Below, piece after piece: positions 1 to 64,000 of a stretch of DNA of 64,000 nucleotides (positions are counted from its first letter, which is position 1; every line of letters begins with the position of its first letter). This DNA is from a virus (lineage: Duplodnaviria > Heunggongvirae > Uroviricota > Caudoviricetes). The notes below the pieces were generated by a model. The model had not been told where the DNA came from and searched no databases. It saw only the letters and a program-made list of their open reading frames with translations. The stretch lies in IMG/VR virus record IMGVR_UViG_3300029873_000387. One strand, given 5' to 3'. The translations under genes were made by a program, and so were the position numbers.

Positions 1-172
1 GCCCATAAGGGACAGCGGCGCCACGGTGTTTAACTTCAAGGATTATGTATTCACGATTACGCAGCTCAATCAACCCGTCGATGTCGGTCGGGTAGATACC
101 GCCCTCAAGCTCCAGGCCTTTGAAGTCGATAAGCTGACGCATCTTTTTGGGGTTTCGTATTTTGCTTTTCAT
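1..172 (-). CDS. Partial CDS; its stop codon lies beyond the window start. Possible PD-(D/E)XK-type nuclease.
   Basis: A clean minus-strand reading frame starts at ATG 172..170 (MKSKIRNPKKMRQLIDFKGLELEGGIYPTDIDGLIELRNREYIILEVKHRG...) and runs off the left edge. It has a D...E-x-K-like motif. It is absent from the ORF track because it has no stop inside the window. Confidence 0.35.
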   Translation of the reverse strand, partial: MKSKIRNPKKMRQLIDFKGLELEGGIYPTDIDGLIELRNREYIILEVKHRGAAVPYG

Positions 173-176
173 AGCC

Positions 177-857
177 TCACTCTTTGTGCGGCATCTTACC
201 GCAGGACTTTTTCTCCTTGCAGAAGCCCATGTACTCGCACTTTGGCATGAAGTAGTGGTCAACCAGGTACGCCCACTCTTCCGAATACGCACGGAGAGCA
301 TTGCACACATCGTCAAACAGCTTTCGATACTCATGATAAGCACGAGAACACATCCGCTGGTGGGACATATCCATAAGGTTTCTGGCGTTGTGCTTGCACA
401 CGATACGAGTGGTCATTCCCAGCGGCAGCAGCAGTGCCGTGTCCTCACGGGGGACGCCAAACGCATCCAGTGCCGTAAGCGCATTTTGGAGAATTGTCAT
501 GACCTTCTTGTATCCGGCTGACGCCGCCTTGTCCTTTTCGATGCTGGGAGGTACGACATAATCAAAGCCGTGCTCATAGTCGATATATCTTGTGCTTGCC
601 TGCAATCTCGTAGGCGAACCGCCAATGTGGGTGTACCACTCACGAATGACCCGTGCAGAGTACCCATCGAGAATCATATAGGCATCGGGGAACTCAAAAG
701 TTCTTCCGTGTTCACTCTCAAGGCAGTCAATGCCTCGACGATAGTTTTTCTTCTGGTCGGAAATATCGGCGCCCCAGCAGACACCGGCCTCCGTTCCAAT
801 CATGGTGATTGGCTCTTTGCAGGTGAAGTCCTGAACAATTACCTTACCCATTGGCAC
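177..857 (-). CDS. thyX: Flavin-dependent thymidylate synthase (ThyX)-like protein
   Basis: 226 aa. The segment S..RLQASTRYIDYEHGFDYVVPPSI resembles the ThyX RHRxxSxxxxSxRY...FEFVIPP region. TALLLPLGMTTRIVCKHNARNL resembles the ThyX ArxvLPxxxxTxxxxxxNxRxL block. The RHR triad itself is degenerate. Confidence 0.45.
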   Translation of the reverse strand: MPMGKVIVQDFTCKEPITMIGTEAGVCWGADISDQKKNYRRGIDCLESEHGRTFEFPDAYMILDGYSARVIREWYTHIGGSPTRLQASTRYIDYEHGFDYVVPPSIEKDKAASAGYKKVMTILQNALTALDAFGVPREDTALLLPLGMTTRIVCKHNARNLMDMSHQRMCSRAYHEYRKLFDDVCNALRAYSEEWAYLVDHYFMPKCEYMGFCKEKKSCGKMPHKE

Positions 858-863
858 CCTCCT

Positions 864-1637
864 TTACGCCTGCTGTAAGTTCTGCTTGATAGCAAACCCG
901 TCAAGAAATTCATCCATTGCTTTGGTGTCTCCGGCGGACAGTTCCGCATCTTCTTTGACACGATTCTTTTTTCTTCTGCCACCACCTGTGAGTCTGTCGA
1001 ATACACTGTGGTTGATTTCTGCTGTATCTACATGGAAAGTAACCGTAGGGTTGTACTCCCATGTTGCTGGGTTCGCCCAATATTGCTGCCAGTTGCCACC
1101 GGTCGTGGTGGTCGTGGTGGTAATCGTTTCAAACGGATTGTAGTAGAAGGGTTCTACAGCAGCAGTTGTCGTAGCGGCTTGTGCAGTGGCGACACGCATG
1201 GTCTCAGCCGCAATATTTCCGACATCGATAACAGCAGTATCCATTCTGGTAGTGCGGGTATGTGCGTCAAAGCGGACGGTCATACCGGTATCCGTAAACT
1301 GTACAGGGTCACGACTGGTAAGCCGGAATACCCGGTTCTCTTCATCGACAACAATGATGTCATCCAACGCCATGCCCGGATGATAGGTCATCCCAAGAAC
1401 CGCAGGCGAGACCATCGTGCGTTCAGTCGGCTCGTTGATAAGCGCAATACGATAGCCATAAAGGAAGCCGTAGTGGTCGCCGTCTCTGTTGGCGTGAATG
1501 TCTGCGGTGGCAAGAAGCTCTCGATAAAAATCCGCTGTCATAATGAGGACGATTTCGTCTTGCGTACAATAAGTCCTCACACGCTCTGCCTCTTGCAGGG
1601 CATTATCAATGTATCTCTGAAATTCTGCTCTATCCAT
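864..1637 (-). CDS. Hypothetical protein with a Thr-rich linker
   Basis: 257-aa ORF in the same operon and orientation as the replication genes. No recognisable motif. Confidence 0.45.
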   Translation of the reverse strand: MDRAEFQRYIDNALQEAERVRTYCTQDEIVLIMTADFYRELLATADIHANRDGDHYGFLYGYRIALINEPTERTMVSPAVLGMTYHPGMALDDIIVVDEENRVFRLTSRDPVQFTDTGMTVRFDAHTRTTRMDTAVIDVGNIAAETMRVATAQAATTTAAVEPFYYNPFETITTTTTTTGGNWQQYWANPATWEYNPTVTFHVDTAEINHSVFDRLTGGGRRKKNRVKEDAELSAGDTKAMDEFLDGFAIKQNLQQA

Positions 1638-1639
1638 TC

Positions 1640-1867
1640 TCAGCTTACCTCCTCAATGGGTGACACGGTACACATGGCAACGACCTTGTCGAAGCAGTCA
1701 CAGCAGAACTGGAGATGAACCTTGTCGCCGTCATGGACACTGCCATAACCGATTCTTGTATGTATTGTAAAGTTCTCCTGCCGGTCAAAGAAATCAAGCT
1801 CTTTGCCGCAGAGATTGCAGACCTGTTTGTCCTGCAAAATTTGCACCTCCATGCTTATAAAATCCAT
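1640..1867 (-). CDS. Small zinc-ribbon protein
   Basis: 75 aa with paired CxxC...CxxC (CNLCGK...CCDCFDK). Tightly packed between neighbouring genes. Confidence 0.45.
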   Translation of the reverse strand: MDFISMEVQILQDKQVCNLCGKELDFFDRQENFTIHTRIGYGSVHDGDKVHLQFCCDCFDKVVAMCTVSPIEEVS

Positions 1868-1880
1868 GTTTTATATGTAA

Positions 1881-4800
1881 TCAAAAAACCTGCTGATACG
1901 CTGTCAGCGTGTAATACTCGCCATCTCTCTCATAGCCTTTGCAGTAGATGATGTCACCCTCTTTGACAGGCTCCTTATCAAAGACTCTGTTGAAGACAGT
2001 GAACCGGCTCTCCTTGCCGCTGCCGATAGATTTCGTGAACAAGCTATACCCGAACTGCTTATTGTCACGCTTACGGTACAGCGGCTTGATATCCGTGATG
2101 TAGAGTTTGCGCCGGTCGGCTTCGTTGCCGGACACATAGCCGATGTAGCCCATAACATCATAGAAGTTGCGCACCTTGATAAGGTCGCTCAAGTCATCCA
2201 TTCCTGCTGCTTTGATGACGGTTTCTGCCTCTCGCAGGATAGATGCGACATCAAGAAGCGTATAACTCTTTGCGATGCCGCCTGACTTGGTTACGCCCAC
2301 CGCATATCGCTTTACGATTTCCTCCAACGGCGTTCCATCCACATCGCTTTTTCGTATCTGCTTGGCTTGTCCTTTCTTGAACATCTCGGAAAACAGACTT
2401 GTTATGCGGAGAAGTTCACGCTGATTACCAAAATCAGAGAAGAAATCCAGCTTAATGAGGATGTCAAGCTGCCTGGAGTTGATACTGGTCTTTTCATCCA
2501 AATCCCTGAGCAAATCCATGAAGTAGGAGTATTTATTTCTGGCAAGGTCATAGAGTTCATCGGCAAGATTGGCGCTCATATACTTGATGGAGGTGAGCCC
2601 CTTTGCAATGATTCTCTTTTCTCGGTCGAAGAAATACTCACCTCTGGACAATCCCCACTTTGGCAGTGTGACGCGGATGCCGACGCTGGTAGCGTAATTG
2701 GTAATGGCGGCGGTCTTATCCATGTTATCGCCAAAGATATTGAGTGCCGCAGTGAGGAACTCCAACGGATAGTAGTAACGCAGATACCCACAGATGTATC
2801 CAATGGAGGAGTAAGCATCAGAATGGTTCCATGAAAAGCCATAGGCGGAAGCATCCAGGATGATTTGCAAGAAAGGCTTGATGATTTTCTCGCACTGTTC
2901 CGAAGTCATGCTGTATTGTTCCGAACAATAGGCAACGAACCGTTCCTCAATCTCAGGGAGCAGTGTTTCTGTGCCTTTCTTCTTTGCAATAGCACGGCGC
3001 ACATTATCGGACTCTGCCGCAGAATAACCGCAGAACTTAACAAGGAACTGCATGATGGTCTCCTGCATGGCAATGCGTCCGGCCTCGGGGGAAAGAAATT
3101 CATTCAGCGCATCAAAACCGTTATCGTAAAACTCGCCCTTTGCAACGCTATCACGGAAACTGGCGCAGGCAGGGCGGAGAAGTCCGTTGCCAAAGGACAT
3201 CCATTTCAGCATGGAGAAGTTCGGAATTTTAGAGCGAGCTGTTTCCAGTGTGCTGTCCGACATAAACTGCCGGAGATAATGCTGTGCGCTGTCTGACTCC
3301 CATTGGAAGATAAGCGTTGTATCATCGCGGATGCTTTTCCATACGCTCATATCTTCCATATCTGTGTTATCGGGAGTAAGCCGCTCAATGCCGAGAGTTT
3401 TACAAGTCTCATTGATGACACCGATATTATCAAGCCCCAGGATATCCAGCTTGACATACATCAAGTCGTCCAGTTCTTTCATGTTAATCATGGAGACCGG
3501 ATACTCAGATGTAGATACGCTGCAGAGACCTACGGTCTGCTCAATGGGCAGGTCGCTGATAAGCACACCGCTTGGGTGGGTTCCGATGGAAACAATAGTG
3601 CCGTTGACAATATCCACATACCGGAAAACCTCTGGATACTTTTTACGAACTGCCTCTTCATGCGTCTCGACTTCTTTGCAGATGTGGTTGGAAACCTGAA
3701 TATAGTTAATGTCCTGACGGTCTTTGTAGAGGGCACGGCACACATCTCGAACAGCTCCCTTCAACGCAATGGTGTTAAAGGTAATGATTTCTGCGGAACG
3801 GATGCTTGGCAGGTTCATCTTGTCACGAAGCAGGAACCGTTTGACTGTGTCTCTGTCCTTGCCAGAGTAGTCCGTATCAATATCTGCATTGGTCACACGG
3901 GAGGGGTTCATAAAGCGGAAGAAGTTCAGCCCAAACCGCAGACTGTCCATTTGTGTAATACCAAGCAGATAGGCAATCATACTGCCGGACACAGAGCCTC
4001 TTCCGTAACCGCATTGGATACCGTTTTCATTTTCCCATTCCCGCAAATATGTTTGCAGGAGCATAAAGTCAATAGACTTTGTCGCCTTGTAGACATCAAA
4101 CTCTTCTTCGACAACACGCTCCAGCTCCTCTTTGGTATGGTTCTTCAGCGCATAGGGATGCGTCTCCATAGCAGACTGGACTTTTTCTCTGAAAGTCTTT
4201 TCCGGCTCTGCGTAAATGTGAGGATACTTGGTTCCTCTATCCAGCTCAAAAGGTTCCACCATATTTGCCAGCAGGTTTGTGTTTTCAATGGCCTGCATAT
4301 ACTCGGCTTCCGGTAACGAACCTTGTGCTCGATAGGCTGCGACCAATTCATCATAAGTTTTGAACTTCAAATCCCAACGCTCTTCGCCGTCGAAGAAAAT
4401 ATTTTTGGATGCCTGTAGGATACTGCGACCTTTCTCGTGCTCTTCATTCAAAACATGAGTGTCTGTTCCAGCTATCAGTGGGATGGTGAGTTCCTGACTT
4501 AACGCAAGCAGCTTTTTGTTATAGGAAATCTGTTTTTCATCCATGTGATGTCCGACTTCCAGAAAGCAGCGATGCCGGTTACGAGTCAAAAAATCGAGGT
4601 ACACCCGCTGTACCTGCTCGTCACCTTTCCCAAGCACACCGCCGACACAAGCGGTAGTGACAAGGATGTTATCCGATGTGTGGAACAACTCGTCAAAGGT
4701 AATGCGGGGAGCATAGTAGAAATGGTTGTCCTTCCTACAAAAACTGTTAGACACGAGACGGTTCAATTCCAAAAAGCCGCTGTAGTTTTTGGCGAGAAGA

Positions 4801-5105
4801 ACACAGTGATAGTTGTCTCTGATTTTTTCTGTAAGCGTTGTGGTGAGATAGCACTCAACGGCGTGGATATACTTCATCCCAGCTGCTTCAATCGCACTTT
4901 TCTTGTGCCACCACTCAAAAACAGAACCGTGTTCGGAAAAGCCCATCGCATTCATACCGCATTCTTTGGCTTTTGCAATGTACTCTCCGTATTTTGTGAC
5001 CGAATCAATATTGGTAACGCCATTTGACAGGTCGCTATGTAGATGATAGACGGTGTATTGCCCACTCATCGCCACGACAGCCTCCCTTCGTAGAGTTTTT
5101 TCCAA
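1881..5105 (-). CDS. dnaE: DNA polymerase III alpha subunit (DnaE-type) with N-terminal PHP domain
   Basis: 1074 aa. PHP motifs YTVYHLHSDLSNG...GFSEHGS. Polymerase core GYGRGSVSGSMIAYLLGITQMD. The true start is probably the GTG or ATG near 5069-5075 (VAMSGQ..., GGAGG RBS), abutting the primase gene. Confidence 0.9.
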   Translation of the reverse strand: MEKTLRREAVVAMSGQYTVYHLHSDLSNGVTNIDSVTKYGEYIAKAKECGMNAMGFSEHGSVFEWWHKKSAIEAAGMKYIHAVECYLTTTLTEKIRDNYHCVLLAKNYSGFLELNRLVSNSFCRKDNHFYYAPRITFDELFHTSDNILVTTACVGGVLGKGDEQVQRVYLDFLTRNRHRCFLEVGHHMDEKQISYNKKLLALSQELTIPLIAGTDTHVLNEEHEKGRSILQASKNIFFDGEERWDLKFKTYDELVAAYRAQGSLPEAEYMQAIENTNLLANMVEPFELDRGTKYPHIYAEPEKTFREKVQSAMETHPYALKNHTKEELERVVEEEFDVYKATKSIDFMLLQTYLREWENENGIQCGYGRGSVSGSMIAYLLGITQMDSLRFGLNFFRFMNPSRVTNADIDTDYSGKDRDTVKRFLLRDKMNLPSIRSAEIITFNTIALKGAVRDVCRALYKDRQDINYIQVSNHICKEVETHEEAVRKKYPEVFRYVDIVNGTIVSIGTHPSGVLISDLPIEQTVGLCSVSTSEYPVSMINMKELDDLMYVKLDILGLDNIGVINETCKTLGIERLTPDNTDMEDMSVWKSIRDDTTLIFQWESDSAQHYLRQFMSDSTLETARSKIPNFSMLKWMSFGNGLLRPACASFRDSVAKGEFYDNGFDALNEFLSPEAGRIAMQETIMQFLVKFCGYSAAESDNVRRAIAKKKGTETLLPEIEERFVAYCSEQYSMTSEQCEKIIKPFLQIILDASAYGFSWNHSDAYSSIGYICGYLRYYYPLEFLTAALNIFGDNMDKTAAITNYATSVGIRVTLPKWGLSRGEYFFDREKRIIAKGLTSIKYMSANLADELYDLARNKYSYFMDLLRDLDEKTSINSRQLDILIKLDFFSDFGNQRELLRITSLFSEMFKKGQAKQIRKSDVDGTPLEEIVKRYAVGVTKSGGIAKSYTLLDVASILREAETVIKAAGMDDLSDLIKVRNFYDVMGYIGYVSGNEADRRKLYITDIKPLYRKRDNKQFGYSLFTKSIGSGKESRFTVFNRVFDKEPVKEGDIIYCKGYERDGEYYTLTAYQQVF

Positions 5106-6046
5106 GTTTCTTGGCCTCTATCGACAGGACTGTCCTTTTCACCAAGTAAATTATCCTTATCCCAAAGATATTGCACATTGACAAACTGCTTTAACCGCTT
5201 GATATTGTGGTCGTCTCGGATGCAGACATCCTTATCAAGGGCAAAAACCACACGGCAGCCAAGTGCTGCCAGCAATTTCATCTGATTTGGGTTCAGATGC
5301 GAGGTCAAAATCGCCCCGGTATTGTGAATTCCGTAAGTATCGGCAAGTAGAACGGATTTGCAGCCCTCAAACAAGATGATTTCCCCTTTCTGGAGGATAG
5401 CATCTCTGTTTTCTGCAAGACCATAGATGGTTTTCAACTCACCCCACGACATGAAATAGGTGTATTTACGCAAACCCTTCTCTTTCCAGTGCGGGTCGAG
5501 GGTTCGCCCACCGATATTGACGATTTTCCCATCTGGATTTCGTATGGGATAGACAAGCCGGTCGGAAAAGCTGTCGTAGTACACCGAAAACTTGTCTATG
5601 GATGCACGGGAAATTCCTTCGCGCTCCCAAACGGCCAGCTTATCGTCTCGTTTTTCATACCGTTCCATGTAATCGTCCGGTAGTACCGTTCCTTTGGCCT
5701 TTTTTGCTGTGTTATGGGGTGGCGCGAACCGTTTTGCCACCTCTGTAGCTGCAAGACGCTTCCTTGAACTTACTTTGCCGTTAAATCCGCTGTATTTTTT
5801 CAGCTTTTCTACGGCTTCTGCCATACTACACTTGTCATAGTACCGAATAAATGTCAGCACATTGCCGCCGATACCGGAGGAGAAGTCAAAAAACGAATTT
5901 GTTTCTTTACGAACGGAGAAAGACGGCGTGTTTTCATCTTTAAGAGGTGACAGTGCCCAGTATTCTCCGTTTTTCTCTGTGAAATCCGTATATTGAGAAA
6001 TGTAATCCAGAATATCGACTGACTCTATCAGTTCAGACAGCTCCAA
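5066..6046 (-). CDS. DNA primase (TOPRIM domain)
   Basis: 326 aa. TOPRIM-like EGCKSVLLADTYGIH...VFALDKD. Lies between the helicase and the polymerase. Confidence 0.75.
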   Translation of the reverse strand: MELSELIESVDILDYISQYTDFTEKNGEYWALSPLKDENTPSFSVRKETNSFFDFSSGIGGNVLTFIRYYDKCSMAEAVEKLKKYSGFNGKVSSRKRLAATEVAKRFAPPHNTAKKAKGTVLPDDYMERYEKRDDKLAVWEREGISRASIDKFSVYYDSFSDRLVYPIRNPDGKIVNIGGRTLDPHWKEKGLRKYTYFMSWGELKTIYGLAENRDAILQKGEIILFEGCKSVLLADTYGIHNTGAILTSHLNPNQMKLLAALGCRVVFALDKDVCIRDDHNIKRLKQFVNVQYLWDKDNLLGEKDSPVDRGQETWKKLYEGRLSWR

Positions 6047-6088
6047 ACCGTCTCCTCCTTTCGCATTTTATTTAATTGTGATGACGGT

Positions 6089-7420
6089 TCAAAATGGCGT
6101 CTGAGGAATATGCTGTTTAGCCTGTTCATAGAGAATGTGATTGCCATCAAACAGCAAGTCTATGTATTCGTCCTGTGTCATCTGCATACCGTTACGATTG
6201 ACTGTGACACGCAGCTTTTTATTGCCACATTCCGCACCGTCTGCCTCGATTTCCTCCGGTGTTTTATCGGAAATCATGGCAATGGTCGAAGCGTTTCGTG
6301 CAATCTTGGCGCTGTCGGCAAGCTTACCTGTGATAGTTGCCTGTGCCGCACCGATACCGGCAATATTCATCTCTCCGCAGATTTGGTTCTTCACCATATC
6401 CACAAAACGGCCAAGTTCCTGATAGCTATCAAAGGCATCACCCTCGCCTTTACCTTTGAAGTAGTCCACGATAAGGACATCCAGCCCCTGAGTGTGCTTG
6501 ACCTTGTTGACAGCGGTATAAATACTCTGCTGGTCGAACATGGGGATGTAAATATGGGTGAACTTACGAGTCTTGAGCCACTCTTTTGCCGCCAGAATCC
6601 GCTGTTCCTCTTCCTCACTGTAGTTACCGGAGGTGAGGCGCTTATACTCAATGCCTGACAGATGAGCAAGAATACGGGAAGTAAATAGCCGTGTGTTCAA
6701 CTCGCTGTCCAAATACAGCACGGCGTAATCCTGCTTAAGCAAATCCACTGCACAATTCAGCAGCATCATACTCTTACCCTGCTTCTGTTCGGCGCCGAAG
6801 ATGAACAACTCTCCACGCTCAATGGTGGCGTAATCGTTCAAAGCGGGGAACTTGAAGGGGATTCCTGCGTAACCGGCACCCTGACGGCCTTTGATTTCCT
6901 CCCAGCATTTATCGACCACATCTTTATAGGCCGGGACATCATTGGTTGTAGAAAACTCCATCATCACATCGTCAAGCATCTTATAGATTTTCTGCTCGAT
7001 GTTCTCAGCAGAAGGTTGTGTACACAGCTTTTGGCATTCCTTTAATTGCTGGTATGTATCTCTGCGAAACGCTGCGTCCATCACATTATTTACGAGAAGC
7101 TTATACTCCTCGACTGTATTTCGGCTGATGGTTTCGCTGTTTTCCATGAGCGTATAGAGCTGGTCGATGCTCAGCTCATCCGCAAAACGCCGGGTAGCCT
7201 CTTTAGCAGTCAACGCTTGGATAATATTGTATGGGTCAATGCGTTCAATGCCATCTCTTGCGAGAGAACAAATCGCCTGATAGATATAGCGGTTCTCTTC
7301 GTTTGTGAAATGGTTTGGCAGCAGCTGCTCGGAGTAGTATGAAAAATCAGGATGGTGAATCAGCGTGGCGATAATACCCGCTTCGCTTTCGACCCGCGCC
7401 ATATCTTCATTTGCCAGCAT
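6089..7420 (-). CDS. dnaB: Replicative DNA helicase (DnaB family)
   Basis: 443 aa. Walker A GAEQKQGKSMMLLN and RecA-like core DSELN. N-terminal DnaB-like domain. Confidence 0.85.
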   Translation of the reverse strand: MLANEDMARVESEAGIIATLIHHPDFSYYSEQLLPNHFTNEENRYIYQAICSLARDGIERIDPYNIIQALTAKEATRRFADELSIDQLYTLMENSETISRNTVEEYKLLVNNVMDAAFRRDTYQQLKECQKLCTQPSAENIEQKIYKMLDDVMMEFSTTNDVPAYKDVVDKCWEEIKGRQGAGYAGIPFKFPALNDYATIERGELFIFGAEQKQGKSMMLLNCAVDLLKQDYAVLYLDSELNTRLFTSRILAHLSGIEYKRLTSGNYSEEEEQRILAAKEWLKTRKFTHIYIPMFDQQSIYTAVNKVKHTQGLDVLIVDYFKGKGEGDAFDSYQELGRFVDMVKNQICGEMNIAGIGAAQATITGKLADSAKIARNASTIAMISDKTPEEIEADGAECGNKKLRVTVNRNGMQMTQDEYIDLLFDGNHILYEQAKQHIPQTPF

Positions 7421-7426
7421 TTCTCA

Positions 7427-8212
7427 TCACCTCTTCTTCATCAACTGATAGTACTCGCACTCATCCTGCATTTCGCAGAGGTGGGTACATTTGAAAAACT
7501 CACATGACGGTTTGAAATCTGATTCTTGCCGTATCTCGGAAATCATTTCTGCAAGCCATTGTTTCGCACCTTCGTAGTCCTTATCCAAGAACGGCTCTTC
7601 GATGAAGGTATCGGTGCGGAAACAGTTGAAGCAAAGCTTGCGAGGCCGAACACCGTGTTCCTCCTCGACCGCAGCCGAATAGAGGTATAACTGCTTAAGG
7701 TAAGCATCCAGTTCCTCGTCCGTTTTGGTCGGCTTCTCCCGCTTGCTCCGAGGCTTCAAAACCCTGGACTTGTTATCCACCACATAGAGGGAGCCATCCA
7801 GCTCTCCAAGAAAATCAATGTAGCCAATGAAGGGGATTCCATTCACCTTGAAATCCACCTTCTTTTCAATGGCTACAGGTCGATACGGGAGCGGGTGGAT
7901 GCCCCGCAAATACCGAAGGCCACCAGTGAAGTAGTTCCCGAAGACCGTTTTATTTGGCGCCCGACCGATAACCTCTTTCTTGAAATCTCGCAGGTAAATG
8001 TCTGTCAACTGACGCGGGGATTTTCCCTCCTTGAAGTAGGTTTCAATCAGCTTGTGCATGAATGTGCCATAGCTTGCGAAAAACATTTCTTTGCCGTGGA
8101 TATGCCGGATGTACTTCAGATAAAAACGATACGGACAGTCTACGAAAGCTTTGATACGGGAGTAGCTCCAGACCATATCGTCAATGAGCGGTGCGTAATT
8201 GATTTCTCCCAT
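7427..8212 (-). CDS. PD-(D/E)XK exonuclease, Cas4/RecB-like with a C-terminal Cys cluster
   Basis: 261 aa. N-terminal CPYRFYLKY and C-terminal CEFFKCTHLCEMQDECEY form a four-Cys Fe-S-type arrangement typical of Cas4 and phage RecB-like exonucleases. Confidence 0.65.
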   Translation of the reverse strand: MGEINYAPLIDDMVWSYSRIKAFVDCPYRFYLKYIRHIHGKEMFFASYGTFMHKLIETYFKEGKSPRQLTDIYLRDFKKEVIGRAPNKTVFGNYFTGGLRYLRGIHPLPYRPVAIEKKVDFKVNGIPFIGYIDFLGELDGSLYVVDNKSRVLKPRSKREKPTKTDEELDAYLKQLYLYSAAVEEEHGVRPRKLCFNCFRTDTFIEEPFLDKDYEGAKQWLAEMISEIRQESDFKPSCEFFKCTHLCEMQDECEYYQLMKKR

Positions 8213-8224
8213 AGGCCGCCACCT

Positions 8225-8596
8225 TTAGAAAGGCAGGCGGTTGTCGTCGATTTCACCCTCATCAACTGTGGGCTGCGGCTCTGTACTGCTGTCACGAGGT
8301 TCCTCTCCGTCAAGCTCGAAGGAGAACATTTTGAAGTTGGTATATGTAACCTTTTTCTCTTTGTCGTACTTGGTCGTCACATCTACATCGCCGAGTTTGA
8401 TGCGGTTGCCCTCTTTCAAACCGGCAGCTTTCTTTGCTGCCGCCGTTCCGATGGCAAGGACGAAACCGGAAAAATCCTGTTCATACTCGCCAGACTGTTT
8501 GTTCTTTCGACTGATGGACATACGAACCTTCGTGCTGGTGTCGCTCATCGGCGTCACTTCCCAGACCTTTGCATAAGCACCTGTGCGAAAACCCAT
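8225..8596 (-). CDS. ssb: Single-stranded DNA-binding protein (OB fold)
   Basis: 123 aa. Its position between the nuclease and the annealing protein, basic OB-fold-like core and acidic C-terminal tail (DEGEIDDNRLPF) match SSB. Confidence 0.55.
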   Translation of the reverse strand: MGFRTGAYAKVWEVTPMSDTSTKVRMSISRKNKQSGEYEQDFSGFVLAIGTAAAKKAAGLKEGNRIKLGDVDVTTKYDKEKKVTYTNFKMFSFELDGEEPRDSSTEPQPTVDEGEIDDNRLPF

Positions 8597-8599
8597 GTG

Positions 8600-9301
8600 T
8601 TACTCCTCCTTAATACTGAATGTCTCTTTGAAATCTGCCAGCAATTTACCGGCAAGAGCTGACTCGGTGATGGCAAAATAGTTGCCGCCCTTTGCGTACT
8701 TGGACACAAACTTTTTCACATCCTCCGCCTTATCCTTATTGGACTCAAGGAAGTGCTTGACTGTCTCGTCAAAACTCTGGATGATGCCTTCCGCAATCAT
8801 CTTATCCTCAGCCGCCTCAGCAGCACGCTGCTTGCTGCGGAAATTATCGGGGTCGTCATCCGGCGTTGCGATGTTGAAATACTTGAGAAGGAAGTACCGA
8901 CTTGAGTAAGTCAACCCGGAACCAAATGCCTGTGAAGCATCGCTCTGTTGTCCAACAAGAGCCCAACTGACATCGATGCGCTCTTCGGGATTGTCGTTGT
9001 TGACCCAAGACCATGTCATATCGGCGCTTACCAAAATCTCGTTGTTGTTCTCCTCGTAAAACTCGCCCTTACCAGTTGTCTTGGTCTTCTTATATGTATA
9101 GGGTTCTACCCTTGTAGTTCCAGACTGAATACTGGGAACCAGTGACAGGTGATACTTGTCCATAAAAACCGAGATTTTTGCGAGAATTTCATCTTCGGTG
9201 ACATACTTGTAGCCGTAGCCGCTTTTGTTTTTCCGGATGACCTCGACCTGTTTTCTGACCTTAGCAAGCTTTTGATAAATGTTGCCTGTTTGCTCTGACA
9301 T
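8600..9301 (-). CDS. Single-strand annealing protein, ERF-like recombinase
   Basis: 233 aa. N-terminal NIYQKLAKVRKQV...GYGYKYVTEDEILAKI matches the conserved ERF-family block. It sits beside the SSB and the exonuclease. Confidence 0.5.
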   Translation of the reverse strand: MSEQTGNIYQKLAKVRKQVEVIRKNKSGYGYKYVTEDEILAKISVFMDKYHLSLVPSIQSGTTRVEPYTYKKTKTTGKGEFYEENNNEILVSADMTWSWVNNDNPEERIDVSWALVGQQSDASQAFGSGLTYSSRYFLLKYFNIATPDDDPDNFRSKQRAAEAAEDKMIAEGIIQSFDETVKHFLESNKDKAEDVKKFVSKYAKGGNYFAITESALAGKLLADFKETFSIKEE

Positions 9302-9319
9302 AAATAACCTTCTTTCCTT

Positions 9320-9898
9320 TTATTCGCCGCAAAGATAGGTAGCTTCCATATCGGCAAGATGCAGCAGGACAGCAAGCTTACTCCGCTCGAAAATTTTGCC
9401 GATAAAAGCATTCCCGCCCTTTACTGCTGTGTCCCAACCGCCCATATGAGCGCGGATAGCGAGAATTTCCTCCGGCTCAAGATGCATGAAGTTCTGAATA
9501 AGGATGACAGACTTGTCTGCGTGCTCTCCGCAGGGGAACTTCTCATCGATTTCATAGACCTCTTTCTTGTACCACTGGCTGGTCTCCTCATCCTTGACAT
9601 TGCGAAAACCTTTCTTGTAGAAGTTGACCTTGCAAATGTCGTGAAGCAGCGAAACAACTGCGACAGTTTCTTCGGGGTAGCTGTTCTGCAATCCGGCGTT
9701 TGCCAGCCCTCTCTTTAAGCAGTCATACACATTCAGGGAATGCTGAAGAAGCCCACCTTCATGGCAGCCGTGAAACTTTGTGGATGCTGGTGCAACGAAG
9801 AAGTCGGAATCCTCCAACCATCGCAGAAGCATATCAGAGCCATCTCTGTGTACTGCGTTATTGTACACAGAAAGAAATCTCTCCTTTAACTCGCCCAT
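9320..9898 (-). CDS. HD-domain phosphohydrolase
   Basis: His/Asp motifs FHGCHEGGLLQHSLNVYD...VSLLHDICK. Start set at ATG 9898, which is preceded by an AAGGAG RBS. The ORF track begins at 9916. Confidence 0.7.
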   Translation of the reverse strand: MGELKERFLSVYNNAVHRDGSDMLLRWLEDSDFFVAPASTKFHGCHEGGLLQHSLNVYDCLKRGLANAGLQNSYPEETVAVVSLLHDICKVNFYKKGFRNVKDEETSQWYKKEVYEIDEKFPCGEHADKSVILIQNFMHLEPEEILAIRAHMGGWDTAVKGGNAFIGKIFERSKLAVLLHLADMEATYLCGE

Positions 9899-9981
9899 AG
9901 GAACCACTCCTTTCAATCTTGTATTTTATTTAATTGTGTTGATATATGTAAAGAGAAACCTGCTTGATGCAGGTTCTCTGA

Positions 9982-10503
9982 TTACCAATTTCGGTTGGAT
10001 TTGGGAATGGGATAAAGCTTTTCTGCCGTTGTCTTTGCATGGGACAACTTCATTTTACCGTATGTCTGCATCAAAAGCATGACTGCGATATTACGGTTTC
10101 CGTCCAATTCCAAATCCTGATACTGGCTTTTCCCATACAGGCTTCCGTTTGCGGTGCGGAATGGGAGCCTCTCTTCACCGACATTCTGCCAGCCAAAACG
10201 GCTGGTATAACCATAAGTACCATCGTACTTCTTGATAAGAGACTTCTTGGCTTCCTCATCGCAGAAAACAGGATTGTCTCGCTTAAAAGACTCGATACGC
10301 TCCCAAACCGCATCGTACATATCGGGATTCTTTACATCCTCCATCATACGCTGCTCCAGCTCGGGGTCGGTATGTTCTGCGATATATGCCTTGATTAAAC
10401 GGCTGCGCTCTTCGCCGACAGCTCGTTCACCAATCTCTTTGGCTGTTTCTGTGGCAAGCCAAGCACCGCCTGCAAAGATTGAAAACAAATCTCCGATACC
10501 CAT
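9982..10503 (-). CDS. Hypothetical protein
   Basis: 173-aa ORF co-oriented in the early operon. No motif recognised. Confidence 0.45.
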   Translation of the reverse strand: MGIGDLFSIFAGGAWLATETAKEIGERAVGEERSRLIKAYIAEHTDPELEQRMMEDVKNPDMYDAVWERIESFKRDNPVFCDEEAKKSLIKKYDGTYGYTSRFGWQNVGEERLPFRTANGSLYGKSQYQDLELDGNRNIAVMLLMQTYGKMKLSHAKTTAEKLYPIPKSNRNW

Positions 10504-10515
10504 TTTTTCACCGCC

Positions 10516-11466
10516 TTACATCAGGAAAGCCAGCTTCCAACGCTGGTAGTCTTCCATATAGTCTTTTTCAATTTTGTTTTGTTTGTGCTCCAGCTTGACC
10601 CTGCCTTTAACAACATATGTCCGCCCGGACATGAAATCAACTGCTGCGTCAGAGAAGTCCACTGGAATACCAGCCCGCTCTCTCTCGTACATCCGATAGA
10701 AAAGCCCGGACATCCATACTCTGTAGAAGCTTAACTGCTGCTTTGTCTTGCCATCCTGAAGTGCGGCGGCAGAGCGGTGCGAAAGCATAGAGCGAATGGA
10801 CATGGTTTTTGTGGTAGCCCGAACCCCACGCATAATGGTATCGCCAGGAACTCTGTCACGCCGAATTTCTTTTGCGTAATTCGGATGTTTGTACAAAAAA
10901 CCAGGAAGCTCCACCGCATTATGAAATGCAGGAAGGGATTCGCGGTAAAGAGGAACACAGTTCTCGCCGTACCGAATGGACATATCCATGAAGTCTACAT
11001 CCGAAGCTGTGATGCTCAGCGTATCTTCTTCCCGGATACCGGAAAACGCCATCCAGTAGTAGCAGCGGTAGAGATTATCGATAGTCTCGTCGTCCTCTGG
11101 GTCAAAGACCTCGTTGAGATACCGCTGGAGATGTAGCGGGCTTGTGACCATCTGCTTTCTGACCTTGTCAAGACCGACCGCTGTGATGCGAAGCATCCCA
11201 TCACAGGCACCCGGCACATTCATGGTGATACACCACTTGACATACTCTTTCAGTATCGTCAGCGACATCCATTGACTTTTGGAGCGCAATCCTACGATTT
11301 CATCAATCACAGGCTGTAGTTCCTCGGTGCTTTTCGTACACAAATCAGCACCCCATGCCTCTTCATGCGGCTCAAACGCGGTAAATACCGTTGTTGCCAC
11401 ATTCGCGGTATTGATGCTTTGTGTATAGTTGCGGATGAAGTTTATCTTTAACCCTTCATTGTACAT
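10516..11466 (-). CDS. Hypothetical protein; weak resemblance to the catalytic region of a tyrosine recombinase
   Basis: 316 aa. LSITASDVDFMDMSIRYGENCVPL resembles integrase box I (LRWSDIDF...V.L). Later H/R-containing segments follow (LSHRSAAALQDG...FYRVW). Divergent. Confidence 0.35.
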   Translation of the reverse strand: MYNEGLKINFIRNYTQSINTANVATTVFTAFEPHEEAWGADLCTKSTEELQPVIDEIVGLRSKSQWMSLTILKEYVKWCITMNVPGACDGMLRITAVGLDKVRKQMVTSPLHLQRYLNEVFDPEDDETIDNLYRCYYWMAFSGIREEDTLSITASDVDFMDMSIRYGENCVPLYRESLPAFHNAVELPGFLYKHPNYAKEIRRDRVPGDTIMRGVRATTKTMSIRSMLSHRSAAALQDGKTKQQLSFYRVWMSGLFYRMYERERAGIPVDFSDAAVDFMSGRTYVVKGRVKLEHKQNKIEKDYMEDYQRWKLAFLM

Positions 11467-11495
11467 GGCGAACCTCCCGTTAATTGTATGTAGGG

Positions 11496-11933
11496 TTATG
11501 CCGGAACGGCAGCATTCAAGCGGATTGCCTTATGCCAAACGGCAAGCAGCACCTCAGTATCCAGAAATGAAATAGCGGAGGTAGCGAGGAGATTTGCTGC
11601 TGCTATCTGCCGCATATAGCGGTTGGACAATGTGGTGATATACTGACCGATGCGTTCTTTCGACATACATTCGGGATTCTCGCACAGAACCATGCTATCC
11701 AAACGAAGGCCACTGTCAGCCGACTTGATAACAACATGGGTGGGCTGTCCGGCTTTCTTAATGGAACTGGTGAGGGGAAGGGCGATGATGTTGGGACTGT
11801 GTGCGTTGCCGACATTGTTCTGAAAAACAACACCGGGGCGCCAGCCATTTTGTTCGCAGCCGCTTCCTCCAAAGTTCATCAGATATACTTCCCCAATTTG
11901 AGGGACTCGCTGCTCATTATGATGAAAACCCAA
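11496..11933 (-). CDS. mazF: MazF/PemK/EndoA-family endoribonuclease toxin
   Basis: GEVYLMNFGGSGCEQNGWRPGVVFQNNVGNAHSPNIIALPLTSSIKKAGQPTHVVI aligns motif-for-motif with B. subtilis EndoA/MazF ([57 protein letters not shown]). TTG start with an AAGGAG RBS. Confidence 0.85.
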   Translation of the reverse strand: MGFHHNEQRVPQIGEVYLMNFGGSGCEQNGWRPGVVFQNNVGNAHSPNIIALPLTSSIKKAGQPTHVVIKSADSGLRLDSMVLCENPECMSKERIGQYITTLSNRYMRQIAAANLLATSAISFLDTEVLLAVWHKAIRLNAAVPA

Positions 11934-11972
11934 GGTACTAACTCCTTCAATTCAATTATGTTGATAGTTGGA

Positions 11973-12001
11973 GTATAGCATAATGGCGGTTTCAAGTCAA
12001 G
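11973..12001 (-). promoter_or_regulatory. Sigma-70-type promoter directly upstream of mazF
   Basis: On the minus strand: TTGACT (duplicated), a 17-bp spacer, then TATACT. An AAGGAG RBS and the TTG start follow. Confidence 0.5.
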
Positions 12002-12027
12002 TCAATTATATAGACAACATAAAAAGT

Positions 12028-12372
12028 TTATGAGAAAATAAGGGTGTAGGTTTTCTCGGGCTCCACAGCTTTCATGTTACCGCAGCTTACCGTGAGTATA
12101 GTACCCAAAGGATTGGCGTCGCTATTGATTTCGGCAAATTTTATCCGGTCGATGCACATAGTACTTGTCTCGGACTTTAGGCAAATCAGATTGGGATTTT
12201 CGCATATCAACATAATTGGGAAGGACAATCTGATTTTGCAGGGGTCTGCCACACGATACCATTCCTGATTCTCCGTGTAGAAGAGAACCTGTTGCGGTTT
12301 GTTTCGGGAACAGTATTCCTTCAGTTCCCTCACAGAAACTCTTTTTTTCATCTCGTAGTCAGAAACCTCCAT
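12028..12372 (-). CDS. Hypothetical protein; first gene of the leftward early operon (Cro position, but no obvious HTH)
   Basis: 114-aa ORF divergent from the CI-like repressor. Weak RBS. Confidence 0.4.
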   Translation of the reverse strand: MEVSDYEMKKRVSVRELKEYCSRNKPQQVLFYTENQEWYRVADPCKIRLSFPIMLICENPNLICLKSETSTMCIDRIKFAEINSDANPLGTILTVSCGNMKAVEPEKTYTLIFS

Positions 12373-12544
12373 TGATTTATGAGGAAGCCCATGTTATACT
12401 ACAAGTGGGTCATGATGAGTGGTGTTGTTATGACCACGGCCTGTAAATCTATGGGCTGCTCGCATACTGTTTTCTTGAGTTTGTGTTCATCGGCAGTATG
12501 CAACATGGGATAGTCCGTCGAAAGGCGGGCTATTCTTTTTCCTA

Positions 12545-12579
12545 TTGACAGAAACATAAGTTTATGCTATCCTGTCAAT
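12545..12579 (+). promoter_or_regulatory. Promoter/operator region of the CI-like repressor gene
   Basis: TTGACA, 17 bp, TATCCT. The inverted repeat TTGACAG...CTGTCAA (12545-12551 and 12573-12579) brackets the promoter. A GGAGG RBS precedes ATG 12663. Confidence 0.4.
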
Positions 12580-12662
12580 GCAAACAGTAGTTACGGTGTT
12601 AATGCTACCACAAATAATGGGTCGTGTCAACAACCAATCTCAAATTACGGAGGATAGTCATC

Positions 12663-13469
12663 ATGGACTTCGGCCAGCGCCTGAAAAATCTGCGTTTGGA
12701 GCGCGGATATACACAGCAGGATTTGAGTTCTGCTGTCGGAGTCTCTACCGTTGCTGTTAGGTCGTGGGAACACAACACGAAAAAGCCGAACATGGACGCC
12801 TTGATTGCGCTTGGGCGTTTTCTGAACACATCGATAGATACGCTTCTTGATATTCAGCCGAAAGGAAGCGAACAAAACTACACTTTTATACTCTCTCCCG
12901 CAGAGAAACGCTTCCTACAGAACTATCGTGAGCTTGATTCCCACGGCAAAAAAATCGTGAACACCGTATGCTCTTTGGAGAAAGAGCGTATTGACCTGGC
13001 GGCAAAACCGAAGAACCGCAGCAAAGTTATCCAGCTTGCAAATACCGAGAGAGAGCGGTATATCCCACGATATACTACACCATCCGCAGCCGGTACATCT
13101 GTCCCGCTTGACGGCGCTGACTTTGAGATGATTCTGGTGGACAACAGTGTCCCAGACGAAGCAGATTACGCCGTAAACATCCAGGGAAACAGTATGTTCC
13201 CATATATTCACGATGGCGACATGGTATATGTGAAAAAGGATGCGGAAATGGCTATCGGCGATGTCGGTATCTTCTGTGTGGATGGCGCAATGTACTGCAA
13301 GCAGTACTATGTAGATGAAAATGGGAACCTTGAGTTAGTATCCGCGAACCCAGAACTTCGTAACACGAATGTCTTTGTGTCGTCGGATAGCGGCAGCTCT
13401 GTAAAATGCTACGGAAAAGTTTTGATGGGCTTCAAGCTGGAACTGCCGGACTATTTGTTTGAGGAGTAA
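12663..13469 (+). CDS. CI/LexA-like phage repressor (XRE HTH + S24 peptidase)
   Basis: N-terminal HTH: LKNLRLERGYTQQDLSSAVGVSTVAVRSWE. C-terminal S24 motifs: IQGNSMFPYIHDGDMVYV...GDVGIFCVDGAMYCK. It is the only plus-strand gene in a minus-strand sea, divergent from the early genes. Confidence 0.85.
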   Translation: MDFGQRLKNLRLERGYTQQDLSSAVGVSTVAVRSWEHNTKKPNMDALIALGRFLNTSIDTLLDIQPKGSEQNYTFILSPAEKRFLQNYRELDSHGKKIVNTVCSLEKERIDLAAKPKNRSKVIQLANTERERYIPRYTTPSAAGTSVPLDGADFEMILVDNSVPDEADYAVNIQGNSMFPYIHDGDMVYVKKDAEMAIGDVGIFCVDGAMYCKQYYVDENGNLELVSANPELRNTNVFVSSDSGSSVKCYGKVLMGFKLELPDYLFEE

Positions 13470-13472
13470 AAG

Positions 13473-13500
13473 AGCAGGGCAATCACGCCCTGCTTTTTCT
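13473..13500 (+). terminator. Rho-independent terminator after the repressor gene
   Basis: AGCAGGGCaatcacGCCCTGCT followed by TTTTTCTTT. Confidence 0.6.
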
Positions 13501-13731
13501 TTACTGGATAGCAGACTGAATGTGGCTTTTTGCATCGTCGATTTTTTCGAGCGCATCATTCAGACTATCCAATGCGTCTTCCATCTTTTCAAACCGTTCT
13601 GTGCTTTGCAGATTTTCAGGGTAGTTATCAACACAGTCCTGCTCCTTGTCGCAAACCCTTTCTACCACAGAAGCGGCATTGCTCAACATATTGAGGGCGT
13701 CTCTGAGCTGCCCCCGTCTTCTATCATCCAC
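13501..13731 (-). CDS. Small hypothetical protein (acidic, coiled-coil)
   Basis: 76-aa ORF, convergent with the repressor gene. Confidence 0.4.
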   Translation of the reverse strand: MDDRRRGQLRDALNMLSNAASVVERVCDKEQDCVDNYPENLQSTERFEKMEDALDSLNDALEKIDDAKSHIQSAIQ

Positions 13732-13766
13732 TCAATTCCTCCTATGAAAGCAATTTGCATAGTGAA

Positions 13767-14120
13767 TTAGGTCGCCTGCCATACACCAGCGATATTCATA
13801 TCGAGCCGCAGAGTATCTTCTGCCGCCTTAGAAATAGAGAACGAAGTGACTTCCTGTAAAAGCTTACAGAAACCATTCTCCCTGCCATTTTCCAGAATGA
13901 CCTCGTCGCAGAAGATGCTGATAGTCAGCACCTTGTTATCCATATTGACACTCGCGTCAATGACGGAGCAATCAATCTCTTCAAAAAGCGCATCGACTTT
14001 CTCGCAAGCTCTGCTGACCTGCTCGGATTTTTCCGGTGAGACAACAAAAGCCGCACCGAACTCTTTGGAGGCATCCTCAATCAAGCCATGCACCGTGTCA
14101 AAACAACCTTTGTATTCCAT
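13767..14120 (-). CDS. Hypothetical protein
   Basis: Start chosen at MEYKGCF, preceded by a G-rich RBS. The ORF track begins at 14159. Confidence 0.4.
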   Translation of the reverse strand: MEYKGCFDTVHGLIEDASKEFGAAFVVSPEKSEQVSRACEKVDALFEEIDCSVIDASVNMDNKVLTISIFCDEVILENGRENGFCKLLQEVTSFSISKAAEDTLRLDMNIAGVWQAT

Positions 14121-14133
14121 ATTGTCCGCCCCC

Positions 14134-14523
14134 TTAAACGATTGGTGTTGTGATACCATGAAAGGTAAATGTCAGCCGAATCCTGTTTTTTGCCAGAGGA
14201 TAGACCTCTGTATTGCTGGCAAACTCAGCGGCTCTGGCAAACCACTCCGGATTATCAAAGTCCAACCTCTTTGCCTCGATAGAGACACTGCCCATTGTCT
14301 TGAACGGTTCACACAGTTTATATGAAAGAACGGCATCCGTTCCTTTGGCGAAATGCTTGAGCACAGAATAGACGAACTTCATCTGCTGATGCTTGGGAAG
14401 ACTGATGATGGTTGTCTTCATCTCATCATTCATCACCTCATCATAAATGGCATCGACGAAACTGTCGAACGCCGTTTCAATGTCGGCATCAAGCGCATAC
14501 TGCAAATCCAAATTGTTATCCAT
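14134..14523 (-). CDS. Hypothetical protein
   Basis: Start chosen at MDNNLDL with an AAGGAG RBS. The ORF track begins at 14541. Confidence 0.45.
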   Translation of the reverse strand: MDNNLDLQYALDADIETAFDSFVDAIYDEVMNDEMKTTIISLPKHQQMKFVYSVLKHFAKGTDAVLSYKLCEPFKTMGSVSIEAKRLDFDNPEWFARAAEFASNTEVYPLAKNRIRLTFTFHGITTPIV

Positions 14524-14562
14524 AAAGACCACTCCTTCCAATATCTATTATACCACACACAG

Positions 14563-15249
14563 TCAACTGCAGAGCTGACAGGTGATTTCCACATCGCCAG
14601 ATGCATTCTCTCCGAGAATTTGCAGCAGAGAGTTCACAATCATAGATGCGTTGATTTTTCCACTAAAAGAAAGAGAGACCTTCTTCATGGACATGATTTC
14701 ATCCTTATCAGGCACTGAGGCACGAGATGCTACTGGCTGGACAGGAGCTGGGGCAGGTTTTACCTCGCCCTTCAGGAACTGCCCCCATGCTTCTCGCTGT
14801 TCGGCATTCATGGAGTGCCCTACCGGGAACTTTACTGCAAGACCGTTTGTCTGGATGAACCGCCGTATGGTAAGCGGCTGCACATGGAACATAGCTGCCA
14901 GACTGGTTGCGTTTGCCCCGTAAATAGCCAGTAGGTGGTTGAGATATTCTTCCTGCGTCGGCTTGGAGACCTCCTTAAAAATCTCCCAGGAAGTAGGTTG
15001 GTTCAAGTTGATAGACAATGTTTTCCCATTCCTTTCTTTCCACTGCTTTTTCGTCAAGTTATCTGACGGGAGAGAACACTTCCGACTTTTGCTGCCACGC
15101 TTGCGATGGCGAGCCTGTTGAGCCAGCTGTTTCTTTTGCCAGCAATCATAAGTAAAGTCATCCACCGTGTTCCTCCATCCTTTGATATACACGGAACTTC
15201 TCTTCCAATTCCGTTGGCGACCGTGCTTTTCCAAGCTTGCGAAAGCCAT
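14563..15249 (-). CDS. Hypothetical basic protein, possibly DNA-binding
   Basis: 228 aa. Lys/Arg-rich N-terminus and a Pro/Ala linker. Confidence 0.45.
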   Translation of the reverse strand: MAFASLEKHGRQRNWKRSSVYIKGWRNTVDDFTYDCWQKKQLAQQARHRKRGSKSRKCSLPSDNLTKKQWKERNGKTLSINLNQPTSWEIFKEVSKPTQEEYLNHLLAIYGANATSLAAMFHVQPLTIRRFIQTNGLAVKFPVGHSMNAEQREAWGQFLKGEVKPAPAPVQPVASRASVPDKDEIMSMKKVSLSFSGKINASMIVNSLLQILGENASGDVEITCQLCS

Positions 15250-15365
15250 CCTCTACCAGCTCATACAAGAAGTAAAAGTCGCGGCTGTCTTTACTGGTCA
15301 GGATAAAGCGCAGCTCGTGATTACTATTATAGTATCCAACCCACACTCGCTCGCCTTTTGGGTAT

Positions 15366-16718
15366 TTAGGTTCGCTCAATAAGCTCCACCGCCTTTCGCA
15401 GCAAAACATCGTGTTCGTTGGGGAGCGTATCGAGAATAACCTCATCCAAAAGCTCGTGGAGGATGGCTCCGACTTGTCTTCCCTGCGGCACACCGAGAGA
15501 AATGATATCCTTGCCGTTGATTGCCAGGTCTTTTAAGGAAAAGCATTTTTCCTGTTCAAGTATCTCTGCCATCAGCACGCCGAGCGCCACGCACCGCTCG
15601 ATTCTGGACTCCTGTGTGCCCTCTGCATGAGCTTTGATATCCGCCATCCTGACATCCAATAGTTGAGAAAATCTGCGCTCGCCGATTTTGCAAAGCCATC
15701 GGCGAACTGTTTTCGTTGTTGGTTCAATGACGGTATCATGGTACAAAACAAGGTCAAGCACTTCCTGTTTTGTTGTGGTGTCAAAGCGCAGCCGTTCCAG
15801 AACAACTTTGGAAATATCATAACTATAGTTTCCGTGTCCGTGAAAATGGCCGCCGTTCTCATCCTCGGTATAACAGCAAGGCTTTCCGATGTCGTGCAGC
15901 AGCAGTGCTACCTTAACAGCAATGTCCTTGCCCGTATAGTTGGCAACTGCATGAGCGATGTGGTCATAAATGGTGTACTGGTGGTATTTGTTGTTCTGGT
16001 CAAAACCGATACACGGTTTCATCTCTGGAATGATAGTCGCAATCACATCGGGATAATCCAGCAGGACGGGGAGGACGCCGTTTCCGAGAAGCAGCTTGCA
16101 AAGTTCGCTGTGGATTCTTTCCGCAGCAATATTCGTAAGCCGCCATGCGTTATCATGAATGGCCTGAGCCGTGTTCTTCTCAATCGAAAACCCATAGACA
16201 GAAGCAAACCGTAATGCACGCAGAATGCGAAGTGCGTCTTCGCTGAATCGGTCATTCGGATTTCCGACGCAGCGAATAATGCCATTCTTCAAATCGTCTA
16301 CGCCATGAAAGGGGTCAATAAGACCGGCACCGTTATACGCCATTGCATTGATGGTAAAATCTCTGCGGGACAAATCCTGATAAATGCTCTCTGTGAATGT
16401 AACAGAATCAGGACGACGATTATCTGAGTAATCCCCATCAATGCGGAAGGTCGTAATTTCGTATTTGCCCGCTCGCTCCATATCAGCTGTGATTGTACCG
16501 TGCTTTAATCCTGTATCAATCGTCCGGACGCTACAGCGGTTGAGATACTCCTTAACCTCCTGCGGCGTAGCGGAGGTGCAGATATCCCAATCCTTTGGCT
16601 CTCTGCCAAGCAGACTGTCTCGAACGCAGCCGCCAACGACATAAGCCTCATGATTTTCATAGCGAAGCCCAAGAATAATCGCCTTTGCGCCCTTTGGAAT
16701 AGAAATCTTATACATCAA
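15366..16718 (-). CDS. cca: CCA-adding tRNA nucleotidyltransferase with C-terminal HD domain
   Basis: GGCVRDSLLGREPKDWDICTSATPQEV...GLKHGTITAD...RRDFTINAMAY is the class-II PolyA_pol head. HD domain: LLHDIGKP...GHFHGHGNYS. Confidence 0.85.
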   Translation of the reverse strand: MMYKISIPKGAKAIILGLRYENHEAYVVGGCVRDSLLGREPKDWDICTSATPQEVKEYLNRCSVRTIDTGLKHGTITADMERAGKYEITTFRIDGDYSDNRRPDSVTFTESIYQDLSRRDFTINAMAYNGAGLIDPFHGVDDLKNGIIRCVGNPNDRFSEDALRILRALRFASVYGFSIEKNTAQAIHDNAWRLTNIAAERIHSELCKLLLGNGVLPVLLDYPDVIATIIPEMKPCIGFDQNNKYHQYTIYDHIAHAVANYTGKDIAVKVALLLHDIGKPCCYTEDENGGHFHGHGNYSYDISKVVLERLRFDTTTKQEVLDLVLYHDTVIEPTTKTVRRWLCKIGERRFSQLLDVRMADIKAHAEGTQESRIERCVALGVLMAEILEQEKCFSLKDLAINGKDIISLGVPQGRQVGAILHELLDEVILDTLPNEHDVLLRKAVELIERT

Positions 16719-17730
16719 GAGACCTCCTGTTCACGCTGACCACAAACTCCTCAACGCGCTTCATATCAGGATGCTCCGGCAGGTTTGTGTTCCGCTTCGC
16801 ATAATCAAGACGCTTTTCAAAATCTGAAACCATCTCGAAAAACTCTGGACGGTAGGTGCCATCCTCCAGTTGATATTCTCCTCTGCGGATACTCATAAGA
16901 AGAGGCAGGTCGGCGCCACGATAAGTGATGATGTCACCTTTCTCAAGGATATCCAGACACATCAGATACAGGCGGATGAGATGCATGGCGTGCTTGTTGA
17001 GATGATTGTCATCCTTCTTATGGTTTCTGTGGTTCAGCTTTTCATAGGTTCCGACAACATTGGTCAAGTCGTTTAGAATGCTGTTGAACTCACGCACCGG
17101 ATACTTTGTAAGATGAATGTCTGCAAAAATCTCTCTGTCCAAATCCTCGCGTGAGCTCTCAGCCGTGTAAAGAGTGATGCCACCATTCTCAAAGACCCGA
17201 TACCTGCTTTCAAACGCCTTGACTGCGCTCTTCATAGAGTTTAGGATGTGCTCTTCTTTCCGTGCTTGCGGAAGTTTGTCTCTGGCGAGAGCATTTTCCA
17301 GCCGCCGCAGCTGCTGGTTGGCGTATCCTCCGAAAGAGTTCACCGCTCGCTTGGAAAGGAACAGCTTTCTGTTCTCAATCATTTCTCGCCCAATGTCAGT
17401 GCAAACCATGTACTGCTCCGGACGGCAACCCAGCATCTCAATCGTATTGGGATTGCAGTTCAGAAGCAAACTTACAAGCTTATTGAATGAGTAAACTGTG
17501 GTATCCGTTCCTGTATGAACGACCTGCTCGAAGTTAGATAGTCCCAGCAAATCGGAACGGCTGTTTAAGGCACAACCACGGATATCCACATCAGAGGTTT
17601 CAACATTTGTACCGTAGGAGTAACTGCCGCCCAGCGTGAGAAAGATGATTTTGCTTTTCAGGTGTTCATTACTTCTGAGAAATTCATACGCAGGGCTTTG
17701 CAGCATTTCTCTGATTTGTTCTGTGGTCAT
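16708..17730 (-). CDS. Nucleotidyltransferase-fold protein (minimal NTase GS...D.D motif)
   Basis: LTLGGSYSYGTNVETSDVDIRG. Start chosen at MTTEQ with a GGAGG RBS. Confidence 0.55.
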   Translation of the reverse strand: MTTEQIREMLQSPAYEFLRSNEHLKSKIIFLTLGGSYSYGTNVETSDVDIRGCALNSRSDLLGLSNFEQVVHTGTDTTVYSFNKLVSLLLNCNPNTIEMLGCRPEQYMVCTDIGREMIENRKLFLSKRAVNSFGGYANQQLRRLENALARDKLPQARKEEHILNSMKSAVKAFESRYRVFENGGITLYTAESSREDLDREIFADIHLTKYPVREFNSILNDLTNVVGTYEKLNHRNHKKDDNHLNKHAMHLIRLYLMCLDILEKGDIITYRGADLPLLMSIRRGEYQLEDGTYRPEFFEMVSDFEKRLDYAKRNTNLPEHPDMKRVEEFVVSVNRRSLDV

Positions 17731-17744
17731 GTTATCCCTCCTCA

Positions 17745-17999
17745 TCAAACATTCAGGGCAAGAGTATCATACATAGTAAGAATCCCACCGACAACAACAA
17801 ACTCGTATATGTGGTAAGCCGCTCCGGGTAGAACCCCATAGTTGTCGCTCTCATCAAAAACATTGAAGACTTGGCAACGCTCATCATGTGACAGTTCGAG
17901 AAACTCACTGCACTCTTCTTCCGAATCAAAGGAATACAGCGTGGCTTTTGTTGCCGACTCATCGAAACCAACATAGTCCGATACAAACAGCCTCTTCAC
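17745..17999 (-). CDS. Small hypothetical protein
   Basis: 84-aa ORF overlapping its neighbours by 4 nt at both ends (operon coupling). Confidence 0.4.
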   Translation of the reverse strand: MKRLFVSDYVGFDESATKATLYSFDSEEECSEFLELSHDERCQVFNVFDESDNYGVLPGAAYHIYEFVVVGGILTMYDTLALNV

Positions 18000-19165
18000 C
18001 TTGTCACCTCATTTGCCAATATCTCTATGCATGACGCAATGATATTCGCTGCGTCTACTACTTCGTCTGCTGTATTCATTCTGGAGAATGAAATTCGGAT
18101 AGAGTTTCTTGCTTCGTCTGCCGTCAAGCCCATCGCAGTTAGCACATGGCTTGGCTCAGCTTCATGGCTACGGCAAGCGGAGCCGGCAGAGATACAGATG
18201 TTCTTTCCGTCAAGCATCAAGAGCAGAGTTTGCCCATCAATGCCGGAAAGGCACAGGTTCAGCGTCTTCCCTGGATTGAGAACGGACGGGCCGTTGGTGC
18301 GGACAATATCAGTGCGCCCACTCTTTTTTAAGGCATCTGTCAATGCCATATAAAAACGCTGTTTAAGCGTAGAAACCCAGATACAATCCTCATGGAGACT
18401 CTTGGATGATATTTCACAGGCCGCACCAAAGCCTACAATACCGGCAACATTTTCTGTTCCGGCACGGAGTCCGAACTCCTGCTCCGCACCGCCAAAGATG
18501 ATGGGAGTCAACACACTTTTATCCTTGGCAAACAGCGTGCCGACGCCTTTTGGCCCGTGGATTTTGTGAGAAGAAAGCGAAAGAAAATCGCACCCGATTT
18601 TCTCCACATCGATGGGATGGCAACCGGCAGCCTGGACGCAATCTGTGTGGAACAGGATGCCACGCTTCATGCAAATCGTGCCGATTTCTTCAATCGGATT
18701 GACGGCGCCGGTCTCATTGTTGACATACATAACAGATACCAGCCCTGTCTTGGGGGTAATGGCATCTTCTACGCTCTGCACAAACACTTTTCCGTCGCTA
18801 TGTGCAGGCAGATATTCAATATAAAACTCGTCTTTTATAAGCGAATGAGCCGCTTTCAGAACGGAATCGTGTTCAATGGCAGAAACCAGAATATGCGTCT
18901 TTCCGATACTTTTAAGATATTCCTTTAAGCCCTGAAACACAAGACTATTTGCTTCGCTGCCGCCAGAAGTGAAGAGAATCTGCTCCGGCTTGGCATTAAG
19001 GAACTCAGCTACCTGAGCTCGTGCCTGTTTCACGGCTTCGCCTGCACTGCGTCCAAACTTATAGAGTGTACCAGCATTACCGTACTGAGTAGTCAGATAC
19101 GGCATCATGGCATCCAATACACGCTTGTCTATCTGCGTGGTGGCCGCATTGTCCAGATAAATCAT
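17996..19165 (-). CDS. Cysteine desulfurase (class-V aminotransferase, IscS/NifS-like)
   Basis: IYLDNAATTQ...FTSGGSEAN...SLSSHKIHGPKGVG, including the PLP-lysine SxHK motif. Start at MIYLDNAATT with an AAGGAG RBS. Confidence 0.8.
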   Translation of the reverse strand: MIYLDNAATTQIDKRVLDAMMPYLTTQYGNAGTLYKFGRSAGEAVKQARAQVAEFLNAKPEQILFTSGGSEANSLVFQGLKEYLKSIGKTHILVSAIEHDSVLKAAHSLIKDEFYIEYLPAHSDGKVFVQSVEDAITPKTGLVSVMYVNNETGAVNPIEEIGTICMKRGILFHTDCVQAAGCHPIDVEKIGCDFLSLSSHKIHGPKGVGTLFAKDKSVLTPIIFGGAEQEFGLRAGTENVAGIVGFGAACEISSKSLHEDCIWVSTLKQRFYMALTDALKKSGRTDIVRTNGPSVLNPGKTLNLCLSGIDGQTLLLMLDGKNICISAGSACRSHEAEPSHVLTAMGLTADEARNSIRISFSRMNTADEVVDAANIIASCIEILANEVTR

Positions 19166-19226
19166 GTGCGCCACGCTCCTTTCTTTTCTGTGTTGCATTG
19201 ATACAGCCCATCAAGCAGCTGCAAAA

Positions 19227-19838
19227 CTACTGTGCGGCAGGCGGTTCCGCCGCTTCATTTTTGTAAACAGCTTCAAGCCGCAGGATTTCATCCAGTGTTC
19301 GCGGGGTGTAATCCATCCACGGCATCATCGAGCCGACATTATACATAAGGCATGGGTGCCCGTATAATTCCTGCATCAGGAAGCGGTCATGCTCCATCAT
19401 GTTCCACTCAAAAGAGTTATGAACATGACCGTACAGATGATACCAGCCGTAATAGTGGTTCTTAAAACACGGGATTGGGTAATGACAGAGGACAACCTTA
19501 CGGTCAGAGTCCTCAACCTCCAGATACTCCGTGACCTTGACGAACTTTTTGAGAAACCGCCCATCGCTGCAGCGGTCATGATTACCCTTAATCAGAAATA
19601 CCTGTCCGTTCAACTGATTGAGGACAGAAATCGCTTCCTGCATATTGCACCAGAACATATCGCCAAGAACATAGACGGTGTCACCCGGATGAACGGCGGC
19701 GTTCCATCGCTCAACAAGTGCAGCGTTCATGTCCTCAACTGTTTTGAAAGGACGATTATCGAACGCCAGAATGTTATTATGGCCGTAATGCCAATCGGAG
19801 ATATATAGTTTTCTGTTAGCTGCTTGCTGCTCGGACAC
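19227..19838 (-). CDS. Calcineurin-like metallophosphoesterase
   Basis: Motifs ISDWHYGH, VLGDMF, KGNHD and GHVH. Confidence 0.75.
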   Translation of the reverse strand: MSEQQAANRKLYISDWHYGHNNILAFDNRPFKTVEDMNAALVERWNAAVHPGDTVYVLGDMFWCNMQEAISVLNQLNGQVFLIKGNHDRCSDGRFLKKFVKVTEYLEVEDSDRKVVLCHYPIPCFKNHYYGWYHLYGHVHNSFEWNMMEHDRFLMQELYGHPCLMYNVGSMMPWMDYTPRTLDEILRLEAVYKNEAAEPPAAQ

Positions 19839-20067
19839 CGTTTAACACCTCGATTCTATCTGCTGCTTGGAGCAGCACATTTTTAGGAATGCGGCAGTCA
19901 TCACCCATCTGCCCATTAGGTTGGGTGCTGCCGTACAGCCGAAGCTTTTCTACGAGACCCTTGTCAGGAAACTCATAGCGTTTCAGATACTCCGGTTTGC
20001 TGGCTGGGCATTCATAGCATGAACGGTTTTCATATACACCACAGCCGCCGCTTTTATAACACTTCAT
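19816..20067 (-). CDS. Small Cys-rich protein
   Basis: Start at MKCYKSGGCG with a strong GGAGG RBS. Five Cys. Confidence 0.4.
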   Translation of the reverse strand: MKCYKSGGCGVYENRSCYECPASKPEYLKRYEFPDKGLVEKLRLYGSTQPNGQMGDDCRIPKNVLLQAADRIEVLNGVRAASS

Positions 20068-20077
20068 AAAGTCCTCC

Positions 20078-20380
20078 TTAGAACGGCAGCTGAACACCGG
20101 GGTCTGCATCAAAAATCAGTTTCCTGACGGCGGCGGCAAACTCTTCCTCGTCGATTGCCTGAATATCATCGTAACGCAGGCGTTCAATCAGTTCATGAAC
20201 CGCTTTTGTAATGGCGGTCTCGACAATGATTTCCAAACGGTCAATGCGTTCATTGGCGCTTCCCACCATTCCCTGCATGATATTGTGGTATGCTGCAAGC
20301 TCTCGTTTGGATTCCCTGTTTTTCTCCATCAGTTCGTGAAGCATGATTTCCTGCTGCTGGACTTTCTCTTCCATTGTCAT
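20078..20380 (-). CDS. Hypothetical coiled-coil protein
   Basis: 100-aa ORF, 4-nt overlap with the Thg1-like gene. Confidence 0.45.
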   Translation of the reverse strand: MTMEEKVQQQEIMLHELMEKNRESKRELAAYHNIMQGMVGSANERIDRLEIIVETAITKAVHELIERLRYDDIQAIDEEEFAAAVRKLIFDADPGVQLPF

Positions 20381-21171
20381 AGCCGTCGCTCCACATACTC
20401 TCTGTCTTGTGTAAAGACAGGCGGTTCACGGTCAACGACCCAACGGCTTCTGGAAACCTCCACAGTCGCATCCCCGTTTAATACAGAAACGGCCTCTGTT
20501 ATCCTTGTTTTGATGCAACAGGAGCCACGCTTACAATCCGTGGGGAAATCATTCCAGTTGATATTGCGTTCTTTCCAAAGCATATCTTGGATTTTGTTGC
20601 AGTTCTTCCCGTGCAGCTCTCGCTGACTGAAATTCGCTTGTCCAACAGCTTCTATGCTGTTCCGTGTGGCATCCTGCTGACGCCAAATCAGACAGTTGCA
20701 GACCTCGCCCAGAGGAACGGTGAAAGCTCTGGCATCGAACATGGCAGTTTGGAACTTGCGGCGATAAACGGAAAGGTCGATGCCGCTGTCTTCTTTTTCC
20801 GTCTGCTCGGCAAACGCCTTATTGAACGCCAGCGTCGCCATTGATGCGGCAATGCTGCACATCTTCTGGACATTATAGCCGAACCATGCATCTGTACGAA
20901 TAGAGGCGTAATCGGTCAAAACCAATGTGATTTCATCAGACTGCGTGTATCCGAAGACGCAGCCCTGAATGTTGGCACACAGGAAACGCATGGTTTCCTG
21001 CATGGCAGACATAAGAACACGGTCGAAAGGCTTTCTCATTCCCTTTGTAAAGGTGTGAAAAGCCTTGCCGTCAATACGGATGATGACAGGAACACGACGG
21101 GTCAGGTAATTGCGTGAAACATACTCATACCGTTTCATCCTGTCGCCCAGCGAATCGCGTTGATTTCCCAT
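20377..21171 (-). CDS. tRNA-His guanylyltransferase (Thg1)-like protein
   Basis: MKRYEYVSRNYLTRRVPVIIRIDGKAFHTFTKGMRKPFD...GYTQSDEITLVL matches the Thg1 signature (KFEYV...VVRIDGRNFHKF...KPND...SDEYSFV). Confidence 0.8.
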   Translation of the reverse strand: MGNQRDSLGDRMKRYEYVSRNYLTRRVPVIIRIDGKAFHTFTKGMRKPFDRVLMSAMQETMRFLCANIQGCVFGYTQSDEITLVLTDYASIRTDAWFGYNVQKMCSIAASMATLAFNKAFAEQTEKEDSGIDLSVYRRKFQTAMFDARAFTVPLGEVCNCLIWRQQDATRNSIEAVGQANFSQRELHGKNCNKIQDMLWKERNINWNDFPTDCKRGSCCIKTRITEAVSVLNGDATVEVSRSRWVVDREPPVFTQDREYVERRL

Positions 21172-21207
21172 AAGCGTACCCTCCTGTAAATGTAGTTTGA
21201 AAATTGC

Positions 21208-21265
21208 TTGACATCACGACCATTTGGTCGTATGATATAAGAAAAGCACGACCAATCGGTCGTGC
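21208..21265 (+). promoter_or_regulatory. Consensus sigma-70 promoter with two palindromic operators upstream of the HTH regulator gene
   Basis: TTGACA, a 17-bp spacer, then TATGAT (21208-21236). The spacer is the palindrome ACGACCAtTTGGTCGT. A second perfect palindrome GCACGACCaatcGGTCGTGC lies at 21246-21265. Confidence 0.55.
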
Positions 21266-21276
21266 TGAAAGGAGAT

Positions 21277-21591
21277 ATGATTATGATAGATTTTGATATG
21301 AACTTTCAAGACACCTATAAAACTCCCAGTGAAGACCTGTTGAGCAATGGTGAGCAGTGGTTCTTCCTTGAAACCGAAAAGGATATTTTGAAGAATCGGC
21401 GGGAGGAACTCGGGATGACCCAGCAGCAGGTGGCAGATGCTGCACACATTCAAGTTCGCCAATATCAGAGACTGGAAAACGGAGAGCGCAACATAAGCGG
21501 TGCCAGTATGAGGATTGGATTATCTGTGTGTGCCGTTTTGAAGCTTGACCCCTACCGCTTTATGCCAGAGTTCCGTTGGAACAAAGACTAA
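21277..21591 (+). CDS. XRE-family HTH transcriptional regulator
   Basis: LGMTQQQVADAAHIQVRQYQRLENGER. AAGGAG RBS before ATG 21277. The ORF track begins at 21262. Confidence 0.75.
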   Translation: MIMIDFDMNFQDTYKTPSEDLLSNGEQWFFLETEKDILKNRREELGMTQQQVADAAHIQVRQYQRLENGERNISGASMRIGLSVCAVLKLDPYRFMPEFRWNKD

Positions 21592-22090
21592 GCGTTTCCA
21601 AAAGTGCTTTCTGAGGAGCGAACTCCCGATAAAGTTCAATCTCTTTTGTGAGCCGTGCCATAACGGCATCTTCTTTTGCATCGTACCTGCCGAGGTAAAT
21701 CTTCTTACTGTTATAGGTAATACTGGCGACCCATTTTTCTCTTTGCTTATCAAAGAAAACGCCGGAAACGCCAGATGTGTTGGTGATATAGAGGCTGCGG
21801 TTCCTGTCGTTCTCTGACCGCTGGCAACAGCGCAGATTCTCTTTTCGATTATCGGCCTTGTTTTTGTTGATGTGGTCAACAAACTGGCCTGGCTTTGCGT
21901 GCATAACCAGCCGGTGAAAGCGGACAAACCGCCGTACACCGCAGTAAAAGTAGCTGCTGACAAGATAACCGTCTTTGTCGCAGTACCAACTGTCTCGGCC
22001 TTTGATAATTGGGAGGTCATCCAGGTCAAAGAGGAACTCGGCAACGCCTATATGCAGAATTCCGTATGTATTGAGAAGCTCGACTGTCAT
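21560..22090 (-). CDS. HNH homing endonuclease with AP2 DNA-binding domain
   Basis: HNH: FVRFHRLVMHAKPGQFVDHINKNKADNRKENLR. AP2: SGVSGVFFDKQREKWVASITYNSKKIYLGRYDAKEDAV. Confidence 0.75.
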   Translation of the reverse strand: MTVELLNTYGILHIGVAEFLFDLDDLPIIKGRDSWYCDKDGYLVSSYFYCGVRRFVRFHRLVMHAKPGQFVDHINKNKADNRKENLRCCQRSENDRNRSLYITNTSGVSGVFFDKQREKWVASITYNSKKIYLGRYDAKEDAVMARLTKEIELYREFAPQKALLETLSLCSNGTLA

Positions 22091-22422
22091 GAATACATAA
22101 GGTCATGAACGGCCACACCAAAGGTTTCCTCGAACCAATGCCAGATATCCTCACGGTGTGTGCCTTTTGGGAACCCGCACCAGGCAACTTCGATACATTC
22201 GGTTTCTGGATTCATCGGCACATCGCCGAACTCCTCCCACAGTTCCGTGTATGTTTTGCCCTGAAAGGTTCTCATGATGGTAACGCCGTCCATACTCTCA
22301 ACAGCGAAGTCAAAGAAGTTATCGAAGTCTTCCAGCTCCCCGTTGAGATGCCATCCTGCGATTTTCAGTCCCGTTCCGTACAGGTCGTGCCAATACTCAA
22401 AGAATTTTTTGTAATCAGGCAT
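22087..22422 (-). CDS. Hypothetical protein
   Basis: 111-aa ORF, 4-nt overlap with the HNH gene. Confidence 0.45.
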   Translation of the reverse strand: MPDYKKFFEYWHDLYGTGLKIAGWHLNGELEDFDNFFDFAVESMDGVTIMRTFQGKTYTELWEEFGDVPMNPETECIEVAWCGFPKGTHREDIWHWFEETFGVAVHDLMYS

Positions 22423-22676
22423 TTGAAATTACCTCCGTTTCTATACCGCTTTCCGTATCGGTCGTTTTTCTAAAGTCCCAAACCGATATGCATCAACATT
22501 GTTCGCCAATCCGACACTTGCGAGCATTGCTTGCAATGCGAGCAAGAAAAAGTTGACTGCCCGCGAAGCGGGCTTGTCGGATTGCGAACATAAGTGGCGA
22601 ACTCTTACTTTTGCCTTTGGCGAAAAGCTGCTGAAAGTGAATATGTATAACAGCAAATCTACAAAGCGGTTGGTCG

Positions 22677-22892
22677 TTATGCTTTATCTGCGGGGAATAG
22701 TTTGCCATCATGTAGGCAGTCCCTGGCTTTCTGGCTCATTTCGACGAGGCTGTCCACCAGCTTCTTCAATCCGTCTACGGTACTTTCACCATCGTAGTCG
22801 CAGCCGATAGCCCAGATATCAAAAAGCCATTCATCGGCGCAGTCAGGTTCGCACATCTTACAGCCAGTTGTTTCGTCTGTCCAAGTTCTCAC
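22677..22892 (-). CDS. Small hypothetical protein
   Basis: 71-aa ORF, 4-nt overlap with the upstream gene. Confidence 0.35.
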   Translation of the reverse strand: MRTWTDETTGCKMCEPDCADEWLFDIWAIGCDYDGESTVDGLKKLVDSLVEMSQKARDCLHDGKLFPADKA

Positions 22893-23287
22893 AGCTGTTC
22901 CTCCAACTCAAATCCCTTGTGGCAAAATCCAGTTACATCGGAGATATAGTCAGAGATGGCTTCCTCATCTTCGATGTCATTGGGAATCGTGATTTCGTTT
23001 GGCAACTCAACGCCGTCGTCATCCTCCGGGTCAATATCCCACTGAATGTTGACCGCCTTTCTCTGCGGGCATTCCACTTCGCGCCACTCTCCCTCGCACG
23101 CCCAGATTTCCGAACCGAAACCACGGTCAAACTCCCATTCGTTAAATAGCTCTGAGATGGGGGTGGAGATGCGGTCGCTGTCTTCGGGGTCATCATACTG
23201 AAACTCTGTCAACCCACGCATCAAGTCCTGTAAGGAATAACCGTGGTCAATCATCCATTGAAGTTGGTACTTCTGGTAATCGGTCAT
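22889..23287 (-). CDS. Hypothetical acidic protein
   Basis: 132-aa ORF, Asp/Glu-rich. Confidence 0.45.
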   Translation of the reverse strand: MTDYQKYQLQWMIDHGYSLQDLMRGLTEFQYDDPEDSDRISTPISELFNEWEFDRGFGSEIWACEGEWREVECPQRKAVNIQWDIDPEDDDGVELPNEITIPNDIEDEEAISDYISDVTGFCHKGFELEEQL

Positions 23288-23297
23288 ATCGAAAATC

Positions 23298-23738
23298 TCA
23301 CACTCCTCTTAGCGCGTCGAGAACTGCCTGCGGAACAACCCGCTTAATTTCCTCGTGAATTGCATTCATCACGACTGCGCCCTTTAAGTACTTCTCAACT
23401 TCGGTCTGGGCAAACTGCTTCGTTTTATCTTTACACTCAGCCACCGCCGCCTGTACGGTTCCCTGAATCAAATCCAGCATCTCCTTGTGCGACATCTGCT
23501 CTTTGATGTAAGACTGGACTTCTGCCTTCACCAGTTTGTCGGTCATCGGCTCAGTGTATCTGCTCTCGTAAAGACGCCTTGCCCACACTTTGGCGGTATC
23601 AGCAACGCATTCCTCGACTTCGTTCTGAAATGCTTCTCGTGCGATTGTCTTTGCGTAAGCACGCATAGCTTTGATAACCTCCTGTTCAAAGAGGTCTCCG
23701 TTTGTAAATTCCAAATCGATTGTTGCTCTGTGCTTCAT
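23298..23738 (-). CDS. Hypothetical protein
   Basis: 146-aa ORF. Confidence 0.45.
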   Translation of the reverse strand: MKHRATIDLEFTNGDLFEQEVIKAMRAYAKTIAREAFQNEVEECVADTAKVWARRLYESRYTEPMTDKLVKAEVQSYIKEQMSHKEMLDLIQGTVQAAVAECKDKTKQFAQTEVEKYLKGAVVMNAIHEEIKRVVPQAVLDALRGV

Positions 23739-23759
23739 GAAACCCGCTCCTTTCTTACA

Positions 23760-24071
23760 TCAGCTTAATCCATCAACAAAATCCCATTCGGCATTGTATC
23801 GGAACTCAGTACTCAGAATTCCGTCCAACAGTTCGTCGGTGTACTCCTCATCATCCCGGTCTGTCGGGATGGGAATAATCATCTCAAACTCCGGAGCAAA
23901 GAAGGATGGCTTTACCCGAATTGTTCTTTTCTCCATGTCAGGAACCTCCTTATCGCATATCGGGCAGTACCCGGCAATTCCATTGGAAGGGATGTTTATA
24001 TGGTGCCCACATCTTGGGCAATGGACGATGCCGCTCATACACATCGACCTTTCATAAATCGTTTCCCGCAC
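23760..24071 (-). CDS. Zinc-ribbon protein
   Basis: CPRCGHH...CPICDK. Confidence 0.45.
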   Translation of the reverse strand: MRETIYERSMCMSGIVHCPRCGHHINIPSNGIAGYCPICDKEVPDMEKRTIRVKPSFFAPEFEMIIPIPTDRDDEEYTDELLDGILSTEFRYNAEWDFVDGLS

Positions 24072-24247
24072 AGTGGGCAGTTGCGTATCTCAATGATATC
24101 TTGAGTCGTGAAACTGCCATCGTCGTCAAGCACTCTCACCCTCAACATTCCCTGCCTGTTTACAGCCATCTCAATGCCGCTGTATTCAACGGCTTGGTTC
24201 ATTGGAACAAAATCATTTGTCCCAGACTCACAGTATGGACATCTCAT
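24035..24247 (-). CDS. Zinc-ribbon protein
   Basis: CPYCESG...CPLCGKRF. Confidence 0.4.
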   Translation of the reverse strand: MRCPYCESGTNDFVPMNQAVEYSGIEMAVNRQGMLRVRVLDDDGSFTTQDIIEIRNCPLCGKRFMKGRCV

Positions 24248-24251
24248 AGAA

Positions 24252-25031
24252 TTAACCTTTCATATCTTTCCAGTAGCAGTAGAGACACCCGTGGGGGCAT
24301 CTCGTCTTATGTTTCAGCAGTTCAGTTTTCCCTGCATAACACATACAGCCCTTTCGTTGATAGCCAGCCCCGCTTGATTCTGCATCCTCAGAAAATCCGA
24401 GCAGATTGAGGTCGTAGTCTGAAATGCAGCCACAGGCAATCGGCTCCGTAAGACCGGGTTCTGCACAGGACTCAATTCGGAGAACTTTGCCGTTATCCAG
24501 CCCTTCCCAGAACTGCTTTGCTTGCCGCAGCATATCGTCCACTTTTGAAAGCTGTGCTTGAGACGGAGCGAAACCGCTATCGCCATAGGGAAGCGGCAAT
24601 CCAGCCTTTTTGAACCGGCTTCTTGCGTGTGGATACATATCAATAACGCTCACTCTGTATCGCTGAAATCCCATTTCCATAAAGGAAATCATTGTACGGT
24701 ATGCAACTGAAAGTCCTTTCTCTGTGGGGATGATGGGGTCGATGCGAATGACGATTTTCTCCATCGGGAACCCAGCTTTAACCAACTCCATAATTGCGGC
24801 AAACTCCTCGTATGGAGTTGGTACATTAGGTTCCAAAGCAGAGTGCCCGTATCCAGTGATTGTTGCATGGACAATGAGTCTGTCTTTGTGTTCAAGAGCG
24901 GCATCGAAGAAATCCGGCGACACACACTTCGTAATTAGAACAGCAGCATCAACTCTGTCTAATTTCTCGACCCAAGACAAATCAACGCCTGCGTCTCCCG
25001 CTTCTGTAATTCCAATCTTGTATAATGCCAT
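24252..25031 (-). CDS. Cys-rich protein with a C-terminal CX3CX2C cluster (possible Fe-S or radical-SAM-like enzyme)
   Basis: 259 aa ending ...GCMCYAGKTELLKHKTRCPHGCLYCYW. No confident family assignment. Confidence 0.45.
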   Translation of the reverse strand: MALYKIGITEAGDAGVDLSWVEKLDRVDAAVLITKCVSPDFFDAALEHKDRLIVHATITGYGHSALEPNVPTPYEEFAAIMELVKAGFPMEKIVIRIDPIIPTEKGLSVAYRTMISFMEMGFQRYRVSVIDMYPHARSRFKKAGLPLPYGDSGFAPSQAQLSKVDDMLRQAKQFWEGLDNGKVLRIESCAEPGLTEPIACGCISDYDLNLLGFSEDAESSGAGYQRKGCMCYAGKTELLKHKTRCPHGCLYCYWKDMKG

Positions 25032-25077
25032 ATCAAATCAGCCTTTCATCCAATAGTTAAGTTTCAGTTTCTTCATG

Positions 25078-25341
25078 TCAGCCGTTTACCTCGTTTACCA
25101 GCGATTCCAGCATATCTTTTAGCTCAGTGTCGTCTGGCATAATGACATCGTAGTTGAACGGGAAAAGGCGCTTAACGCCAAGAACCTGTTCCTTATTGGA
25201 ATAGACAACCTCGGTCACCGAAACCATACACATTTCCATGTACTTCTTTGTAAGCTCGTCTTTTGTATCGCCAACTACTTTGAACCAATAGTCTTCATAC
25301 TCATCATCCATATGGTCAAAGACGAAATCTTCTCTTTTCAT
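25078..25341 (-). CDS. Small hypothetical acidic protein
   Basis: 87-aa ORF. Confidence 0.4.
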   Translation of the reverse strand: MKREDFVFDHMDDEYEDYWFKVVGDTKDELTKKYMEMCMVSVTEVVYSNKEQVLGVKRLFPFNYDVIMPDDTELKDMLESLVNEVNG

Positions 25342-25361
25342 AAAATTTTCCCTCCATACTG

Positions 25362-25685
25362 TTACCCGATTCCTACCGCACTAAGCTCCATTGAAACAAC
25401 ATTATCATCGTTCCCAAATTCGACATTTTCACTTGTCCCGCCAAATAACAATAGTCCGTCCACCTCTATAAAGCCATGCGGATTCCATTTAATTGATTGT
25501 GCAACACCCACGACTTTTTCTGTCCCTTGTTCATCATACTGAATAATTGGTAAGTTTGAAGCAGTTTCACAGGCTTCACGAATGGCAGGGATTGAATAGG
25601 AAACATGGTTATCATCGCAAAAACAGTTGTTTTTGTCCGCATATACAGGGATTTCAACATGAATCCGAATATTTCCACACCTCAT
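25362..25685 (-). CDS. Hypothetical protein
   Basis: The C-terminal 107 aa (from MRCGNIR) look protein-like. The longer ORF-track version overlaps the upstream gene, so a downstream start was chosen. Confidence 0.35.
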   Translation of the reverse strand: MRCGNIRIHVEIPVYADKNNCFCDDNHVSYSIPAIREACETASNLPIIQYDEQGTEKVVGVAQSIKWNPHGFIEVDGLLLFGGTSENVEFGNDDNVVSMELSAVGIG

Positions 25686-25698
25686 ATAATCACCACCC

Positions 25699-26034
25699 TT
25701 ACCACCGTTTTTTGTCTTGATATCGGTTTGGCGGAGGCAAAGAAAGCTGTTCCTCGTCGTCACGAAGTTCAACCGAGAATATGTTTGTATAATCCACATC
25801 ATCCTTGTTTGCATAGACGAGAACTTCAAATTTACCAGGGTTCCAATTAACAATGAGATTATCGTCAATGGAGTATGCGTTCCTAATAACAACTAAGTCC
25901 TGGTGCCAAATTCCGTCCGGAGTCTCGATGCCAACATAGATTTCATTCTGATATTCCGGGTCAATATTCCGCTCTGCAACCAACTTCAATCCTTTAGGCA
26001 ACTCAATGGTAATACGATTATCGCCACTCTTCAT
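25699..26034 (-). CDS. Hypothetical protein
   Basis: 111-aa ORF. Confidence 0.45.
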   Translation of the reverse strand: MKSGDNRITIELPKGLKLVAERNIDPEYQNEIYVGIETPDGIWHQDLVVIRNAYSIDDNLIVNWNPGKFEVLVYANKDDVDYTNIFSVELRDDEEQLSLPPPNRYQDKKRW

Positions 26035-26204
26035 CAGAATCCCTCCGTAATCATCTCCAACATTTTGTCAGGGGAGATATCAAGAAGCTCGGCACCGACA
26101 GTCAAGAGCAAGTCGGTGGTTGCCTCATCGCCCTTGTTGCAGAGATAAAAAGATTGAATTACATTGGCGACATCCTCTGGGAAAAGCATTGTGTTCATAG
26201 CGAC

Positions 26205-26432
26205 CTACACTTTCTTACAGCAACTTTCGCATAACTCCAGCGTCTGTCTGCCAATCGTTGCTTCGTAGCGAACGCTATCTGCATACAATGGGGCGCCGCA
26301 ATTATCACACCTACCAACAAAAGTAGGACGGAAAAAGAGATAATCACGGACACGACACTCTCTTCTTCTTTGCTCAGAGCAGGAGTCATGGTTTTGACAC
26401 ATAGTACATTTACGCATTTGGGAGCACCTCAA
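26205..26432 (-). CDS. Zinc-ribbon protein
   Basis: CTMCQNHDSC...CDNCGAP...CESCC. Confidence 0.4.
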   Translation of the reverse strand: MRCSQMRKCTMCQNHDSCSEQRRRECRVRDYLFFRPTFVGRCDNCGAPLYADSVRYEATIGRQTLELCESCCKKV

Positions 26433-26662
26433 AACAAAGCGTGAATAATTGCACGCAGCGTTCGCTTCCAGCGGCCATTACGGTATTCATACCCGTTGAC
26501 ATACAGTCTATTGCCTACCTGCGACAGGCTCACGCTTGATTTCGCACCTGGAATCGGAGGCAGGGGAGACCCGTTTACAAAAACCTTGTTCCCGATGATG
26601 TTTACATTCATAAAGGCACCCTCCTGATTAACCGCAACCGTAGTCATAGATGTCATCATCAA
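26429..26662 (-). CDS. Small hypothetical protein
   Basis: 77-aa ORF, operon-coupled. Confidence 0.35.
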   Translation of the reverse strand: MMMTSMTTVAVNQEGAFMNVNIIGNKVFVNGSPLPPIPGAKSSVSLSQVGNRLYVNGYEYRNGRWKRTLRAIIHALF

Positions 26663-27044
26663 TCAGTGTCTCTACCTGCTCCCTTGTCATGTCGCAGAGA
26701 CGGAGGACGGCTTTGATAACGCGCTCATGGACTTCCGCAATGCTTGATGGCTCATTTTCTGTCCGCTCCCACGGGTAAGAAGGCGGATAATAGAAGTAAG
26801 ATTCCCCGTTGCCGTTGTCACCGTATGTCAGGGAATCCGTATCGTCACAAAAAGTAAAGACATCCGCAAGATTCTCAAAAGGTTCGCCATAAAGGTAGTC
26901 ATCAATGTCAAACCCATCCTCCGAGATTTCTTCACTGGGCAGTTGCTCCTTCAAAAGCTGGATACACTTCTGCGGATTCAGAAAAGGGCGCAGCTGATTG
27001 GCACGAATCCCGACGCCCTCACAAATCCAGTAGCTCATACTCAT
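26628..27044 (-). CDS. Hypothetical protein
   Basis: Start at MSMSYWICEGVG with a GGAGG RBS. The ORF track begins at 27140. Confidence 0.45.
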   Translation of the reverse strand: MSMSYWICEGVGIRANQLRPFLNPQKCIQLLKEQLPSEEISEDGFDIDDYLYGEPFENLADVFTFCDDTDSLTYGDNGNGESYFYYPPSYPWERTENEPSSIAEVHERVIKAVLRLCDMTREQVETLIDDDIYDYGCG

Positions 27045-27391
27045 TTTGGATACCTCCACTTCAATTATCTTCATTGTTGCAAAAGTGACTCCGCTCCCGG
27101 CCTCACCACACGCCTTTACGCTGTGCCATATTCCCACCACAGCATGACCTCTTGTGCCACGCGGTAGTCCTTTCAGCCTTTCTATCGGGAAGCAGGGGGA
27201 TTAGTGTTTCCCGTCTCAGTTTACCAAAGTATTATGTGCGGCTATGGCTTGTGCGCAGCTTCCGCAACGCCTTCGGTGGTGCAACGCCACCTAACCGCTA
27301 TTTCTTTTACGCCCGGTCACAATATGTGTACCACTTTGGATTCCGACCGCCACTTACAGCCGTGATATGTTATCTCAATCGGGCAAGGTGG

Positions 27392-27844
27392 TTAATACCA
27401 GAGATGGAAACACCACTTGGAAAACAGGCGCAGTGCCTCGGTTCGGCACCGCTCCAGCTCTACACGAACCGACTCCCATTTTTCCGGGTCGTACTCACCA
27501 TCTTCATAGTAGCGTTTCTGATGCAGCCGTTGATACACATGGTCTTCATCACAGTTCTCAAAGTAGAAAATCATTTCCTTGATGACTGCATTTGTTTCTT
27601 CCTCGTCGAGCTGCTTATCTGCTTCGGCATCATAGAACAGACCAACATTGTTCTTCAGAAACTCTGCAAGAAGAACAGGCATCTTAGCGGTGAAGTTGTA
27701 CCCAAGCTCAAAGACATCGGTGAAATCATAGCCACGCCATGCACGCTGCCATGCATACCGCAGCTGCCACCAAAACTCTCTTAGCTTGTAGCGCAGAGAA
27801 GCGCCCTTTGTCCGCTCAAGGAAACCATTCAAACCGAATTTTGT
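27392..27844 (-). CDS. Hypothetical protein
   Basis: GTG start with a GAAGAGGTG RBS, abutting the upstream gene. Trp/Tyr/Glu-rich. Confidence 0.45.
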   Translation of the reverse strand, partial: TKFGLNGFLERTKGASLRYKLREFWWQLRYAWQRAWRGYDFTDVFELGYNFTAKMPVLLAEFLKNNVGLFYDAEADKQLDEEETNAVIKEMIFYFENCDEDHVYQRLHQKRYYEDGEYDPEKWESVRVELERCRTEALRLFSKWCFHLWY

Positions 27845-28419
27845 CACGACCGCACCTCTTCCATAATTTGCTGGACTACTTCTGCCCATTCAGGGCTTCC
27901 GTTATACCGGACACAAACACCCTCAACGGTTTCGCCGTTATAATATTTGCCGTCCGGACTGAGATAATGCTTGGCGAGATATGCTGCGACTGTGTCGATG
28001 CACTCTTCCGTACTTGAGAATTCCATCTGACCGAAACCCATGATGTTATTGCGTCGGAACTGATAGCGCCCCCATCCACTTTCCAGCGCCGCAACAGCAG
28101 CAAGGAAATCTGCACGAATCCCATGCTTAACCTCAGCATCAATGAATACTTGCTCCAATCCAATCAGGTTATGGCGAAGGTGTAAGTCTTCTGCCACTAA
28201 TCCTGACGGAGAGGTCAGCAAACCGTCATCAACCTCGACGGTCTCCGGCTCGGCCTCAAGGCTCATCTCTGGAAGACTCTCCGTGGACAGCACGGTTGTT
28301 GTAGTCATCGGTTCAACCGGCTGCCGTTCATCTACTTTTACTTGTGCATCAATCGGTGTAGCAAGTGTAATTACTACAACCAAGAGCAACATAAAAATCG
28401 GCGGAATCATCCGCTTCAT
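27844..28419 (-). CDS. Secreted peptidoglycan hydrolase (N-acetylglucosaminidase domain)
   Basis: N-terminal signal peptide MKRMIPPIFMLLLVVVITLATPIDAQ. Glucosaminidase-like LAAVAALESGWG...NNIMGFG. Confidence 0.6.
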   Translation of the reverse strand: MKRMIPPIFMLLLVVVITLATPIDAQVKVDERQPVEPMTTTTVLSTESLPEMSLEAEPETVEVDDGLLTSPSGLVAEDLHLRHNLIGLEQVFIDAEVKHGIRADFLAAVAALESGWGRYQFRRNNIMGFGQMEFSSTEECIDTVAAYLAKHYLSPDGKYYNGETVEGVCVRYNGSPEWAEVVQQIMEEVRS

Positions 28420-28432
28420 TCAATCCCTCCTG

Positions 28433-29032
28433 TCAGTGCTCGTTAAATACCACCTGTTCTCCTGTGTGCAAAGACCAGCAGCCACCAGATGTGCAGGCAC
28501 ATTCCGTGCAGTTGCCGCCACATTCTTTTGCGTCTGACCTTGCCGTGGTCGTTCCGTCCTTATATCGAACATGAGCCTCCGGCAGTTGGAAGGGGTTGTC
28601 CATTCGGAGTCCTCTCCATGCGCTGAAAATCATATGTAGGTTTGCCGGTAACGGGATACCGGAAGCCAGAACTCCGTTGACGATTTCATACTTCTTTGTG
28701 AAGCATAGAATCTCACAATGAGAATTGCGCTTAGCAATCTCCATCATGATGTGGAAGTAGGTGGTATTTGGAATATCGCCAGAAACATGAAAGCGGAAGA
28801 ATCGAGACAACATGATTGTCGCCTCGACCTCCCGCCAATACACTTCTGGTTCTGTTTCTAAGATTTGCAGATTGTTCCGATAAGCTGCCGCCACACTGGG
28901 GCGACGACGCTCTATGCGTCTTGCGTAACACTTCCTGCTGCAATCACACTCCCGGCAGGTCAAACCGGAAGGAAGTGACACGCTCTGGATACTGCCGAGC
29001 TTTTCGTTTCCTCGGCTGATACTAACTTTCAA
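28433..29032 (-). CDS. Hypothetical Cys-rich protein
   Basis: 199-aa ORF with multiple Cys (CRECDCSRKCYA...CGGNCTECACTSGGC). Confidence 0.45.
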   Translation of the reverse strand: MKVSISRGNEKLGSIQSVSLPSGLTCRECDCSRKCYARRIERRRPSVAAAYRNNLQILETEPEVYWREVEATIMLSRFFRFHVSGDIPNTTYFHIMMEIAKRNSHCEILCFTKKYEIVNGVLASGIPLPANLHMIFSAWRGLRMDNPFQLPEAHVRYKDGTTTARSDAKECGGNCTECACTSGGCWSLHTGEQVVFNEH

Positions 29033-29128
29033 AAGTGAACCGCCCCCTTATGTCATCGAATCTTTTCTTTGGGCAGAATCCTCAAATTATGCCAAAGAAA
29101 AAGAGCCGAACAAGTCGGCTCTTGGGAA

Positions 29129-29611
29129 TTAGATATAAGCTACGCTCAAAGTTCCACGATGCTCACGGCGCAAAAGTGTCAGCAGTCTATCTGGGTCTGT
29201 ATTCGTCAAGAGTTTATACCACGCTGAATGAAAAAACTTTTCCAACTCTTTCTGCAGCGATTCGTTATTATCCTTTAGCGCGGTACGATAATCATCCGCA
29301 GCAACACAAACAATGGCGTTTGCCAAGCTCTGATATGGGTCTGCTCCATCGTGCTGCAAGCGCATCCTGCTTTCGGAAGAGTCCCATTCCTCACGGCTTG
29401 TCATGGCTGTTGCGCTCTTTGCGCCACGAGGGATACAACCACAGGATTTTGTCTTACCAGACTTGAGGTAGCGCCCCTCGGCGATATATGTATTGCCGCA
29501 CTTACATTCACAAAGCCACCGTGGCTGACGATTGTGATTGTTTTTGACACGGCGAATGACCTTCAGATTTCCAAAAGTCTCGCCTGTCAAGTCGATAGAT
29601 ACTCCGCTCAT
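29129..29611 (-). CDS. Hypothetical zinc-binding protein
   Basis: WLCECKCGNTYIAEGRYLKSGKTKSCGC, common in small phage proteins. Confidence 0.45.
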   Translation of the reverse strand: MSGVSIDLTGETFGNLKVIRRVKNNHNRQPRWLCECKCGNTYIAEGRYLKSGKTKSCGCIPRGAKSATAMTSREEWDSSESRMRLQHDGADPYQSLANAIVCVAADDYRTALKDNNESLQKELEKFFHSAWYKLLTNTDPDRLLTLLRREHRGTLSVAYI

Positions 29612-29641
29612 GGTTCACATCTCCTTTCGCAGATGTACGGG

Positions 29642-30727
29642 TCAATCCTTTTCTGCCAACAGGAAGTCAGGATTGATGACCTTGAAGCTGATGTTGCTTT
29701 TGACATTTCTCATGACAACGCCCTCGCGCTTCTGACCGTTACGAACCACAGAGTATCCTTTGGAATACTCCACCAGCTCTGCGATGGTATCCGGCAGCGT
29801 TTTGCCCTCTTCAACAATGGGAACGGAGCAAATGCCGTAAGGCGCCAGCAGCTCCTTGATTTCCGCAGTCGTGCATTTGCGGTCAGGGAAAATCAGGTTG
29901 AACGCAAACAATTCATAGCCGCTGATGTGGTACTTGTTGCCCTGAATCTGGTTGCCGCAAATCTCACCCTGTAAAACGATGGTTTCATAATCACCGATGA
30001 GCTGCCGCAGCACATTCTCAATATTGTACTTCTTGGCAACTGTCCAGTAGGAACTGTTGTCCGGTGTACCGAGATAGATATTGCGGCTGCACACGCCGAA
30101 CTCATACTTGCGTCTGGAAACCTTACGCAGATAGTAAGTCGCTGACTGACCGTCCATCTTCTCCGTAACAGAAAACTCTGTTCCCTTGTTACGCTCTGCC
30201 TCAAAGAGCGCAGTAAGATTCTGGATGCGAGTCTCATCGGTCTTAACAATCCAATCAGGGAAACCACCCTTGCGCTTGGACTTCATGAACAGCTTACGAT
30301 ACCACTTGAAGCGCATAAGGAATCGAACCAGTGCGCTTTTAGGTTTGGCGGGTTGCTTGGTCAGCAGCTGCGCCTCCTGCTGTGCTTCAGGGTCATATTT
30401 CTTGATACCCAAAACATCGGTCACATCGGCACCCAAATCGGCGGGAGCGCCATTCGGCAGAATGGACAGCGGGAGAACCAAGCCCTGACTGACCTGACCA
30501 CGAAGCTTAATGGTGCGAACACGGAACTTACGGTCACGCAAAAACTCAAACTCCGGTCTCTCTGGAACAATGGAATCAACTTCGATATAGACGATGTGTT
30601 CCCCAGTGTGGAACTCGCCCTTCTGGACAACGCACTCCCATCCGTCAACCTGAGCAACCTCGATGCGGTCTGCTCCTGCAATCGGACGGAGGGTTGTAAT
30701 CTCACGAATAGTAGCTAAGTGTCGCAT
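29642..30727 (-). CDS. ATP-dependent RNA ligase (Rnl family; DraRnl-like N-terminal domain + nucleotidyltransferase domain)
   Basis: N-terminus MRHLATIREITTLRPIAGADRIEVAQVDGWECVVQKGEFHTGEHIVYIEVDS. Lysine-adenylylation motif TEKMDGQSATYY (KxDG). Confidence 0.75.
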   Translation of the reverse strand: MRHLATIREITTLRPIAGADRIEVAQVDGWECVVQKGEFHTGEHIVYIEVDSIVPERPEFEFLRDRKFRVRTIKLRGQVSQGLVLPLSILPNGAPADLGADVTDVLGIKKYDPEAQQEAQLLTKQPAKPKSALVRFLMRFKWYRKLFMKSKRKGGFPDWIVKTDETRIQNLTALFEAERNKGTEFSVTEKMDGQSATYYLRKVSRRKYEFGVCSRNIYLGTPDNSSYWTVAKKYNIENVLRQLIGDYETIVLQGEICGNQIQGNKYHISGYELFAFNLIFPDRKCTTAEIKELLAPYGICSVPIVEEGKTLPDTIAELVEYSKGYSVVRNGQKREGVVMRNVKSNISFKVINPDFLLAEKD

Positions 30728-30743
30728 GAAACTTTCCTCCTAA

Positions 30744-31064
30744 TTAAAACAGGATGCAGTCTCGGACAATCCTCTTTTTTAAGAGTTCATCATCCAACGC
30801 ATCCCAGTGTTCTACTTGATACTTTTCAGTTACATCACCAGTGATGTCATAAAGCCGACCTTGTATCTGGGTAACAAAATGATTTTCCACCTGGTCATAC
30901 ATCAGTGTGCTGTCAGGGAAGCGGCAGTGCAGAATAACTGCAAACCAGTAGCAACAGCCGTTGGTAAATACCGTATCGACATCATCGGCCAGATGAAAAC
31001 GGGCAAGGAAATGCTCAATGGTTGAAACCATCGTTCTCAATTCTTTCGGATGACTCTCTTGCAT
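30744..31064 (-). CDS. Hypothetical protein
   Basis: 106-aa ORF. Confidence 0.4.
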   Translation of the reverse strand: MQESHPKELRTMVSTIEHFLARFHLADDVDTVFTNGCCYWFAVILHCRFPDSTLMYDQVENHFVTQIQGRLYDITGDVTEKYQVEHWDALDDELLKKRIVRDCILF

Positions 31065-31537
31065 TTCAATAAACTCCGTTCGATGTACTCGTCTATCAGA
31101 CGGCTCTGTGCTTTTGTTTGAGCATAAGCGGTGATGGAAATGGATTTCCGGCTCCAGTCCAATGTGTAGCTATCGGTGGCAACATTGGTAATATGATTTT
31201 CAGCCAGAAAATCACGGAACTCTTTCATCGCTTCCTTGTCATCCGACAAGATGACATTCACATAGGTTCTGTCTTTTGAGAATCGATTACTGAGGGCAAC
31301 GGCAAGACAGCACCCAACGCCGCTTGCTATGGAAACTATCACAAGGGCGAGTATGCTGTCGCTGGTCACGATGTCTTTTGTGATACTCAGGTAAATGAAG
31401 TTTGACAGACCGAGAGCGACACCGGCAAGCAGGCAACGGTTGCGCTGAACAAGAATTGTCTTTGCTGTATTGAGCGTATTGTCCAGAACCTTTGCCAGAA
31501 ACAAAATGAACATATAAAAAGCGGTCGTCAAACTCAT
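31037..31537 (-). CDS. Integral membrane protein
   Basis: 166 aa with several hydrophobic helices in the N-terminal half and a soluble C-terminal domain. Confidence 0.5.
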   Translation of the reverse strand: MSLTTAFYMFILFLAKVLDNTLNTAKTILVQRNRCLLAGVALGLSNFIYLSITKDIVTSDSILALVIVSIASGVGCCLAVALSNRFSKDRTYVNVILSDDKEAMKEFRDFLAENHITNVATDSYTLDWSRKSISITAYAQTKAQSRLIDEYIERSLLKCKRVIRKN

Positions 31538-31553
31538 TCCTCCTTAGTGTTTA

Positions 31554-32441
31554 TTAGGGTTCGATGCTGATAATGGAACTGGAACCGGTCACAGTAGGCA
31601 GTTCGCCGTTCCACTGCTCATACTTGATTTTTTCAATCAACTCACCGGTCAAAGAACCGGCAATCATACGGTTTGCCTCAGCCTCGGCCTCGGCTGCAAT
31701 ACGCAGAGCTTCTGCCTTTGCCTCCGCTTCGATAACCGCTTTTTCTGCGTTAATCTGGGCAACCTCTCTGTCCTTTTCTGCCTGAATCTTTGCGGTCTGC
31801 TTCTCAATATTCGCCAGCTCCAGCTCCTGCTGGGCGGTAACCTTTTTCTGGATAGCGGCAGCAGTCTCCTCATCGACGGAAATATCGGTGAAGTTCACCG
31901 TGTCGATGATAATGCCATACTGGTCGAACTTCTCACGCAGATAGGTGTCCAACTCGGCATTGATTTCGGTACGCTTGTCGCCGAAGATGTCAGTGACGGG
32001 ATAGTTGGCAGACACCTCCTGTGTCCACGCAATGACCTTGGGTTTGATGAACGAATCCTTGATTGCCTCGCCTGACTTTCCTTTGAACATAGCAAAGGTT
32101 TCGGAGACACGCGCCTCATCAAAACGATATGAGAACTCGATATTCACACGGACTGTCTTGCCATCTGAGGTGGGAATGTTAAAACTCTCATCCTTGGGCG
32201 AATCGCCCTTATCCTCAGCGGTCAAATAAGATTGCTCAATACCGATAGAATACTGGGTCACCTTCTTGGTCGGGGCAACCAGATGCCAGCCCTGTGTCAG
32301 AACCTCGCCATCAACGCCGCCGTTCATGTTGTACACGACGCCGACATAACCGGCGGGGATTTTCTCAAGACACACAATGCAGGCAATCAGGCAGAAGACC
32401 ATCACGATACCCAAAATAATTGCGCCGATTTTACCCTTCAT
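31554..32441 (-). CDS. SPFH/band-7 (HflK/C, prohibitin-like) membrane protein
   Basis: N-terminal TM segment followed by a band-7 core (GYVGVVYN...) and a long Ala/Glu-rich coiled coil. Confidence 0.8.
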   Translation of the reverse strand: MKGKIGAIILGIVMVFCLIACIVCLEKIPAGYVGVVYNMNGGVDGEVLTQGWHLVAPTKKVTQYSIGIEQSYLTAEDKGDSPKDESFNIPTSDGKTVRVNIEFSYRFDEARVSETFAMFKGKSGEAIKDSFIKPKVIAWTQEVSANYPVTDIFGDKRTEINAELDTYLREKFDQYGIIIDTVNFTDISVDEETAAAIQKKVTAQQELELANIEKQTAKIQAEKDREVAQINAEKAVIEAEAKAEALRIAAEAEAEANRMIAGSLTGELIEKIKYEQWNGELPTVTGSSSIISIEP

Positions 32442-32613
32442 CCTTTAACTCCTCTGTTGTTTTTTCAGATTTCTCTTCCGATTCCTCGGAGATTTCCTTT
32501 TTCGCATCGTTGTAAATTCGCAGGCTGAATGCACCAATGCCCTTAAAGGCAAAGCTCAGACAGAACCATAACAGCACAAGCGCAACGATGACGATGAGCC
32601 AGAACACGATGTT
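32431..32613 (-). CDS. Small membrane protein (NfeD-like partner of the SPFH protein)
   Basis: GTG start with a GGAGG RBS. VNIVFWLIVIVALVLLWF is a TM segment. The GTGA start-stop overlaps the upstream gene. Confidence 0.4.
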   Translation of the reverse strand, partial: NIVFWLIVIVALVLLWFCLSFAFKGIGAFSLRIYNDAKKEISEESEEKSEKTTEELKDEG

Positions 32614-33011
32614 CACTTGCTTACCTCCTGTTCTAAAACTCGTGGTATGTATGTGCGGGTTTCCATGCACTTCTCGACCTTTCTGGTCTTTCCCAGTGCC
32701 TCGCGCATCAAGTTCAAAAGGTTTTTGCCTTTGTCGCTTTCCAAGAACTGAACGAGCGGTTCAAGTATTTCTACCGTGTCTTTGTATTCACGGCGTGCCT
32801 GCCTGCATTTGGCAAGACTTGTGGCAACCTTTGCCCGTTCCTTATAATCGAGGCCATCAAGCTCCAGTTTGTGGAGGTAGTCCTGCGTAAGCCTGTCCAT
32901 GCGGTTGACCTCGCTATAATTCCACGCATAATCTTTCTGCGCATCCTCCATCATCCGGCAGAATGCCCCGATGGATTCGGAGAACTGCGGTGGCTTTGAT
33001 TGTTTTTTCAT
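32613..33011 (-). CDS. Hypothetical protein
   Basis: Start chosen at MKKQSKPPQF. The ORF track begins at 33116, overlapping the ligase gene. Confidence 0.4.
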   Translation of the reverse strand: MKKQSKPPQFSESIGAFCRMMEDAQKDYAWNYSEVNRMDRLTQDYLHKLELDGLDYKERAKVATSLAKCRQARREYKDTVEILEPLVQFLESDKGKNLLNLMREALGKTRKVEKCMETRTYIPRVLEQEVSK

Positions 33012-33030
33012 GCAAGACCTCCTCTCTGAT

Positions 33031-34323
33031 TTATCCGAAGCTGACCTCGGTTTTATCGGTTCGGATAGAAATAAACACCGGGAACTGAAGACTCTCAGCA
33101 CCGGTGTTTTTATCACTGGATATTTCCTTGTACTTTACTTCGCAAAGCAAACCCGGCAGGTCATCTTTTCCTTGCCAAAATGTTGCTCGCTGCTCGTCGG
33201 TGAACCCGGAGCCGACCTTGACTTCATTCCCCTTATAGTCGAGTACAAGCGCACCTAAAGTCCCTGCCAATCTTCCGCTACCTTCTTCGCAGCGGAGGAT
33301 ACGCAAGTCCATCGTGTAAAAGCGTTTGACTTTCAGGATTCCATTGTGTCGTCTGCACTGGTAGGGAACATCAAGGTTTACCATCAGTCCCTCTTTATCC
33401 TCACGAACCATCTGTTCCAACAGTTCACTGATTTTGCTCTGGTCTTTTCCATGATACAGAACCGGCAGGATACTGACACGGCCATCCTGCGGAATGAAGC
33501 GGTGAAGCTGGTCTAAGAAAGCACGACGATAGCCATAGCAGCCATCGCTCTGCCCCCGGTGGAACTCTTCAACCGTCAGAACATCAAAAATCGTGTAGCA
33601 AATCACCGTTTTATCACCATCGTCTGAGTTGATAATACCGGTAGCTTTGCGGAACGCCTCGTTATCTGAGAGACTGCCCTTCTCACGAAGAGTCAGCTCG
33701 CCGTCAAATACATAGCTATCTTCTTCATCAAAACAGAGAGCATCCAGAATATGGTCAAGTCCTTCATAGGGGACTCCACTTCTTGCGTACAGCCTGCCTT
33801 TGTAATAGGTCGCCCGGACACCGTTCAGCTTTTGTGTTAGCCAGAACTCCGTGCCCTCCTTCAAAGGATACTTATCAATGGGGTACGCCTGCTGAACTTC
33901 CCATTCTGGAATCAGATTGGGGATAACCTTGTTCACGGTCTTTGCCGTGACGCCCAGCCTGAGTGTCTTGGAAAGAAGCTTGATATAAACATCAGCTTCA
34001 TCCGGCGGGCTGCTCTGAACGAATGCACAAACCTGATACACCGTACCGGCGTCCAATGCTTTTCTTTTAGACAACAGTTCGCAGACAGAAAAGATGTCTG
34101 TCATTGTCAGTGTGATGGCTGAGTCATACCGGGTAGGAGAGCGAAGCGTTTGCTCCGAAATCTTATAGGTGAGCATCGGGTTGAGCGCGTAATATAAAAA
34201 ATTACGGAAGTTCGCATCGTCTTGGAACTCCCGTAATAGCTGGGTCTTTCTTATCGAGCCGTTCGCTTCCTGCAAACGGCGTAATTTTACGATAGAATCT
34301 GACAGCGGCGTTGCAGCAATCAA
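33031..34323 (-). CDS. ATP-dependent DNA ligase (nucleotidyltransferase superfamily)
   Basis: Motif I KLNGVRATY (KxDGxR variant), motif III FDGELTL, motif IV EGLMVN, motif V LKVKRF. Confidence 0.7.
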   Translation of the reverse strand: MIAATPLSDSIVKLRRLQEANGSIRKTQLLREFQDDANFRNFLYYALNPMLTYKISEQTLRSPTRYDSAITLTMTDIFSVCELLSKRKALDAGTVYQVCAFVQSSPPDEADVYIKLLSKTLRLGVTAKTVNKVIPNLIPEWEVQQAYPIDKYPLKEGTEFWLTQKLNGVRATYYKGRLYARSGVPYEGLDHILDALCFDEEDSYVFDGELTLREKGSLSDNEAFRKATGIINSDDGDKTVICYTIFDVLTVEEFHRGQSDGCYGYRRAFLDQLHRFIPQDGRVSILPVLYHGKDQSKISELLEQMVREDKEGLMVNLDVPYQCRRHNGILKVKRFYTMDLRILRCEEGSGRLAGTLGALVLDYKGNEVKVGSGFTDEQRATFWQGKDDLPGLLCEVKYKEISSDKNTGAESLQFPVFISIRTDKTEVSFG

Positions 34324-35525
34324 TCTTCATCACCCGCCTTGAAATTATAAATGGGCTTGATAATGGCATCGACGGTTACAGCTGGCTCGATATTACCGAC
34401 AATATCATCCATGCCCTTATAGGCCATCGGGCATTCATCCAGCGTACTGCGCCCAACGGAGGTCGTGTAGATACCCGCCATCTGCTTTTTGAATTCGGAT
34501 ACAGTGAAAGCTTCTTTTGCAGCGCTGCGGCTCATCAGCCGACCGGCACCATGAGGAGCGGAGAAGTTCCAATCCGGATTGCCCTTGCCAGTGCAAAGCA
34601 GGCTGCCATCACGCATATTGATGGGAATCAACAGACGCTCACCGGTTTGTGCAGACACAGAACCCTTACGCAAAATCATGTTATCCACATCAATGTAGTT
34701 GTGAATCGTTGTAAATTGCTCAATCACATGGAATCCCATTCCTTTGACAATGGTATCCATCATCGCCTGACGGTTCAGCCCAGCAAAACGCTGTGCAATT
34801 TTCATATCATGAAGATACTGTTCAAAGAGCTCACCCTCCACATATGCAAGCGATTTGGGAACGGGTGAATGCTTAGATTTCATGGACTTCAGCACTGCTT
34901 GAATCTCTTTCTGGCGGCCATCCGCTTTCAGCTGTTCAATAGCCGCCTCAACCTCTTCATGGCTATAAGAGGTCAGCGCCTTGAAAGCAGCCTCCTGATA
35001 GAAGTTGGCGATTTCTAAACCCAGATGACGGCTGCCGGAGTGGACAACGATATAGATATTCCCATCATCGTCCTTGTTCGCCTCAATAAAATGATTGCCG
35101 CCACCCAATGTACCGATACTGTGATAGGCACGGTCAGTGTTGACCTTTTTTGTGCAGCACAACTGCGACAAATCGATTTCTTTTGCGTAACGATGCGGTG
35201 CGGAACGGATTGCAAAGCCAGACGGAATGCCTTCACGGATAACCTTATCCAACTTCTGCGGTTCGATGTGGGTCTCTTTCAGGCGGATGGTTTCCATACC
35301 GCATCCAATATCAACGCCAACAAGGTTTGGGCAAATCTTATCCTTGATAGTCATGGTGGTTCCGATGGTGCATCCAGCGCCGGCATGAATATCCGGCATC
35401 ATACGAACCTTGCTTCCCTCGACATAGGGTTGGTTCAAGAGATTGATTACCTGAGAAATGGATTCGCTATCGACCACATCGGTAAACACTTTTGCCGAAG
35501 CGTATTTCCCCTGAAGCTCAAGCAT
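34320..35525 (-). CDS. rtcB: RtcB RNA-splicing ligase (3'-phosphate/5'-OH)
   Basis: PDIHAGAGCTIGTT, VDIGCGME and NHAGAGRLMSRS are RtcB metal/GMP-site motifs. Confidence 0.9.
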   Translation of the reverse strand: MLELQGKYASAKVFTDVVDSESISQVINLLNQPYVEGSKVRMMPDIHAGAGCTIGTTMTIKDKICPNLVGVDIGCGMETIRLKETHIEPQKLDKVIREGIPSGFAIRSAPHRYAKEIDLSQLCCTKKVNTDRAYHSIGTLGGGNHFIEANKDDDGNIYIVVHSGSRHLGLEIANFYQEAAFKALTSYSHEEVEAAIEQLKADGRQKEIQAVLKSMKSKHSPVPKSLAYVEGELFEQYLHDMKIAQRFAGLNRQAMMDTIVKGMGFHVIEQFTTIHNYIDVDNMILRKGSVSAQTGERLLIPINMRDGSLLCTGKGNPDWNFSAPHGAGRLMSRSAAKEAFTVSEFKKQMAGIYTTSVGRSTLDECPMAYKGMDDIVGNIEPAVTVDAIIKPIYNFKAGDED

Positions 35526-35572
35526 TTTATCGCCCTCCTTTGGCTTGGTATATAGTCCTGTTATAGCACAGG

Positions 35573-35596
35573 TAAAAGGGGCTTGCGCCCCTTTAT
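35573..35596 (-). terminator. Rho-independent terminator
   Basis: AGGGGCgcaaGCCCCT followed by TTTTACC on the minus strand, downstream of 35876..36415. Confidence 0.55.
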
Positions 35597-35875
35597 CTGT
35601 ACCTGACCGCTTTCCGCAGGGGAGCGCGTTTGTACTGTGGCGCGACCCTGTGCATCAAGTGACATTTTTAACGAGAGATTTTGGCTGTATTAAAATGATT
35701 ATCCGCTGGATAATCTTTTTAATACTGGCTAAATCCGAAGTTAAAAAATGAAGAACGCAAAGTATTTCTTCTGCTTTGAGCGAGAAGATACCGCACAGAG
35801 AAGGGGTATGTATGTGCGGAAAAACTACAAAGCGGTCATATCAAAAGCGAAAGATTTTTTCGCTTAAGAACAAAG

Positions 35876-36415
35876 TTAGTGAAGAATCATCGGTCGATTG
35901 GTGTTAATGAGTTGATTCAATGCCTCGTCTTCTCTTGCTCGTTCAGCGGCTTCCTCTCGGCGGATATCCAGAAGAACAACGCCGCAGAAACCCATCAGTT
36001 CACCGATGGAAAAATCTTCTTCCTCCACAGGAGGCTCATCCGGTTCAGAATCTTCTTCATTAAACATGGTGTCGGTATCGAAATCGTCCTCGTCATCAGG
36101 CTCATCTTCCCAAACACCGTTGTTGTCGCCCCACTCCAGGACATCCTCCTTATAACTGTCAAAGTCATTTTCGTCCATACCGTCATAGTCGAAGCTGCCG
36201 TTCATACGGTAGTAACCATATCCGGTTGGGATTTCGGAAAGCGAGTCTCGAATGTCTCTCCATGAGTAATTGGTGTCGCGGATATCTTCCTCGACATACT
36301 CGTCAAGCTGGTCAGAGTCGATAATGTCTTCGCAGATATTGCAGCCCTCGTCGGAGCAGAAATCAAGCAACTCCCACCATTCGGTTACATCGTTAAGGAA
36401 ATCATTTCTTGTCAT
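35876..36415 (-). CDS. Highly acidic protein
   Basis: 179 aa with extreme Asp/Glu content (...EDEPDDEDDFDTDTMFNEEDSEPDEPPVEEED...). Confidence 0.55.
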   Translation of the reverse strand: MTRNDFLNDVTEWWELLDFCSDEGCNICEDIIDSDQLDEYVEEDIRDTNYSWRDIRDSLSEIPTGYGYYRMNGSFDYDGMDENDFDSYKEDVLEWGDNNGVWEDEPDDEDDFDTDTMFNEEDSEPDEPPVEEEDFSIGELMGFCGVVLLDIRREEAAERAREDEALNQLINTNRPMILH

Positions 36416-36900
36416 ACTGCATCCTCTCTTTCTACCATTTCGGTATCAATCAATGTTAATTTGGATAGCGCCTTTTCTGTCAAAAACGCATACTGCAATC
36501 CAAGATTAGTGCTGGTGAGGTCGTGCTTCATTATTGACATGACCTCTGCTATGGACATACTTGCCCGTCTAAATTTAGAGAACTTACTTTTGAGGTTTGC
36601 TCCGCCGCCAGCCATATTACCAATAACCAAATCATACTCAGTGGAAGTATAGCCCAGCCGAGATGCTACAGCAAACCGCAGCCATGCTTCGGAGTAGCCC
36701 GCAAACTCTAACACCGATAGACCACCCAAATCCTTTACGGTATATGTCTGGATGAAACCTGCGGTTGAGTGCTTGATTGCCATCGGTAATGCGTCAAAAT
36801 AGTTTGGGGTAAGATAAAAGCCGCACCCGAAATCGCGGTACGGCTTGCAAAAAGATAAGGACGGTACAGTAAATGAAACTGGCGTGCCATGATACAGATA
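36412..36900 (-). CDS. Hypothetical protein (possible DUF3990-like family)
   Basis: Start set at MYLYHGTPVSF...DFGCGFYLT. The ORF-track N-terminus (EHRFCTPRVAGSSP) is the back-translation of the tRNA-Thr T-arm and was trimmed. Confidence 0.45.
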   Translation of the reverse strand, partial: YLYHGTPVSFTVPSLSFCKPYRDFGCGFYLTPNYFDALPMAIKHSTAGFIQTYTVKDLGGLSVLEFAGYSEAWLRFAVASRLGYTSTEYDLVIGNMAGGGANLKSKFSKFRRASMSIAEVMSIMKHDLTSTNLGLQYAFLTEKALSKLTLIDTEMVEREDAV

Positions 36901-36926
36901 CATTACCAACCCTCCCATATGTTTTG

Positions 36927-37002
36927 TGGAGCTGGTGACAGGGCTCGAACCCGCGACCCTCGGAGTACAAAACCGATGCTCTACCAACTGAGCTACACCA
37001 GC
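36927..37002 (-). tRNA. tRNA-Thr (anticodon UGU)
   Basis: Cloverleaf GCTGGTG-TAGCTCAGTTGGTAGAGC-A-TCGGT-TTTGTAC-TCCGA-GGGTC-GCGGG-TTCGAGC-CCTGT-CACCAGC-T-CCA. CCA is encoded. Confidence 0.85.
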
Positions 37003-37005
37003 AAA

Positions 37006-37081
37006 TGGAGCTGGAACTCGGAATCGAACCGAGAACCTACGCTGTACGAGAGCGTTGCTCTACCAGTTGAGCTATTCCAGC
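37006..37081 (-). tRNA. tRNA-Thr (anticodon CGU)
   Basis: GCTGGAA-TAGCTCAACTGGTAGAGC-A-ACGCT-CTCGTAC-AGCGT-...-GGTTCGATTCC-...-TTCCAGC-T-CCA. Confidence 0.85.
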
Positions 37082-37270
37082 ATTGGTCGGCTTCCCGCTT
37101 AGATTGTCACACGCTCATGTGCGGCTGGCGCCCCGCAAGCATACCAACCGGCCACTCTTGGGCTAAATCACAAGGGAGACGCATCTCCTCGCGCAGTTTT
37201 CAGCGGGCATTGTTATTCTCTGTGAGGTAAGCCGATAATCTCTCACATCATCTGGGCGCTACCCAGCCTC

Positions 37271-37321
37271 TGGCACGGACGGTTGGGAATCGAACCCACC
37301 ACAAGCGATTTTGGAGACCGC
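37271..37321 (-). ncRNA. tRNA-like 3' fragment (anticodon arm with CCA anticodon + TTCGATT T-loop + CCA end) lacking a pairing 5' half
   Basis: Minus-strand RNA GGCGAG-GCGGT-CTCCAAA-ATCGC-...-GTGGG-TTCGATT-CCCAA-CCGTCCG-TGCCA. No upstream sequence was found that pairs with the acceptor 3' strand. Confidence 0.3.
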
Positions 37322-37626
37322 CTCGCCAGCCTTGGAACATTCGCCCGTATAAGTGGCAGACTATTGCGAACTTGCGGTCTGCCAGCGCGACTCTTTGGTA
37401 ACGCAGGTTTGTATCTGCGTTGCAGATTCCGTCTCTACAGGCTCTGCACAGCCCAGCCACTTTCTATGTGTCGGCACACCGGCATAATTCTGGAGAAACA
37501 TTAGTCCTTTCCACGGCAATGCCATGCCGATGGCGCAGATGGCGGGGATTTGCACCCCGCATGACCTTACAGCGCATCGGTCTCCGCCATTTGAGAGGTC
37601 GGCATCCTGTCTGTAATTTGTAGCGT

Positions 37627-38328
37627 CTACCTATTCCGCCACATCTGCATATCTGAAATCGGAATTACCCGATTGTACAGGGCGACAAACTGGTCGTTGA
37701 GCTGTTTGTCCACATGGTAGTGACCGAAGTACCACCGCTTAAAATGAAGGTCTTGACGAATGCGTTCCAAAAAACTGACCATCGGGTCGTTTTCATACCA
37801 ACTTGCCAGCATTGTCTGGATGCTGCGGGGAGCGCAGTGCGTTACAACATAATCAACTGTCCAGTTGTTCTGCTCCAGAGCACAAACTGCATGTTCCATC
37901 TCCTCGTTTGACGGCATCTCCTGCTGCCACCATGAAATATGCTCCGTGCGATACGCCTTGTCCACTGAGCGAGCACCGCCCATACAGAAGATTTTTCTAC
38001 CGTCAATGGTAAGAACCTGACCTCTGTCCAAATGATAAATGTCCGGTGCAATTTGCCTGACTTTACCGCCGAACCTATCCTCTAACGGGAACTGGTATAG
38101 CATATCAAAGTTTTCGTGGTTTCCGTCAATCCAGAGAGTGGTGAAATTTTTGGCTGTGAGCCAGTCCTGCCACCACATTTCTCTGCGTGAACCGTCCCAG
38201 CACAATCCAAAGTCGCCACATATTATCAGGTAATCATCTTTTGTCAGATTTTTCTGCTGCGGGAATTTTGTTGTGTTAAGTTTTTCAATATCGATATTGG
38301 CGTGAGTATCACCTGTTACATATATCAT
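37627..38328 (-). CDS. Calcineurin-like metallophosphoesterase
   Basis: Motifs GDTHAN, ICGDFG, DGNHE and GHYH. Confidence 0.75.
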   Translation of the reverse strand: MIYVTGDTHANIDIEKLNTTKFPQQKNLTKDDYLIICGDFGLCWDGSRREMWWQDWLTAKNFTTLWIDGNHENFDMLYQFPLEDRFGGKVRQIAPDIYHLDRGQVLTIDGRKIFCMGGARSVDKAYRTEHISWWQQEMPSNEEMEHAVCALEQNNWTVDYVVTHCAPRSIQTMLASWYENDPMVSFLERIRQDLHFKRWYFGHYHVDKQLNDQFVALYNRVIPISDMQMWRNR

Positions 38329-38544
38329 GGAACCCGATTCCTTTCTTCATTTGCAATCTACATGGAGCGTGTACCTGGAGACCGGTGACCGGCGACGGCC
38401 CGGTTGCTTCGAGCGGGTGATTTCAACGGGGATATAGCGCTGTCGGGAAGCGCTTGTGGCTCAGTGTTTTATCTTCCTTGTTGTATTTCGTGCGCCTAAT
38501 GCTCACTTCTGCCGAGGTGTACTCTACCGGCGATGCGCTCTGAA

Positions 38545-38622
38545 CCTTCGTTCCGCCTTCGGGGCGGGCGGCCTTTGCTTTCCCAACAAATTGTTACTTT
38601 GGCCTTTGGCGCAAAGCACATT
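38545..38622. repeat. Conserved noncoding element, copy C (core TTCCCaaCAAaTTGTTACTTtgGCCTTTGGCGcaAAGC)
   Basis: One of three paralogous ~70-bp elements flanking the RT gene in the same orientation. It includes the dyad AACAAaTTGTT. Confidence 0.6.
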
Positions 38623-38832
38623 CCTTTCGGGATGTTATTCATTGCAAATGATTTTGGTGTTCCTGTAATCTACATAGGATAAGCGTGCCGGATGCGAGGC
38701 GCCTGGAGCGCATTGCAGGTGCGGTTAGTTCCTATTTTAATTCTCTGCTGGTGTGGAGTCCATTGTGCCGCAATGACCTCTGATTCTATTTCTCGTGCTT
38801 GATGACGAGCCCGACTGGGTCGGAGCCGCGTC

Positions 38833-38907
38833 AGCAGCCGGTCTTCAGGAAGAGGCGGGGTGTTCCTTCCCAGCAAGTTGTTACTTATGCCTTTGGCGAT
38901 AAGCATT
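38833..38907. repeat. Conserved noncoding element, copy B
   Basis: TTCCCagCAAgTTGTTACTTatGCCTTTGGCGatAAGC, preceded by GC-rich GGAAGAGGCGGGGTGTTCC. It lies 60 bp downstream of the RT stop. Confidence 0.6.
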
Positions 38908-38964
38908 GCTTTCGCAATTATCCATTACAGGAGATGGCGGTTTAACCTCAAACCGCCAAAGGGA

Positions 38965-40122
38965 TTATCTTAAATCGTCTTTGATAAGCCGCAGGACATC
39001 TGTCTCCATTTTTTCGTTGGTGTGCTTCACGATGGCATCGATAGTCTCCGGCTCTACCATGCGATAGTAGCTATGTAAGCCCTGCATAGTTTGCACATCT
39101 TCTCTCGGCCACGAGATGCCCTTGCGTTTATCGGTAATGTAGTTGTAAAGCATGGACTGGAACTGGCGCTTCTTCTTATGGCCGACAGTAATTTCATTGT
39201 CCTTGTTGAGCATAACACCAAGATTCCAGTTACGACCTGCGGAAGAGCCGTATCTCGTTTTGCTTTCGTTGATGGTGAACGGCGCTCCAAATTCATGCAG
39301 CGTATCCACCACGAGTTTTTCTACACGATGCACATCGAAATCAACCTTAGACGAAATGATGAAGTCATCGGCATATCTGGTGTAAATGAACCGCTGCTTG
39401 TCAAAATCACGGAATGCATTGGCAAGCTTATAGTCAACAGGAATCATCATCACATTGGTAATCAGCGGAGAAAGTGGAGTTCCCTGCGGCAGACCTCCAT
39501 TGAGAAAAGCCAAATCCAAGGCCTTCCGCAACTCTGCCTCGCCGTTGGGAAACTTTACGATTTCGCTGAATGGGAACACCATAGAAAGCATTTTGATAAC
39601 ATAATCCAGCGTGGTGCTACCAAAGAAATCGTGCAAATCCAGCTTGCCGAACCATTTGCTGTTGTTTTTCTGATGGCGCTTGACCGCATCAACCGTACAT
39701 CTGTTTTTTACATAGGCGAATGCAGAAGTGTGATACAACGCATGGAAATCTTCCTCAAAAATAGTCTTGAGATTCCGCAATGCGTTCATCAGCTCCGGTT
39801 TAGGGGCATCAATACGACGCAAACCACCAGACTTTTTGGGGATGTGGAATGTTTCATACAAAGTACTGCGTTCCTGTGCGCGAAGCGCCTCCGTTTGCTC
39901 ATTAAAGCGCACCAGTTTGCAGATAAGAGCGTCCGTATCAATGCGGCTTGTGAAATGCTCACTTACCGTTTCATATGCATAGGTTCGTGTATTAGAAACA
40001 TTTGTGTTTAATATGGTTGGCGCTTGGAAGTTTTGAAAGAGAAACTCTTCCAGTGTCATTTGGTGATAAATCGGGGATTGCATGACCGTGATATATACCA
40101 TCGCCCTATGCCTCCTTTTCAT
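38965..40122 (-). CDS. Reverse transcriptase (standalone; palm + thumb only)
   Basis: RT motifs IPKKSGGLRRIDAP (1/2), LDLHDFFGS (A), GLPQGTPLSPLITN (B'), YTRYADDFII (C, YADD). 385 aa. No endonuclease or maturase extension. Confidence 0.85.
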   Translation of the reverse strand: MKRRHRAMVYITVMQSPIYHQMTLEEFLFQNFQAPTILNTNVSNTRTYAYETVSEHFTSRIDTDALICKLVRFNEQTEALRAQERSTLYETFHIPKKSGGLRRIDAPKPELMNALRNLKTIFEEDFHALYHTSAFAYVKNRCTVDAVKRHQKNNSKWFGKLDLHDFFGSTTLDYVIKMLSMVFPFSEIVKFPNGEAELRKALDLAFLNGGLPQGTPLSPLITNVMMIPVDYKLANAFRDFDKQRFIYTRYADDFIISSKVDFDVHRVEKLVVDTLHEFGAPFTINESKTRYGSSAGRNWNLGVMLNKDNEITVGHKKKRQFQSMLYNYITDKRKGISWPREDVQTMQGLHSYYRMVEPETIDAIVKHTNEKMETDVLRLIKDDLR

Positions 40123-40354
40123 AGTCGTAACTGTAACCTACATGAGTGTTGCTGCGTTTGAATCAAAAGAAGCTCATCTGCAGGGAGCTGAGTGAGCTGC
40201 ATCTGCCAGTATCTTTTTAGTTAAGTTGAGAATAATTGTCGTGATTTGGGTGGGTTTTGTGTAGGATAATACTTGACAAGCCAGGTTTGCTGTGCTATTC
40301 CGGCTGTTGGTTCCCTGGTGGATGTCCAAGGTGCCTTCGGTGACCCCGGAGGAG

Positions 40355-40430
40355 TCGATGGTCATCCTTCTGGGCAGGCGGTGTTTTCCTCCCCGACAAT
40401 TTGTTACTTCAGCCTTTGGCGTGAAGCCCC
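40355..40430. repeat. Conserved noncoding element, copy A (upstream of the RT)
   Basis: CCTCCCCgaCAAtTTGTTACTTcaGCCTTTGGCGtgAAGC, preceded by GGCAGGCGGTGTTTTCC. Same orientation as copies B and C. Confidence 0.6.
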
Positions 40431-40466
40431 CGAAAAGGGTAATTCGTTACAGTTCAATGGCGCATT

Positions 40467-41276
40467 TTAAGGCTGCGCCACACCTAATAGCTCGAACAGT
40501 TCTGCATCTGTGCAGGTTTCGTTTTTCAATGCGTATGGTTTGATGTGGGCTACGCCGTTTTCATCAACCTCTACCACTGTTTCCGGTTTCAGCCGACACA
40601 TCGGCCTAAGCCCCGCGCAGTCACGGGGATATTTCCTCTCACAATACCCAGACCTACTAAGAGCCAAAGCATAGTCTCTGAATCCATCCTGCTTGCCTGC
40701 CAACCAGAAATTCATGTAAGACTCCCAACTGAAATTACCAAACCGGCCTTTTTTGTTAGCACAGTCTTCTGTTGCTTTGGGACGAATGCCTTTCTTGGAA
40801 AACAGCTTCAACTTCAATTGGTCATCAAGGATATCGGTGATGGTAGGAAGTCGAATGAGGGAACTGAGCGTCTCACCGTCAACCACATACTGCTGCATCT
40901 GCAAGCTATCGAGTTCATAATCTTCAAAGAAGTATAGAAACCCATAATGGTTGCGATAGCTTTGTGCTCGGTTGCTGAAAACATTATTCGGAGGGGCATC
41001 TGCTTCATGAGTTTTGCGAAACCAATCGTCTCTGTCGCTGTTTAGGTATGTATGAATATTGGACAGACGATAGTCGGGATTGCCAAGATTGCGCCTGCCG
41101 TCTCCAGTTCTTTCCGGTGCATCAAAGCAAAGATAATCCACGGCACACTCGGTGATAAAATCGCAGTTTGGACTGCCTTTCAGCCAAACAACAGGGTGCG
41201 GCTCATCATTGTTGACACCGTAAGAGCCAATGATGACCGGTGTGCCGACCTTAAGGCGTTCAACGGTAGTATCCAT
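40467..41276 (-). CDS. Hypothetical protein
   Basis: 269-aa ORF downstream of the E1-like gene. HPVVWLKGSPNCDF is only vaguely E2-like. Confidence 0.45.
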   Translation of the reverse strand: MDTTVERLKVGTPVIIGSYGVNNDEPHPVVWLKGSPNCDFITECAVDYLCFDAPERTGDGRRNLGNPDYRLSNIHTYLNSDRDDWFRKTHEADAPPNNVFSNRAQSYRNHYGFLYFFEDYELDSLQMQQYVVDGETLSSLIRLPTITDILDDQLKLKLFSKKGIRPKATEDCANKKGRFGNFSWESYMNFWLAGKQDGFRDYALALSRSGYCERKYPRDCAGLRPMCRLKPETVVEVDENGVAHIKPYALKNETCTDAELFELLGVAQP

Positions 41277-41310
41277 AATGCACCGCCCTCCTTTCGTTTC
41301 TCATTGCTGA

Positions 41311-41988
41311 TTAAAAAGCGTCCAACATAAAGTTGAACGCATCCAAGATGATAAGCTTTTTCAACCCCTTGCCACGAATGAAGTTGACAAAGTTGGCAAC
41401 GCCAAGTGCGCAGATAGCTCTGACAGTCGGTGCAACACCCAGCGTAATGCCGCAGGCGGAGACAGGCGTTTCCTCAGCCGCTTCTTCATGACTGAAATTC
41501 ATGGAGTTCAACAGGTCTTTCTTCATCTTGTAGTCAGACCAGTCAGCAGCATAATGCTGTGCGGATTCCAGCAGAGTTCGGAAATCCAGCATCGCTTTGA
41601 CATAAGGATTGTCAAAATGCTTTTCAACAATCTGGCGGCGCAGTTCGATATTGTCCACGCAGAGGAAGACATAGCCGGAAAGCTGCTGACCACTCCACCC
41701 CTTGCCGTAAAGCTTGAGGTCATCTTTGATTTCGGGATTGATTTCAAACAGAATATCTGCCAGAGCCTCCACTTTGGGGCGACCGATATCCTGCTGGCGG
41801 AAAATCTGGTTTGCCAGATTGTGCGGATTCACGACATCCATATCCCACAGGGCGAGATTGGTGATGCCAAGACGGACGAGGTTCTCTGCCAGTGTTGCGC
41901 CGACAGAACCACATCCAACAATGTTAATGCGAGCCTCAACCTTTTCAGGCTGAAAATACTCGTAGCTTTTAGACAAATCCATCGCCAT
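41311..41988 (-). CDS. E1-like (ThiF/MoeB-family) adenylyltransferase
   Basis: Rossmann motif NIVGCGSVGATLAENLVRLGITNLALWDMDVVNPHNLANQ. Short (225 aa), as in minimal bacterial E1-like proteins. Confidence 0.75.
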   Translation of the reverse strand: MAMDLSKSYEYFQPEKVEARINIVGCGSVGATLAENLVRLGITNLALWDMDVVNPHNLANQIFRQQDIGRPKVEALADILFEINPEIKDDLKLYGKGWSGQQLSGYVFLCVDNIELRRQIVEKHFDNPYVKAMLDFRTLLESAQHYAADWSDYKMKKDLLNSMNFSHEEAAEETPVSACGITLGVAPTVRAICALGVANFVNFIRGKGLKKLIILDAFNFMLDAF

Positions 41989-41990
41989 TA

Positions 41991-42977
41991 TTACTCACCT
42001 CCAAGATACTGGTCGCTGTAGCCTCCATAGTGATACACAGAGTCATCGTCATCTTCGTCCCACATGGACTGCTGACTGGCGTTCTTTCCTTGCCAACCCG
42101 CACCGATTCTTGTGCGCGGTTTCTCGCCGGACTTTTCAGACTTCTTGTCCGATTTCTTATCGTCAGACTTCTTATCGGACTTCTTACCGCCCTTGTCCTC
42201 TTTCTCATCCTTTTTGCTTCCCGGAAGAGGATTGTAAGGGGCGCCGGAATAAGGCGGGCGATTGCCACTGTAGCCGCCATATCCGCCATAGTTGCCATAG
42301 GTATAGCTTTTCTGCTTGACCATATCCTTGGCGGTCTTGAGGAACTCGGCCAGCCCCTCATGCTCACCCTCAAGCTTGACGGTGATGTCCTTATCTTCAA
42401 ACAGGACATTCTTCTTGAGGTCATAGATTTTATTTGTACTGACAAACGACTTGTTCCAAATCATGAAGATGTAGAAATCATCGTCCCCCAGCATATTGAG
42501 GATTTCCTCCTGATGATTGAGGTCTACAGAGGAAGGACTGGTCGGCATATTGACATGGGAATGCCCCTGCATATGAATGTTGTTGAAACGCTCATCGTCT
42601 GCATTCTGCATCAACCACTCAGCGTACTTCTCGGTATCCATCTCAACCGTGGTGCCAGAAACCTCCTGCGGATAAACCACGATGTCTTCGATGATGTACT
42701 CATCTACGGCTTCGTCGGCTGCACGATGTGCAACACCATGCCAAGCGACCTCTTTATCGAACTCCTTGATAAGGAGTGCCATCTTTGCCCATGCTCCAGC
42801 GGTAAAGACGACAGTTGCTTTTCTGTCACCACAGGTGAACACCTTCGTGAATGACAGTTTTCCATCTGCAAGCTTTGTGAGTTGCAGAGCCTTTTCAAAG
42901 TCCGCACGGCACTCAGCCATGTACTGCTCGGTCATCTTAATGGGTTTACTCATTTTGCGCCTCCTCCGCTTACTCAT
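41991..42977 (-). CDS. JAB/MPN (JAMM) metalloprotease with a low-complexity tail
   Basis: Exact JAMM motif HSHVNMPTSPSSVD (H-x-H-x7-S-x2-D). The C-terminus carries Gly/Tyr and Lys/Ser/Asp repeats. 4-nt overlap with the E1-like gene. Confidence 0.75.
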   Translation of the reverse strand: MSKRRRRKMSKPIKMTEQYMAECRADFEKALQLTKLADGKLSFTKVFTCGDRKATVVFTAGAWAKMALLIKEFDKEVAWHGVAHRAADEAVDEYIIEDIVVYPQEVSGTTVEMDTEKYAEWLMQNADDERFNNIHMQGHSHVNMPTSPSSVDLNHQEEILNMLGDDDFYIFMIWNKSFVSTNKIYDLKKNVLFEDKDITVKLEGEHEGLAEFLKTAKDMVKQKSYTYGNYGGYGGYSGNRPPYSGAPYNPLPGSKKDEKEDKGGKKSDKKSDDKKSDKKSEKSGEKPRTRIGAGWQGKNASQQSMWDEDDDDSVYHYGGYSDQYLGGE

Positions 42978-44433
42978 TTGTCTGTGCTTCTTGCTGCTCC
43001 AACCAAGTGATGGCTTCGTTGGGCTTTACAACACGACCATCAGGCAGTTCGATGCAGCGATTGTTGCTGCCGTTGCCCCACATAGACCGCATAAACGAAG
43101 TCATAACCGCAGAGTCACCCCAGTTAAGACTCTTGCAGGAAGCAATGCACTGCTCCAACGCACCGATGTAATCGTGATTCTTGAGGAGCCTGTTGATAGT
43201 GGTGGTATAGTTGCCCATGCAGTTGTAGTCGCTGATGTGGGGATTGGGAAGATAATCAGCGTACTCTGCGCCAAAGCTCCGATGCCCCTGCGGAGAAACG
43301 CTGCCGTTGAGATCAAAGCGATACGATGCGCAGACACGAATTTTCAAACGTGGCTCTTCGCTGACAAAGATTTCAGTCATCAGCCTTTTCATCTTCTCAG
43401 CAGCTGCACCTGTATGGCCGGAACCACCATCAGGACGATAAACGAAGCTGGTAGCACGATTGATGATTCGCTCCGCCATATCCCGGTCAAAATATTCCAG
43501 GCAGTCCTTGACCGTGAAATACATATCGGTGTTGGTCACACGCTCCAGAACCAGCTTGGTATTACACAGGAAGTACTCCATGATTTCGGAGTCCTCACCG
43601 CCATCGGCAACTTTCTGCTCAAGCCCCAGCAAACGAATGCACTGCTCATTACGCTTCGTGAACTGTTCACCGATATTGTCATTCAGGCGGGTGATTTCTC
43701 TATCAATGTTCTGAATCATCTGCCTGACCCGGTCGCACTCAATCTGCTCATAGCGGGTTTCAAACCCCTTCAACAGCTGGCGGATTCTTGCGGTTCGGAA
43801 ATCATACCGTTCTGCAAGTTTGGCAAGACAGCGTTCATACTCTTCTGAGTTCTTCTCACGAAGGGACTTGACCAACGCAAGTTCATCCTCAGTGATGCCC
43901 TCCTGCTGGTTCAGATACCACGGCAGGAATGCAAGGATAGAAACCTGCAGGTAGTGCATTTTGCGGATGTCGAGGCTGTCCGCAAAGATAATAACGCTTT
44001 TAAGTTCGGGATTGATATAGCAATCTACGGCGAAAGACTTGCGGTAGAACTCTGCGAACTTTTCGAGGCGATGATACCCCGCATACACAGAGGCAAACTT
44101 GTCAGCGATGATTTTCATGTTGGCAAAATTGCTGTCCGAATCTGCCCGCAAACTATGAACAACAACCTGTCCCGTCGCGTTCATATCATAGTTGTTGCAG
44201 ACAGCCAAAACGGCTCTGTCCGCTGGAACACTCCGAATAGTGTCTGCCGTATAATCGGAAGAGCCGAACACCAGATTGACGGACTCTCCCTCTTTGATTC
44301 GAGGTGCAACTAAGGCACGAAGCGTCGCAAGGAAAGAGCAGTCGTTGCCGAAAGCACCGCCGGTAATGTTGGTGAAGTAGCTATTGGCAGCTTCCGTGGT
44401 AAACGGCGTTGACGAAATGCTTGTTTTGAACAT
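42970..44433 (-). CDS. Large hypothetical protein of the E1/JAB gene cluster
   Basis: Start set at MFKTSIS (AGAGGTG RBS), because the longer ORF-track start overlaps tRNA-Leu. Confidence 0.5.
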   Translation of the reverse strand: MFKTSISSTPFTTEAANSYFTNITGGAFGNDCSFLATLRALVAPRIKEGESVNLVFGSSDYTADTIRSVPADRAVLAVCNNYDMNATGQVVVHSLRADSDSNFANMKIIADKFASVYAGYHRLEKFAEFYRKSFAVDCYINPELKSVIIFADSLDIRKMHYLQVSILAFLPWYLNQQEGITEDELALVKSLREKNSEEYERCLAKLAERYDFRTARIRQLLKGFETRYEQIECDRVRQMIQNIDREITRLNDNIGEQFTKRNEQCIRLLGLEQKVADGGEDSEIMEYFLCNTKLVLERVTNTDMYFTVKDCLEYFDRDMAERIINRATSFVYRPDGGSGHTGAAAEKMKRLMTEIFVSEEPRLKIRVCASYRFDLNGSVSPQGHRSFGAEYADYLPNPHISDYNCMGNYTTTINRLLKNHDYIGALEQCIASCKSLNWGDSAVMTSFMRSMWGNGSNNRCIELPDGRVVKPNEAITWLEQQEAQTNE

Positions 44434-44460
44434 AGGAACACCTCTATTCATTTTGTTATA

Positions 44461-44545
44461 TGGTGGGGAATATCGGAGTCGAACCGATATGGTATGCACC
44501 AGCGGATTTTAAGTCCGCAGCGTCTGCCTGTTCCGCCAATTCCCC
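44461..44545 (-). tRNA. tRNA-Leu (anticodon UAA), type II
   Basis: GGGGAAT-TGGCGGAACAGGCAGACGC-TGCGGA-CTTAAAA-TCCGC-TGGTGCATACCATAT-CGGTTCGACTCCG-ATATTCCCC-A-CCA. Confidence 0.85.
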
Positions 44546-44596
44546 ATAGAAAGAGCCGCCCATTCGGGCGGCTCGGCTGGTTTAATTGCTTGTGAA

Positions 44597-44824
44597 TCAG
44601 GCATTATCGGCCTTGACCACATTCAGCAGGAAGCACTTCTCGGTGATACCGAACTGAGCGAAGGTCTTGTCGAGGTCGCCGGGGTTCAAAGAGGAACCGT
44701 CGAGGTGCATGACGCCACGGGTGTAGTCAACGCCGTTTGCCTCCAGGCAGGCACGCAGGGTAGTGGACTCGTCGATGATAACGGACTCGCGCTTGACATT
44801 GTTGCCAACAGTAACCTTAATCAT
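44597..44824 (-). CDS. Small beta-grasp protein, possibly ubiquitin-like (ThiS/MoaD-like pattern), ending in ...KADNA with no terminal GG
   Basis: MIKVTVGNNVKRESVIIDESTTLRACLEANGVDYTRGVMHLDGSSLNPGDLDKTF... follows the ThiS pattern M.I.V......V.....TL..L...G......V.L.G..L....L. Confidence 0.4.
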   Translation of the reverse strand: MIKVTVGNNVKRESVIIDESTTLRACLEANGVDYTRGVMHLDGSSLNPGDLDKTFAQFGITEKCFLLNVVKADNA

Positions 44825-44866
44825 AATGTTTCTCCTTTAATTCAAAATTTGTTTTGTTGTGAAACG

Positions 44867-44895
44867 GAACGGGGCGGTGTAAACCGCCCCGTTTT
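44867..44895. terminator. GC-rich hairpin terminator between two minus-strand genes
   Basis: CGGGGCGGTgtaaACCGCCCCG followed by TTTTG on the plus strand. The U-tract is weaker on the minus strand. Confidence 0.45.
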
Positions 44896-44906
44896 GCGAC
44901 CCGTGA

Positions 44907-45305
44907 TTACTGAGCGACCGTGATGTTGCTCATCACAGTTGCCTTCTCACCCGCAATCTCATCGAGAACGGCGGGCAGCTTCTCCTCAAGCTTGTTGAGG
45001 TTGATGATGGCGGCGCCCAGACGGTCGGCAACCCAATCCTTGACATCGCCGGTCACGCCGTCAAGGAACAGGGTGATACACGCCAGCTTCTCATCATCGC
45101 GGGTCTCAGCGCCGAAAGAAGCGCCGAAAGCGTTGATGTTACCGGCACCACTGGTGGTACCCACAGCGAAGATAGGCTCCTTACCGTCCTCGCCGCCCTT
45201 GAGAACCAGCTCCTTGGGGCGGTACTTCTCAATGGTCTTGATGTCCTCCAGCTTCATTGCGGAAGTTACGACAGCTGCGTCGCCTGCGATAGTGATTTTT
45301 GCCAT
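44907..45305 (-). CDS. Hypothetical protein (Gly/Ala-rich)
   Basis: 132-aa ORF with a hairpin terminator immediately downstream, suggesting high expression. Confidence 0.5.
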   Translation of the reverse strand: MAKITIAGDAAVVTSAMKLEDIKTIEKYRPKELVLKGGEDGKEPIFAVGTTSGAGNINAFGASFGAETRDDEKLACITLFLDGVTGDVKDWVADRLGAAIINLNKLEEKLPAVLDEIAGEKATVMSNITVAQ

Positions 45306-45397
45306 GATGTATGTACTCCTTCAATACTGATGTACTCCTATTGGTTCACCTTGCGGTTATCCGCCCACACCACGGGGAGGTTGGAGCCGTTGTGGGT

Positions 45398-45432
45398 ATA
45401 AAACGCGCCCGGTCTCCTTCACGGAGCGCCGG
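45398..45432 (-). terminator. Hairpin terminator downstream of 45498..46172
   Basis: On the minus strand: GCCCGGCGCTCCGTGAAGGAGACCGGGCGC then GTTTTATAC. Confidence 0.4.
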
Positions 45433-45497
45433 GCACTTGTAAAAAGCTATTTGATTTTACAGGTTCGGGCAAAAGCTGATGGCTGCGCCATGCAGCT

Positions 45498-46172
45498 TTA
45501 AGTGCAGAAGCCGAAAGCGACGCCATTACTGTCGTTGGCGTAGTAAAAGTTGGCGCCGCCGTTGCTGTTGACACGACAGAAAAAATCGCTGTAGCCAGAA
45601 CGAGGAGAACGCAACATGGTGTACTCGGGATTACCGTTGCGAAGCTTGAACCATGCGACATCCTCCTGACGATACCATTCGTACCAATGTCCCTCGCCGG
45701 GCGCAGAGTAGATATTGCGCCCATACAATTCCTTCTCGGACTTTATCCAGAAAGAATCCAGTGTCTCAATGATACGATTTTCTCCTGTGTACACATCGGC
45801 TGTCTGCTTAATGACTGGCGTGACAACATCCAAAATCTCATCGGGAATCAGACGATGGATGTCGCCGTCCGCATCGTTGAGCCGGTGGCGAATTTGGGTT
45901 GCCTCCCACGACCCCTCGTTGGTGTCCCGTCTATTCCACGGGTAAGTGTTAGGCAGACAGTCTACCATCTCCCACGAAATGGGAGCCAAAGAACCGTCGC
46001 TTGTTTTGTCATGATTGAAGCCGATGATGCGAAACTGAACCTGCGCACCGTTCTTCAGCACAACATTGCGGTAATCTCCGAGCTGCAAGAAATCAGCCGC
46101 ATATTTTCCAAGCCCTTTCAAAGAACGCCAGGGCATATTATCCAAGCAGTTTGGCATCTCACAGACCTCCAA
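45498..46172 (-). CDS. Hypothetical protein
   Basis: 224-aa ORF, Trp/Asn/Gly-rich. Confidence 0.5.
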   Translation of the reverse strand: MEVCEMPNCLDNMPWRSLKGLGKYAADFLQLGDYRNVVLKNGAQVQFRIIGFNHDKTSDGSLAPISWEMVDCLPNTYPWNRRDTNEGSWEATQIRHRLNDADGDIHRLIPDEILDVVTPVIKQTADVYTGENRIIETLDSFWIKSEKELYGRNIYSAPGEGHWYEWYRQEDVAWFKLRNGNPEYTMLRSPRSGYSDFFCRVNSNGGANFYYANDSNGVAFGFCT

Positions 46173-46181
46173 TCAAAAATG

Positions 46182-46272
46182 TGGCGGGGAGTGTAGGATT
46201 TGAACCCACGGACGGCTCATCACCGTCAACGGTTTTCAAGACCGCCGCCATAAGCCACTCGGCCAACTCCCC
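46182..46272 (-). tRNA. tRNA-Ser (anticodon UGA), type II
   Basis: GGGGAGT-TGGCCGAGTGGCTTATGGC-GGCGGT-CTTGAAA-ACCGTT-...long variable arm...-GGGTTCAAATCC-...-ACTCCCC-G-CCA. Confidence 0.85.
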
Positions 46273-46288
46273 ATAAAAGAAGGGCGGG

Positions 46289-46954
46289 TCATTTCAGACC
46301 GCCGCCCTTAATATCATTCCAAAAACCACCGCTAAACTCGTCATCGTCCACCGGATAACCGGCATCATCCTCATACGGGAACTCCGTATAGACCTCGCAG
46401 CCAGTTTCTTCATCCGTGATAATCATGGGGCGGTAAATGGATAAGCACTGCTCCTGTGCGAGGTACTCCAAGAAGTGGTCTAATACCTCGTTTACGAACA
46501 TTTCTCCATATGTATCCATGATTTCAGGGCTGTTATCTATTGACTCCTGCAAGACCACGGACAGGAAATCACACAAAGCAAGAGAAAGCTCGTCCTCACG
46601 CTCATACTGCGCATCCTCCATATCCTGCCGAGTCAAATCCTCCGGCTCTTCTTCCGGCGGTTCCGGCGGGCACTTCTTCCCGTCAACAATCATAATAGGA
46701 AAAAGATATTGTGCATACAGGCGCTTTGCCGCTTCGTTACACCCTGTTTCGGTCAGAACACACTCTTCGTACTCTGGCTTTGCATCACCCTTGCACACAG
46801 AAAACAAAGGAAGCGCATTATCCTCGGTAAGATAAACCGCATACTGTGTGTCTGTGTTCTCTGCGATGACGACCATTTCCTTTGACAAACGGTCTTTATG
46901 ACTTTGGAAGAAAGTCCACGCTGTATTTGCGGCTACATAAATATGAACCCCCAC
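46289..46954 (-). CDS. Hypothetical acidic protein
   Basis: 221-aa ORF. Confidence 0.5.
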   Translation of the reverse strand: MGVHIYVAANTAWTFFQSHKDRLSKEMVVIAENTDTQYAVYLTEDNALPLFSVCKGDAKPEYEECVLTETGCNEAAKRLYAQYLFPIMIVDGKKCPPEPPEEEPEDLTRQDMEDAQYEREDELSLALCDFLSVVLQESIDNSPEIMDTYGEMFVNEVLDHFLEYLAQEQCLSIYRPMIITDEETGCEVYTEFPYEDDAGYPVDDDEFSGGFWNDIKGGGLK

Positions 46955-46982
46955 GGTAAATAACCTCCTTGCGAGTTAAAAT

Positions 46983-47058
46983 TGGTGCCCCCGATGGGGC
47001 TCGAACCCATGACACCCGCCTTAAAAGGGCGGTGCTCTACCAGCTGAGCTACGGAAGC
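46983..47058 (-). tRNA. tRNA-Lys (anticodon UUU)
   Basis: GCTTCCG-TAGCTCAGCTGGTAGAGC-A-CCGCC-CTTTTAA-GGCGG-GTGTC-ATGGGTTCGAGCCCCAT-...-CACCA. Confidence 0.85.
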
Positions 47059-47198
47059 ATAAACCGGCTGTTACGGGGCGCCCAGAAAGGTGGACACGCT
47101 TGGATTCCACAGCAGCTTTGCCGTTTGAAAGGAAGGCGATGAACGACGGACGAAAAGGAGAGAGCTGCTGAAAGGACACAACACCGTGGCAAAGCTAA

Positions 47199-47282
47199 TG
47201 GTGCAGGATAAGAGACTCGAACTCTTACGCCAAAGGCAGCGGGACTTGAATCCGCTGTGTCTGCCAATTCCACCAATCCTGC
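47199..47282 (-). tRNA. tRNA-Leu (anticodon CAA), type II
   Basis: GCAGGAT-...-GCGGA-TTCAAGT-CCCGC (one A/C mismatch closes the anticodon stem)-...-GAGTTCGAGTCTC-TTATCCTGC-A-CCA. With a fully paired stem the loop would be 9 nt, so the stem is drawn with a mismatch. Confidence 0.75.
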
Positions 47283-47410
47283 ATATGAGAGTGGCTTTAA
47301 GGTCAGCCAACCACCATCTGACTAACTATTTTGTCATTACAGGCGTACTCTCTATTGGAAAGCCGTTAGCCTGTAATCTTGCCCCAGTCATGTTTGTTGG
47401 AAGGGCTCCG

Positions 47411-47497
47411 TGGTGCGGGTAGTGAGACTTGAACTCACACGCCCCGACGGGCACAAGCACCTCAAGCTTGCCTGTCTGCCGATTCCAGCATACCCGC
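47411..47497 (-). tRNA. tRNA-Leu (anticodon GAG), type II
   Basis: GCGGGTA-...-CAAGC-TTGAGGT-GCTTG-...-GTGAGTTCAAGTCTCAC-TACCCGC-A-CCA. Confidence 0.85.
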
Positions 47498-47513
47498 ATA
47501 AGACCAGAATCTT

Positions 47514-47726
47514 TTACTCAACAATCAGGATAATAGAACTCCCACGCCGGGGAAGACACCACTTTCTAATTGTGGCACACTTCACTTCAGGTTTCATGTA
47601 ACGCTCATCGTCGATGGCTCCGCTATACAGCGTTTCACAAAGGCCGTTTGTGTTACGCCGAACCAACAGACTATCAACCCGAGAATCCAGAGAAAAGTGT
47701 GCTCTTATGAAATCCAGAACCGTCAT
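47514..47726 (-). CDS. Small hypothetical protein
   Basis: 70-aa ORF. Confidence 0.35.
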   Translation of the reverse strand: MTVLDFIRAHFSLDSRVDSLLVRRNTNGLCETLYSGAIDDERYMKPEVKCATIRKWCLPRRGSSIILIVE

Positions 47727-48046
47727 GAAGTGACCTCCTTTGCGAAAGTTTCAAAGAGCTTGTCCAGTTCTGTTGCATCAACTTCAAGCTCGTCACTGTC
47801 GTCAATGCGCTTAATATCGCTGGGCGCAACGAACCATCCGTACCCGTGAGAACACGATTCCCGACAGTCATGACCTCCGACAACCTCCTCGTCCCATCTA
47901 ACCCCGATATGCGGGAAGGTGTCAACGATAATGCAGACAACGCCCTGCATCCCAACAGAGATACTATCGTTATCATCAGGCGAATCTCGGATACATTCGA
48001 CTCTATCGCCGACATTAAGGGTATCAGCAATCATGTCCTCGCCCAT
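47723..48046 (-). CDS. Small Cys/His-containing phage protein (possibly DUF4314-like)
   Basis: Start at MGEDMIADTLNVGDRVECI...GVRWDEEVVGGHDCRESCSHGYGWFV. Confidence 0.4.
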   Translation of the reverse strand: MGEDMIADTLNVGDRVECIRDSPDDNDSISVGMQGVVCIIVDTFPHIGVRWDEEVVGGHDCRESCSHGYGWFVAPSDIKRIDDSDELEVDATELDKLFETFAKEVTS

Positions 48047-48207
48047 CTTCTTCCTCCTCAAAATGCTTGATGATTTCTGCAATGGAGTAATCATCCCACC
48101 ATCCGCCAGAATACTGGACAGCGGAACCGAAGAAACCCCGTTTAACAACAACTGTCTTGTTGGGAATGTCGATATACACTCTTATCCGTCGCATTCTAAC
48201 CCTCCAT

Positions 48208-49026
48208 TTATCTCCAGTTGGTGGACACGCGGCCATCCGGATGGATAATGATATTGGAATAGCCGTCACCATAATCATTGTGACGCTGCTGCCACATATC
48301 ACCGAGTGTTACACGGGCGTGTTTTCCTGCATAGTCAAAGGTTGCGTACACAAAGAAATCACCGATTCTGAATGTGTGTACATCAACATCCGCATCCTGC
48401 TGCAAATCGTTCCAGATGTCTACGGGGTAATCCTTCTTTTCAAGGCCACTCAGGAACCGGAAAGAAAAGCTGCTGGCATCCATCTCCATGTAGTCCTTGA
48501 TAGAAGCAAGCGTAGGATTCTCAACTATCGTTTGAACTGTACACCCCGGAAAACCAGCCGGGTCTGTCCAGACATAATCGTTGCGTGAAAGGTTGATGTG
48601 TGCCAGTCCATTTAACTCCGTGCTGAAACCCGTGGTGTTGATGGAGCAAAACACATCATTACCGTTCTTACGATAAGTCTCAACGATATTGGCGATGTGC
48701 TTGGGATAAAGGCCGGGTTCGCCGCCCGTGATAGACAGCCGTGCGTTGGGATGCTCCTGCAAAACCCGCTTCAACGCCTCGATTTGTGCATCGAAATCAT
48801 TGTCTCCCGACATAGGGTTCTGCCGTTCCAAGCAGAAGGGGCAGTGGAACGGACACTCCTGTGTCGTAATCATCTGGACATTGATGCGGTAATAGAGAGG
48901 GCGTCCGAGAGAAGTTTTGGCTGTCCTGTTCGCCAGCCTATACTGCAAGTCGTTGCTCATTTCGGCCCGGATTTCCTCGTAGGAAGATATGTGTGGTATG
49001 TAGTTCATCTTGCTGCTCATCGGCAC
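48208..49026 (-). CDS. Radical SAM enzyme
   Basis: CPFHCPFC (CX3CX2C) and SITGGEP (SAM glycine-rich motif). 272 aa. Confidence 0.75.
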   Translation of the reverse strand: MPMSSKMNYIPHISSYEEIRAEMSNDLQYRLANRTAKTSLGRPLYYRINVQMITTQECPFHCPFCLERQNPMSGDNDFDAQIEALKRVLQEHPNARLSITGGEPGLYPKHIANIVETYRKNGNDVFCSINTTGFSTELNGLAHINLSRNDYVWTDPAGFPGCTVQTIVENPTLASIKDYMEMDASSFSFRFLSGLEKKDYPVDIWNDLQQDADVDVHTFRIGDFFVYATFDYAGKHARVTLGDMWQQRHNDYGDGYSNIIIHPDGRVSTNWR

Positions 49027-49046
49027 CCCTCCTTATGAATTGTTTC

Positions 49047-49247
49047 TCAGCCTCTGCCCACCAAGAGGAAGGCTATAAATGCGACAAGAACCGTTATTAC
49101 GACACTGTCATAAGCTACTCGAACATAGTTATCAGTTCTCATTCGCTCCATCTTTGTACGGAGGCGCTGGATTTCTTCGTTCTTGCTTTCACGCTCAAAT
49201 TTGTATCGGTAATACGCATCACCGGATATAAAATCATTACGCTCCAT
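49047..49247 (-). CDS. Small membrane protein
   Basis: 66 aa with a C-terminal TM segment VVITVLVAFIAFLLVG. Confidence 0.4.
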   Translation of the reverse strand: MERNDFISGDAYYRYKFERESKNEEIQRLRTKMERMRTDNYVRVAYDSVVITVLVAFIAFLLVGRG

Positions 49248-49275
49248 ACTTTTGCCTCCTTACCAAAGTCATGTT

Positions 49276-49668
49276 TTATTGAATGCCATCTATCCACACC
49301 TCTATTGTGCGGCGATTTGCAAACTGTTTGCAGAGTTCCTCGATAGATATACCATGCGCTTTTGCGTCCGCTTTCATTGCCGCAAACTGGTCTTTATATT
49401 TCTTGACCATTTTTTCAAGTGTAAGGAAACGCTCTTTGTCCGCAGGATAGAAAACAATATCATCTAATCGAACTTCGTCGATATTGCCAGAGTGAAATAT
49501 TGCCTTCCAGCAGTCCTTGCACGGCTCATCCAGTGGCGATACTTGGTGGTTTATGCAATTACTGCAACAGACGACCACGCCATTTACCTTAATTGGTTTC
49601 ATCGGTTGTCCTCCTTTGCAATAAGGTAGCTGTTTTTTAGGGTTTTTCGCGCTGCCGCAGATTTCCAC
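49276..49668 (-). CDS. Cys-rich hypothetical protein
   Basis: 130 aa (CKGG...CCSNCINH...CKDC). Confidence 0.45.
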   Translation of the reverse strand: MEICGSAKNPKKQLPYCKGGQPMKPIKVNGVVVCCSNCINHQVSPLDEPCKDCWKAIFHSGNIDEVRLDDIVFYPADKERFLTLEKMVKKYKDQFAAMKADAKAHGISIEELCKQFANRRTIEVWIDGIQ

Positions 49669-49829
49669 GCATTGTCCTTACCGTCTACCCCTAATGCCAC
49701 ATGGGGTCACAGACCCTAAACACTTCTGCTCTGTGCCGGTTGTGTTCTGATACCGGAAAACATCCTGGAGACTTTGTTTAACCTTGTTGCTCCAGTCCTC
49801 AAGGGTAACTCGGCAAGTGGCTTGCCTAT

Positions 49830-49905
49830 TGGTGGAGATAGTCGGACTTGAACCGGCGACCCTCTGCGTGCAAAGCAGATGCTCTCCCAACTGAGCTATA
49901 TCCCC
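49830..49905 (-). tRNA. tRNA-Ala (anticodon UGC)
   Basis: GGGGATA-TAGCTCAGTTGGGAGAGC-A-TCTGC-TTTGCAC-GCAGA-GGGTC-GCCGGTTCAAGTCCGAC-TATCTCC-A-CCA. The G3:U70 alanine identity pair is present. Confidence 0.85.
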
Positions 49906-50032
49906 ATCTCGGAAGCGGCTTAAAACCCTTTGCTACTCAGCCGCATGATGTTCCCCAATTTGCTGCTTCCTGCACTCTGGAAATACAGGACATTCTTTGC
50001 TCCAGAAACAAAGCATGAACATCGTTCCCTAT

Positions 50033-50122
50033 TGGTGGGAAAGGTTGGATTTGAACCAACAAGGGTTGCGCAACTTCCCAGGGCTTAACTCACCCCGCGT
50101 CTAACCGTTTCGCCACTTTCCC
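50033..50122 (-). tRNA. Type II (long variable arm) tRNA with a non-canonical anticodon loop; identity unresolved
   Basis: GGGAAAG-TGGCGAAACGGTTAGACGC-GGGGTGAGTTAAGCCCTG-...-GGTTCAAATCC-AACCTTTCCC-A-CCA. The anticodon arm folds with either a 9-nt loop (TGAGTTAAG) or a 7-nt loop (GAGTTAA) that lacks U33. Confidence 0.55.
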
Positions 50123-50596
50123 GGATTGCTCGTCTGTCCGAACCGCCAAGCGTCTTTCCGCTTTGCCATACTTACTCGGAGGTCATATATATAAACAACT
50201 CGTTACCGCCCAGCCAAGTGGTACTCCCCACGGTCACATATACACCCGACAAACCATTGCCCTTGGATTTTGCAAAAGGTTGGTGTTTATGCTTTAGTAT
50301 TTGAGCTTTCTTCAATAAAAGCTTTAAGAGTTGAGCGTTGAATATTTAATTTTGAGTTTTGAACTTTACAGTTCAAATGCCGCCGCTCCCGGTTAGCTCT
50401 CTATGTCTAACCAGTCAGAAGCACGGCGGCTATGTTCATCCAAAAATGTAGATTTGATTTTGTTAGAACCTTTTAACAAAATTAAATATCAGCATAGCAG
50501 GCTGGAGCCAATTCTTTTTCACTTTACTTATCTGTACTTGGCAAAACAGAGAAGGCATATGATTCGGGGTTTTCGGACGGCAACGAAGTTGATTGC

Positions 50597-50869
50597 TTAA
50601 ACGGTTCCGGAAAACTCGTCTGTCACGATTGCTGTGTGTTTCTTACGCCTGTTGAGCAGTTCGATGAGGGACTCCTCAACATTATCCAGCAAATCGGAGT
50701 AGACACTTCCGTAGAGCTTTGCTTCATTGTCCGGCTCCCGTTCGTCATCTTCGGGAGAGGGAACCTTGATGTTGTAGGTGTCAAGGACATCCTCAAACAT
50801 CTCGACAATGAGCATCGCTTCATCGCGGGTATAGATGGTGCCGCTTTGCGGCTTGCACACCTCGCTCAT
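50597..50869 (-). CDS. Small acidic hypothetical protein
   Basis: 90-aa ORF. Confidence 0.4.
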   Translation of the reverse strand: MSEVCKPQSGTIYTRDEAMLIVEMFEDVLDTYNIKVPSPEDDEREPDNEAKLYGSVYSDLLDNVEESLIELLNRRKKHTAIVTDEFSGTV

Positions 50870-50870
50870 A

Positions 50871-51512
50871 TCAGTAGGAGATTTCCAACTCGGTCAGCGC
50901 ATTGGAAACCGACAGAGCGGAGTCAATCTCGACCATGAAGTCGTTGATTTCCTTTTCCAGACAAGCCATCTCATCGGCGATGTGAATGGGGTCAACGATT
51001 TCCATCGTCTGTGCGGCGATGAAGTCGGCACGGACTTTCTTGATTTCGTCACTGGCACCCTTCATATCGACATTGCCGTAGAGAGACTTGACATACTCAT
51101 CGGCACGCAGCTCCAGAACATCACCATTGTTCTTATCGGCCTCCATGCGGGCACGGCGATTGTCACTGTCCAACTTCTTGAGCAGCATCTGCTTCAGGGG
51201 AACGCCGTGGTTCTTCAGCTCGATTGCCTCGGCAACCGTGTACTCTTTGCCGCCGATGGTCACCTTGACGGTGGCGTTGGACAGCGTGACCGCACGCTTA
51301 ATAGCATCACGGCGGGCAATGAGGTCGTTTGCGGATTGGTAAGAAGCCTGAACTTCCTTACAATAATCGCCGACACTCACACCGGCAACCTTGCTGTTGG
51401 CGTGCTTGTTGGCAAAAACGAAAGGGTTCTGCTGCATACACTTCTGGATACGGGAATCCAGCGTCTTGAGCTCACACAGCGCCTTATGGACAGTCATCTT
51501 TTCAGTAGTCAT
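50871..51512 (-). CDS. Hypothetical protein
   Basis: 213-aa ORF, Lys/Ala/Glu-rich helical. Confidence 0.5.
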   Translation of the reverse strand: MTTEKMTVHKALCELKTLDSRIQKCMQQNPFVFANKHANSKVAGVSVGDYCKEVQASYQSANDLIARRDAIKRAVTLSNATVKVTIGGKEYTVAEAIELKNHGVPLKQMLLKKLDSDNRRARMEADKNNGDVLELRADEYVKSLYGNVDMKGASDEIKKVRADFIAAQTMEIVDPIHIADEMACLEKEINDFMVEIDSALSVSNALTELEISY

Positions 51513-51546
51513 AAACTTGTTCTCCTAATCTTTGATTTTTGATAAA

Positions 51547-51828
51547 TTACTTGCCGCGCTCAACGGCTGCTTTCAAACCCTCACTGGGCTTGAAGAATGG
51601 AACCCGTTTGGCAGGAATCGGGACAGGCACATTGGCTTTGGGATTTCTGCCGACCCTCGGCGCTCGTTCTCTTGCCTCAAAAACGCCCAGCTCCGTCAGC
51701 TTGATTTTCTCACCGGCAGACAAAGTGTCTGTGATGATTTGAAAAACAGCATCCAAAGCAACACGGGCGTTTACCTTTGTCATCCCTGTGCGCTGTGCGA
51801 GAGCAGAAATCATCTCTTCCTTGTTCAA
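51547..51828 (-). CDS. HU/IHF-family DNA-binding protein
   Basis: GVFEARERAPRVGRNPKANVPVPIPAKRVPFFKPSEGLK matches the HU arm signature (R.GRNP.T...I.A..VP.FK.GK.LK). Confidence 0.8.
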   Translation of the reverse strand: MNKEEMISALAQRTGMTKVNARVALDAVFQIITDTLSAGEKIKLTELGVFEARERAPRVGRNPKANVPVPIPAKRVPFFKPSEGLKAAVERGK

Positions 51829-51869
51829 TAAATCAGCCCCTTTCCTTTATTGGATGAACCGTAAGCCAG

Positions 51870-52475
51870 TCAACCCGCTTTCAGTTCGCTATATGCTTCC
51901 TGCATGGTATCGGCAGAAAACTGAAACTCGCCATCGAGAAAAACCTCGATATGCCCATTGATATGACGGAACTCATACATACCGCCGACCTCCAATCCTC
52001 TATCAAGAATGAAATCATATCGTTCCATAATGTCGTCTATGTAATTGTTGTCAGGGTTATATACCATATAGGACAGAAAAACTGTTCCATCCCGCATCTG
52101 GTAATCCCCAATCTTGTACGGGATATAGCAGCCATCTGTCGGGCAGGCAATATACCATCCGCTATTTGCCGAGGAGTTCAAAATCACGCCATCACCGGCT
52201 TCAGCATTTATCGCCATGCCAATACAACGCTCAATGACTGTGATACCGTTGCGGTTTTCCAGCAGTTCTGTGGTCAACTCAGATGAATCGACAAGCCGAT
52301 AGCCGCGCAAACCATTCGCCTCCAGCGCAGACAGGAAGCCATTCTCAATTTCCTCGTAATGGTTGATTTCCGTTTCACCGCCGTAGACGCTTACCGTCAG
52401 TGTTTGCGGAGGTTTGGAACAACCACAGCAGGAAACCATGAGTAAAATCAAAAGGAAAGACCAGAACTTTTTCAT
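51870..52475 (-). CDS. Lipoprotein
   Basis: Start at MKKFWSFLLILLMVSCCGC (signal peptide + lipobox), preceded by an AAAGGGG RBS. Confidence 0.6.
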   Translation of the reverse strand: MKKFWSFLLILLMVSCCGCSKPPQTLTVSVYGGETEINHYEEIENGFLSALEANGLRGYRLVDSSELTTELLENRNGITVIERCIGMAINAEAGDGVILNSSANSGWYIACPTDGCYIPYKIGDYQMRDGTVFLSYMVYNPDNNYIDDIMERYDFILDRGLEVGGMYEFRHINGHIEVFLDGEFQFSADTMQEAYSELKAG

Positions 52476-52983
52476 TGTAAGCCCCTTTCCATTGTTGATA
52501 ACGGGAGGAAGTTTCACCAAACGGATACAGCCGCGATACTCCGACTTCCAAGGATGCACTTTTTAATCTTATCCCGTGGTCATGGCAGCATTTCCATAAC
52601 ACTTGGACACTTTCGTAGTCCCCAACGCCTTGTAAAGCTTTCAGAATTTTGGGTGCCCCCTCACTTACCTTCACTAATACAAGGACTAAGCGTTAAGCGG
52701 AAAACCACTCCACGGAATCGTACCGTGCCAGCCTTACGGCATCGAACCTCGCTTCAAGGTGAACCATGTTTCCCCGATAATCAGATACACTCCGCCAAAG
52801 CCATATCGCCGGATTTCAAAGATTCCGTGGATACCAAAGTGCCAAACCATATTGCCTCCTATGTGTCTGCGAACCATTCACCATGACCGTTCTGAAACTC
52901 CTGTCGTTTTTCATATCAGAAAACACTGCAATTTATTGCGCTGAGTTCGACAGTTCTATGGTGAAAGGCGGCAAACTGAGAAA

Positions 52984-53202
52984 TCAGAGGATTACAATTT
53001 GCTTTGAGAAAAGCATATATAACCCGATAGGGGCGATGAGAAGAACCGCCGTGCAGTCTTTTTCCTCCGGCGTAACTCCGGTGGACGCAAGCCAAAACAT
53101 CAGGGCGCAAATTGCGATGAGTGCAATACCCATCAGCTTCTGCACGACGACTTTCCGGCGGCGTTGGTTTCTTGTGAGCGATTTTCTTGCATAACCTGCC
53201 AT
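52984..53202 (-). CDS. Small membrane protein
   Basis: 72 aa with two hydrophobic segments. Preferred over the overlapping Arg-rich 137-aa ORF in another frame. Confidence 0.35.
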   Translation of the reverse strand: MAGYARKSLTRNQRRRKVVVQKLMGIALIAICALMFWLASTGVTPEEKDCTAVLLIAPIGLYMLFSKQIVIL

Positions 53203-53365
53203 ATCGGAACCCTCCCACTATGTAATTACCACACTCTGCGTTTACACGGGCTTGTGACCGTTTATCGAAAACTCGATAAGCCGCATTACGGCAACCGCAC
53301 TGGCTCCCCACCTCATTTAACGCCGCCAATTTCCCTTTTACATACGGCGTACCAATGCGAAAAAC

Positions 53366-53557
53366 TTATATATCAGCGTAAGCGGAATGACCGCTTCCCC
53401 ATTTGACCAAAACTCGTGGGCAAGACACATTTCCGATGATGGTCACGCCATCGGAGCAGCGGGCGATATGCCGCCCATCCTCGTGAGAAAACCTCACAGC
53501 AGAACCGGAACGGTTCACAAGCCCTTTTACCCGTTCTTTGAAAACATCATAGGACAT
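53366..53557 (-). CDS. Small hypothetical protein
   Basis: 63-aa ORF. Confidence 0.3.
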   Translation of the reverse strand: MSYDVFKERVKGLVNRSGSAVRFSHEDGRHIARCSDGVTIIGNVSCPRVLVKWGSGHSAYADI

Positions 53558-53678
53558 ATGAAAAACTCCTTTTGTGGATTGGCGGCTTTAGGCATAAGAA
53601 AAACCGCCGGACGATTACCCATTCTACAAAACTGCCAGCATTGGCATGGGTTCGGCGGCGGTTCTTCAAAACCCGCAG

Positions 53679-54428
53679 TTAGTTGTCTTTCTTGGTACGA
53701 TAGTCCAACTCGTAGGACTTGCCGGTGACGATGCGATGGCAAACCTCAGCCAGATAATTGCGGAAATACCGGTGATTGGAACAGGTGACGGTCAGAGCCT
53801 TGCGGTTCTTCTTGGAATACACGGACATAAGGAAGTTGACATCGTGAGATGTCGCCTTATACTGCTCGCCCAGCATGGCGGTGATAACCGTCTGCAAAGT
53901 CTTGAGCAGATTGGTCTTGCTCACGGGGTTCTTGCCCATGTCAAACTCGCGGGCAATCTCGCTCATGGCATAACTATCATTGACCGCTTTGGGGTCGATA
54001 CCCAAATCTACGGCTTTCTGCGCGGTCAGCAGAAAGTTCATCTTCTGGGCGATATGCGCCCAATTCTCGTTGGCACCGATTTTGCCGCAATACTTGTGGA
54101 GCTTGAGCAGGTCAATCTGACGCTCTTTATCCACGATAGTGCGGACGGGAACCTTGTCATCGCCCTTCTGCTCGTCCTTGACCCCGATGGTAACATAGGA
54201 CAAGGTCGTGACTGCGGTGAGCATGGGATTATCAGTGTTTTTGCAGTCCTCAAAGCACATATCCCGGACAGTAGCGGTGTACTCGTTGACCTTTTCGGTC
54301 ATAGCCTTTTCCGCTTTGGTTGCGTCCTCATACTTGCCGTTCTGGATTGCATCATTGTAATCCTTGACAAGGGCTTCGGCGTCAGAGCGCAACTGTGCCA
54401 ATTTGGCGATGTTTTCTTCTCTGGTCAT
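53679..54428 (-). CDS. Hypothetical protein
   Basis: 249-aa ORF. Last minus-strand gene before the GC-rich island. Confidence 0.5.
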   Translation of the reverse strand: MTREENIAKLAQLRSDAEALVKDYNDAIQNGKYEDATKAEKAMTEKVNEYTATVRDMCFEDCKNTDNPMLTAVTTLSYVTIGVKDEQKGDDKVPVRTIVDKERQIDLLKLHKYCGKIGANENWAHIAQKMNFLLTAQKAVDLGIDPKAVNDSYAMSEIAREFDMGKNPVSKTNLLKTLQTVITAMLGEQYKATSHDVNFLMSVYSKKNRKALTVTCSNHRYFRNYLAEVCHRIVTGKSYELDYRTKKDN

Positions 54429-54986
54429 TTTGAAATGCCCCTTTCACAGTTTTTTCTTGGGTGATAACAGGTTTATCACTCAATGAAGCCGCCGAAGAAA
54501 ACCCTCGGCGGCTCTATCAATGATAAACCCGATATTTGAAATGGTTCCGGCTCTGCATTTCGGCGCATGGGGTATATTTTTCCCCACAGCCGTTGCAGTA
54601 TCGAACGGAACACGCACCATTTCCGATACTCATTTCTATCGGGGACTGTTCTGTTCAATTCGCAATACTTGACCAAATTCGGCTTTCATACCTATATGCC
54701 CTTGCTTTCGGCTCCTCGGAGCGCAATACCCTTGGGTAGAAAACTCGGACGATACTACTTACTTTCAAAAGTCGTTCTTGTATAGCCATCAGTTATGCAA
54801 GCCGCACTTAGGTTCATAGGCGCAAACCTCCGGGGATTTTCACTATCTCGTACCATGAGCCTAACTCTCATGCACCGGCGACGCCTTTGATAGCAAAGGT
54901 ACTCTATTGACATTCGCTCAATAGTGCGTTGACTTGCCATTCCCGGAAGTGGCGAACATCTCCGCTTGTATTCCGTGGCTTGCCTT

Positions 54987-55163
54987 GTGGGGTCTTGCCC
55001 TACACCCTTAACCGCAAGGGGTGTACCCTGTGTGCGGCGGGGTCTGTGGGGTCTTGCCCTACACCCTTAACCGCAAGGGGTGTACCCTGTGTGCGGCGGG
55101 GTCTGTGGGGTCTTGCCCTACACCCTTAACCGCAAGGGGTGTACCCTGTGTGCGGCGGGGTCT
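54987..55163. repeat. Three perfect tandem copies of a 59-bp unit (GTGGGGTCTTGCCCTACACCCTTAACCGCAAGGGGTGTACCCTGTGTGCGGCGGGGTCT)
   Basis: Directly visible. Each unit contains the inverted repeat TACACCC...GGGTGTA. A 19-bp fragment (CGCAAGGGGTGTACCCTGT) recurs at 56390-56408, upstream of the sigma-like gene. Confidence 0.85.
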
Positions 55164-55192
55164 GTGGGGCGTTCCTTGCGGTTGCGGGTGGT

Positions 55193-55230
55193 CTGTCCAA
55201 AAAGAAAGGGCGGGGGCGTTGTGCCCCCGC
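55193..55230 (-). terminator. Rho-independent terminator of the sigma-like gene
   Basis: On the minus strand: GGCGGGGGCacaacGCCCCCGCCC followed by TTTCTTTTTGG. Confidence 0.55.
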
Positions 55231-55254
55231 CTTGTGTGCGGTGTCGTGTTCGGT

Positions 55255-56241
55255 TTAGTCCTGTGCGGTGGTCAGTCCGTGCGGGGTCAGTCCCGCCGCC
55301 GTGGCTTTCGTCTGTATCTGTCCCACGGTCTTTGCAATCGCCCTTTGAGTTACACCCAAATAGGTTGCAATAGCCTTGTACCCCTTGCCTTGCATACGCA
55401 AGCGGAGAATTTGCGCTTGTCTGTCGGTCAGGTTCAGACTTGCCACAAGGGCGGCATAGTCGGCGGCGGTCTGTCGGTCGGTGGTGTAGTTTCCGTTACA
55501 GTCGTACCCGCCTAAATCGGTGTACTTGTTCATGCGGTAATAAATGGTGTCCAGTCCGTCGGCGGTCAAGTCCTCTATGTAGCTGTACCCGTTGCGGGGG
55601 TCGGTCTGAACGGCACGGGAATTTTGAACGGCTTGCCGAACGGCCCTATAGATTTCTTGAATAGGGGTCGTTTCATCGTCCCTATATGCTGCGCTTTCGT
55701 CGGCACGGATATAGACACGGCGGGACAGGCGGCGGACGGTGTAGGGGGTGTCAAGCCACTTTTCGCCGTTGGCGTGGTCGGCGGCTTGTTCCAGAATGGC
55801 AAGGGCGGCGGTCTGTACAAGGTCGATACCGTCGGACAAGGTTTCATCAATCAGTCCCGCAAGGGCGTTGTTTGCGTCCTTGTCTGCAATCACGGTCACT
55901 AAATCGCCGTCGGCGTTGTAGGTGTTGGCGGTTGCGCCGTTGGCTGTGCGGCGGGTGTTGTCCAGCGTGGCAAGGTCGGCGGCAATCCCTCTTTTCAGTG
56001 CAACCATAGCGGGATTAAATCCGGTGTTGCTTGCGGTGTCACGCTGTGCGGCGGTCTTGCGTTGCGGGTCAATACACTTGTTCAAAACAGAGTATGCAAC
56101 GGCGGTTGCAAGGGCGGTCAATTCCTGTGCGGTGTCCTTGCCCTGTGCAAGGGCGGTTTCATAGTTTCGTTTTACGGTTTCAAAGGTGGTTGCAGTGGTG
56201 GTGTTGGCTTTCGCCTGTGCGGTTGTTTTGTTCGTGTTCAT
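55255..56241 (-). CDS. DNA-binding regulator with a sigma-70 region-4 / LuxR-type C-terminal HTH and a low-complexity Thr/Ala/Asn-rich N-terminus
   Basis: C-terminus LTDRQAQILRLRMQGKGYKAIATYLGVTQRAIAKTVGQI. Start set at MNTNKTT (AAAGGGA RBS). The ORF track begins at 56343. GC content is about 60%, above the window average. Confidence 0.5.
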   Translation of the reverse strand: MNTNKTTAQAKANTTTATTFETVKRNYETALAQGKDTAQELTALATAVAYSVLNKCIDPQRKTAAQRDTASNTGFNPAMVALKRGIAADLATLDNTRRTANGATANTYNADGDLVTVIADKDANNALAGLIDETLSDGIDLVQTAALAILEQAADHANGEKWLDTPYTVRRLSRRVYIRADESAAYRDDETTPIQEIYRAVRQAVQNSRAVQTDPRNGYSYIEDLTADGLDTIYYRMNKYTDLGGYDCNGNYTTDRQTAADYAALVASLNLTDRQAQILRLRMQGKGYKAIATYLGVTQRAIAKTVGQIQTKATAAGLTPHGLTTAQD

Positions 56242-56772
56242 CGTGTTTCCCTTTCTGCCGGTGGTGTTTTTGGCTTGCGGTGTGGTGTTGTGGTGTTGGT
56301 TTGTCCCGCTTGCCTTGTCCGGCATGAACAAGTATAGCACCACTTGCCCATAATGTCAACACAATTTTTTTGAATACACCCATAGTCGCAAGGGGTGTAC
56401 CCTGTCGCAAGCGTCCCCGCCGTGTCTGCCGTTCGTTGTGCCGCCGTTGGCGGTGTGGTGTCTACTTGCCTTTTCGGTGCTATGGCAAGTAGGGGGGTGG
56501 TTATGGTCTTTTCAGCCCCCGCCGACAGCGCAAACAGATGTAGTCGGTTCATCTGACCCAAACCATCACTTTTTACTGCAAGTCCCACACGCCTTGATTT
56601 TACTTGCTTTCTCGGCAAAGAATGTCCAGAGGAACATGATTGGTTAAGCCCTTTGCGTGGATGCTTATGAGGAGGATTCAACTTGTCCAAAAGAGAAAAG
56701 GGCTTAACTACGCCGCCTGTTATTTATACTTCTGTTTTTCACTGTTTTCCCTATGTTGTCTACTAATTATAC

Positions 56773-56801
56773 TTACATTCCATAAAGGAATGTGGTATAA
56801 T
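56773..56801 (+). promoter_or_regulatory. Sigma-70 promoter of the recombinase gene, with an embedded palindrome
   Basis: TTACAT, 17 bp, TGgTATAAT (extended -10). The spacer contains the perfect inverted repeat CATTCCataaaGGAATG. Confidence 0.5.
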
Positions 56802-56859
56802 ATCGGTATAATCAAGATAATTAAATAGACTACATCTTGATTGAGAAAGGAGAGCTACG

Positions 56860-57687
56860 ATGGCTAAGATAATCCACATCGACTTCACACAGGAGGCTAA
56901 GCCCTCATCTGTCATCGACATTGCCACCGTCCAGCAGAGCTGCCGTAAGCTCAAGGCTGGCCTCATCGCCCCCGCTGCTGAAGAGGTACATACCGACCTT
57001 GCCGTCGAGCACTCCGCTGAGCCTATCAAGAGCATGGATGATATCATCCGCATCTCTCAGTTCCTGATTGGACAAAAGCGGTTCAGAGATAATATGCTGT
57101 TCATTGTTGGTATTAACTTTGGACTTCGTATCAGTGACCTCCGTATGCTTCGGTTCACTCATATCATCAATGATGATTGCACTTTCCGTGACCGCTTTCC
57201 GGTTCTGGAGAAGAAGACACGGAACACTCGCAAGCGTCAGCGCAACCGCTACATCACCATTAACACAGCAGTTGTGGAAGCCGTGACCCTGTATCTTGAG
57301 AACACGCCCGGTGTTCACCTCAGCGACTATATGTTCCGCAGCCAGTCCAATAATGGGGTGAACGAAAACAAGCCTATCAGCAAACAGGCCGTTGACCTCA
57401 TGCTTAAGGGTATCGCCAAAGACCTTGGTCTTGGTAATCGTATGGCGACCCACACACTGCGTAAGACCTTCGCCTATCATCAGATGGTGATGAGTGGTAA
57501 TGACCCCCGCAAGCTGCTGCTTCTCCAGAAAATATTTGGTCACTCCACCGCTGCTCAGACTCTGGACTACATCGGCATCACCAGCGAAGAGATTGATGAA
57601 GCCTATCGGAACCTCAACCTCGGCAGCGTCAATCACAACTATCTGGTCGATAGTGACATTGGAGAGACTGAGATTTTGATGGCCTAA
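56860..57687 (+). CDS. Tyrosine recombinase/integrase (short Xer-like form)
   Basis: Catalytic residues within ISDLRMLR, HTLRKTF and GHSTAAQTLDYI (R...HxxR...Y). 275 aa. GAAAGGAG RBS. Confidence 0.85.
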   Translation: MAKIIHIDFTQEAKPSSVIDIATVQQSCRKLKAGLIAPAAEEVHTDLAVEHSAEPIKSMDDIIRISQFLIGQKRFRDNMLFIVGINFGLRISDLRMLRFTHIINDDCTFRDRFPVLEKKTRNTRKRQRNRYITINTAVVEAVTLYLENTPGVHLSDYMFRSQSNNGVNENKPISKQAVDLMLKGIAKDLGLGNRMATHTLRKTFAYHQMVMSGNDPRKLLLLQKIFGHSTAAQTLDYIGITSEEIDEAYRNLNLGSVNHNYLVDSDIGETEILMA

Positions 57688-57975
57688 TGACCATCTGCTG
57701 CACCTTGATAATCGCATATCGGATAAACAAGTTAGGACACACCGAGTGTCCTGGCCGTTTCGGAAAGTCCTTGTGCTGCAAGGATTTTCGATTCAAAGGT
57801 TATAAAGAAGGGGGAGTTTGAAAAAAGAGCTATTAAAAAAGCTACTCAAAGCAGGTTACAGGAGCTGCGTTGATAGCGACAGTATAACCAGTCGAGCGGC
57901 CTTTTTGTGTCCTAAAATTTTTTGGATGGTTTGGTTAATCAAAAATACGCAGAAAGGATGTGATGACACCACCAA

Positions 57976-59193
57976 ATGAACCAGATAACTATTGTTGACG
58001 CCCGTATGGGCAGAGGTAAATCGTCGGCAGCTATTCGTTACATGAACCGGCACAAGGACAGCAAGCGGTTTTTGTACATCACCCCATATCTGGACGAGGT
58101 CGGGCGTATCTGCGAACGCTGCGACTTTGACCAGCCGGACAGCGACCACATGAGCAAGTCATCTGAGTTGAAGCTCCACCTTCGTCTTGGACACAATGTC
58201 TCCGCAACGCATTCGCTGTTTTATCTGATGGACGACGAGGCGCTGAAGTTAATTCGAGAGAAGCACTATTCTCTTATCGTAGACGAGAGCATCCAGGTGA
58301 TAGAGAGGTTGAATATCACTGATAAGGATTTCGACCTGATTGTCACACAGCTCGCTGAAGTTTTAGAAGACGGATGCATCCAGTGGAAAGATGAGGAGTA
58401 CACCGGGCGGTTCAGCGATTACAAGGAGATGGCAAACACCCGCTCACTATTCCGGCTGGACAATGCGCTGCTGAACATTCTCAACCCAGAACTACTTCGC
58501 TCATTTGATGAAGTGTTCATGCTGACCTATCTTTTCAATGGGCAGTACCAGAAAGCATACCTGGATTATTTCGGGTTTGACTACAGAGTAGTTGGCGTGG
58601 AGAGCGACGCCAATGGCTATCGATTCTCTGACAGGCCGGACGAACCGCCGCCCCTGGATTACCACGACCTGATACATATTGTGGACAGTCCCAAGCTCAA
58701 TGCTGTTGGGGACAAGACTTATACCCTGTCCAAGTCATGGTACGACAAACGGGGGTATAACAACGCTGAGATTCGCACGCTGCGAAACGGCATGAAGAAG
58801 TTCTTTCAAAGTGTCCCGGGCGGTGGTCATGATACACGACTGTGGACTTGCTACAAGAGCGATGTAAACAAACTGGTGGACAGTAAAACAGGAAGGTTCC
58901 GAAAGAACTTTTTACAGACCAGTGCCAGAGCGACCAATGAGTACAAAGACCGTACCGATGTGGCATACATGGTCAACCGGTTTGCAGACCCCAACATCAT
59001 GAAATTCTTCCATGCCCAGAATATTACTATTGATGCGGATGCCTTCGCACTGTCAGAGATGCTGCAGTGGATATGGAGAAGCGCCATTCGTGATGACCGC
59101 CCCATTAACCTATACATACCGAGTAAGCGCATGAGAGAGCTGCTCATAAATTGGATAGACACAACGAACGGAGGAAAGACGATTGCAGAATAG
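57976..59193 (+). CDS. P-loop NTPase (possible replication or packaging ATPase)
   Basis: Walker A ARMGRGKSSAAI and Walker B SLIVDESIQV. 405 aa. Confidence 0.5.
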   Translation: MNQITIVDARMGRGKSSAAIRYMNRHKDSKRFLYITPYLDEVGRICERCDFDQPDSDHMSKSSELKLHLRLGHNVSATHSLFYLMDDEALKLIREKHYSLIVDESIQVIERLNITDKDFDLIVTQLAEVLEDGCIQWKDEEYTGRFSDYKEMANTRSLFRLDNALLNILNPELLRSFDEVFMLTYLFNGQYQKAYLDYFGFDYRVVGVESDANGYRFSDRPDEPPPLDYHDLIHIVDSPKLNAVGDKTYTLSKSWYDKRGYNNAEIRTLRNGMKKFFQSVPGGGHDTRLWTCYKSDVNKLVDSKTGRFRKNFLQTSARATNEYKDRTDVAYMVNRFADPNIMKFFHAQNITIDADAFALSEMLQWIWRSAIRDDRPINLYIPSKRMRELLINWIDTTNGGKTIAE

Positions 59194-59355
59194 TTACCCT
59201 TATACATATGAAGATTCCGATGAGCTGTGGCTCAAGCAGGAGGAGATTCTTGAGAACCCGTTTGAAAACGAAGCGGAGCTGGAACGATACATAGAGCGTG
59301 AGCGGATGCGTTTTTACCGAGAATGGTTCCAATATACAGCCGAAGACTACGAGTA
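59183..59355 (+). CDS. Small hypothetical acidic protein
   Basis: TTG start with a GGAGG RBS. 57 aa (...DSDELWLKQEEILENPFENEAELERYIERE...). Below the ORF-track size cut-off. Confidence 0.25.
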
Positions 59356-59557
59356 AGGATTTTATTTTTCCCTTATCATAGCAATTAAATATAATACAAC
59401 TGTGAGGTGAGCAAGTCTGGCAAAACAGTTAGTATGTCAGAAGTATATCTTCAAACTGCATAGCAGCAGACTGCGAAAGGCTAAGTGGAAGCTGACGCTA
59501 CCCATAGCGGAGGCGCGACGAAACGATGAGGTCATTTCGCTTGCAGACAGCCAGGTA

Positions 59558-62161
59558 TTGCGCTGGCTGGATGAGCTGAACGGGATTACAGATGCTGAGG
59601 TCAGAGCGAAGGAAATCAAGATGGAAATTCGGCGTCTGCGCAAAGAGCAGAACAGTGTGCAGAATCGCCGCCGCATCAAGCAGCTTTATGCGCAACTGGA
59701 CACCATCCAGTTCAAGCCGGATTATCTGTGCGTAATCATCGACAAGGAAAAAGATTATCACCGTGCCTGCCGTGGATTCAGCATTAACGGCATCAAGTAT
59801 CAGCGGCTCTTGGGGACGAACGGCGGCGTCAAGAATGAGACGATTGTCTTTGTCAGCGAACGGCACGCAGATGAAATCCGTAGGCGTATCAACAACGGTC
59901 GCAATATGGAAAAGGCGATGGTGCCTGCCAAGCTGGAAGCTTATAACGCATTGACTTGCAGCGCATCCATCCCTGTGTCTATGCCGCACGGTATTCTGGT
60001 GGTAAGCGACTGTGAGACGGAGTTCCTGTCCGATATCATTTACCTGAACGATGAGGGCGACGGCGAACCTGTGATGGAGGAGCGTAAGCAAACAACGGTG
60101 CAGCTTAAGGAGTCAGACGGATATGGCCTGATGCTTCCATCTCTGGCAAGGCGTTGGTCAGAGGAGCTTGAACTTGACTATCTTGTCAGCGGAGTGAACA
60201 CCAGATTCTCATGGGAGAAGGGTATGGTATTTACCTTTGACTTTTTGGACTTCGCCGAGAATATCGCAGGGACTTACATTGTCAAGGACGCATGGGGTAA
60301 CGATGTGGATGTGCGGAATGTGGAACTGATACTGACAACATCCATGCTGAAGTTGTGGGACGCCTATGACAGCTGCGATGACTATGTGCAGAATTGTCTC
60401 CGCAACGGTTATACCTTCGGCGTGGCGAAGACCTGCCCCAGAGAGCTGGAAAGCGAGAGAACACTGAACTATCAGTTCATCCAGAGCTATGAGCTGGATG
60501 ACGCAGATATGGAGCAGCTCATCAAGCCAACAATGGATGAGATAAAGGATGTGCTGTATGCCGATTGGGCAAAAACCGTTCTGTTTCTCAAAGGCGCAGG
60601 GCTGAACGAAGAGAATGTCGGCTGCATGGAAAACGACTTTATAAAGGCGCTGATGATTGAGCCCCACATTCTTAACGACCCCTATGTTCAGAGTAGCGTT
60701 TACCAGATGATAAAGAACCGCATTAACGAGGCCAAGGTGGGTGTGCTGAAGGTACACGGAAATTATTCCATTGTGTCCGGCGACCCCTACTCCCTCTGTC
60801 AGCACATCTTTGCCATGCCGGTGACGGGGCTGTTAAAGGCCGGTGAAATCTATAACCAGTACTGGTGCCGACAGGGCGCGCAGAAGCTTGCCTGCTATCG
60901 AGCACCAATGACCTGCCACAATAATATTCGATTGGTGTATCCGAACCACAGCGAGGTGGCGGCTTACTGGTATCAGTATATGACGACCTGCACTATCTTC
61001 AATTCGTGGGACACTGCTGCCCATGCCCTGAATGGCATGGACAAAGATGGCGACCTTGTGATGCTGACCGATAACGATGTTCTCGTCCGCAACCTGAGAG
61101 AACTTCCTGCGCTGATGTGTGTGCAGCGTAATGCCAAAAAGAAAATCGTCACCGAGGCAGACTTCATTCAAGCAAACATCGACAGCTTTGGCGATGACAT
61201 CGGGAAGACAACAAACTGGATTACCTCCATGTTTGATGTGCGGGCGCAATTCAAAAAAGGCAGCGAAGAATACGAGGCGCTTGATTATCGTATCAAGTGT
61301 GGACAGTTATTCCAGCAGAATGCTATCGACAAGGCCAAAGGTATTATTGCCAAGCCCATGCCGAGAGAATGGCACGACCGCCACAGCGTCAACACCATTG
61401 AAGACCCCGCCAAGCGCCGCTTTTATCAGAAAATCGTAGCGGATAAGAAGCCGTATTTCATGCGTATTATCTATCCTGCGCTGATGAAGCAATACAATAC
61501 ATACATAAAAAACACCAATAAGAATGCCATGCGTGAATTCCAGATGACGGTAGATGAATTGCTGGAGCTGCCGCCTAACGAACTGAACGACCGGCAAAAG
61601 GACTTTCTCCGCTACTATGAGTCCCGGATGCCCGTGGGTAATCACGACTGTGTGATGAACCGGATATGCCGCCGTTTCGAGCAAGAGTTTGACGGGTATC
61701 TCGGACGGCACAGTGCAGAGACGGAGTTTGACTACACCGTTATGAAAAGCGGCGCCGCTTATACCCGTTCACAGTACAACGCAATTCTGAAGCTGTATGA
61801 GAATTATAACCACCGGCTGCGCAGCTATGCTGTGTTTGCGAACTACGAACGGGTAGACGAGTATGACACCTTCTCAAAGATGATGGAAATGCGCACTGAG
61901 TTTGAGCAGGAGTGCAGCAAGATTTGCTCCAATCGGTTTGCCCTGTGCGACATCGTATTGGACATTTGCTACCGGAAGAGCTCGACCAAACGGTTTGCAT
62001 GGGAGATGTGCGGAAATGAAATCATCTGCAATCTGCTGAACAAGCACGAAGGATTGATTTCTTATCCGACTATCGACCCCGCCGGAGAAATCGTGTTCTG
62101 CGAGAATCGCTTTACCCTGAGACAAAAAAGACTGGAGGAATTCAATGAGCATTGTTCTTAA
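59558..62161 (+). CDS. Large protein with a DxDGD motif; candidate YonO/QDE-1-like two-barrel single-subunit RNA polymerase
   Basis: About 860 aa. LNGMDKDGDLVMLTDND matches the universal DxDGD catalytic motif of two-barrel RNA polymerases. The size is close to B. subtilis SPbeta YonO (839 aa). The start may be ATG 59621 (AAGGAA RBS) rather than TTG 59558. Confidence 0.45.
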   Translation: MRWLDELNGITDAEVRAKEIKMEIRRLRKEQNSVQNRRRIKQLYAQLDTIQFKPDYLCVIIDKEKDYHRACRGFSINGIKYQRLLGTNGGVKNETIVFVSERHADEIRRRINNGRNMEKAMVPAKLEAYNALTCSASIPVSMPHGILVVSDCETEFLSDIIYLNDEGDGEPVMEERKQTTVQLKESDGYGLMLPSLARRWSEELELDYLVSGVNTRFSWEKGMVFTFDFLDFAENIAGTYIVKDAWGNDVDVRNVELILTTSMLKLWDAYDSCDDYVQNCLRNGYTFGVAKTCPRELESERTLNYQFIQSYELDDADMEQLIKPTMDEIKDVLYADWAKTVLFLKGAGLNEENVGCMENDFIKALMIEPHILNDPYVQSSVYQMIKNRINEAKVGVLKVHGNYSIVSGDPYSLCQHIFAMPVTGLLKAGEIYNQYWCRQGAQKLACYRAPMTCHNNIRLVYPNHSEVAAYWYQYMTTCTIFNSWDTAAHALNGMDKDGDLVMLTDNDVLVRNLRELPALMCVQRNAKKKIVTEADFIQANIDSFGDDIGKTTNWITSMFDVRAQFKKGSEEYEALDYRIKCGQLFQQNAIDKAKGIIAKPMPREWHDRHSVNTIEDPAKRRFYQKIVADKKPYFMRIIYPALMKQYNTYIKNTNKNAMREFQMTVDELLELPPNELNDRQKDFLRYYESRMPVGNHDCVMNRICRRFEQEFDGYLGRHSAETEFDYTVMKSGAAYTRSQYNAILKLYENYNHRLRSYAVFANYERVDEYDTFSKMMEMRTEFEQECSKICSNRFALCDIVLDICYRKSSTKRFAWEMCGNEIICNLLNKHEGLISYPTIDPAGEIVFCENRFTLRQKRLEEFNEHCS

Positions 62162-62912
62162 CGAATATGACTGGGCGGAGAGAATGTTGAACAACCACGA
62201 GCTTGGGCAGAAACCCGTGGAGACGCTTAACCGCATTTCAAGATACTACTATGCGAACCAATACAGCAAAAAAGAGATTCGGCGGCTACTCGACTCCTTT
62301 ATGCTGCAGTGCGACCCATCCGTCTCGCTTGTCCAGTGGTCGGATATTCTGGACAAGCTGACAAAGAATGTCGCTAAGTTCCCATTGATTCGGTTGGACG
62401 GGGTTGACATCACCGATAACGAACTGCGAAAGATTGAGTCGCTTGAAGGAAAGCAGCTTCGGCGGTTGGCGTTCACGCTGTTGTGTGTTGCCAAGTACTG
62501 GGATGCCGCATCCGACAAGAACAATCACTGGGTCAACAGTTCCGATAAGGAAGTCATGCAGATGGCAAACATCAACACCTCTATCAAACGGCAGAGCCTT
62601 ATGTTCGCAGAACTGCGCAGTGCCGGATTTATTCGATTTTCCAAAAAGATTGACAACCTGAATGTGCAGGTGTGTTTTATGGAGAACGGTAAAACAGCGA
62701 TACATATTCAGGACTTCCGCAACCTTGGCTATCAGTACATGAAGCATTATGGCGGACAATACTTTGAGTGCGAGAACTGTGGTCTGACGGTAAAGGTGCA
62801 GGAGCCCGCCAAAGGTCGTCCGCAGAAGTATTGCCCCAACTGCGCTGTGGAGCTTCACACAAGACAGATTGTAAATTCAGTAATGCGCCGAAGACAGGCT
62901 TTGAAAAATTGA
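62145..62912 (+). CDS. Hypothetical protein with a C-terminal zinc ribbon
   Basis: 255 aa. CENCG...CPNC near the C-terminus. Translationally coupled to the large upstream gene. Confidence 0.5.
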   Translation: MSIVLNEYDWAERMLNNHELGQKPVETLNRISRYYYANQYSKKEIRRLLDSFMLQCDPSVSLVQWSDILDKLTKNVAKFPLIRLDGVDITDNELRKIESLEGKQLRRLAFTLLCVAKYWDAASDKNNHWVNSSDKEVMQMANINTSIKRQSLMFAELRSAGFIRFSKKIDNLNVQVCFMENGKTAIHIQDFRNLGYQYMKHYGGQYFECENCGLTVKVQEPAKGRPQKYCPNCAVELHTRQIVNSVMRRRQALKN

Positions 62913-63043
62913 ATCTGTTTACAAAAAGTGCCCCCGTCAAACCGTTGTGCCACAAGGTAAAAGGGCGTGTTTGATGGGGTGTTGTAATGAATGATAAAAG
63001 CAAATCTATAAAATAAAAATTTGAAGCAAAGGATGATAGTTCA

Positions 63044-63232
63044 GTGATTGCAATTACTTTATCAGAAAAAGAGGCCATTCGTGAGAGGTTCCCCCGTGTT
63101 CACATTGTGCGCACAATGAAGAGCGACTCAAAACGGCATCATTATTATATGGTTGAGGAGGGCGCCCCCATGAGACTGTTGCGCAGCCTGCGTGGGCAGG
63201 AGCGCCCTCGTGACAAACGAAAGGGAGTGTAA
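63044..63232 (+). CDS. Small basic hypothetical protein
   Basis: 62-aa ORF. Confidence 0.3.
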   Translation: MIAITLSEKEAIRERFPRVHIVRTMKSDSKRHHYYMVEEGAPMRLLRSLRGQERPRDKRKGV

Positions 63233-63265
63233 GCCATAGGCACCAATACAGCAAGCTATAAAGAA

Positions 63266-64000
63266 ATGCGCAACATCGTTATGGGAAAGCTGGTTGACCA
63301 CACCATAGACGATGAGTACGAGGATTTGAGCGAGCGTCTGTTTGGTGAGGGCAACTGCTTCAACTCCAGTGAAGTCCGGAAGAGGATGTACGGGATGCGT
63401 ACCATCATCGAAGCTATTGAGCGTGACGGTGAGGACGCCGTATGCGATGAAGAGCAGCTGTCTGCACTGGAGACCAGACGCATTGAGCTGCTCAAGGAAC
63501 GACAGAAGTTCTTTGACCAGAGAAATGCATTCAACAAACTAATTCGTGAGCGTTCCCGACAGGAGGAACTTAACGAGATTCTTGTGGAGGCAGTCAGGAA
63601 CGGAAACTTACCTCGCCTTGCCTATGAGCCGTGCCACATCGAGTCGTCCGACAATGACCTGTTGGTCAGTCTCAACGACATCCATTACGGTGCGGATGTG
63701 GACAACCATTGGAATACATACAACTCAAATGTGTGCAGAGAGATGATGTGCCGATATCTGGACAGGGTCGTTGCTATCGGCGAGACTCATGGCAGTGAGA
63801 ATTGCATTGTCTGGTCAAACGGTGACGCAATCAGCGGCAATATTCACCAGTCTATTGCTGTCACCAACAAGGAGAATGTGATTGAGCAAATCAAGGGCGT
63901 TTCGGAATTGATTGCAGAGTTCCTTGCTGAACTGAGCAAACACTTCAAATCTGTGGTGTTTGTCAGCGTGGCAGGCAATCACAGCCGCATTACGCCTAAT
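63266..64000 (+). CDS. Partial CDS (3' end beyond window): metallophosphoesterase (Mre11/SbcD- or phosphatase-like)
   Basis: Open frame from ATG 63266 to the window end. Motifs DIHYGADVD, GDAISG and VAGNHS. Not in the ORF track because it has no stop. Confidence 0.55.
   Translation, partial: MRNIVMGKLVDHTIDDEYEDLSERLFGEGNCFNSSEVRKRMYGMRTIIEAIERDGEDAVCDEEQLSALETRRIELLKERQKFFDQRNAFNKLIRERSRQEELNEILVEAVRNGNLPRLAYEPCHIESSDNDLLVSLNDIHYGADVDNHWNTYNSNVCREMMCRYLDRVVAIGETHGSENCIVWSNGDAISGNIHQSIAVTNKENVIEQIKGVSELIAEFLAELSKHFKSVVFVSVAGNHSRITPN

Follow-up and report, generated by a model that had tools for sequence, protein, structure and literature searches.

A candidate tRNA-end repair block in an SPβ-like prophage of gut Clostridia

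Eight co-directional, mostly overlapping genes at 15366-21171 lie on the minus strand in the accessory or early region of a temperate phage of SPβ type from gut Clostridia. They probably, though by no means securely, constitute a tRNA-end repair set, a reading drawn from sequence comparison. The element, of which a 64-kb stretch (the window) is analysed here, resides as an SPβ-like prophage in an Eubacteriales bacterium and matches part of a 426-kb Eubacteriales MAG contig at 100% identity. A tRNA end-repair kit has already been described for large phages, and the present block is another example of it. The role in tRNA or RNA repair suggested earlier for the Thg1-like protein, RlaP, the CCA-adding enzyme with its HD domain, RtcB and the Rnl ligase agrees with the biochemistry of these families and with comparative genomics (PMC7824862, PMC2904730, PMC12776372).

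Architecture and regulation of the block

The block and its flanking control region comprise the following features.

15366..16718, minus: class II CCA-adding enzyme with a C-terminal HD phosphohydrolase domain (PolyA_pol head 1.9e-39; PolyA_pol_RNAbd 8.6e-11; tRNA_NucTran2_2 1.9e-9; HD 4.8e-7)
16708..17748, minus: RlaP, RNA-ligase-associated Pol-beta nucleotidyltransferase (PF10127 1.5e-17; phrog_388 2e-54; GGS...DVD motif at 40-55)
17745..17999, minus: 84-aa ORF, variable, function unassigned
17996..19198, minus: group I (NifS/IscS-like) cysteine desulfurase, class-V aminotransferase (PF00266 2.3e-83; phrog_12787 3.1e-113)
19227..19838, minus: calcineurin-like metallophosphoesterase MPE1 (PF12850 4.3e-7; PF00149; phrog_547 1.3e-43; motifs DWH, GDMF, GNHD, GHVH)
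19816..20112, minus: Cys-rich small ORF, 83 aa from an internal Met at 20067 (C3, C9, C17, C20)
20078..20380, minus: 100-aa ORF, function unassigned, with a 4-nt overlap with the Thg1 stop
20377..21171, minus: Thg1-like protein of bacterial TLP type (PF04446 1.7e-31; phrog_4717 2.4e-94)
21216-21231 and 21248-21263, no strand: candidate operators in the form of two perfect palindromes, ACGACC-N4-GGTCGT, located between the start of Thg1 and the divergent HTH gene
21262..21591, plus: XRE-type HTH regulator, divergently transcribed, candidate block regulator (PHROG transcriptional-regulator matches)

The five enzymes named in the original prediction lie on the minus strand at these coordinates, and their families were upheld by Pfam, NCBIfam and PHROG profile searches; on motif inspection, each enzyme of the block has complete catalytic motifs. 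From the CCA gene to Thg1, the junctions measure -11, -4, -4, +28, -23, -35 and -4 nt, and the overlap of start and stop codons throughout the string implies co-translation. In a rough permutation, the grouping of four of the seven RNA-repair genes inside eight consecutive genes out of 100 had a p of about 0.02. The thg1-like gene has AGGAGG 8 nt ahead of its ATG.

The three small ORFs gave no match in Pfam or PHROG, nor did the 100-aa ORF in NCBIfam. The latter is 96-100% identical among close relatives, with weak homologues after Thg1 in contigs L021 and L050. The Cys-rich ORF has a 49% homologue preceding the phosphoesterase in L050 and a 40% homologue adjoining DUF1848 in L015 and L057, while the 84-aa ORF (87-99% identity) occurs in close relatives only and is missing from the gap between desulfurase and RlaP in L048.

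The palindrome matches twice in the whole window against 0.13 expected by chance, promoter-like hexamers lie on both strands in its region (21216..21263), and an HTH gene identical to the one here matches Pfam HTH_3 in L038-L042. The divergent promoter region, through its two palindromic operators and the XRE-type regulator, probably controls the block.

A regulator and operators of the block's own are compatible with expression outside the lytic programme. The phage is temperate: it encodes tyrosine recombinases and, at 12624-13469, a repressor of LexA/S24 type, and it is identical to part of a bacterial contig. The temperate lifestyle was counted against repair during lytic growth, as the genes might serve the lysogen. 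The kit could shield the lysogen from competitor ribotoxins (CDI, colicin-like, T6SS RNases) or reverse damage by its own PemK/MazF-type endoribonuclease toxin, encoded at 11496-11933 about 4 kb from the block, with no lytic counter-defence. We consider this unlikely: the block shares its strand and long gene run with DNA polymerase, primase and helicase genes, which suggests expression in the lytic cycle, and the same gene families occur in lytic Bacillus and jumbo phages.

The candidate repair enzymes and a proposed pathway

The Thg1-like protein belongs, as originally predicted, to the Thg1/TLP family; its closest solved relative is BtTLP (PDB 4KGK/4KGM; PMC3701042), to which residues 6-262 align and which it matches at 7.4e-66 (4KGK), against about 1e-6 for eukaryotic Thg1. 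By alignment, E16/R32/D34/S78/D79/E80 correspond to BtTLP E12/R28/D30/S74/D75/E76, which are functionally tested positions, and they are invariant across 23 diverged phage and prophage homologues. The phage protein keeps all tested catalytic and NTP-binding residues of BtTLP and lacks the anticodon-recognition motif of the eukaryotic enzymes; inspection for HINNLYN found no such motif. It differs from BtTLP in having a 20-30-residue insertion around 125-140 and 222-240. BtTLP has been characterised as repairing the 5' ends of truncated tRNAs in a template-dependent manner, and the phage product is predicted to act in tRNA 5'-end repair as a template-dependent 3'-5' RNA polymerase. Contrary to what had been supposed, its presence on a phage is not unusual. 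By tblastn, the gene occurs in 164 INPHARED phage records (Bacillus 46, Prevotella 15, Caulobacter 13, Mycobacterium 11, and others), it has its own PHROG family, and Thg1 had already been remarked upon in phage 201phi2-1 (2010) and in jumbo phages (2021).

The second nucleotidyltransferase with a GS..D.D signature is RlaP, a family that adds one or two NMPs to damaged RNA 3'-OH ends and restores the aminoacylation of over-damaged tRNA (PMC12776372). In the relatives, its gene is invariably directly upstream of the CCA gene and overlaps it. The CCA-adding enzyme was likewise correctly recognised, HD domain included; it carries GGCVRD, DWD, RRD, EDALR and H..HD..D, matches the bacterial CCA enzyme structures 6IBP and 1MIV at about 1e-53, and scores 279.6 bits against NF009814 (cutoff 290).

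The more distant ligase, phosphoesterase and tRNA genes lie elsewhere in the window.

29642..30727, minus: ATP-dependent RNA ligase of DraRnl/NgrRnl (Rnl5) type with an N-terminal OB domain (PF21189, PF09414; TIGR02306 166 bits, cutoff 151; KMDG at 190)
33031..34323, minus: ATP-dependent DNA ligase (PF01068, PF14743; motif I is KLNG)
34320..35525, minus: RtcB 3'-phosphate/5'-OH RNA ligase (PF01139 5.9e-63), with a 4-nt overlap with the DNA ligase gene
36927..50122, minus: ten dispersed tRNA genes (ARAGORN: Thr x2, Trp, Leu x3, Ser, Lys, Ala, 'Asn')
37627..38328, minus: second calcineurin-like metallophosphoesterase MPE2 (PF00149 5.3e-12; phrog_1649 7.7e-41)

All three ligases are thus as first proposed. 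The Rnl5-type ligase matches the NgrRnl structure 5COT at 2.5e-49, the DNA ligase matches solved ATP-dependent DNA ligases (6RAU and 6RAR) at about 1e-21, and the RtcB active-site motifs MPDIHAGAG, GGNHF, HSGSR and PHGAGR (His/Asp/Cys regions) align to P. horikoshii RtcB.

Under the favoured reading, tRNAs cut or trimmed by ribonucleases of the host or a competitor would enter one of several routes. RtcB would directly join 2',3'-cyclic-phosphate or 3'-phosphate ends to 5'-OH ends. Where nucleotides have been lost, RlaP would add one or two to the 3'-OH and the CCA enzyme would rebuild the 3' CCA, its HD domain perhaps clearing 3' phosphates, while the TLP would refill lost 5' nucleotides by copying from the acceptor stem's 3' strand. 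The Rnl5 ligase would seal 3'-OH/5'-phosphate nicks within duplex regions, and the ten phage tRNAs would supplement the pool. Counted against this reading, no polynucleotide kinase that could supply the 5'-phosphate for the TLP and the Rnl5 ligase was recognised in the window: apart from the helicase, a Walker-A search yielded only an unrelated ATPase and a match that is probably due to chance. We infer that such repair might act as counter-defence against specific systems (PrrC/RloC, PARIS, retrons).

A maturation alternative, mosaic relatives and the backbone genes

The same enzymes could instead serve housekeeping, the CCA enzyme and TLP processing the phage tRNAs (CCA, and G-1 on a phage tRNA-His) and the desulfurase feeding thio-modifications. 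In vitro, enzymes of the BtTLP type can place a G-1 opposite C73. The ten phage tRNAs include tRNA-Lys(UUU), which normally needs s2U34, and Firmicutes housekeeping desulfurase genes adjoin mnmA and nifU. However, all ten tRNAs have an encoded CCA, intact 5' ends and fully paired acceptor stems, so the CCA enzyme and TLP would be unneeded for maturation, which favours repair. Moreover, ARAGORN finds no tRNA-His in the 64-kb window, and no tRNA-thiolating enzyme was recognised there: a Pfam scan of about 48 larger ORFs gave no PP-loop enzyme of MnmA/ThiI/TtuA type, and a PP-loop motif search was negative in four ORFs adjoining a ThiF gene. Maturation is, by a narrow margin, the least likely of the readings considered here. 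As for the tRNAs themselves, the predicted count of ten stands, but they are spread over 13 kb among protein genes and do not form a tight array. Eight of the ten reach the Rfam gathering score in a whole-window scan; the 'Asn-GTT' call reaches it solely in a local scan with laxer filters, and the 'Trp-CCA' call falls below it.

Comparison with about 30 related contigs reveals that the block is mosaic, RlaP-CCA and Thg1 being accessory inserts that come and go. Thg1 is absent from the block in L048 (which carries PTH2 and NADAR), RlaP-CCA is absent from L054, HNH and recombinase genes are inserted within the block in some relatives, and MPE1 and the desulfurase are retained in L063-L066, where Thg1, RlaP and CCA are all missing. 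In 21 other phage lineages, Thg1 sits among varied genes (nucleotide/NAD metabolism, DNA ligases), and no RNA-repair gene recurs beside it within 6 kb; the repair clustering is hence specific to this lineage, and insertion at a common hot spot could explain part of it. Taken further, the block might be no functional unit at all, but an accessory-gene hot spot beside the immunity region whose genes act independently, the desulfurase, for example, supplying the putative Fe-S proteins encoded in the window (radical SAM 48208-49026, DUF1848 24252-25031, the Cys-rich ORF). Against this, RlaP and CCA are always an overlapping pair, the string appears co-translated, and Thg1 relocates beside CCA in L010 (order Rnl-RlaP-CCA-Thg1) or is directly followed by RtcB in L054, so that moved repair genes land beside other RNA-repair genes. 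We regard purely positional juxtaposition as improbable, if a shade less so than maturation. Counted in favour of a repair set were the tight packing, the above-chance clustering, the published framework for the exact gene set and the genome-level co-occurrence of Thg1 and RlaP in cultured phages such as Bcp1, BM15, Kioshi, Hobo and 0524phi7-1.

The mosaic pattern bears most directly on MPE1 and the desulfurase, which are conserved backbone genes of this phage lineage. Since they are kept without the repair genes, and the repair genes are clustered without the desulfurase in L010, the position of the desulfurase reflects backbone synteny rather than demonstrated functional coupling. Its assignment as IscS-like holds, with both catalytic motifs present (PLP-lysine SSHK209-212; catalytic-Cys GSAC339-342) and profile scores of 395 (NifS), 352 (DndA) and 332 bits (IscS), each under its curated cutoff; gene callers elsewhere place its start at 19165 (389 aa). 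The proposal that it donates sulfur for tRNA thiolation within the kit is not supported, given its persistence without the repair genes and the negative search for a thiolating enzyme among the ORFs scanned. MPE1 is a metallophosphoesterase as predicted, its best solved relative being Aquifex aq_1665 (2.6e-9), itself without assigned function, and a role in healing 3'-phosphate or 2',3'-cyclic phosphate ends is possible. A share of both proteins in repair (3'-end healing; sulfur for re-thiolation or Fe-S enzymes) is possible, and the comparative data give no indication of it. Two further phosphoesterases had been expected; one calcineurin-type enzyme, MPE2, was found, with no significant sequence similarity to MPE1, and a second of that type was not. 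The HD-domain protein at 9320-9916 may be the other one meant.

Comparison with known repair systems

The phage-encoded heal-and-seal answer to tRNA cleavage is familiar from T4, where Pnkp and Rnl1 counter the PrrC anticodon nuclease. In the present window, in contrast, no Pnkp-type kinase/HAD phosphatase and no Rnl1 were recognised, and sealing would use RtcB (directly) or Rnl5. The bacterial RtcB-RlaP-RtcA operons (Pseudomonas PfRlaP/PaRlaP) and T4 NrdC.11 likewise show genetic linkage between RNA ligases and a nucleotidyltransferase of family PF10127; the latter is proposed to restore, before ligation, nucleotides lost to 'smart' ribotoxins such as RloC (Carruthers, Fatma & Huang 2025 preprint, PMC12776372). 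In the present phage, RtcA is absent and RlaP is translationally coupled to the CCA-adding enzyme, not to RtcB/RtcA, which suggests that it works on the 3' acceptor ends of tRNAs, either besides anticodon loops or in their place.

Among cultured phages, the Bacillus myophages (Bcp1, BM15, Hobo, Kioshi, 0524phi7-1 and relatives) carry GenBank-annotated Thg1-like (46-50% identical) and RlaP (about 28% identical) genes. However, these phages are lytic, their two genes lie unclustered about 20 kb apart, and no cysteine desulfurase was detected in them. The concept as a whole had been set out for the RNA-repair complement that large and jumbo phages carry (Iyer, Anantharaman, Krishnan, Burroughs & Aravind 2021, PMC7824862; framework of Burroughs & Aravind 2016), in which phage tRNAs, RtcB, ATP-grasp RNA ligases, RlaP, a CCA enzyme and, sporadically, Thg1 are read as repairing tRNAs attacked by second-line host immunity. 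Polynucleotide kinase, Ro/TROVE and PTH2 were not seen in the present window. The carrier here is no jumbo phage; it is a temperate, SPβ-like phage that infects gut Clostridia and measures roughly 100-140 kb, with Thg1, RlaP and CCA brought together in a single overlapping gene string.

Gene order and probable control of the block

Eight minus-strand ORFs lie end to end from 15366 to 21171, with junctions of -11, -4, -4, +28, -23, -35 and -4 nt.

Genes of the block, in transcription order
20377-21171, minus strand: Thg1-like protein (TLP), first in transcription order (PF04446 1.7e-31; phrog_4717 2.4e-94)
20078-20380, minus strand: small ORF without family match
19816-20112, minus strand: small Cys-rich ORF without family match
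19227-19838, minus strand: MPE1, calcineurin-like metallophosphoesterase (phrog_547 1.3e-43)
17996-19198, minus strand: class-V aminotransferase/cysteine desulfurase (PF00266 2.3e-83)
17745-17999, minus strand: 84-aa ORF
16708-17748, minus strand: RlaP, RNA-ligase-associated Pol-beta nucleotidyltransferase (PF10127 1.5e-17; phrog_388 2e-54)
15366-16718, minus strand: class II CCA-adding enzyme with HD domain, last in transcription order

Profile searches with Pfam, NCBIfam and PHROG bear out the coordinates and families of the five named enzyme genes in the original prediction, which had taken the block for a tRNA and RNA end-repair toolkit. That repair reading is supported in part, while the claims of Thg1 rarity, of a desulfurase acting as thiolation donor and of a tRNA array are not supported. 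A strong AGGAGG precedes the Thg1 start, and two perfect palindromes, ACGACC-N4-GGTCGT (21216-21231 and 21248-21263), lie between this start and a divergent XRE-type HTH gene (21262-21591, plus strand). These are the only copies in the window, where 0.13 would be expected by chance, and they constitute candidate operators. Judged from these sequence features, the block is probably under its own control.

Four of the seven repair genes fall within eight consecutive genes (p ~0.02 by a crude permutation). Proteins identical to those of the block are found on many metagenome contigs, and about 30 related contigs were compared for its arrangement.

Arrangement of the block in related contigs and records (L handles)
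L001-L009, L038-L042, L053 (94-100% identical): as in the window
L013, L014, L021: order as in the window, with insertions
L048, L049: MPE1-desulfurase-RlaP-CCA, without Thg1
L050: truncated RlaP
L054: Thg1-RtcB ... MPE1-desulfurase, without RlaP and CCA
L063-L066 (a very common relative): MPE1 ... desulfurase only
L010: Rnl-RlaP-CCA-Thg1, contiguous except for a 1.4-kb gap after Rnl; MPE1 lies at a distance of 9 kb, and there is no desulfurase in the surrounding 10 kb

It follows from this comparison that RlaP and the CCA enzyme form an inseparable, overlapping pair, and that Thg1 and RlaP-CCA are accessory cassettes which have been gained and lost, their rearranged copies lying next to further genes of RNA repair. 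MPE1 and the desulfurase, on the other hand, emerge as a conserved backbone beside the immunity region, kept even without any repair gene.

Enzymes of the block

The Thg1 domain of the first gene scores 109.3 bits against a PF04446 cutoff of 29.2, and among solved structures the protein comes nearest to that of the Bacillus thuringiensis Thg1-like protein (4KGK, 7.4e-66), with eukaryotic Thg1 (3WBZ/3OTB) matching at ~1e-6. Residues shown to matter in BtTLP (E12, R28, D30, S74, D75 and E76; PMC3701042) align with E16, R32, D34, S78, D79 and E80 of the window TLP, all six of which are invariant across 23 homologues from phages and prophages (41-72% identity). The three carboxylates D34, D79 and E80 correspond to BtTLP D30, D75 and E76 and to hTHG1 D29, D76 and E77, and the NTP contacts E16/R32 to E12/R28. 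The HINNLYN motif of eukaryotic tRNA-His anticodon recognition is absent from the window TLP, which carries no H.NN and reads TRNSIEA in the aligned segment. By its sequence, the protein is a bacterial-type TLP with a complete set of catalytic residues. The characterised activity of this bacterial branch is the template-dependent repair of 5'-truncated tRNAs.

A Thg1-like protein on a phage had been considered particularly unusual, wrongly so: INPHARED has 164 records with a Thg1-like gene and 277 with RlaP, the two often sharing a genome, and Thg1 in phage 201phi2-1 was already noted in 2010. When the 146 ORFs around Thg1 in 21 other phage lineages were pooled and scanned with Pfam, no recurrent partner emerged, the neighbours being heterogeneous. 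In one 146-kb viral contig (L020, IMGVR_UViG_3300021387_000648), the Thg1 homologue at 10001-10855 has one in-frame stop codon, which may reflect a pseudogene, a sequencing error or stop-codon recoding.

At the other end of the block, the CCA enzyme displays the Pol-beta head motifs GGCVRD29-34, DWD43-45, RRD118-120 (motif B) and EDALR160-164 (motif D) (PF01743 1.9e-39), and resembles the bacterial CCA enzyme structures 6IBP and 1MIV at ~1e-53. Its HD phosphohydrolase domain (PF01966, 30.5 bits against a cutoff of 22) carries H246...H275-D276...D. The best NCBIfam model, NF009814, scores 279.6 bits, about 10 short of its cutoff of 290, and the remaining models fall far below theirs; CCA addition is the predicted activity, with CCA, A-adding and poly(A) specificity not separable by sequence here.

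RlaP scores 64.5 bits against a PF10127 cutoff of 23 and has the active site GGS40-42...D53-V-D55; no solved structure was detectable by sequence search. It shares the genome with RtcB and Rnl5 ligases 12-17 kb away. In the relative L010, RlaP is preceded on its own strand by Rnl, at ~1.4 kb, and in Clostridioides phage AR1086-1 the closest RlaP is near kptA and rtcB. Enzymes of the RlaP family extend damaged RNA 3'-OH ends by one or two NMPs, a step that over-trimmed tRNA needed for its aminoacylation to be restored (PMC12776372).

Among the backbone genes, MPE1 carries all four metallophosphoesterase motifs, its only solved relative being an uncharacterised Aquifex protein. The desulfurase (PF00266, 280.7 bits) has the PLP-lysine in SSHK209-212 and the catalytic cysteine in GSAC339-342, and lies below all NCBIfam equivalog cutoffs (NifS 395 vs 531, DndA 352 vs 480, IscS 332 vs 548). 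The window ORFs that were scanned included no recognisable NifU/IscU, MnmA/ThiI or DndCDE, its defining partners. Nothing found supports the proposal that it donates sulfur for tRNA thiolation, and neither Pfam on ~48 of the larger window ORFs nor a motif check of four ORFs next to the ThiF gene brought up a PP-loop thiolase. It is possible that it supplies Fe-S clusters to the phage radical SAM and DUF1848 proteins, or that it serves thiolation through host enzymes. The following putative Fe-S or Cys-cluster proteins are possible clients.

Putative Fe-S or Cys-cluster proteins
19816-20067, minus strand: 83-aa four-Cys protein
24252-25031, minus strand: DUF1848 protein
48208-49026, minus strand: radical SAM protein of no recognised subfamily

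A sulfur relay linking the desulfurase to a ThiF-like E1 (41311-41988) and a ubiquitin-like carrier was considered and rejected, given the lack of a recognised PP-loop thiolase and the JAB/MPN protease next to ThiF. The CCA gene is followed by a 73-aa ORF with a Gly-Gly terminus, but this end is not conserved among homologues, which counts against a carrier. The best 'Bacteriophage sp.' desulfurase matches inspected in INPHARED proved to be bacterial chromosome fragments with Rrf2/NifU/MnmA neighbours, so the desulfurase may be uncommon among phage genes; they were set aside as comparators because such fragments say nothing on phage biology. Four records labelled in this way (L044-L047: MT835487, MT835511, MT835613 and MT836788) hold glycolysis genes, PTS and ABC transporters and an Rrf2-desulfurase-NifU / MnmA locus, and look like bacterial chromosome fragments instead of phages.

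Ligases, tRNAs and possible repair routes

The ligases predicted outside the block are all real at their predicted positions, as profile searches and, for RtcB, a motif alignment indicate.

Ligases and second phosphoesterase elsewhere in the window
29642-30727: Rnl5, DraRnl/NgrRnl-type RNA ligase (TIGR02306 above cutoff; NgrRnl 2.5e-49)
33031-34323: ATP-dependent DNA ligase
34320-35525: RtcB (PF01139 214 bits)
37627-38328: MPE2, second metallophosphoesterase

The RtcB motifs for the GMP-histidine and metal ligands (PHGAGR, MPDIHAGAG, GGNHF and HSGSR) align to P. horikoshii RtcB, and since the protein falls below NCBIfam equivalog cutoffs it is regarded as a divergent RtcB. RtcB enzymes ligate a 5'-OH to a 3'-phosphate or 2',3'-cyclic phosphate, and Rnl5 enzymes act on duplex RNA, closing its 3'-OH/5'-phosphate nicks. 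CCA enzymes rebuild tRNA 3' ends, and TLPs refill 5' ends with the acceptor stem as template. As read from the sequence, the window combines these enzyme families, with intact active sites and a co-directional, overlapping order in the block, with two RNA ligases of complementary chemistry. Jointly, the repair enzymes and ligases would keep tRNAs usable after nuclease cutting or trimming. A polynucleotide kinase as the 5'-phosphate source for TLP and Rnl5 was not found by a Walker-A scan of the window or by Pfam and PHROG on the scanned ORFs; the set differs in this from T4-type heal-and-seal (Pnkp plus Rnl1), which employs a polynucleotide 5'-kinase/3'-phosphatase.

Ten tRNA genes are indeed present, yet they are scattered over 13 kb and do not form the array that had been described. 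All ten have an encoded CCA and fully paired acceptor stems, and the window holds no tRNA-His, which argues that the CCA enzyme and TLP serve repair and not the maturation of phage tRNAs; 5'-editing of tRNAs and CCA-less phage tRNAs were rejected as rationales in view of the encoded CCA and the paired stems. Two of the genes are atypical: a 78-nt 'Trp-CCA' (37271-37348, minus strand) weakly matches the tRNA-Sec model alone (30.7 bits, below gathering), and a 90-nt 'Asn-GTT' (50033-50122, minus strand) has a long extra arm, unusual in tRNA-Asn, and is picked up by the tRNA model only when scanned locally under laxer filters.

A more specific proposal, which we consider improbable, is that RlaP, the CCA(HD) enzyme and the TLP constitute a dedicated, two-sided pathway for rebuilding acceptor ends, with the desulfurase restoring thio-modifications. 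RlaP would replace lost discriminator or acceptor 3' nucleotides before the CCA enzyme rebuilds CCA, 3' phosphates or pyrophosphates that block the end would be cleared by the HD domain or the phosphoesterase, and the 5' strand would be refilled by the TLP; the co-located desulfurase would act on repaired or newly made tRNAs. The adversaries would then be toxins acting on tRNA acceptor ends (acceptor-stem nucleases, or 3'-end modifiers of the MenT or CapRel type), not on anticodon loops. If true, this would be a repair route so far undemonstrated in any phage.

The phage, its other modules and known systems

The window encodes a DnaE-like polymerase, primase, DnaB, exonuclease, ERF, ThyX, a LexA/S24-type repressor, a PemK toxin, tyrosine recombinases and an 867-aa YonO-type single-subunit RNA polymerase (59558-62161, plus strand; Pfam RdRP match). 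Just past its right end, identical contigs (L051/L052) continue with YonV-, YonG- and YonD-family genes and a terminase; no exact ThyX match is on record for an extension past the left end. Together, the YonO-type polymerase, the Yon genes and the other window genes mark the element as a temperate phage of SPβ-like type. A 426-kb Eubacteriales MAG contig contains the Thg1 region at 100% identity, with relatives at 61-67% in the genomes of Dysosmobacter segnis and Flavonifractor sp. An82 and in Dorea and Ruminococcus MAGs, and megablast found no DNA-level relative among cultured phages in INPHARED.

A PemK/MazF-type endoribonuclease toxin (11496-11933, minus strand) and the LexA/S24-type repressor (12624-13469, plus strand) lie 2-4 kb from the block, and a phage RNase beside RNA-repair genes could make for self-inflicted, reversible RNA damage. 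A putative separate module occupies 41311-44499 on the minus strand. Its ThiF-family E1-like gene (41311-41988) has weak similarity to the anti-phage 6A-MBL cap2_3 model, and the 328-aa protein directly upstream has no Pfam match. Across 35 homologues the latter keeps E..HxHx7SxxD without variation, and Rpn11, CSN5, P. furiosus JAMM1 and Citrobacter BubCD are structural matches to its AlphaFold model; on this motif and predicted fold, it is a JAB/MPN metalloprotease. Upstream of it is a 509-aa ORF without assigned function. The ThiF E1 and JAB/MPN deubiquitinase look like a phage ubiquitin-like module, for which no ubiquitin-like protein was identified.

Among the tRNA genes lies a reverse transcriptase (38965-40122, minus strand), whose best model, the retron St85-family RT, matches at 4.7e-52, below cutoff. 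A 62-nt direct repeat, 71-79% identical, surrounds it in three copies (38556-38617, 38843-38904 and 40366-40427); a DGR was rejected since this triple repeat shows no template/variable-repeat pattern. Rfam RAGATH-36, -4 and -16 score above gathering at 52602-52730, 54517-54651 and 54828-54899 (minus strand), all within 2.3 kb and close to a gene for a LuxR/sigma-like regulator.

Overall, a compact, sequence-intact RNA-repair kit is added for the abundant temperate SPβ-like phages of human-gut Clostridia. Some relatives reside in cultured hosts (Dysosmobacter and Flavonifractor; for instance as prophages of D. segnis BX15, L055, and Flavonifractor sp. An82, L057), through which genetics could be possible, and the co-translated TLP, RlaP and CCA enzyme offer a reasonable system for asking which tRNA damage they jointly repair.

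Jumbo phages carrying tRNAs, RtcB and ATP-grasp ligases, RlaP, a CCA enzyme and, sporadically, Thg1 have been described as countering host attack on tRNA (Iyer et al., 2021; PMC7824862). The literature thus far covers each of the families as well as the idea of their combination, and no new category is added. Specific to the present case are the group of hosts, the type of phage, the co-translated TLP ... RlaP-CCA order, and the backbone phosphoesterase and desulfurase embedded within it.

Follow-up and report, generated by a model that had tools for sequence, protein, structure and literature searches.

Why a single phage should carry two RNA ligases of opposite end chemistries and, between them, a DNA ligase is the question raised by positions 29642 to 35525 of a 64,000-nt stretch of DNA from a member of the Caudoviricetes (IMG/VR record IMGVR_UViG_3300029873_000387), hereafter the window. 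The three ORFs, whose limits are exactly those given in the initial annotation of this DNA, are as follows:

29642..30727, minus strand: Rnl5 (DraRnl/NgrRnl-type) ATP-dependent RNA ligase, 361 aa (PF21189 + PF09414)
33031..34323, minus strand: ATP-dependent DNA ligase, 430 aa, TTG start (PF01068 + PF14743, phrog_114)
34320..35525, minus strand: RtcB, predicted GTP/Mn-dependent RNA ligase, 401 aa (PF01139, phrog_1075)

The phage assignment is backed by IMG/VR viral contigs at 95 to 99% identity, by PHROG matches for all three ligase genes, and by phage-type neighbors. No capsid or tail genes were found within the 64,000-nt window; related viral contigs reach ~133 kb, and the phage genome is roughly 100 to 130 kb, of which the window represents only about half. 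The hosts of this lineage are probably gut Clostridia (Oscillospirales or Lachnospirales). The three ligase genes sit in a long co-directional block of early or accessory genes that also includes replication genes (the window encodes Pol III alpha, DnaB, and primase); further genes of the window encode a CI-like repressor and integrase-family proteins. Unrelated genes, for YunG-like, membrane, SPFH/Band 7, and unassigned proteins (Pfam), separate the ligases from one another, and relatives carry NAD-salvage genes in the interval from RtcB to the DNA ligase; the ligase genes therefore do not form a tight, dedicated operon.

Two RNA ligases of predicted opposite end chemistries

Domain searches (Pfam, NCBIfam, and PHROG) confirmed the families of all three ligases, with scores that are far beyond chance, and alignments located the nucleophile and core catalytic residues in each of them. 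RtcB carries the PDIHAGAG motif by which it had been recognized (as MPDIHAGAG) and matches PF01139 over residues 25 to 396 (model positions 1 to 425 of 426; E = 6e-63), as well as the PHROG family annotated as tRNA splicing ligase (phrog_1075; E = 8e-142). It is 36% identical to Escherichia coli RtcB and keeps all six residues that bind metal or serve as the nucleophile (D72, C75, H145, H162, H275, and H325, corresponding to E. coli D75, C78, H168, H185, H281, and H337), and the metal ligands and the His-GMP nucleophile are also invariant in five phage relatives (six sequences aligned). The GYDINCG, GNHF, HTGSRGLG, and CHGAGR blocks are seen in the alignment to P. horikoshii RtcB. Compared with the E. 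coli enzyme, the phage protein has a lineage-specific insert of ~35 aa (residues ~186 to 220) and some shorter loops; other phage RtcBs (phrog_1075) include those of Bacillus phages Bcp1 and BM15, at 58% identity. In contrast to the Rtc operon (RtcB-RtcA-RtcR), the neighbors of the phage gene are the DNA ligase and an acidic protein, and neither RtcA, RtcR, nor an archease partner was detected in the window. On the strength of its conserved active site, RtcB would join 3'-phosphate or 2',3'-cyclic phosphate ends to 5'-OH ends.

The other RNA ligase had been described as an Rnl-type enzyme with a KMDG lysine motif and a DraRnl-like N-terminal domain, a description that holds. The PHA02142 OB-fold domain (PF21189) covers residues 4 to 87 (model positions 1 to 92 of 92; E = 8e-32), and RNA_ligase (PF09414) covers residues 184 to 351 (E = 6e-24); the protein scores 166 bits against NCBIfam TIGR02306 (RNA_lig_DRB0094), above the curated cutoff of 151, and matches phrog_968 (E = 1e-77). 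Among solved structures, Naegleria NgrRnl (5COT; E = 2.5e-49) gives the best match and aligns over both domains, with residues 2 to 115 matching NgrRnl 5 to 127 across the signature N-terminal OB-like domain. Motifs I (EK190MDG), III (LQGE255), IV (KRE335G), and V (SFK349) are all present and aligned, motif I being the same KxDG as in NgrRnl, and K190, E255, E335, and K349 pair with NgrRnl K170, E227, E312, and K326. Because just 12 residues follow the motif V lysine (the last residue is 361), the protein has no C-terminal domain, and it thus shares with the Rnl5 family (DraRnl and NgrRnl, and also a phage homolog in Aeromonas phage 44RR2.8t) an N-terminal OB-like domain followed by the nucleotidyltransferase domain alone. 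Identity to NgrRnl is only moderate, and the interdomain linker contains an insert of ~35 aa (residues 116 to 152) that does not align with it.

The pairing of opposite end chemistries that had been proposed for this phage is supported by family membership and catalytic residues. Rnl5 enzymes, for which no physiological substrate is known, are nick sealers: their substrate must be duplex, with RNA as the 3'-OH strand, and they are feeble on single-stranded RNA (PMC4408790). ATP/Mn-dependent activity on 3'-OH/5'-P nicks of this kind is known only for DraRnl and NgrRnl (PMC4408790, PMC1807946). The further suggestion that Rnl5 would generally seal breaks left by metal-dependent nucleases is a guess, and a role in anticodon-loop repair is doubtful.

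A DNA ligase subclade with Asn in motif I

The third ligase, annotated initially as a KxDG DNA ligase lying between the RNA ligases, is indeed a DNA ligase at that position, but its motif I reads KLNG. It matches DNA_ligase_A_M (PF01068), DNA_ligase_OB_2 (PF14743), and phrog_114 (E = 4e-74), and residues 25 to 421 align with residues 23 to 434 of the three-domain Prochlorococcus Pmar-Lig (6RAU/6RAR; E = 1.6e-21), giving an N-terminal DNA-binding domain, a nucleotidyltransferase domain, and an OB domain. The motifs are K165LNGVR, FDGEL206, IFDVL245, EGLMV311, LKVKR330, and LQFPVF412. Pmar-Lig (6RAR) and the phrog_114 ligases share with this enzyme the three domains, the catalytic lysine, and motifs III, IIIa, IV, and V; conservation of these four motifs (FDGEL, IFDVL, EGLMV, and LKVKR) extends over 133 representatives. 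In motif I, the Lys, Gly, and Arg of the canonical KxDGxR are present and the Asp is replaced by Asn; in motif VI, Gln replaces the conserved Arg of LRFPxF.

These replacements mark a subclade of about one-third of the aligned representatives. The motif I Asn occurs in 45 of the 133, in all 120 close homologs, and in all 33 viral relatives; it is paired with the motif VI Gln (N/Q in 39, D/R in 82, and mixed in at most 10) and also covaries with Lys in place of Phe at position 399, in the OB domain. The substrate and cofactor of the phage enzyme are accordingly less certain than those of a canonical ligase. This KxNG subclade, large and uncharacterized, is a small curiosity, and its members could conceivably be something other than standard replicative ligases: the adenylylation or metal site might be rewired so that another cofactor, metal, or substrate (RNA-containing nicks, for instance) is preferred, and the phage enzyme might cooperate with RtcB, the translationally coupled gene upstream, whose stop codon is overlapped by the TTG start of the ligase (ATTGA). 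We consider this very unlikely. The covariation may be a mere clade signature, all other motifs and the three-domain architecture are intact, and many relatives no longer have this gene next to RtcB; moreover, the motif I Asp of Pmar-Lig holds only a water of the metal shell through an outer-sphere contact (PMC6698739), a task that Asn could also perform. We favor the reading in which the DNA ligase would seal replication nicks alongside Pol III alpha, DnaB, and primase, outside RNA repair, its placement directly after RtcB probably reflecting operon packing.

A probable RNA repair kit around the ligases

The window encodes further genes that bear on the role of the RNA ligases:

11496..11879: MazF/PemK-like toxin (Pfam E = 1e-19)
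15366..16715, minus strand: CCA-adding enzyme with an HD domain, tRNA 3'-end repair (Pfam PolyA_pol head, E = 2e-39; PolyA_pol_RNAbd; tRNA_NucTran2_2; HD)
16708..17745, minus strand: RlaP, RNA ligase-associated Pol-beta nucleotidyltransferase (PF10127, E = 1.5e-17; phrog_388, E = 2e-54)
19227..19730, minus strand: small metallophosphoesterase, 167 aa (Pfam Metallophos_2; phrog_547, E = 7e-32)
20377..21171, minus strand: Thg1-like 3'-5' nucleotidyltransferase, tRNA 5'-end repair (Pfam Thg1, E = 2e-31; phrog_4717, E = 2e-94)
36927..37348, minus strand: tRNA-Thr(tgt), tRNA-Thr(cgt), and tRNA-Trp(cca), 1.4 kb upstream of RtcB (ARAGORN, Rfam tRNA)
37627..38328, minus strand: calcineurin-type metallophosphoesterase, 233 aa (PF00149, E = 5e-12; phrog_1649, E = 8e-41)
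44461..50122, minus strand: tRNA genes Leu-taa, Ser-tga, Lys-ttt, Leu-caa, Leu-gag, Ala-tgc, and Asn-gtt (ARAGORN)

The RlaP and CCA-enzyme genes overlap by 8 nt, the 167-aa metallophosphoesterase adjoins the Thg1-like gene, and the last seven tRNA genes, which bring the total in the window to ten, are interspersed with protein-coding genes. The 233-aa metallophosphoesterase, found near RtcB in most related loci at 72 to 99% identity, is a candidate 3'-end-processing enzyme whose link to RNA ends we infer. Carriage of both sealing chemistries had been taken to mean that the phage needs no end-healing, which is unestablished: with two metallophosphoesterases, an HD-domain CCA enzyme, RlaP, and a Thg1-like enzyme encoded in about half of its genome, this phage invests in end-processing.

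RtcB, DNA ligase, and Rnl5 lie within 10 kb of one another in 31 of 80 RtcB-anchored IMG/VR loci, among which the lowest identities of 35% for Rnl5 and 60% for the DNA ligase point to purifying selection on all three. Wherever Rnl5 is present in relatives it keeps the lysine motif EKxDGxS, the two apparent exceptions being rearranged fragments, and the CCA enzyme, RlaP, the Thg1-like enzyme, and the two metallophosphoesterases are co-conserved with Rnl5, DNA ligase, and RtcB at 60 to 100% identity. The three ligases could instead be independent, horizontally acquired accessory genes that act without coordination and owe their proximity to the packing of such genes, as the unrelated genes between them and the reshuffled gene orders of relatives, with NAD-salvage and macro-domain genes inserted, would allow. 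Many smaller phages have a related RtcB (56 to 73% identity) without the other two ligases within 10 kb, and the closest bacterial RtcB genes, in Clostridia (65 to 80% identity), suggest a separate capture. This account is nonetheless improbable, given that the full set is kept across relatives whose proteins have diverged to 60 to 80% identity and that jumbo phages unrelated to this lineage have the same combination.

The company kept by Rnl5 also bears on whether it acts on RNA at all. On a DNA template, DraRnl and NgrRnl can ligate RNA ending in 3'-OH to 5'-P DNA, and repair of RNA patches in DNA was proposed for them (PMC4408790, PMC1807946). The phage Rnl5 might similarly seal RNA-OH/5'-P-DNA junctions, at ribonucleotide patches or primer remnants, alongside the DNA ligase encoded with replication genes in the same block, which would leave RtcB as the sole RNA repair enzyme. 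That seems unlikely, however, because in relatives Rnl5 travels with RlaP, the CCA enzyme, and the Thg1-like enzyme. In one of them (locus L171), the genes lie side by side in the order Rnl5, membrane protein, RlaP, CCA enzyme, and Thg1-like, with RlaP ~1.4 kb from Rnl5. RlaP is by definition associated with RNA ligases (PMC12776372), and in Erwinia phage pEa_SNUABM_37 an Rnl5-type gene directly abuts RtcB.

With family membership, catalytic residues, and conserved synteny established, we infer substrates, a counter-defense role, and a division of labor. An RNA repair role, as initially suggested, is the best reading of the context: with moderate confidence, we propose that RtcB and Rnl5, ordinary and intact members of their families, belong to a multienzyme, mainly tRNA, repair kit that counters nucleases, while the likewise ordinary DNA ligase serves replication. 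The kit would reverse cleavage of the translation apparatus (tRNA or rRNA) by host or competitor nucleases. RtcB would directly join 2',3'-cyclic-P/3'-P to 5'-OH ends through a His325-GMP intermediate, its substrates being the ends that metal-independent anticodon nucleases, HEPN, and MazF-type RNases leave behind. Rnl5, adenylylated at Lys190, would seal 3'-OH/5'-P nicks where a duplex holds the broken strand, for which tRNA or rRNA stems and RNA:DNA hybrids are candidates. Nucleotides lost from the ends could be rebuilt by RlaP, the CCA-adding enzyme, and the Thg1-like enzyme, terminal phosphates may be trimmed by the metallophosphoesterases, and the ten phage tRNA genes would substitute for tRNAs beyond mending.

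RNA cut by MazF has 2',3'-cyclic-P/5'-OH ends, and RtcB is able to rejoin these. RtcB might serve to reverse cleavage by the MazF/PemK-like toxin of the phage itself or to maintain host RNA during lysogeny, instead of counter-defense. The CI-like repressor and integrase-family genes in the window fit such a role, and a Youxingia locus (L099) likewise has a MazF homolog close to RtcB. We regard this as highly improbable: the toxin gene is separated from RtcB by 23 kb and lacks synteny with it in most relatives, and Rnl5, RlaP, the CCA enzyme, and the Thg1-like enzyme would be left unexplained.

Relation to known phage repair systems

The repertoire had been presented as broader than that of T4. 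The T4 Pnkp and Rnl1 pathway shares the presumed purpose, namely, phage-encoded reversal of tRNA cleavage, but sealing here would use RtcB, which acts directly, together with the nick-sealing Rnl5. Neither a Pnkp-type kinase-phosphatase nor Rnl1 was found among the 70 ORFs scanned with Pfam in the window, which is part of the genome, and the only two P-loops in real genes of the window are those of DnaB and a 405-aa protein. As a claim of novelty, the comparison with T4 does not stand, since phages with RtcB and one or two ATP-dependent RNA ligases have been described (PMC7824862) and isolated phages with RtcB and an Rnl5-type ligase exist, the Erwinia phage among them.

Phages that combine RtcB, ATP-dependent RNA ligases, RlaP, CCA-adding enzyme, and Thg1 have been read as carrying counter-defense systems (Iyer et al. 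2021, PMC7824862). The kits of jumbo phages (PMC7824862; e.g., BcepSauron and pEa_SNUABM_37) use the same enzyme families and the same logic of nonredundant ligases as the phage studied here. They join RtcB and/or Rnl1/Rnl2 to RlaP, CCA-adding enzyme, Thg1, and tRNAs, whereas the present kit has an Rnl5-type ligase in place of Rnl1/Rnl2 and belongs to a lineage of medium-sized phages, probably of gut Clostridia (contigs up to ~133 kb). The mix of RNA-sealing chemistries in this phage is, then, no new kind of system but a good example of one already described in phages.

Three ligase genes on the minus strand

Two RNA ligases of opposite chemistries, accompanied by a DNA ligase, had been assigned to 29642-35525 in the initial annotation. 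Two minus-strand ORFs lie exactly at the limits of this interval, and a third ligase ORF lies inside it, so that the observation is real and correctly placed, while its interpretation is partly supported:

29642-30727, minus strand: Rnl5-family RNA ligase, 361 aa (Pfam, TIGR02306, 5COT, phrog_968)
33031-34323, minus strand: ATP-dependent DNA ligase, 430 aa (Pfam, 6RAU/6RAR, phrog_114)
34320-35525, minus strand: RtcB, 401 aa (Pfam PF01139, phrog_1075, alignments)

The identification of RtcB stands. Nearly the entire PF01139 model is covered (E = 6e-63), and the PHROG family is phrog_1075, "tRNA splicing ligase." In an alignment with Escherichia coli RtcB (from the MG1655 record) and five phage relatives, every metal ligand is invariant, as is the histidine nucleophile that accepts GMP, with E. 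coli D75, C78, H168, H185, H281, and H337 corresponding to D72, C75, H145, H162, H275, and H325; an alignment with Pyrococcus horikoshii RtcB contains the same conserved blocks. The nearest bacterial RtcB genes (65 to 80% identity) all belong to Clostridia (Acutalibacteraceae, Oscillospiraceae, Ruminococcus, and Lachnospiraceae), which points to the host range and to this class as the likely source of the phage gene. Terminator-like hairpins, suggestive only, were found by a scan upstream of RtcB and past the gene at 29129-29611. A promoter scan was not above background, and no RNA with a link to repair, e.g., a Y RNA, was identified by Rfam near the ligases.

The Rnl-type ligase carries the expected KMDG lysine, as EK190MDG. 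An N-terminal PHA02142 OB-fold domain (residues 4 to 87; E = 8e-32) is followed by an RNA_ligase nucleotidyltransferase domain (residues 184 to 351; E = 6e-24), and the score of 166 bits against NCBIfam TIGR02306 (RNA_lig_DRB0094) exceeds the curated cutoff of 151. The PHROG family is phrog_968, "RNA ligase." Naegleria gruberi NgrRnl (5COT), the closest solved relative, aligns over both domains (E = 2.5e-49), with its K170, E227, E312, and K326 matching EK190MDG, LQGE255, KRE335G, and SFK349. Like Rnl5 enzymes, the phage protein terminates soon after motif V, its C terminus lying 12 residues beyond. Two Rnl5 matches without the lysine motif were considered as degenerate genes and rejected, as they represent an inverted or duplicated contig fragment. 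A phage Rnl5 homolog, from Aeromonas phage 44RR2.8t, has been on record since 2007 (PMC1807946). Characterized members require a duplex with an RNA 3'-OH strand and seal single strands feebly, and no natural substrate is known for them (PMC4408790).

The motif I variant of the DNA ligase

The gene between the two RNA ligases does encode an ATP-dependent DNA ligase, but its motif I is K165-L-N-G-V-R instead of the KxDG originally described. Pfam identifies nucleotidyltransferase and OB domains, and the PHROG family is phrog_114, "ATP-dependent DNA ligase." The three-domain Prochlorococcus ligase (Pmar-Lig; 6RAU/6RAR) aligns to residues 25 to 421 (E = 1.6e-21), which supports the upstream TTG start; this codon and the RtcB stop share bases within ATTGA.

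KLNG is present in all 33 relatives from viral contigs, and all 120 of the closest database homologs (identity of at least 67%) have Asn at this position; the substitution is therefore no sequencing accident. An exhaustive search gave 133 cluster representatives for alignment, in which motif I contains Asn in 45 cases and Asp in 87, with the nearest 25 or so all having Asn and the distant ones Asp. The Asn covaries with a Gln that replaces Arg in motif VI (LQFPVF versus LRFPVF; N/Q in 39 representatives, D/R in 82, and mixed pairings in at most 10) and with Lys rather than Phe at position 399. In Pmar-Lig, the motif I Asp (D169) holds just a single water in the shell of the catalytic metal (PMC6698739), and Raymond and Shuman described the motif I Asp/His as usually required in steps 2 and 3 rather than in adenylylation (PMC1807946). 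Since Asn could preserve a hydrogen bond of the D169 type, we read the phage protein, from its sequence, as an active member of a distinct KxNG subclade; the coordinated Asn/Gln/Lys change may be no more than a clade signature. That the departure from KxDG marks a ligase with a nonstandard role strikes us as very improbable. The window also encodes Pol III alpha, DnaB, a primase, an ERF recombinase, and a PD-(D/E)XK nuclease, and the DNA ligase would most likely form part of replication. A search of the literature gave no relevant publication on ligase motifs of the KxNG, KLNG, or KANG type. The variant is a minor novelty, uncharacterized in DNA ligases, and the subclade offers a cheap biochemical question on what the motif I acidic residue does.

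Linkage of the ligases to tRNA-repair genes

No close phage isolate was found, as a megablast comparison of 27 to 39 kb with GenBank phages gave tRNA matches only. Scanning IMG/VR with RtcB yielded 80 loci, in 31 of which all three ligase genes fall within 10 kb of one another. These loci, on contigs of up to about 133 kb, have RtcB identities of at least 79%, with identity falling to 60% for the DNA ligase and 35% for Rnl5. In smaller phages, RtcB is 56 to 73% identical, and the other two genes are not nearby. Further genes of RNA-end chemistry are found elsewhere in the window:

15366-16715: CCA-adding enzyme with HD domain, overlapping the RlaP gene by 8 nt
16708-17745: RlaP nucleotidyltransferase
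19227-19730: small calcineurin-type phosphoesterase
20377-21171: Thg1-like 3'-5' polymerase
37627-38328: calcineurin-type phosphoesterase of 233 aa, for which sequence comparison found no PDB relative

Loci retrieved with the Thg1-like protein as the query keep its gene together with those for the CCA enzyme, RlaP, a cysteine desulfurase, the small phosphoesterase, Rnl5, and the DNA ligase, at 60 to 100% identity. In one viral contig (L171), the order is DNA ligase, macro-like protein, SPFH protein, YunG, Rnl5, membrane protein, RlaP, CCA enzyme, and Thg1-like enzyme, which places Rnl5 beside end-rebuilding enzymes. Ten tRNA genes are present in the window, including three located 1.4 kb upstream of RtcB.

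That the three ligases are independent accessory genes without coordinated function appears unlikely given this recurrent linkage. The arrangement is nonetheless loose, as none of the genes separating them (a YunG-like protein, membrane proteins, an SPFH/Band 7 protein, and one protein of no assigned function) is an RNA-repair gene. The minus-strand block holding the ligases extends to about 56 kb. RtcB-ligase adjacency is not obligatory, as one subgroup (L007-L021; L010, 9169-14114) has about 3 kb inserted between the two genes. By eye, the insert encodes a nicotinamide phosphoribosyltransferase, a macro-like protein, and an NAD synthetase; an NAD synthase Pfam tag also occurs on two fused database entries (P0005 and P0006; 676 aa, NadE plus ligase). 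A PRPP-synthase-like gene, also noted by eye, precedes RtcB in this subgroup, and together these genes resemble an NAD+ reconstitution module.

The sequences show which families the proteins belong to, that their catalytic residues are intact, and that the linkage is conserved; we infer the mechanistic steps from the known enzymology of the families. The picture we favor, with somewhat better than even confidence, has RtcB and Rnl5 in an RNA-repair kit and the DNA ligase in replication. His325 of RtcB would be guanylylated, and the RNA 3'-phosphate would be activated and then joined to a 5'-OH, directly reversing the cuts of metal-independent RNases. Lys190 of Rnl5 would be adenylylated for the sealing of 3'-OH/5'-P nicks. 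Because Rnl5 members need a duplex, nicks in stems, or products that RlaP or a phosphoesterase has processed beforehand, are more plausible targets of this enzyme than loops of the kind that T4 Rnl1 seals. RNA 3' ends extended by RlaP, which adds one or two nucleotides, carry a 3'-OH (PMC12776372), an end that would suit an ATP-dependent ligase rather than RtcB and that fits the linkage of Rnl5 with RlaP. The CCA-adding and Thg1-like enzymes would rebuild the tRNA 3' and 5' ends, respectively. The replication genes in the window would also accommodate Rnl5 acting on RNA/DNA junctions during replication; with Rnl5 beside end-rebuilding enzymes, we hold this to be unlikely.

The initial annotation further proposed that two sealing chemistries make end healing unnecessary, a claim that is not established. 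Pfam searches of 70 ORFs from the window, which covers about half of the genome, found no Pnkp, 2H phosphoesterase, RtcA, Hen1, or archease, and a strict Walker A scan gave no match. A relaxed scan returned only DnaB and a 405-aa protein (57976-59193, plus strand) with an N-terminal P-loop, GRGKSS. The latter has no Pfam or PDB match by sequence and a sole match to phrog_2467 (function unknown); as the only P-loop protein in the window without an assignment, it could conceivably be a polynucleotide kinase.

A MazF/PemK-like endoribonuclease toxin gene (Pfam E = 1e-19) lies at 11496-11879 on the minus strand. Ends left by such cleavage would be RtcB substrates; still, we give little credence to RtcB servicing the phage's own toxin.

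Other window elements and known phage kits

Among the tRNA genes are a cysteine desulfurase, a ThiF-family E1-like enzyme, and a radical-SAM protein (17996-19198, 41311-41988, 41991-44451, and 48208-49020, all on the minus strand). The E1-like enzyme adjoins two large proteins (328 and 493 aa) without a family match, and the set may serve tRNA modification, e.g., thiolation, or belong to another system. Three RAGATH RNAs, namely, RAGATH-36 (151 bits), RAGATH-4 (112 bits), and RAGATH-16 (96 bits), exceed Rfam gathering thresholds and cluster where ORFs are largely absent (52602-52730, 54517-54651, and 54828-54899, minus strand). An 846-aa protein (59621-62161, plus strand; RdRP PF05183, E = 2e-14; phrog_25339, E = 1e-184) starts a plus-strand module and presumably resembles the phage single-subunit YonO-type, double-psi-barrel RNA polymerases. 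Around a reverse transcriptase gene (38965-40122, minus strand) lie three 62-nt repeat copies (38556-38617, 38843-38904, and 40366-40427; 71 to 79% identity), an arrangement that could represent a diversity-generating retroelement or, alternatively, a regulatory element in several copies; the gene upstream on the same strand (40467-41276) weakly matches Hoc-like Ig domains. A CI-like repressor (HTH plus peptidase S24; 12663-13469, plus strand), a protein with an MrpR N-terminal core-binding domain (10516-11466, minus strand), and a phage-integrase-family protein (56860-57687, plus strand) suggest a temperate or plasmid-like lifestyle.

RtcB homologs occur in 695 GenBank phage records and Rnl5 homologs in 343. 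Among the matches listed, at least four phages have both (Erwinia phage pEa_SNUABM_37 and Pseudomonas phages pf16, D6, and Psa21). In pEa_SNUABM_37 (MW845760.1, 90005-92578), 9 bases separate an Rnl5-type gene from the RtcB gene that comes next, and both are labeled "hypothetical protein" in the GenBank record. The dual-chemistry idea is thus sound in outline but already published: Iyer et al. described phages in which RtcB occurs together with ATP-dependent RNA ligases, regarded these ligases as probably nonredundant, and noted that RlaP, the CCA-adding enzyme, and Thg1 accompany them (PMC7824862). The present kit is of the same kind, and its novelty is limited to its occurrence in a new, non-jumbo gut phage lineage and to the DNA ligase motif variant. 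A near-complete tRNA-repair kit, with two chemistries for sealing, enzymes that rebuild both 3' and 5' ends, and tRNA genes, is carried by medium-sized phages, probably of gut Clostridia, and not by jumbo phages alone, which suggests strong pressure from RNA-targeting defenses in the gut microbiome and provides a compact gene set for asking which ligase answers which nuclease.

Follow-up and report, generated by a model that had tools for sequence, protein, structure and literature searches.

A reverse transcriptase gene enclosed by repeated noncoding elements in the genome of a tailed phage raises two questions, namely to which class of reverse transcriptases (RTs) the enzyme belongs and what the repeats are. 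Retrons that have been characterised are bacterial tripartite abortive-infection systems with one noncoding RNA (ncRNA) per RT. The locus examined here lies in a stretch of 64,000 nucleotides of viral DNA, referred to below as the window, and its features are collected in Table 1.

Reverse transcriptase

The preliminary description of this locus had reported an RT of 385 amino acids with the motifs YADD and QGxxLSP and with no extra domains. An open reading frame of this length runs from 38965 to 40122 on the minus strand, YADD and QGTPLSP are both present, and RVT_1 is the single Pfam domain found (4.7e-19). The length itself has to be corrected. As the homologues measure 378–380 amino acids in 120 of 120 cases among the matches listed, and as a Shine-Dalgarno sequence (AAGGAGG, 40117-40111) precedes the ATG at 40101, the true product probably has 378 amino acids.

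A profile search, which had been proposed as a check, placed retron models far above those of group II, DRT and DGR-type enzymes. The best PADLOC models were retron RT_II-A (9.9e-48), I-A (5e-41) and III-A (1.5e-39), and the best 25 matches were all to retron or retron-derived RT models. Among the NCBIfam models retron_St85_RT was matched with 4.7e-52 and 177 bits, which is below its curated cutoff of 235 bits, the group II model TIGR04416 with 81 bits (cutoff 300), Drt2 with 40 bits (cutoff 390), and Drt3a with 28 bits (cutoff 200). The best match in the PDB was the Ec83 RT (5e-23), and the first nine PDB matches were retron RTs. When aligned to Ec83, region X (NAKIH, the retron motif NAxxH) reads AVKRH in the phage RT, and region Y (VTG) reads NLG. 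The histidine of region X and the glycine of region Y are invariant across 30 family members, and N, A, V and T are lost. These two residues are the most conserved ones of the retron motifs (PMC7736814). Judged by its sequence, the phage RT is a divergent member of the retron clade of prokaryotic RTs.

Other RT classes were considered and rejected. For a group II intron there was no Rfam match at the gathering threshold in the window and none at E≤10 in positions 38200-40600, no intron RNA domains being found, in addition to the low TIGR04416 score. A DRT/UG enzyme is disfavoured by the Drt2 and Drt3a scores and by the retron-type models which were the best PADLOC matches listed. As already stated in the preliminary description, the repeats are not a DGR TR/VR pair: no centre of the units described below has a second copy in the window, the differences are scattered and not specific for A, and the RT with its QGTPLSP and YADD motifs scores as retron.

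Table 1. Position and parts of the RT gene, the ncRNA units and neighbouring features in the window
Feature	Position	Strand	Kind and size	Parts and scores
RT gene	38965..40101	(-)	retron-type RT, probably 378 aa	in-frame upstream ATG at 40122 would give 385 aa; N-terminal extension, residues 1-66; RT domain, residues ~67-366
Unit U	40129..40454	(-)	ncRNA upstream of RT, 326 nt	CM match 102.9 bits; a1 40454-40446 (AACUGUAAC); candidate branching G 40445; hairpin 1 ~40439-40428; hairpin 2 40427-40406; variable centre ~40369-40175; opposing G 40138; a2 40137-40129 (GUUACAGUU)
Hairpin UUUGGCGGUUUGAGGUUAAACCGCCAUC	38933..38960	(-)	stable hairpin between RT stop codon and unit D1	without U-tail
Unit D1	38661..38932	(-)	first ncRNA downstream of RT, 272 nt	CM match 104.2 bits; a1 38932-38924 (UCCUGUAAU); G 38923; hairpin 2 38904-38883; opposing G 38670; a2 38669-38661
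Unit D2	38347..38651	(-)	second ncRNA downstream of RT, 305 nt	CM match 110.5 bits; a1 38651-38641 (UCAUUUGCAAU); G 38640; hairpin 2 38617-38596; opposing G 38358; a2 38357-38347
Phosphoesterase gene	37627..38328	(-)	calcineurin-like metallophosphoesterase	Pfam Metallophos 5e-12; phrog_1649; weak PADLOC PDC-S10 1e-5
Unit E5	35606..35836	(-)	retron-like ncRNA, 231 nt	a1 ACCGCUUU then G; hairpin CCGCACA/UGUGCGG; hairpin-2 variant UCUUCUCGCUCAAAGCAGAAGA; ~35-bp long stem-loop; small hairpin; G then a2 AAAGCGGU
Unit E4	22445..22670	(-)	retron-like ncRNA, 226 nt	a1/a2 as in E5, ACCGCUUU-G ... G-AAAGCGGU; hairpin 2 GCUUUUCGCCAAAGGCAAAAGU, U/D1/D2 type; long branched stem GUUCGCAAUCCGACA/UGUCGGAUUGGCGAAC

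RNA units flanking the reverse transcriptase

The three co-oriented element copies which had been noticed around the RT gene are present at 40366-40427, 38843-38904 and 38556-38617, with 62 nt each and 71-79% identity, and the core-only fourth copy was found at 22607-22628. The window was searched for further copies of the core, as had been suggested for the whole genome. It contains four exact occurrences of GCCTTTGGCGNNAAGC (40412, 38889, 38602 and 22613) and 16 matches with up to three mismatches, compared with 5.8 ± 2.2 in shuffled sequences, so the copies are not due to chance. The size of about 70 bp given for the element did not hold. Each copy is the 5' third of a complete unit of 272-326 nt, and a 3' end motif, (C)AUGUAG plus arm, is also common to the units; that each copy heads a full unit closed by a distant inverted repeat had been overlooked. 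The structured leader of about 340 nt ahead of the RT does exist, not as something separate from the element, however, but as unit U itself, the 3' end of which is 28 nt from the RT start. D1 and D2 are arranged in tandem with 9 nt between them, and D2, which is closed by an 11-nt perfect inverted repeat, ends 19 nt from the phosphoesterase gene. The hairpin preceding D1 may, from its sequence, be a processing or stability element.

The closing helix a1/a2 is perfect in U, D1 and D2 (9-11 bp), and across the family it comprises 9-13 bp with 33 distinct arm sequences. Double changes occurred at all eight arm pairs tested with 100% of cells paired, which was equalled in 0 of 500 shuffles, the 3' anchor used in these counts being derived from the helix search itself. 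Cognate arms had a pairing score of 22.4, whereas non-cognate arms reached 15.9 and shuffled sequence 15.1. In U, D1 and D2 an invariant G is found directly 3' of a1, and a G stands directly 5' of a2. In relatives with an RT identity of about 41-72%, 94 of 110 distinct units have a clear arm helix, with arms reaching 19 bp, and 74 have the G/G pair.

Two short hairpins are found in the msr-like part of every unit. In these hairpins 98.3% of cells are paired, 329 cells carry double changes versus 83 in shuffles, and double changes affect 10 of 13 pairs. Hairpin 2, GCUUnnC-GCC-AAA-GGC-nnAAGU, is the most conserved feature of the unit. A further helix, P3 (UUGUCG/CGACAA, UUGCUGG/CCAGCAG, with one compensatory UUGUUGG/CCAACAG), has its support within the close clade only. 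Retron ncRNAs are characterised by a1/a2, two opposing G residues, and msr hairpins (PMC7736814). As read from their sequences, U, D1 and D2 have the retron msr-msd layout, and covariation supports the view that the 62-nt repeats correspond to the msr-like portion of RNAs built like those of retrons.

The centres of the units are variable. When the window is compared with the related locus L004, the RT gene has 98.2% nucleotide identity and the centre of D2 54%. The centres consist of A.30, C.30, G.21 and U.19, and this A+C excess precludes their full pairing. Folding of the U, D1 and D2 centres is modestly better than that of mononucleotide shuffles (mean z -1.6), with little covariation and no clear long msd stem-loop. 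Indels of 1-2 nt are common in the centres between close strains, so the centres are not coding. Matches between centres are confined to units that share an arm, which rules out cassette shuffling between unit classes. The longest match to a centre elsewhere in the window is ≤12 nt, and an antisense action on phage genes was rejected since no match exceeded this length there. A consensus fold was attempted and abandoned as the alignments collapse past close relatives. The k-mers UCAUC, AAAUC and GCAGC are enriched in the centres and are not interpretable.

Distal units

E4 and E5, of which the latter had been missed in the preliminary description, lie 16 and 3 kb from the RT, respectively, and have long msd-like stems. 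E5 has a minimum free energy of -79.3 kcal/mol (z -7.49), is followed on its 3' side by an intrinsic terminator (~35593-35573), and is near-identical in three related contigs. E4 (match R2, 23.9 bits; fold z -3.64) is found in related viral contigs (22 contigs; 28 distinct variants), and its stems carry compensatory changes. From the shared layout only, we infer that E5 is tied to the RT. No other Rfam family matched the RT region, E4 or E5, even at E≤10. A sixth candidate unit at 11206-11007 is located inside a gene and was discarded as a chance match. Other structured RNAs in the window are RAGATH-36, -4 and -16 and 10 tRNAs.

Relatives and gene neighbourhood

Units flanking the RT occur in about 95 related phage loci with RT identities of 41-100%, represented by 164 + 113 CM matches, all of them on the RT strand. 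Usually two to three units, with a maximum of five, are located within 3 kb of the RT, typically one upstream and one or two downstream. It had been considered that the element might stand upstream of many unrelated genes; in these loci the full element was found only beside the RT and always on its strand. At least 1000 contigs carry a near-identical RT. The RT is present in 45 of 46 ThiF-anchored loci and is fixed beside an E1/JAB cluster in this phage lineage. INPHARED yielded no nucleotide match to known phage genomes, and the best protein match was 41%, in an unannotated faecal contig.

The RT had been described as standing alone between an E1/JAB cluster and the phosphoesterase gene. It is not directly beside the former, since an open reading frame of 269 amino acids (40467-41276) intervenes between the E1 gene and the upstream element copy. 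The phosphoesterase is a frequent, not a universal, downstream neighbour, undetected in many related loci (flank of about 3 kb downstream of the RT covered), as is the 269-residue protein; it is regarded as context and not assigned to the RT system. Among the RT neighbours no PADLOC retron-effector model was matched; these neighbours gave the weak PDC-S10 match of the phosphoesterase and, upstream, E1/JAB only. A role of msDNA as a replication-origin primer was dismissed, as the turning point of the cumulative GC skew lies near 54 kb and not at 38-40 kb.

Interpretation

The best explanation, considered likely on these sequence data, is a phage-borne retron which has no effector and several template RNAs, three flanking the RT and probably five in all in the phage genome. 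The proposal of a retron- or DRT-like RT with its ncRNA is thereby upheld on its retron side, with retron models matching best and covarying units having retron layout. Units, RT and downstream genes would be co-transcribed, in view of the lack of a separating promoter or terminator and the intrinsic terminator 3' of E5. The RT would recognise hairpin 2 and its flank in every unit, take the 2'-OH of the G that follows a1 as its primer, and reverse-transcribe from the G preceding a2 into the variable region. An infected cell would in this way come to contain several distinct msDNAs, which are branched RNA-DNA molecules. The centres would change at a much higher rate than the RT gene, the conserved unit ends and the neighbouring genes and would stay A+C-rich, so that the cDNA would be G+T-rich. 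It may be guessed that msDNA or RT-RNA complexes serve host takeover or counter-defence as a decoy or sponge, which the lack of an adjacent toxin gene and the fixation of the RT in the lineage would favour over abortive-infection defence. A virus thus seems to have retained a bacterial anti-phage device, multiplied it and put it to a new use. Counted against this explanation were the RT score of 177 versus 235 bits, the partly kept retron motifs, the absent effector, and the weakly folded centres without a long msd stem.

A more far-reaching version, which is rather doubtful, holds that lytic Clostridia gut phages domesticated a retron as a core gene with a natural array of 3-5 units, the fast-turnover msDNAs of which would divert or absorb variable host factors in the manner of decoys or sponges. 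Targets of such decoys might be host retron effectors, ssDNA- or SSB-sensing defences, or end-processing nucleases, and the retron, once a host defence, would now serve the virus for counter-defence or takeover.

It is unlikely, though conceivable, that the RT has its cognate RNAs in the units but does not use them in retron fashion. It would then make unbranched cDNA, or repeated or template-jumping cDNA as in the DRT2 type, or would serve mainly as an RNA-binding scaffold, with the closing helix merely presenting the RNA. The A+C-rich and poorly structured centres, unlike a classical msd stem, would fit such a use, as would the partial retention of the retron motifs, the RT score under the curated retron cutoff, the 66-residue N-terminal extension of the RT, and the lack of an adjacent effector. 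However, the G/G pair is kept across very different arms and is the specific signature of retron 2'-OH priming (PMC7736814), the DRT models score far lower, and E4 and E5 have classical long stems. That the units are structured RNAs unrelated to reverse transcription, serving mRNA processing or stability or acting as sRNAs or protein sponges, and are merely syntenic with the RT, is considered improbable. The window is rich in structured RNAs, E4 and E5 are distant from the RT, and phage synteny may last without a functional link, but in about 95 loci, with RT identities as low as 41%, the units stay on both the strand and the flanks of the RT despite changing neighbours, the upstream unit abuts the RT start in retron fashion, and the architecture agrees point by point with that of retron ncRNAs.

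An action of the repeats as DNA, either as operator or promoter or as recombination sites for cassette swapping, is very improbable. The AACAAnTTGTT dyad, for which a function as protein operator had been suggested, is conserved in the three flanking copies, and the centres resemble alleles between conserved ends. The dyad is too short for a hairpin, though, and with its 3' half it supplies the 5' strand of a longer-range helix, so the operator is not supported. Protein-binding DNA would not be expected to show compensatory changes in two hairpins and in helices whose strands are 270-330 nt from each other, and the orientation is strictly strand-specific. Promoter-like sites show no excess (5 versus 5.1 expected), and the restriction of centre matches to units with the same arm speaks against swapping between unit classes. 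The operator or promoter reading of the dyad was therefore rejected.

On the preferred reading, a phage-borne retron, a gut phage lineage that is very common has apparently fixed the retron machinery, toxin-free, with several cognate RNAs and fast-evolving templates. If the RNAs are reverse-transcribed, the locus would be the first natural retron array and an instance of msDNA employed by a virus to its own advantage, and it would raise the question of msDNA roles beyond restraining a toxin. Compact RT/ncRNA pairs would then be available that naturally take long (150-200 nt) and strongly variable inserts and function as arrays, two properties wanted for retron-based genome editing. Two further orphan structured RNAs of the phage gain a candidate role which can be tested functionally.

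Comparison with known systems

The nearest known systems are the bacterial retrons of RT clades I-A and II-A (Retron-Eco7/Ec78, Ec83, Sen2/St85), which provide the best RT models and solved structures and which share with the phage locus an ncRNA directly upstream on the same strand, a1/a2, opposing G residues and short msr hairpins (PMC7736814). The phage RT differs from them by an identity of 25-30% at most, under the curated family cutoff, and by xxxxH and xxG in place of NAxxH and VTG. Instead of one ncRNA there are three to five, of which two follow the RT gene and two lie dispersed, with long, A+C-rich, hypervariable centres. There is no ATPase/HNH, NDT or other effector, and the RT is a fixed phage gene whereas those retrons reside in bacterial defence islands.

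Engineered multitron arrays carry several tandem msr-msd units in one transcript, served by one RT and each giving its own RT-DNA (PMC10370050). The tandem units D1 and D2 resemble them, but multitrons are synthetic, Eco1-based and duplicate an identical msr, whereas the phage units, known from sequence alone, are natural, have their own arms and lie on both sides of the RT. The searchable literature yielded neither a precedent for a natural retron array nor a published description of the phage system. MarsHill gp206 of a lytic S. aureus jumbo phage is a retron-like RT with no adjacent effector and a large upstream non-coding region presumed to contain the ncRNA (10.1101/2020.12.14.422802). 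It belongs to a different RT lineage (501 amino acids with a 200-residue N-terminal domain; S. aureus jumbo-phage RTs have about 26% identity to the present RT by tblastn), its ncRNA is undefined and multiple units are unreported.

An effector partner is common to most retrons, not to all. Orphan retrons consisting of RT and ncRNA with no associated protein were noted by Mestre et al. in 2020, who considered a different mechanistic function possible for them (PMC7736814). They share the lack of an effector with the phage system, but are bacterial with a single ncRNA, whereas the latter is viral, has multiple ncRNAs and is a core gene. Its best reading is a variant of the retron theme which would be multi-template, effector-less and viral.

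The reverse transcriptase

The open reading frame for the reverse transcriptase (RT) lies on the minus strand within 38.3-40.5 kb, and its sole Pfam domain is RVT_1. As the homologues, every one among the matches listed, measure 378-380 aa and an AAGGAGG stands 9 nt 5' of the ATG at 40101, the product probably has 378 aa. The top PADLOC models were all retron RTs (II-A, 1e-47; I-A, 5e-41; III-A, 1.5e-39). Among NCBIfam models retron_St85 scored 177 bits, which falls short of its curated cutoff of 235 bits, followed by group II RT/maturase (81), Drt2 (40) and Drt3a (28). The closest solved structures were the RTs of Ec83, Ec78 and other retrons. In the alignment with Ec83 the motifs NAxxH and VTG read AVKRH and NLG; their most conserved residues in retrons are the histidine and the glycine (PMC7736814), and both were invariant in 30 diverse members of the RT family. 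By these comparisons the enzyme is best placed as a divergent, deep branch within the retron RT clade.

RNA units flanking the gene

Three co-oriented repeat copies had been reported around the gene, and these are real, each being 62 nt long with 71-79% identity; the window has GCCTTTGGCGNNAAGC at exactly four places. The element, taken in the preliminary description for one of 70 bp, is repeated as claimed but is the msr-like module of a larger unit. Folding of the leader and of the region 3' of the RT gene paired a short arm 5' of each repeat with its complement, which lies 270-330 nt further 3', and the 340-nt leader described as structured turned out to be unit U itself. In U, D1 and D2 a G always directly follows the 5' arm and another directly precedes the 3' arm, usually within AUGUAG. 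Two hairpins whose stems covary among copies stand 3' of the first G, the second being GCUU-CA/AU/UG-C-GCC-AAA-GGC-UG/AU/CA-AAGU. In the literature the msr-msd transcripts of retrons are marked by inverted repeats that close the RNA, a pair of opposing G residues and between one and three short hairpins in the msr (PMC7736814). Judged from the predicted folds, every repeat is the head of a complete retron-like RNA. The hairpin between the RT gene and D1 may act as a signal for processing or for stability.

Features of the RT locus and of other regions of the phage DNA
Feature	Coordinates	Strand	Description
U	40129-40454	-	unit 5' of RT; arms AACUGUAAC (5'), GUUACAGUU (3')
RT	38965-40122	-	ORF; probable start 40101
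Hairpin	38933-38960	-	strong, GGCGGUUUgaggUUAAACCGCC, between RT stop codon and D1; no U-tail
D1	38661-38932	-	unit 3' of RT; arms UCCUGUAAU (5'), AUUACAGGA (3')
D2	38347-38651	-	unit 3' of RT; arms UCAUUUGCAAU (5'), AUUGCAAAUGA (3')
E4	22670-22445	-	5' arm ACCGCUUU, G, hairpins, long branched stem, G, 3' arm AAAGCGGU
E5	35836-35606	-	arms as in E4, hairpin-2 variant, ~35-bp stem-loop
Terminator	~35593-35573		intrinsic, directly after E5
Conserved trio	41311-44499	-	5' of RT; 509-aa (no family match), 328-aa (JAMM motif HSHVNMPTSPSSVD, low-complexity Lys/Ser/Asp/Gly-rich tail), 225-aa ThiF/E1 (CBASS Cap2-type E1 models, Rossmann part only)
DUF3990 gene	36412-36900	-	several PADLOC candidate-defence models: PDC-M13B (1.8e-23), PDC-M10A
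RAGATH-36	52602-52730	-	full-length Rfam match, 151 bits
RAGATH-4	54517-54651	-	full-length Rfam match, 112 bits
RAGATH-16	54828-54899	-	full-length Rfam match, 96 bits
tRNA genes	36927-37348, 44461-50122	-	ten in two clusters (Thr x2, Trp, Leu x3, Ser, Lys, Ala, Asn), on RT-operon strand

Comparative support

A scan of viral contigs, confirmed by tblastn, yielded 70 loci with RT identities of 41-100%, and a scan of species-representative genomes added 27 more, all on contigs of metagenome-assembled genomes (MAGs), mostly of 95-135 kb. The bins of these 27 were mostly Clostridia with inconsistent labels, which fits phage contigs swept into bins; they are probably mis-binned. Labels of loci L071-L097 comprised Prevotella, Bacteroides, Alistipes, an archaeon and many Clostridia, and their gut sources included horse, goat, sheep, deer, rabbit and human.

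Searching with a covariance model built on the 5' module gave 164 matches in the 70-locus set and, after the model was rebuilt, 113 in the distant set, all on the RT strand. Most commonly the gene has one unit ending just 5' of its start and another one or two just 3' of its stop; some loci have four or five, and unit copy number is evolutionarily plastic. Locus L079 (RT at 3001-4134) carries one unit upstream and four downstream (2657, 4157, 4576, 5099, 5347), L083 two upstream and two further downstream, and L074, too, has extra units near the RT. In hairpins 1 and 2, 98.3% of cells were paired and double-change cells numbered 329 versus 83 in shuffles, a signal which collapsed on a one-column slide. 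The closing helix showed double changes in all eight tested pairs and a score reached by none of 500 shuffles, its 3' register being taken from the helix search itself. In an independent control, arm pairing scored 22.4 between cognate arms, 15.9 with arms taken from a different unit and 15.1 with shuffled targets. A clear arm helix bounded by the two G residues was seen in 74 of the 110 distinct units of the distant set, where RT identity is about 41-72%; these arms measured up to 18-19 bp and were unrelated in sequence.

Variable centres

Among strains with RT genes 97-99% identical, unit identity was 81-100% (mostly above 93%) over the initial ~85 nt and the final 25-45 nt, versus only 54-90%, with many indels, over the central 150-200 nt. 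Past close relatives the centres were unalignable. As their matches were confined to units having the same arm, they diverge in place, without shuffling; none matched elsewhere in the window. Their composition is consistently high in A+C (A.30, C.30, G.21, U.19 versus about.25 each genome-wide), and they fold only modestly better than shuffles; for these reasons no long msd stem of the classical kind can be discerned in U, D1 or D2, nor can the point where msr gives way to msd be located. AACAAnTTGTT, noted earlier as a dyad, contributes its 3' half to a longer-range helix, P3, with limited support, which comes from the close clade. The centres (38373-38566, 38702-38847 and 40175-40369, minus strand) and their homologues are enriched in UCAUC(A), AAAUC(A) and GCAGC relative to shuffles (z 7-11), which shared ancestry may explain in part.

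Distal units

A fourth copy, described as core-only, is present but constitutes hairpin 2 of E4, a 226-nt intergenic RNA that two clades of related phages also carry and whose stems show compensatory changes. E5, absent from the preliminary description, has a fold z-score of -7.49. Neither matched an Rfam family, and both are conserved, not hypervariable. From their predicted folds they look more like textbook retron RNAs than the flanking units do. The shared layout, and for E4 also the shared hairpin 2, suggests that the RT may use both.

Genomic context

The conserved gene order is 509-aa protein, JAB protein (HxHx7Sx2D), ThiF/E1, (269-aa protein), U, RT, D1, D2, (metallophosphoesterase). 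The preliminary description had named an E1/JAB cluster on one side and a phosphoesterase on the other; a small correction is that the 269-aa frame separates the E1 gene from the upstream copy. Across the family both this frame and the phosphoesterase are dispensable. Of 46 loci retrieved by way of the E1 gene, 45 carry the RT, and the remaining one stops at a contig edge; the gene is fixed in this lineage. Its neighbours matched no retron effector. As no promoter- or terminator-like signal separates units and genes on the minus strand, co-transcription is suggested.

For the E1 trio neither a ubiquitin-like nor an E2 partner was found. The DUF3990 start is probably further downstream than listed, since the listed frame (to 36987) overlaps a tRNA-Thr gene. 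RAGATH RNAs are orphan structured RNAs, and this phage is unusually rich in noncoding RNA.

Possible mechanism and relation to known systems

The locus probably encodes an RT of the retron type together with several template RNAs cognate to it; that branched msDNA would actually be made from the units is somewhat less probable. One RT would serve several msr-msd RNAs as a phage retron and, following the retron paradigm, would prime at the G after the 5' arm, templating starting from the G before the 3' arm. A role benefiting the phage (decoy, sponge or takeover) is favoured over abortive infection because of the missing toxin, the fixation in the lineage and the fast turnover of the template region, as a tentative and rather doubtful hypothesis.

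In the searchable literature, which excludes one recent preprint that mentions ncRNA arrays, no description was found of a natural multi-ncRNA retron, of retron units that lie 3' of the RT or far from it, or of the system of this gut phage lineage. Orphan retrons are known in bacteria (PMC7736814). Engineered arrays have shown that a retron RT uses tandem units independently (PMC10370050); the present locus resembles them in its tandem units with one RT. Lytic Staphylococcus aureus jumbo phages carry retron-like RTs which are effector-less as here, whereas their ncRNA is undefined, unlike that of the present phage (10.1101/2020.12.14.422802).
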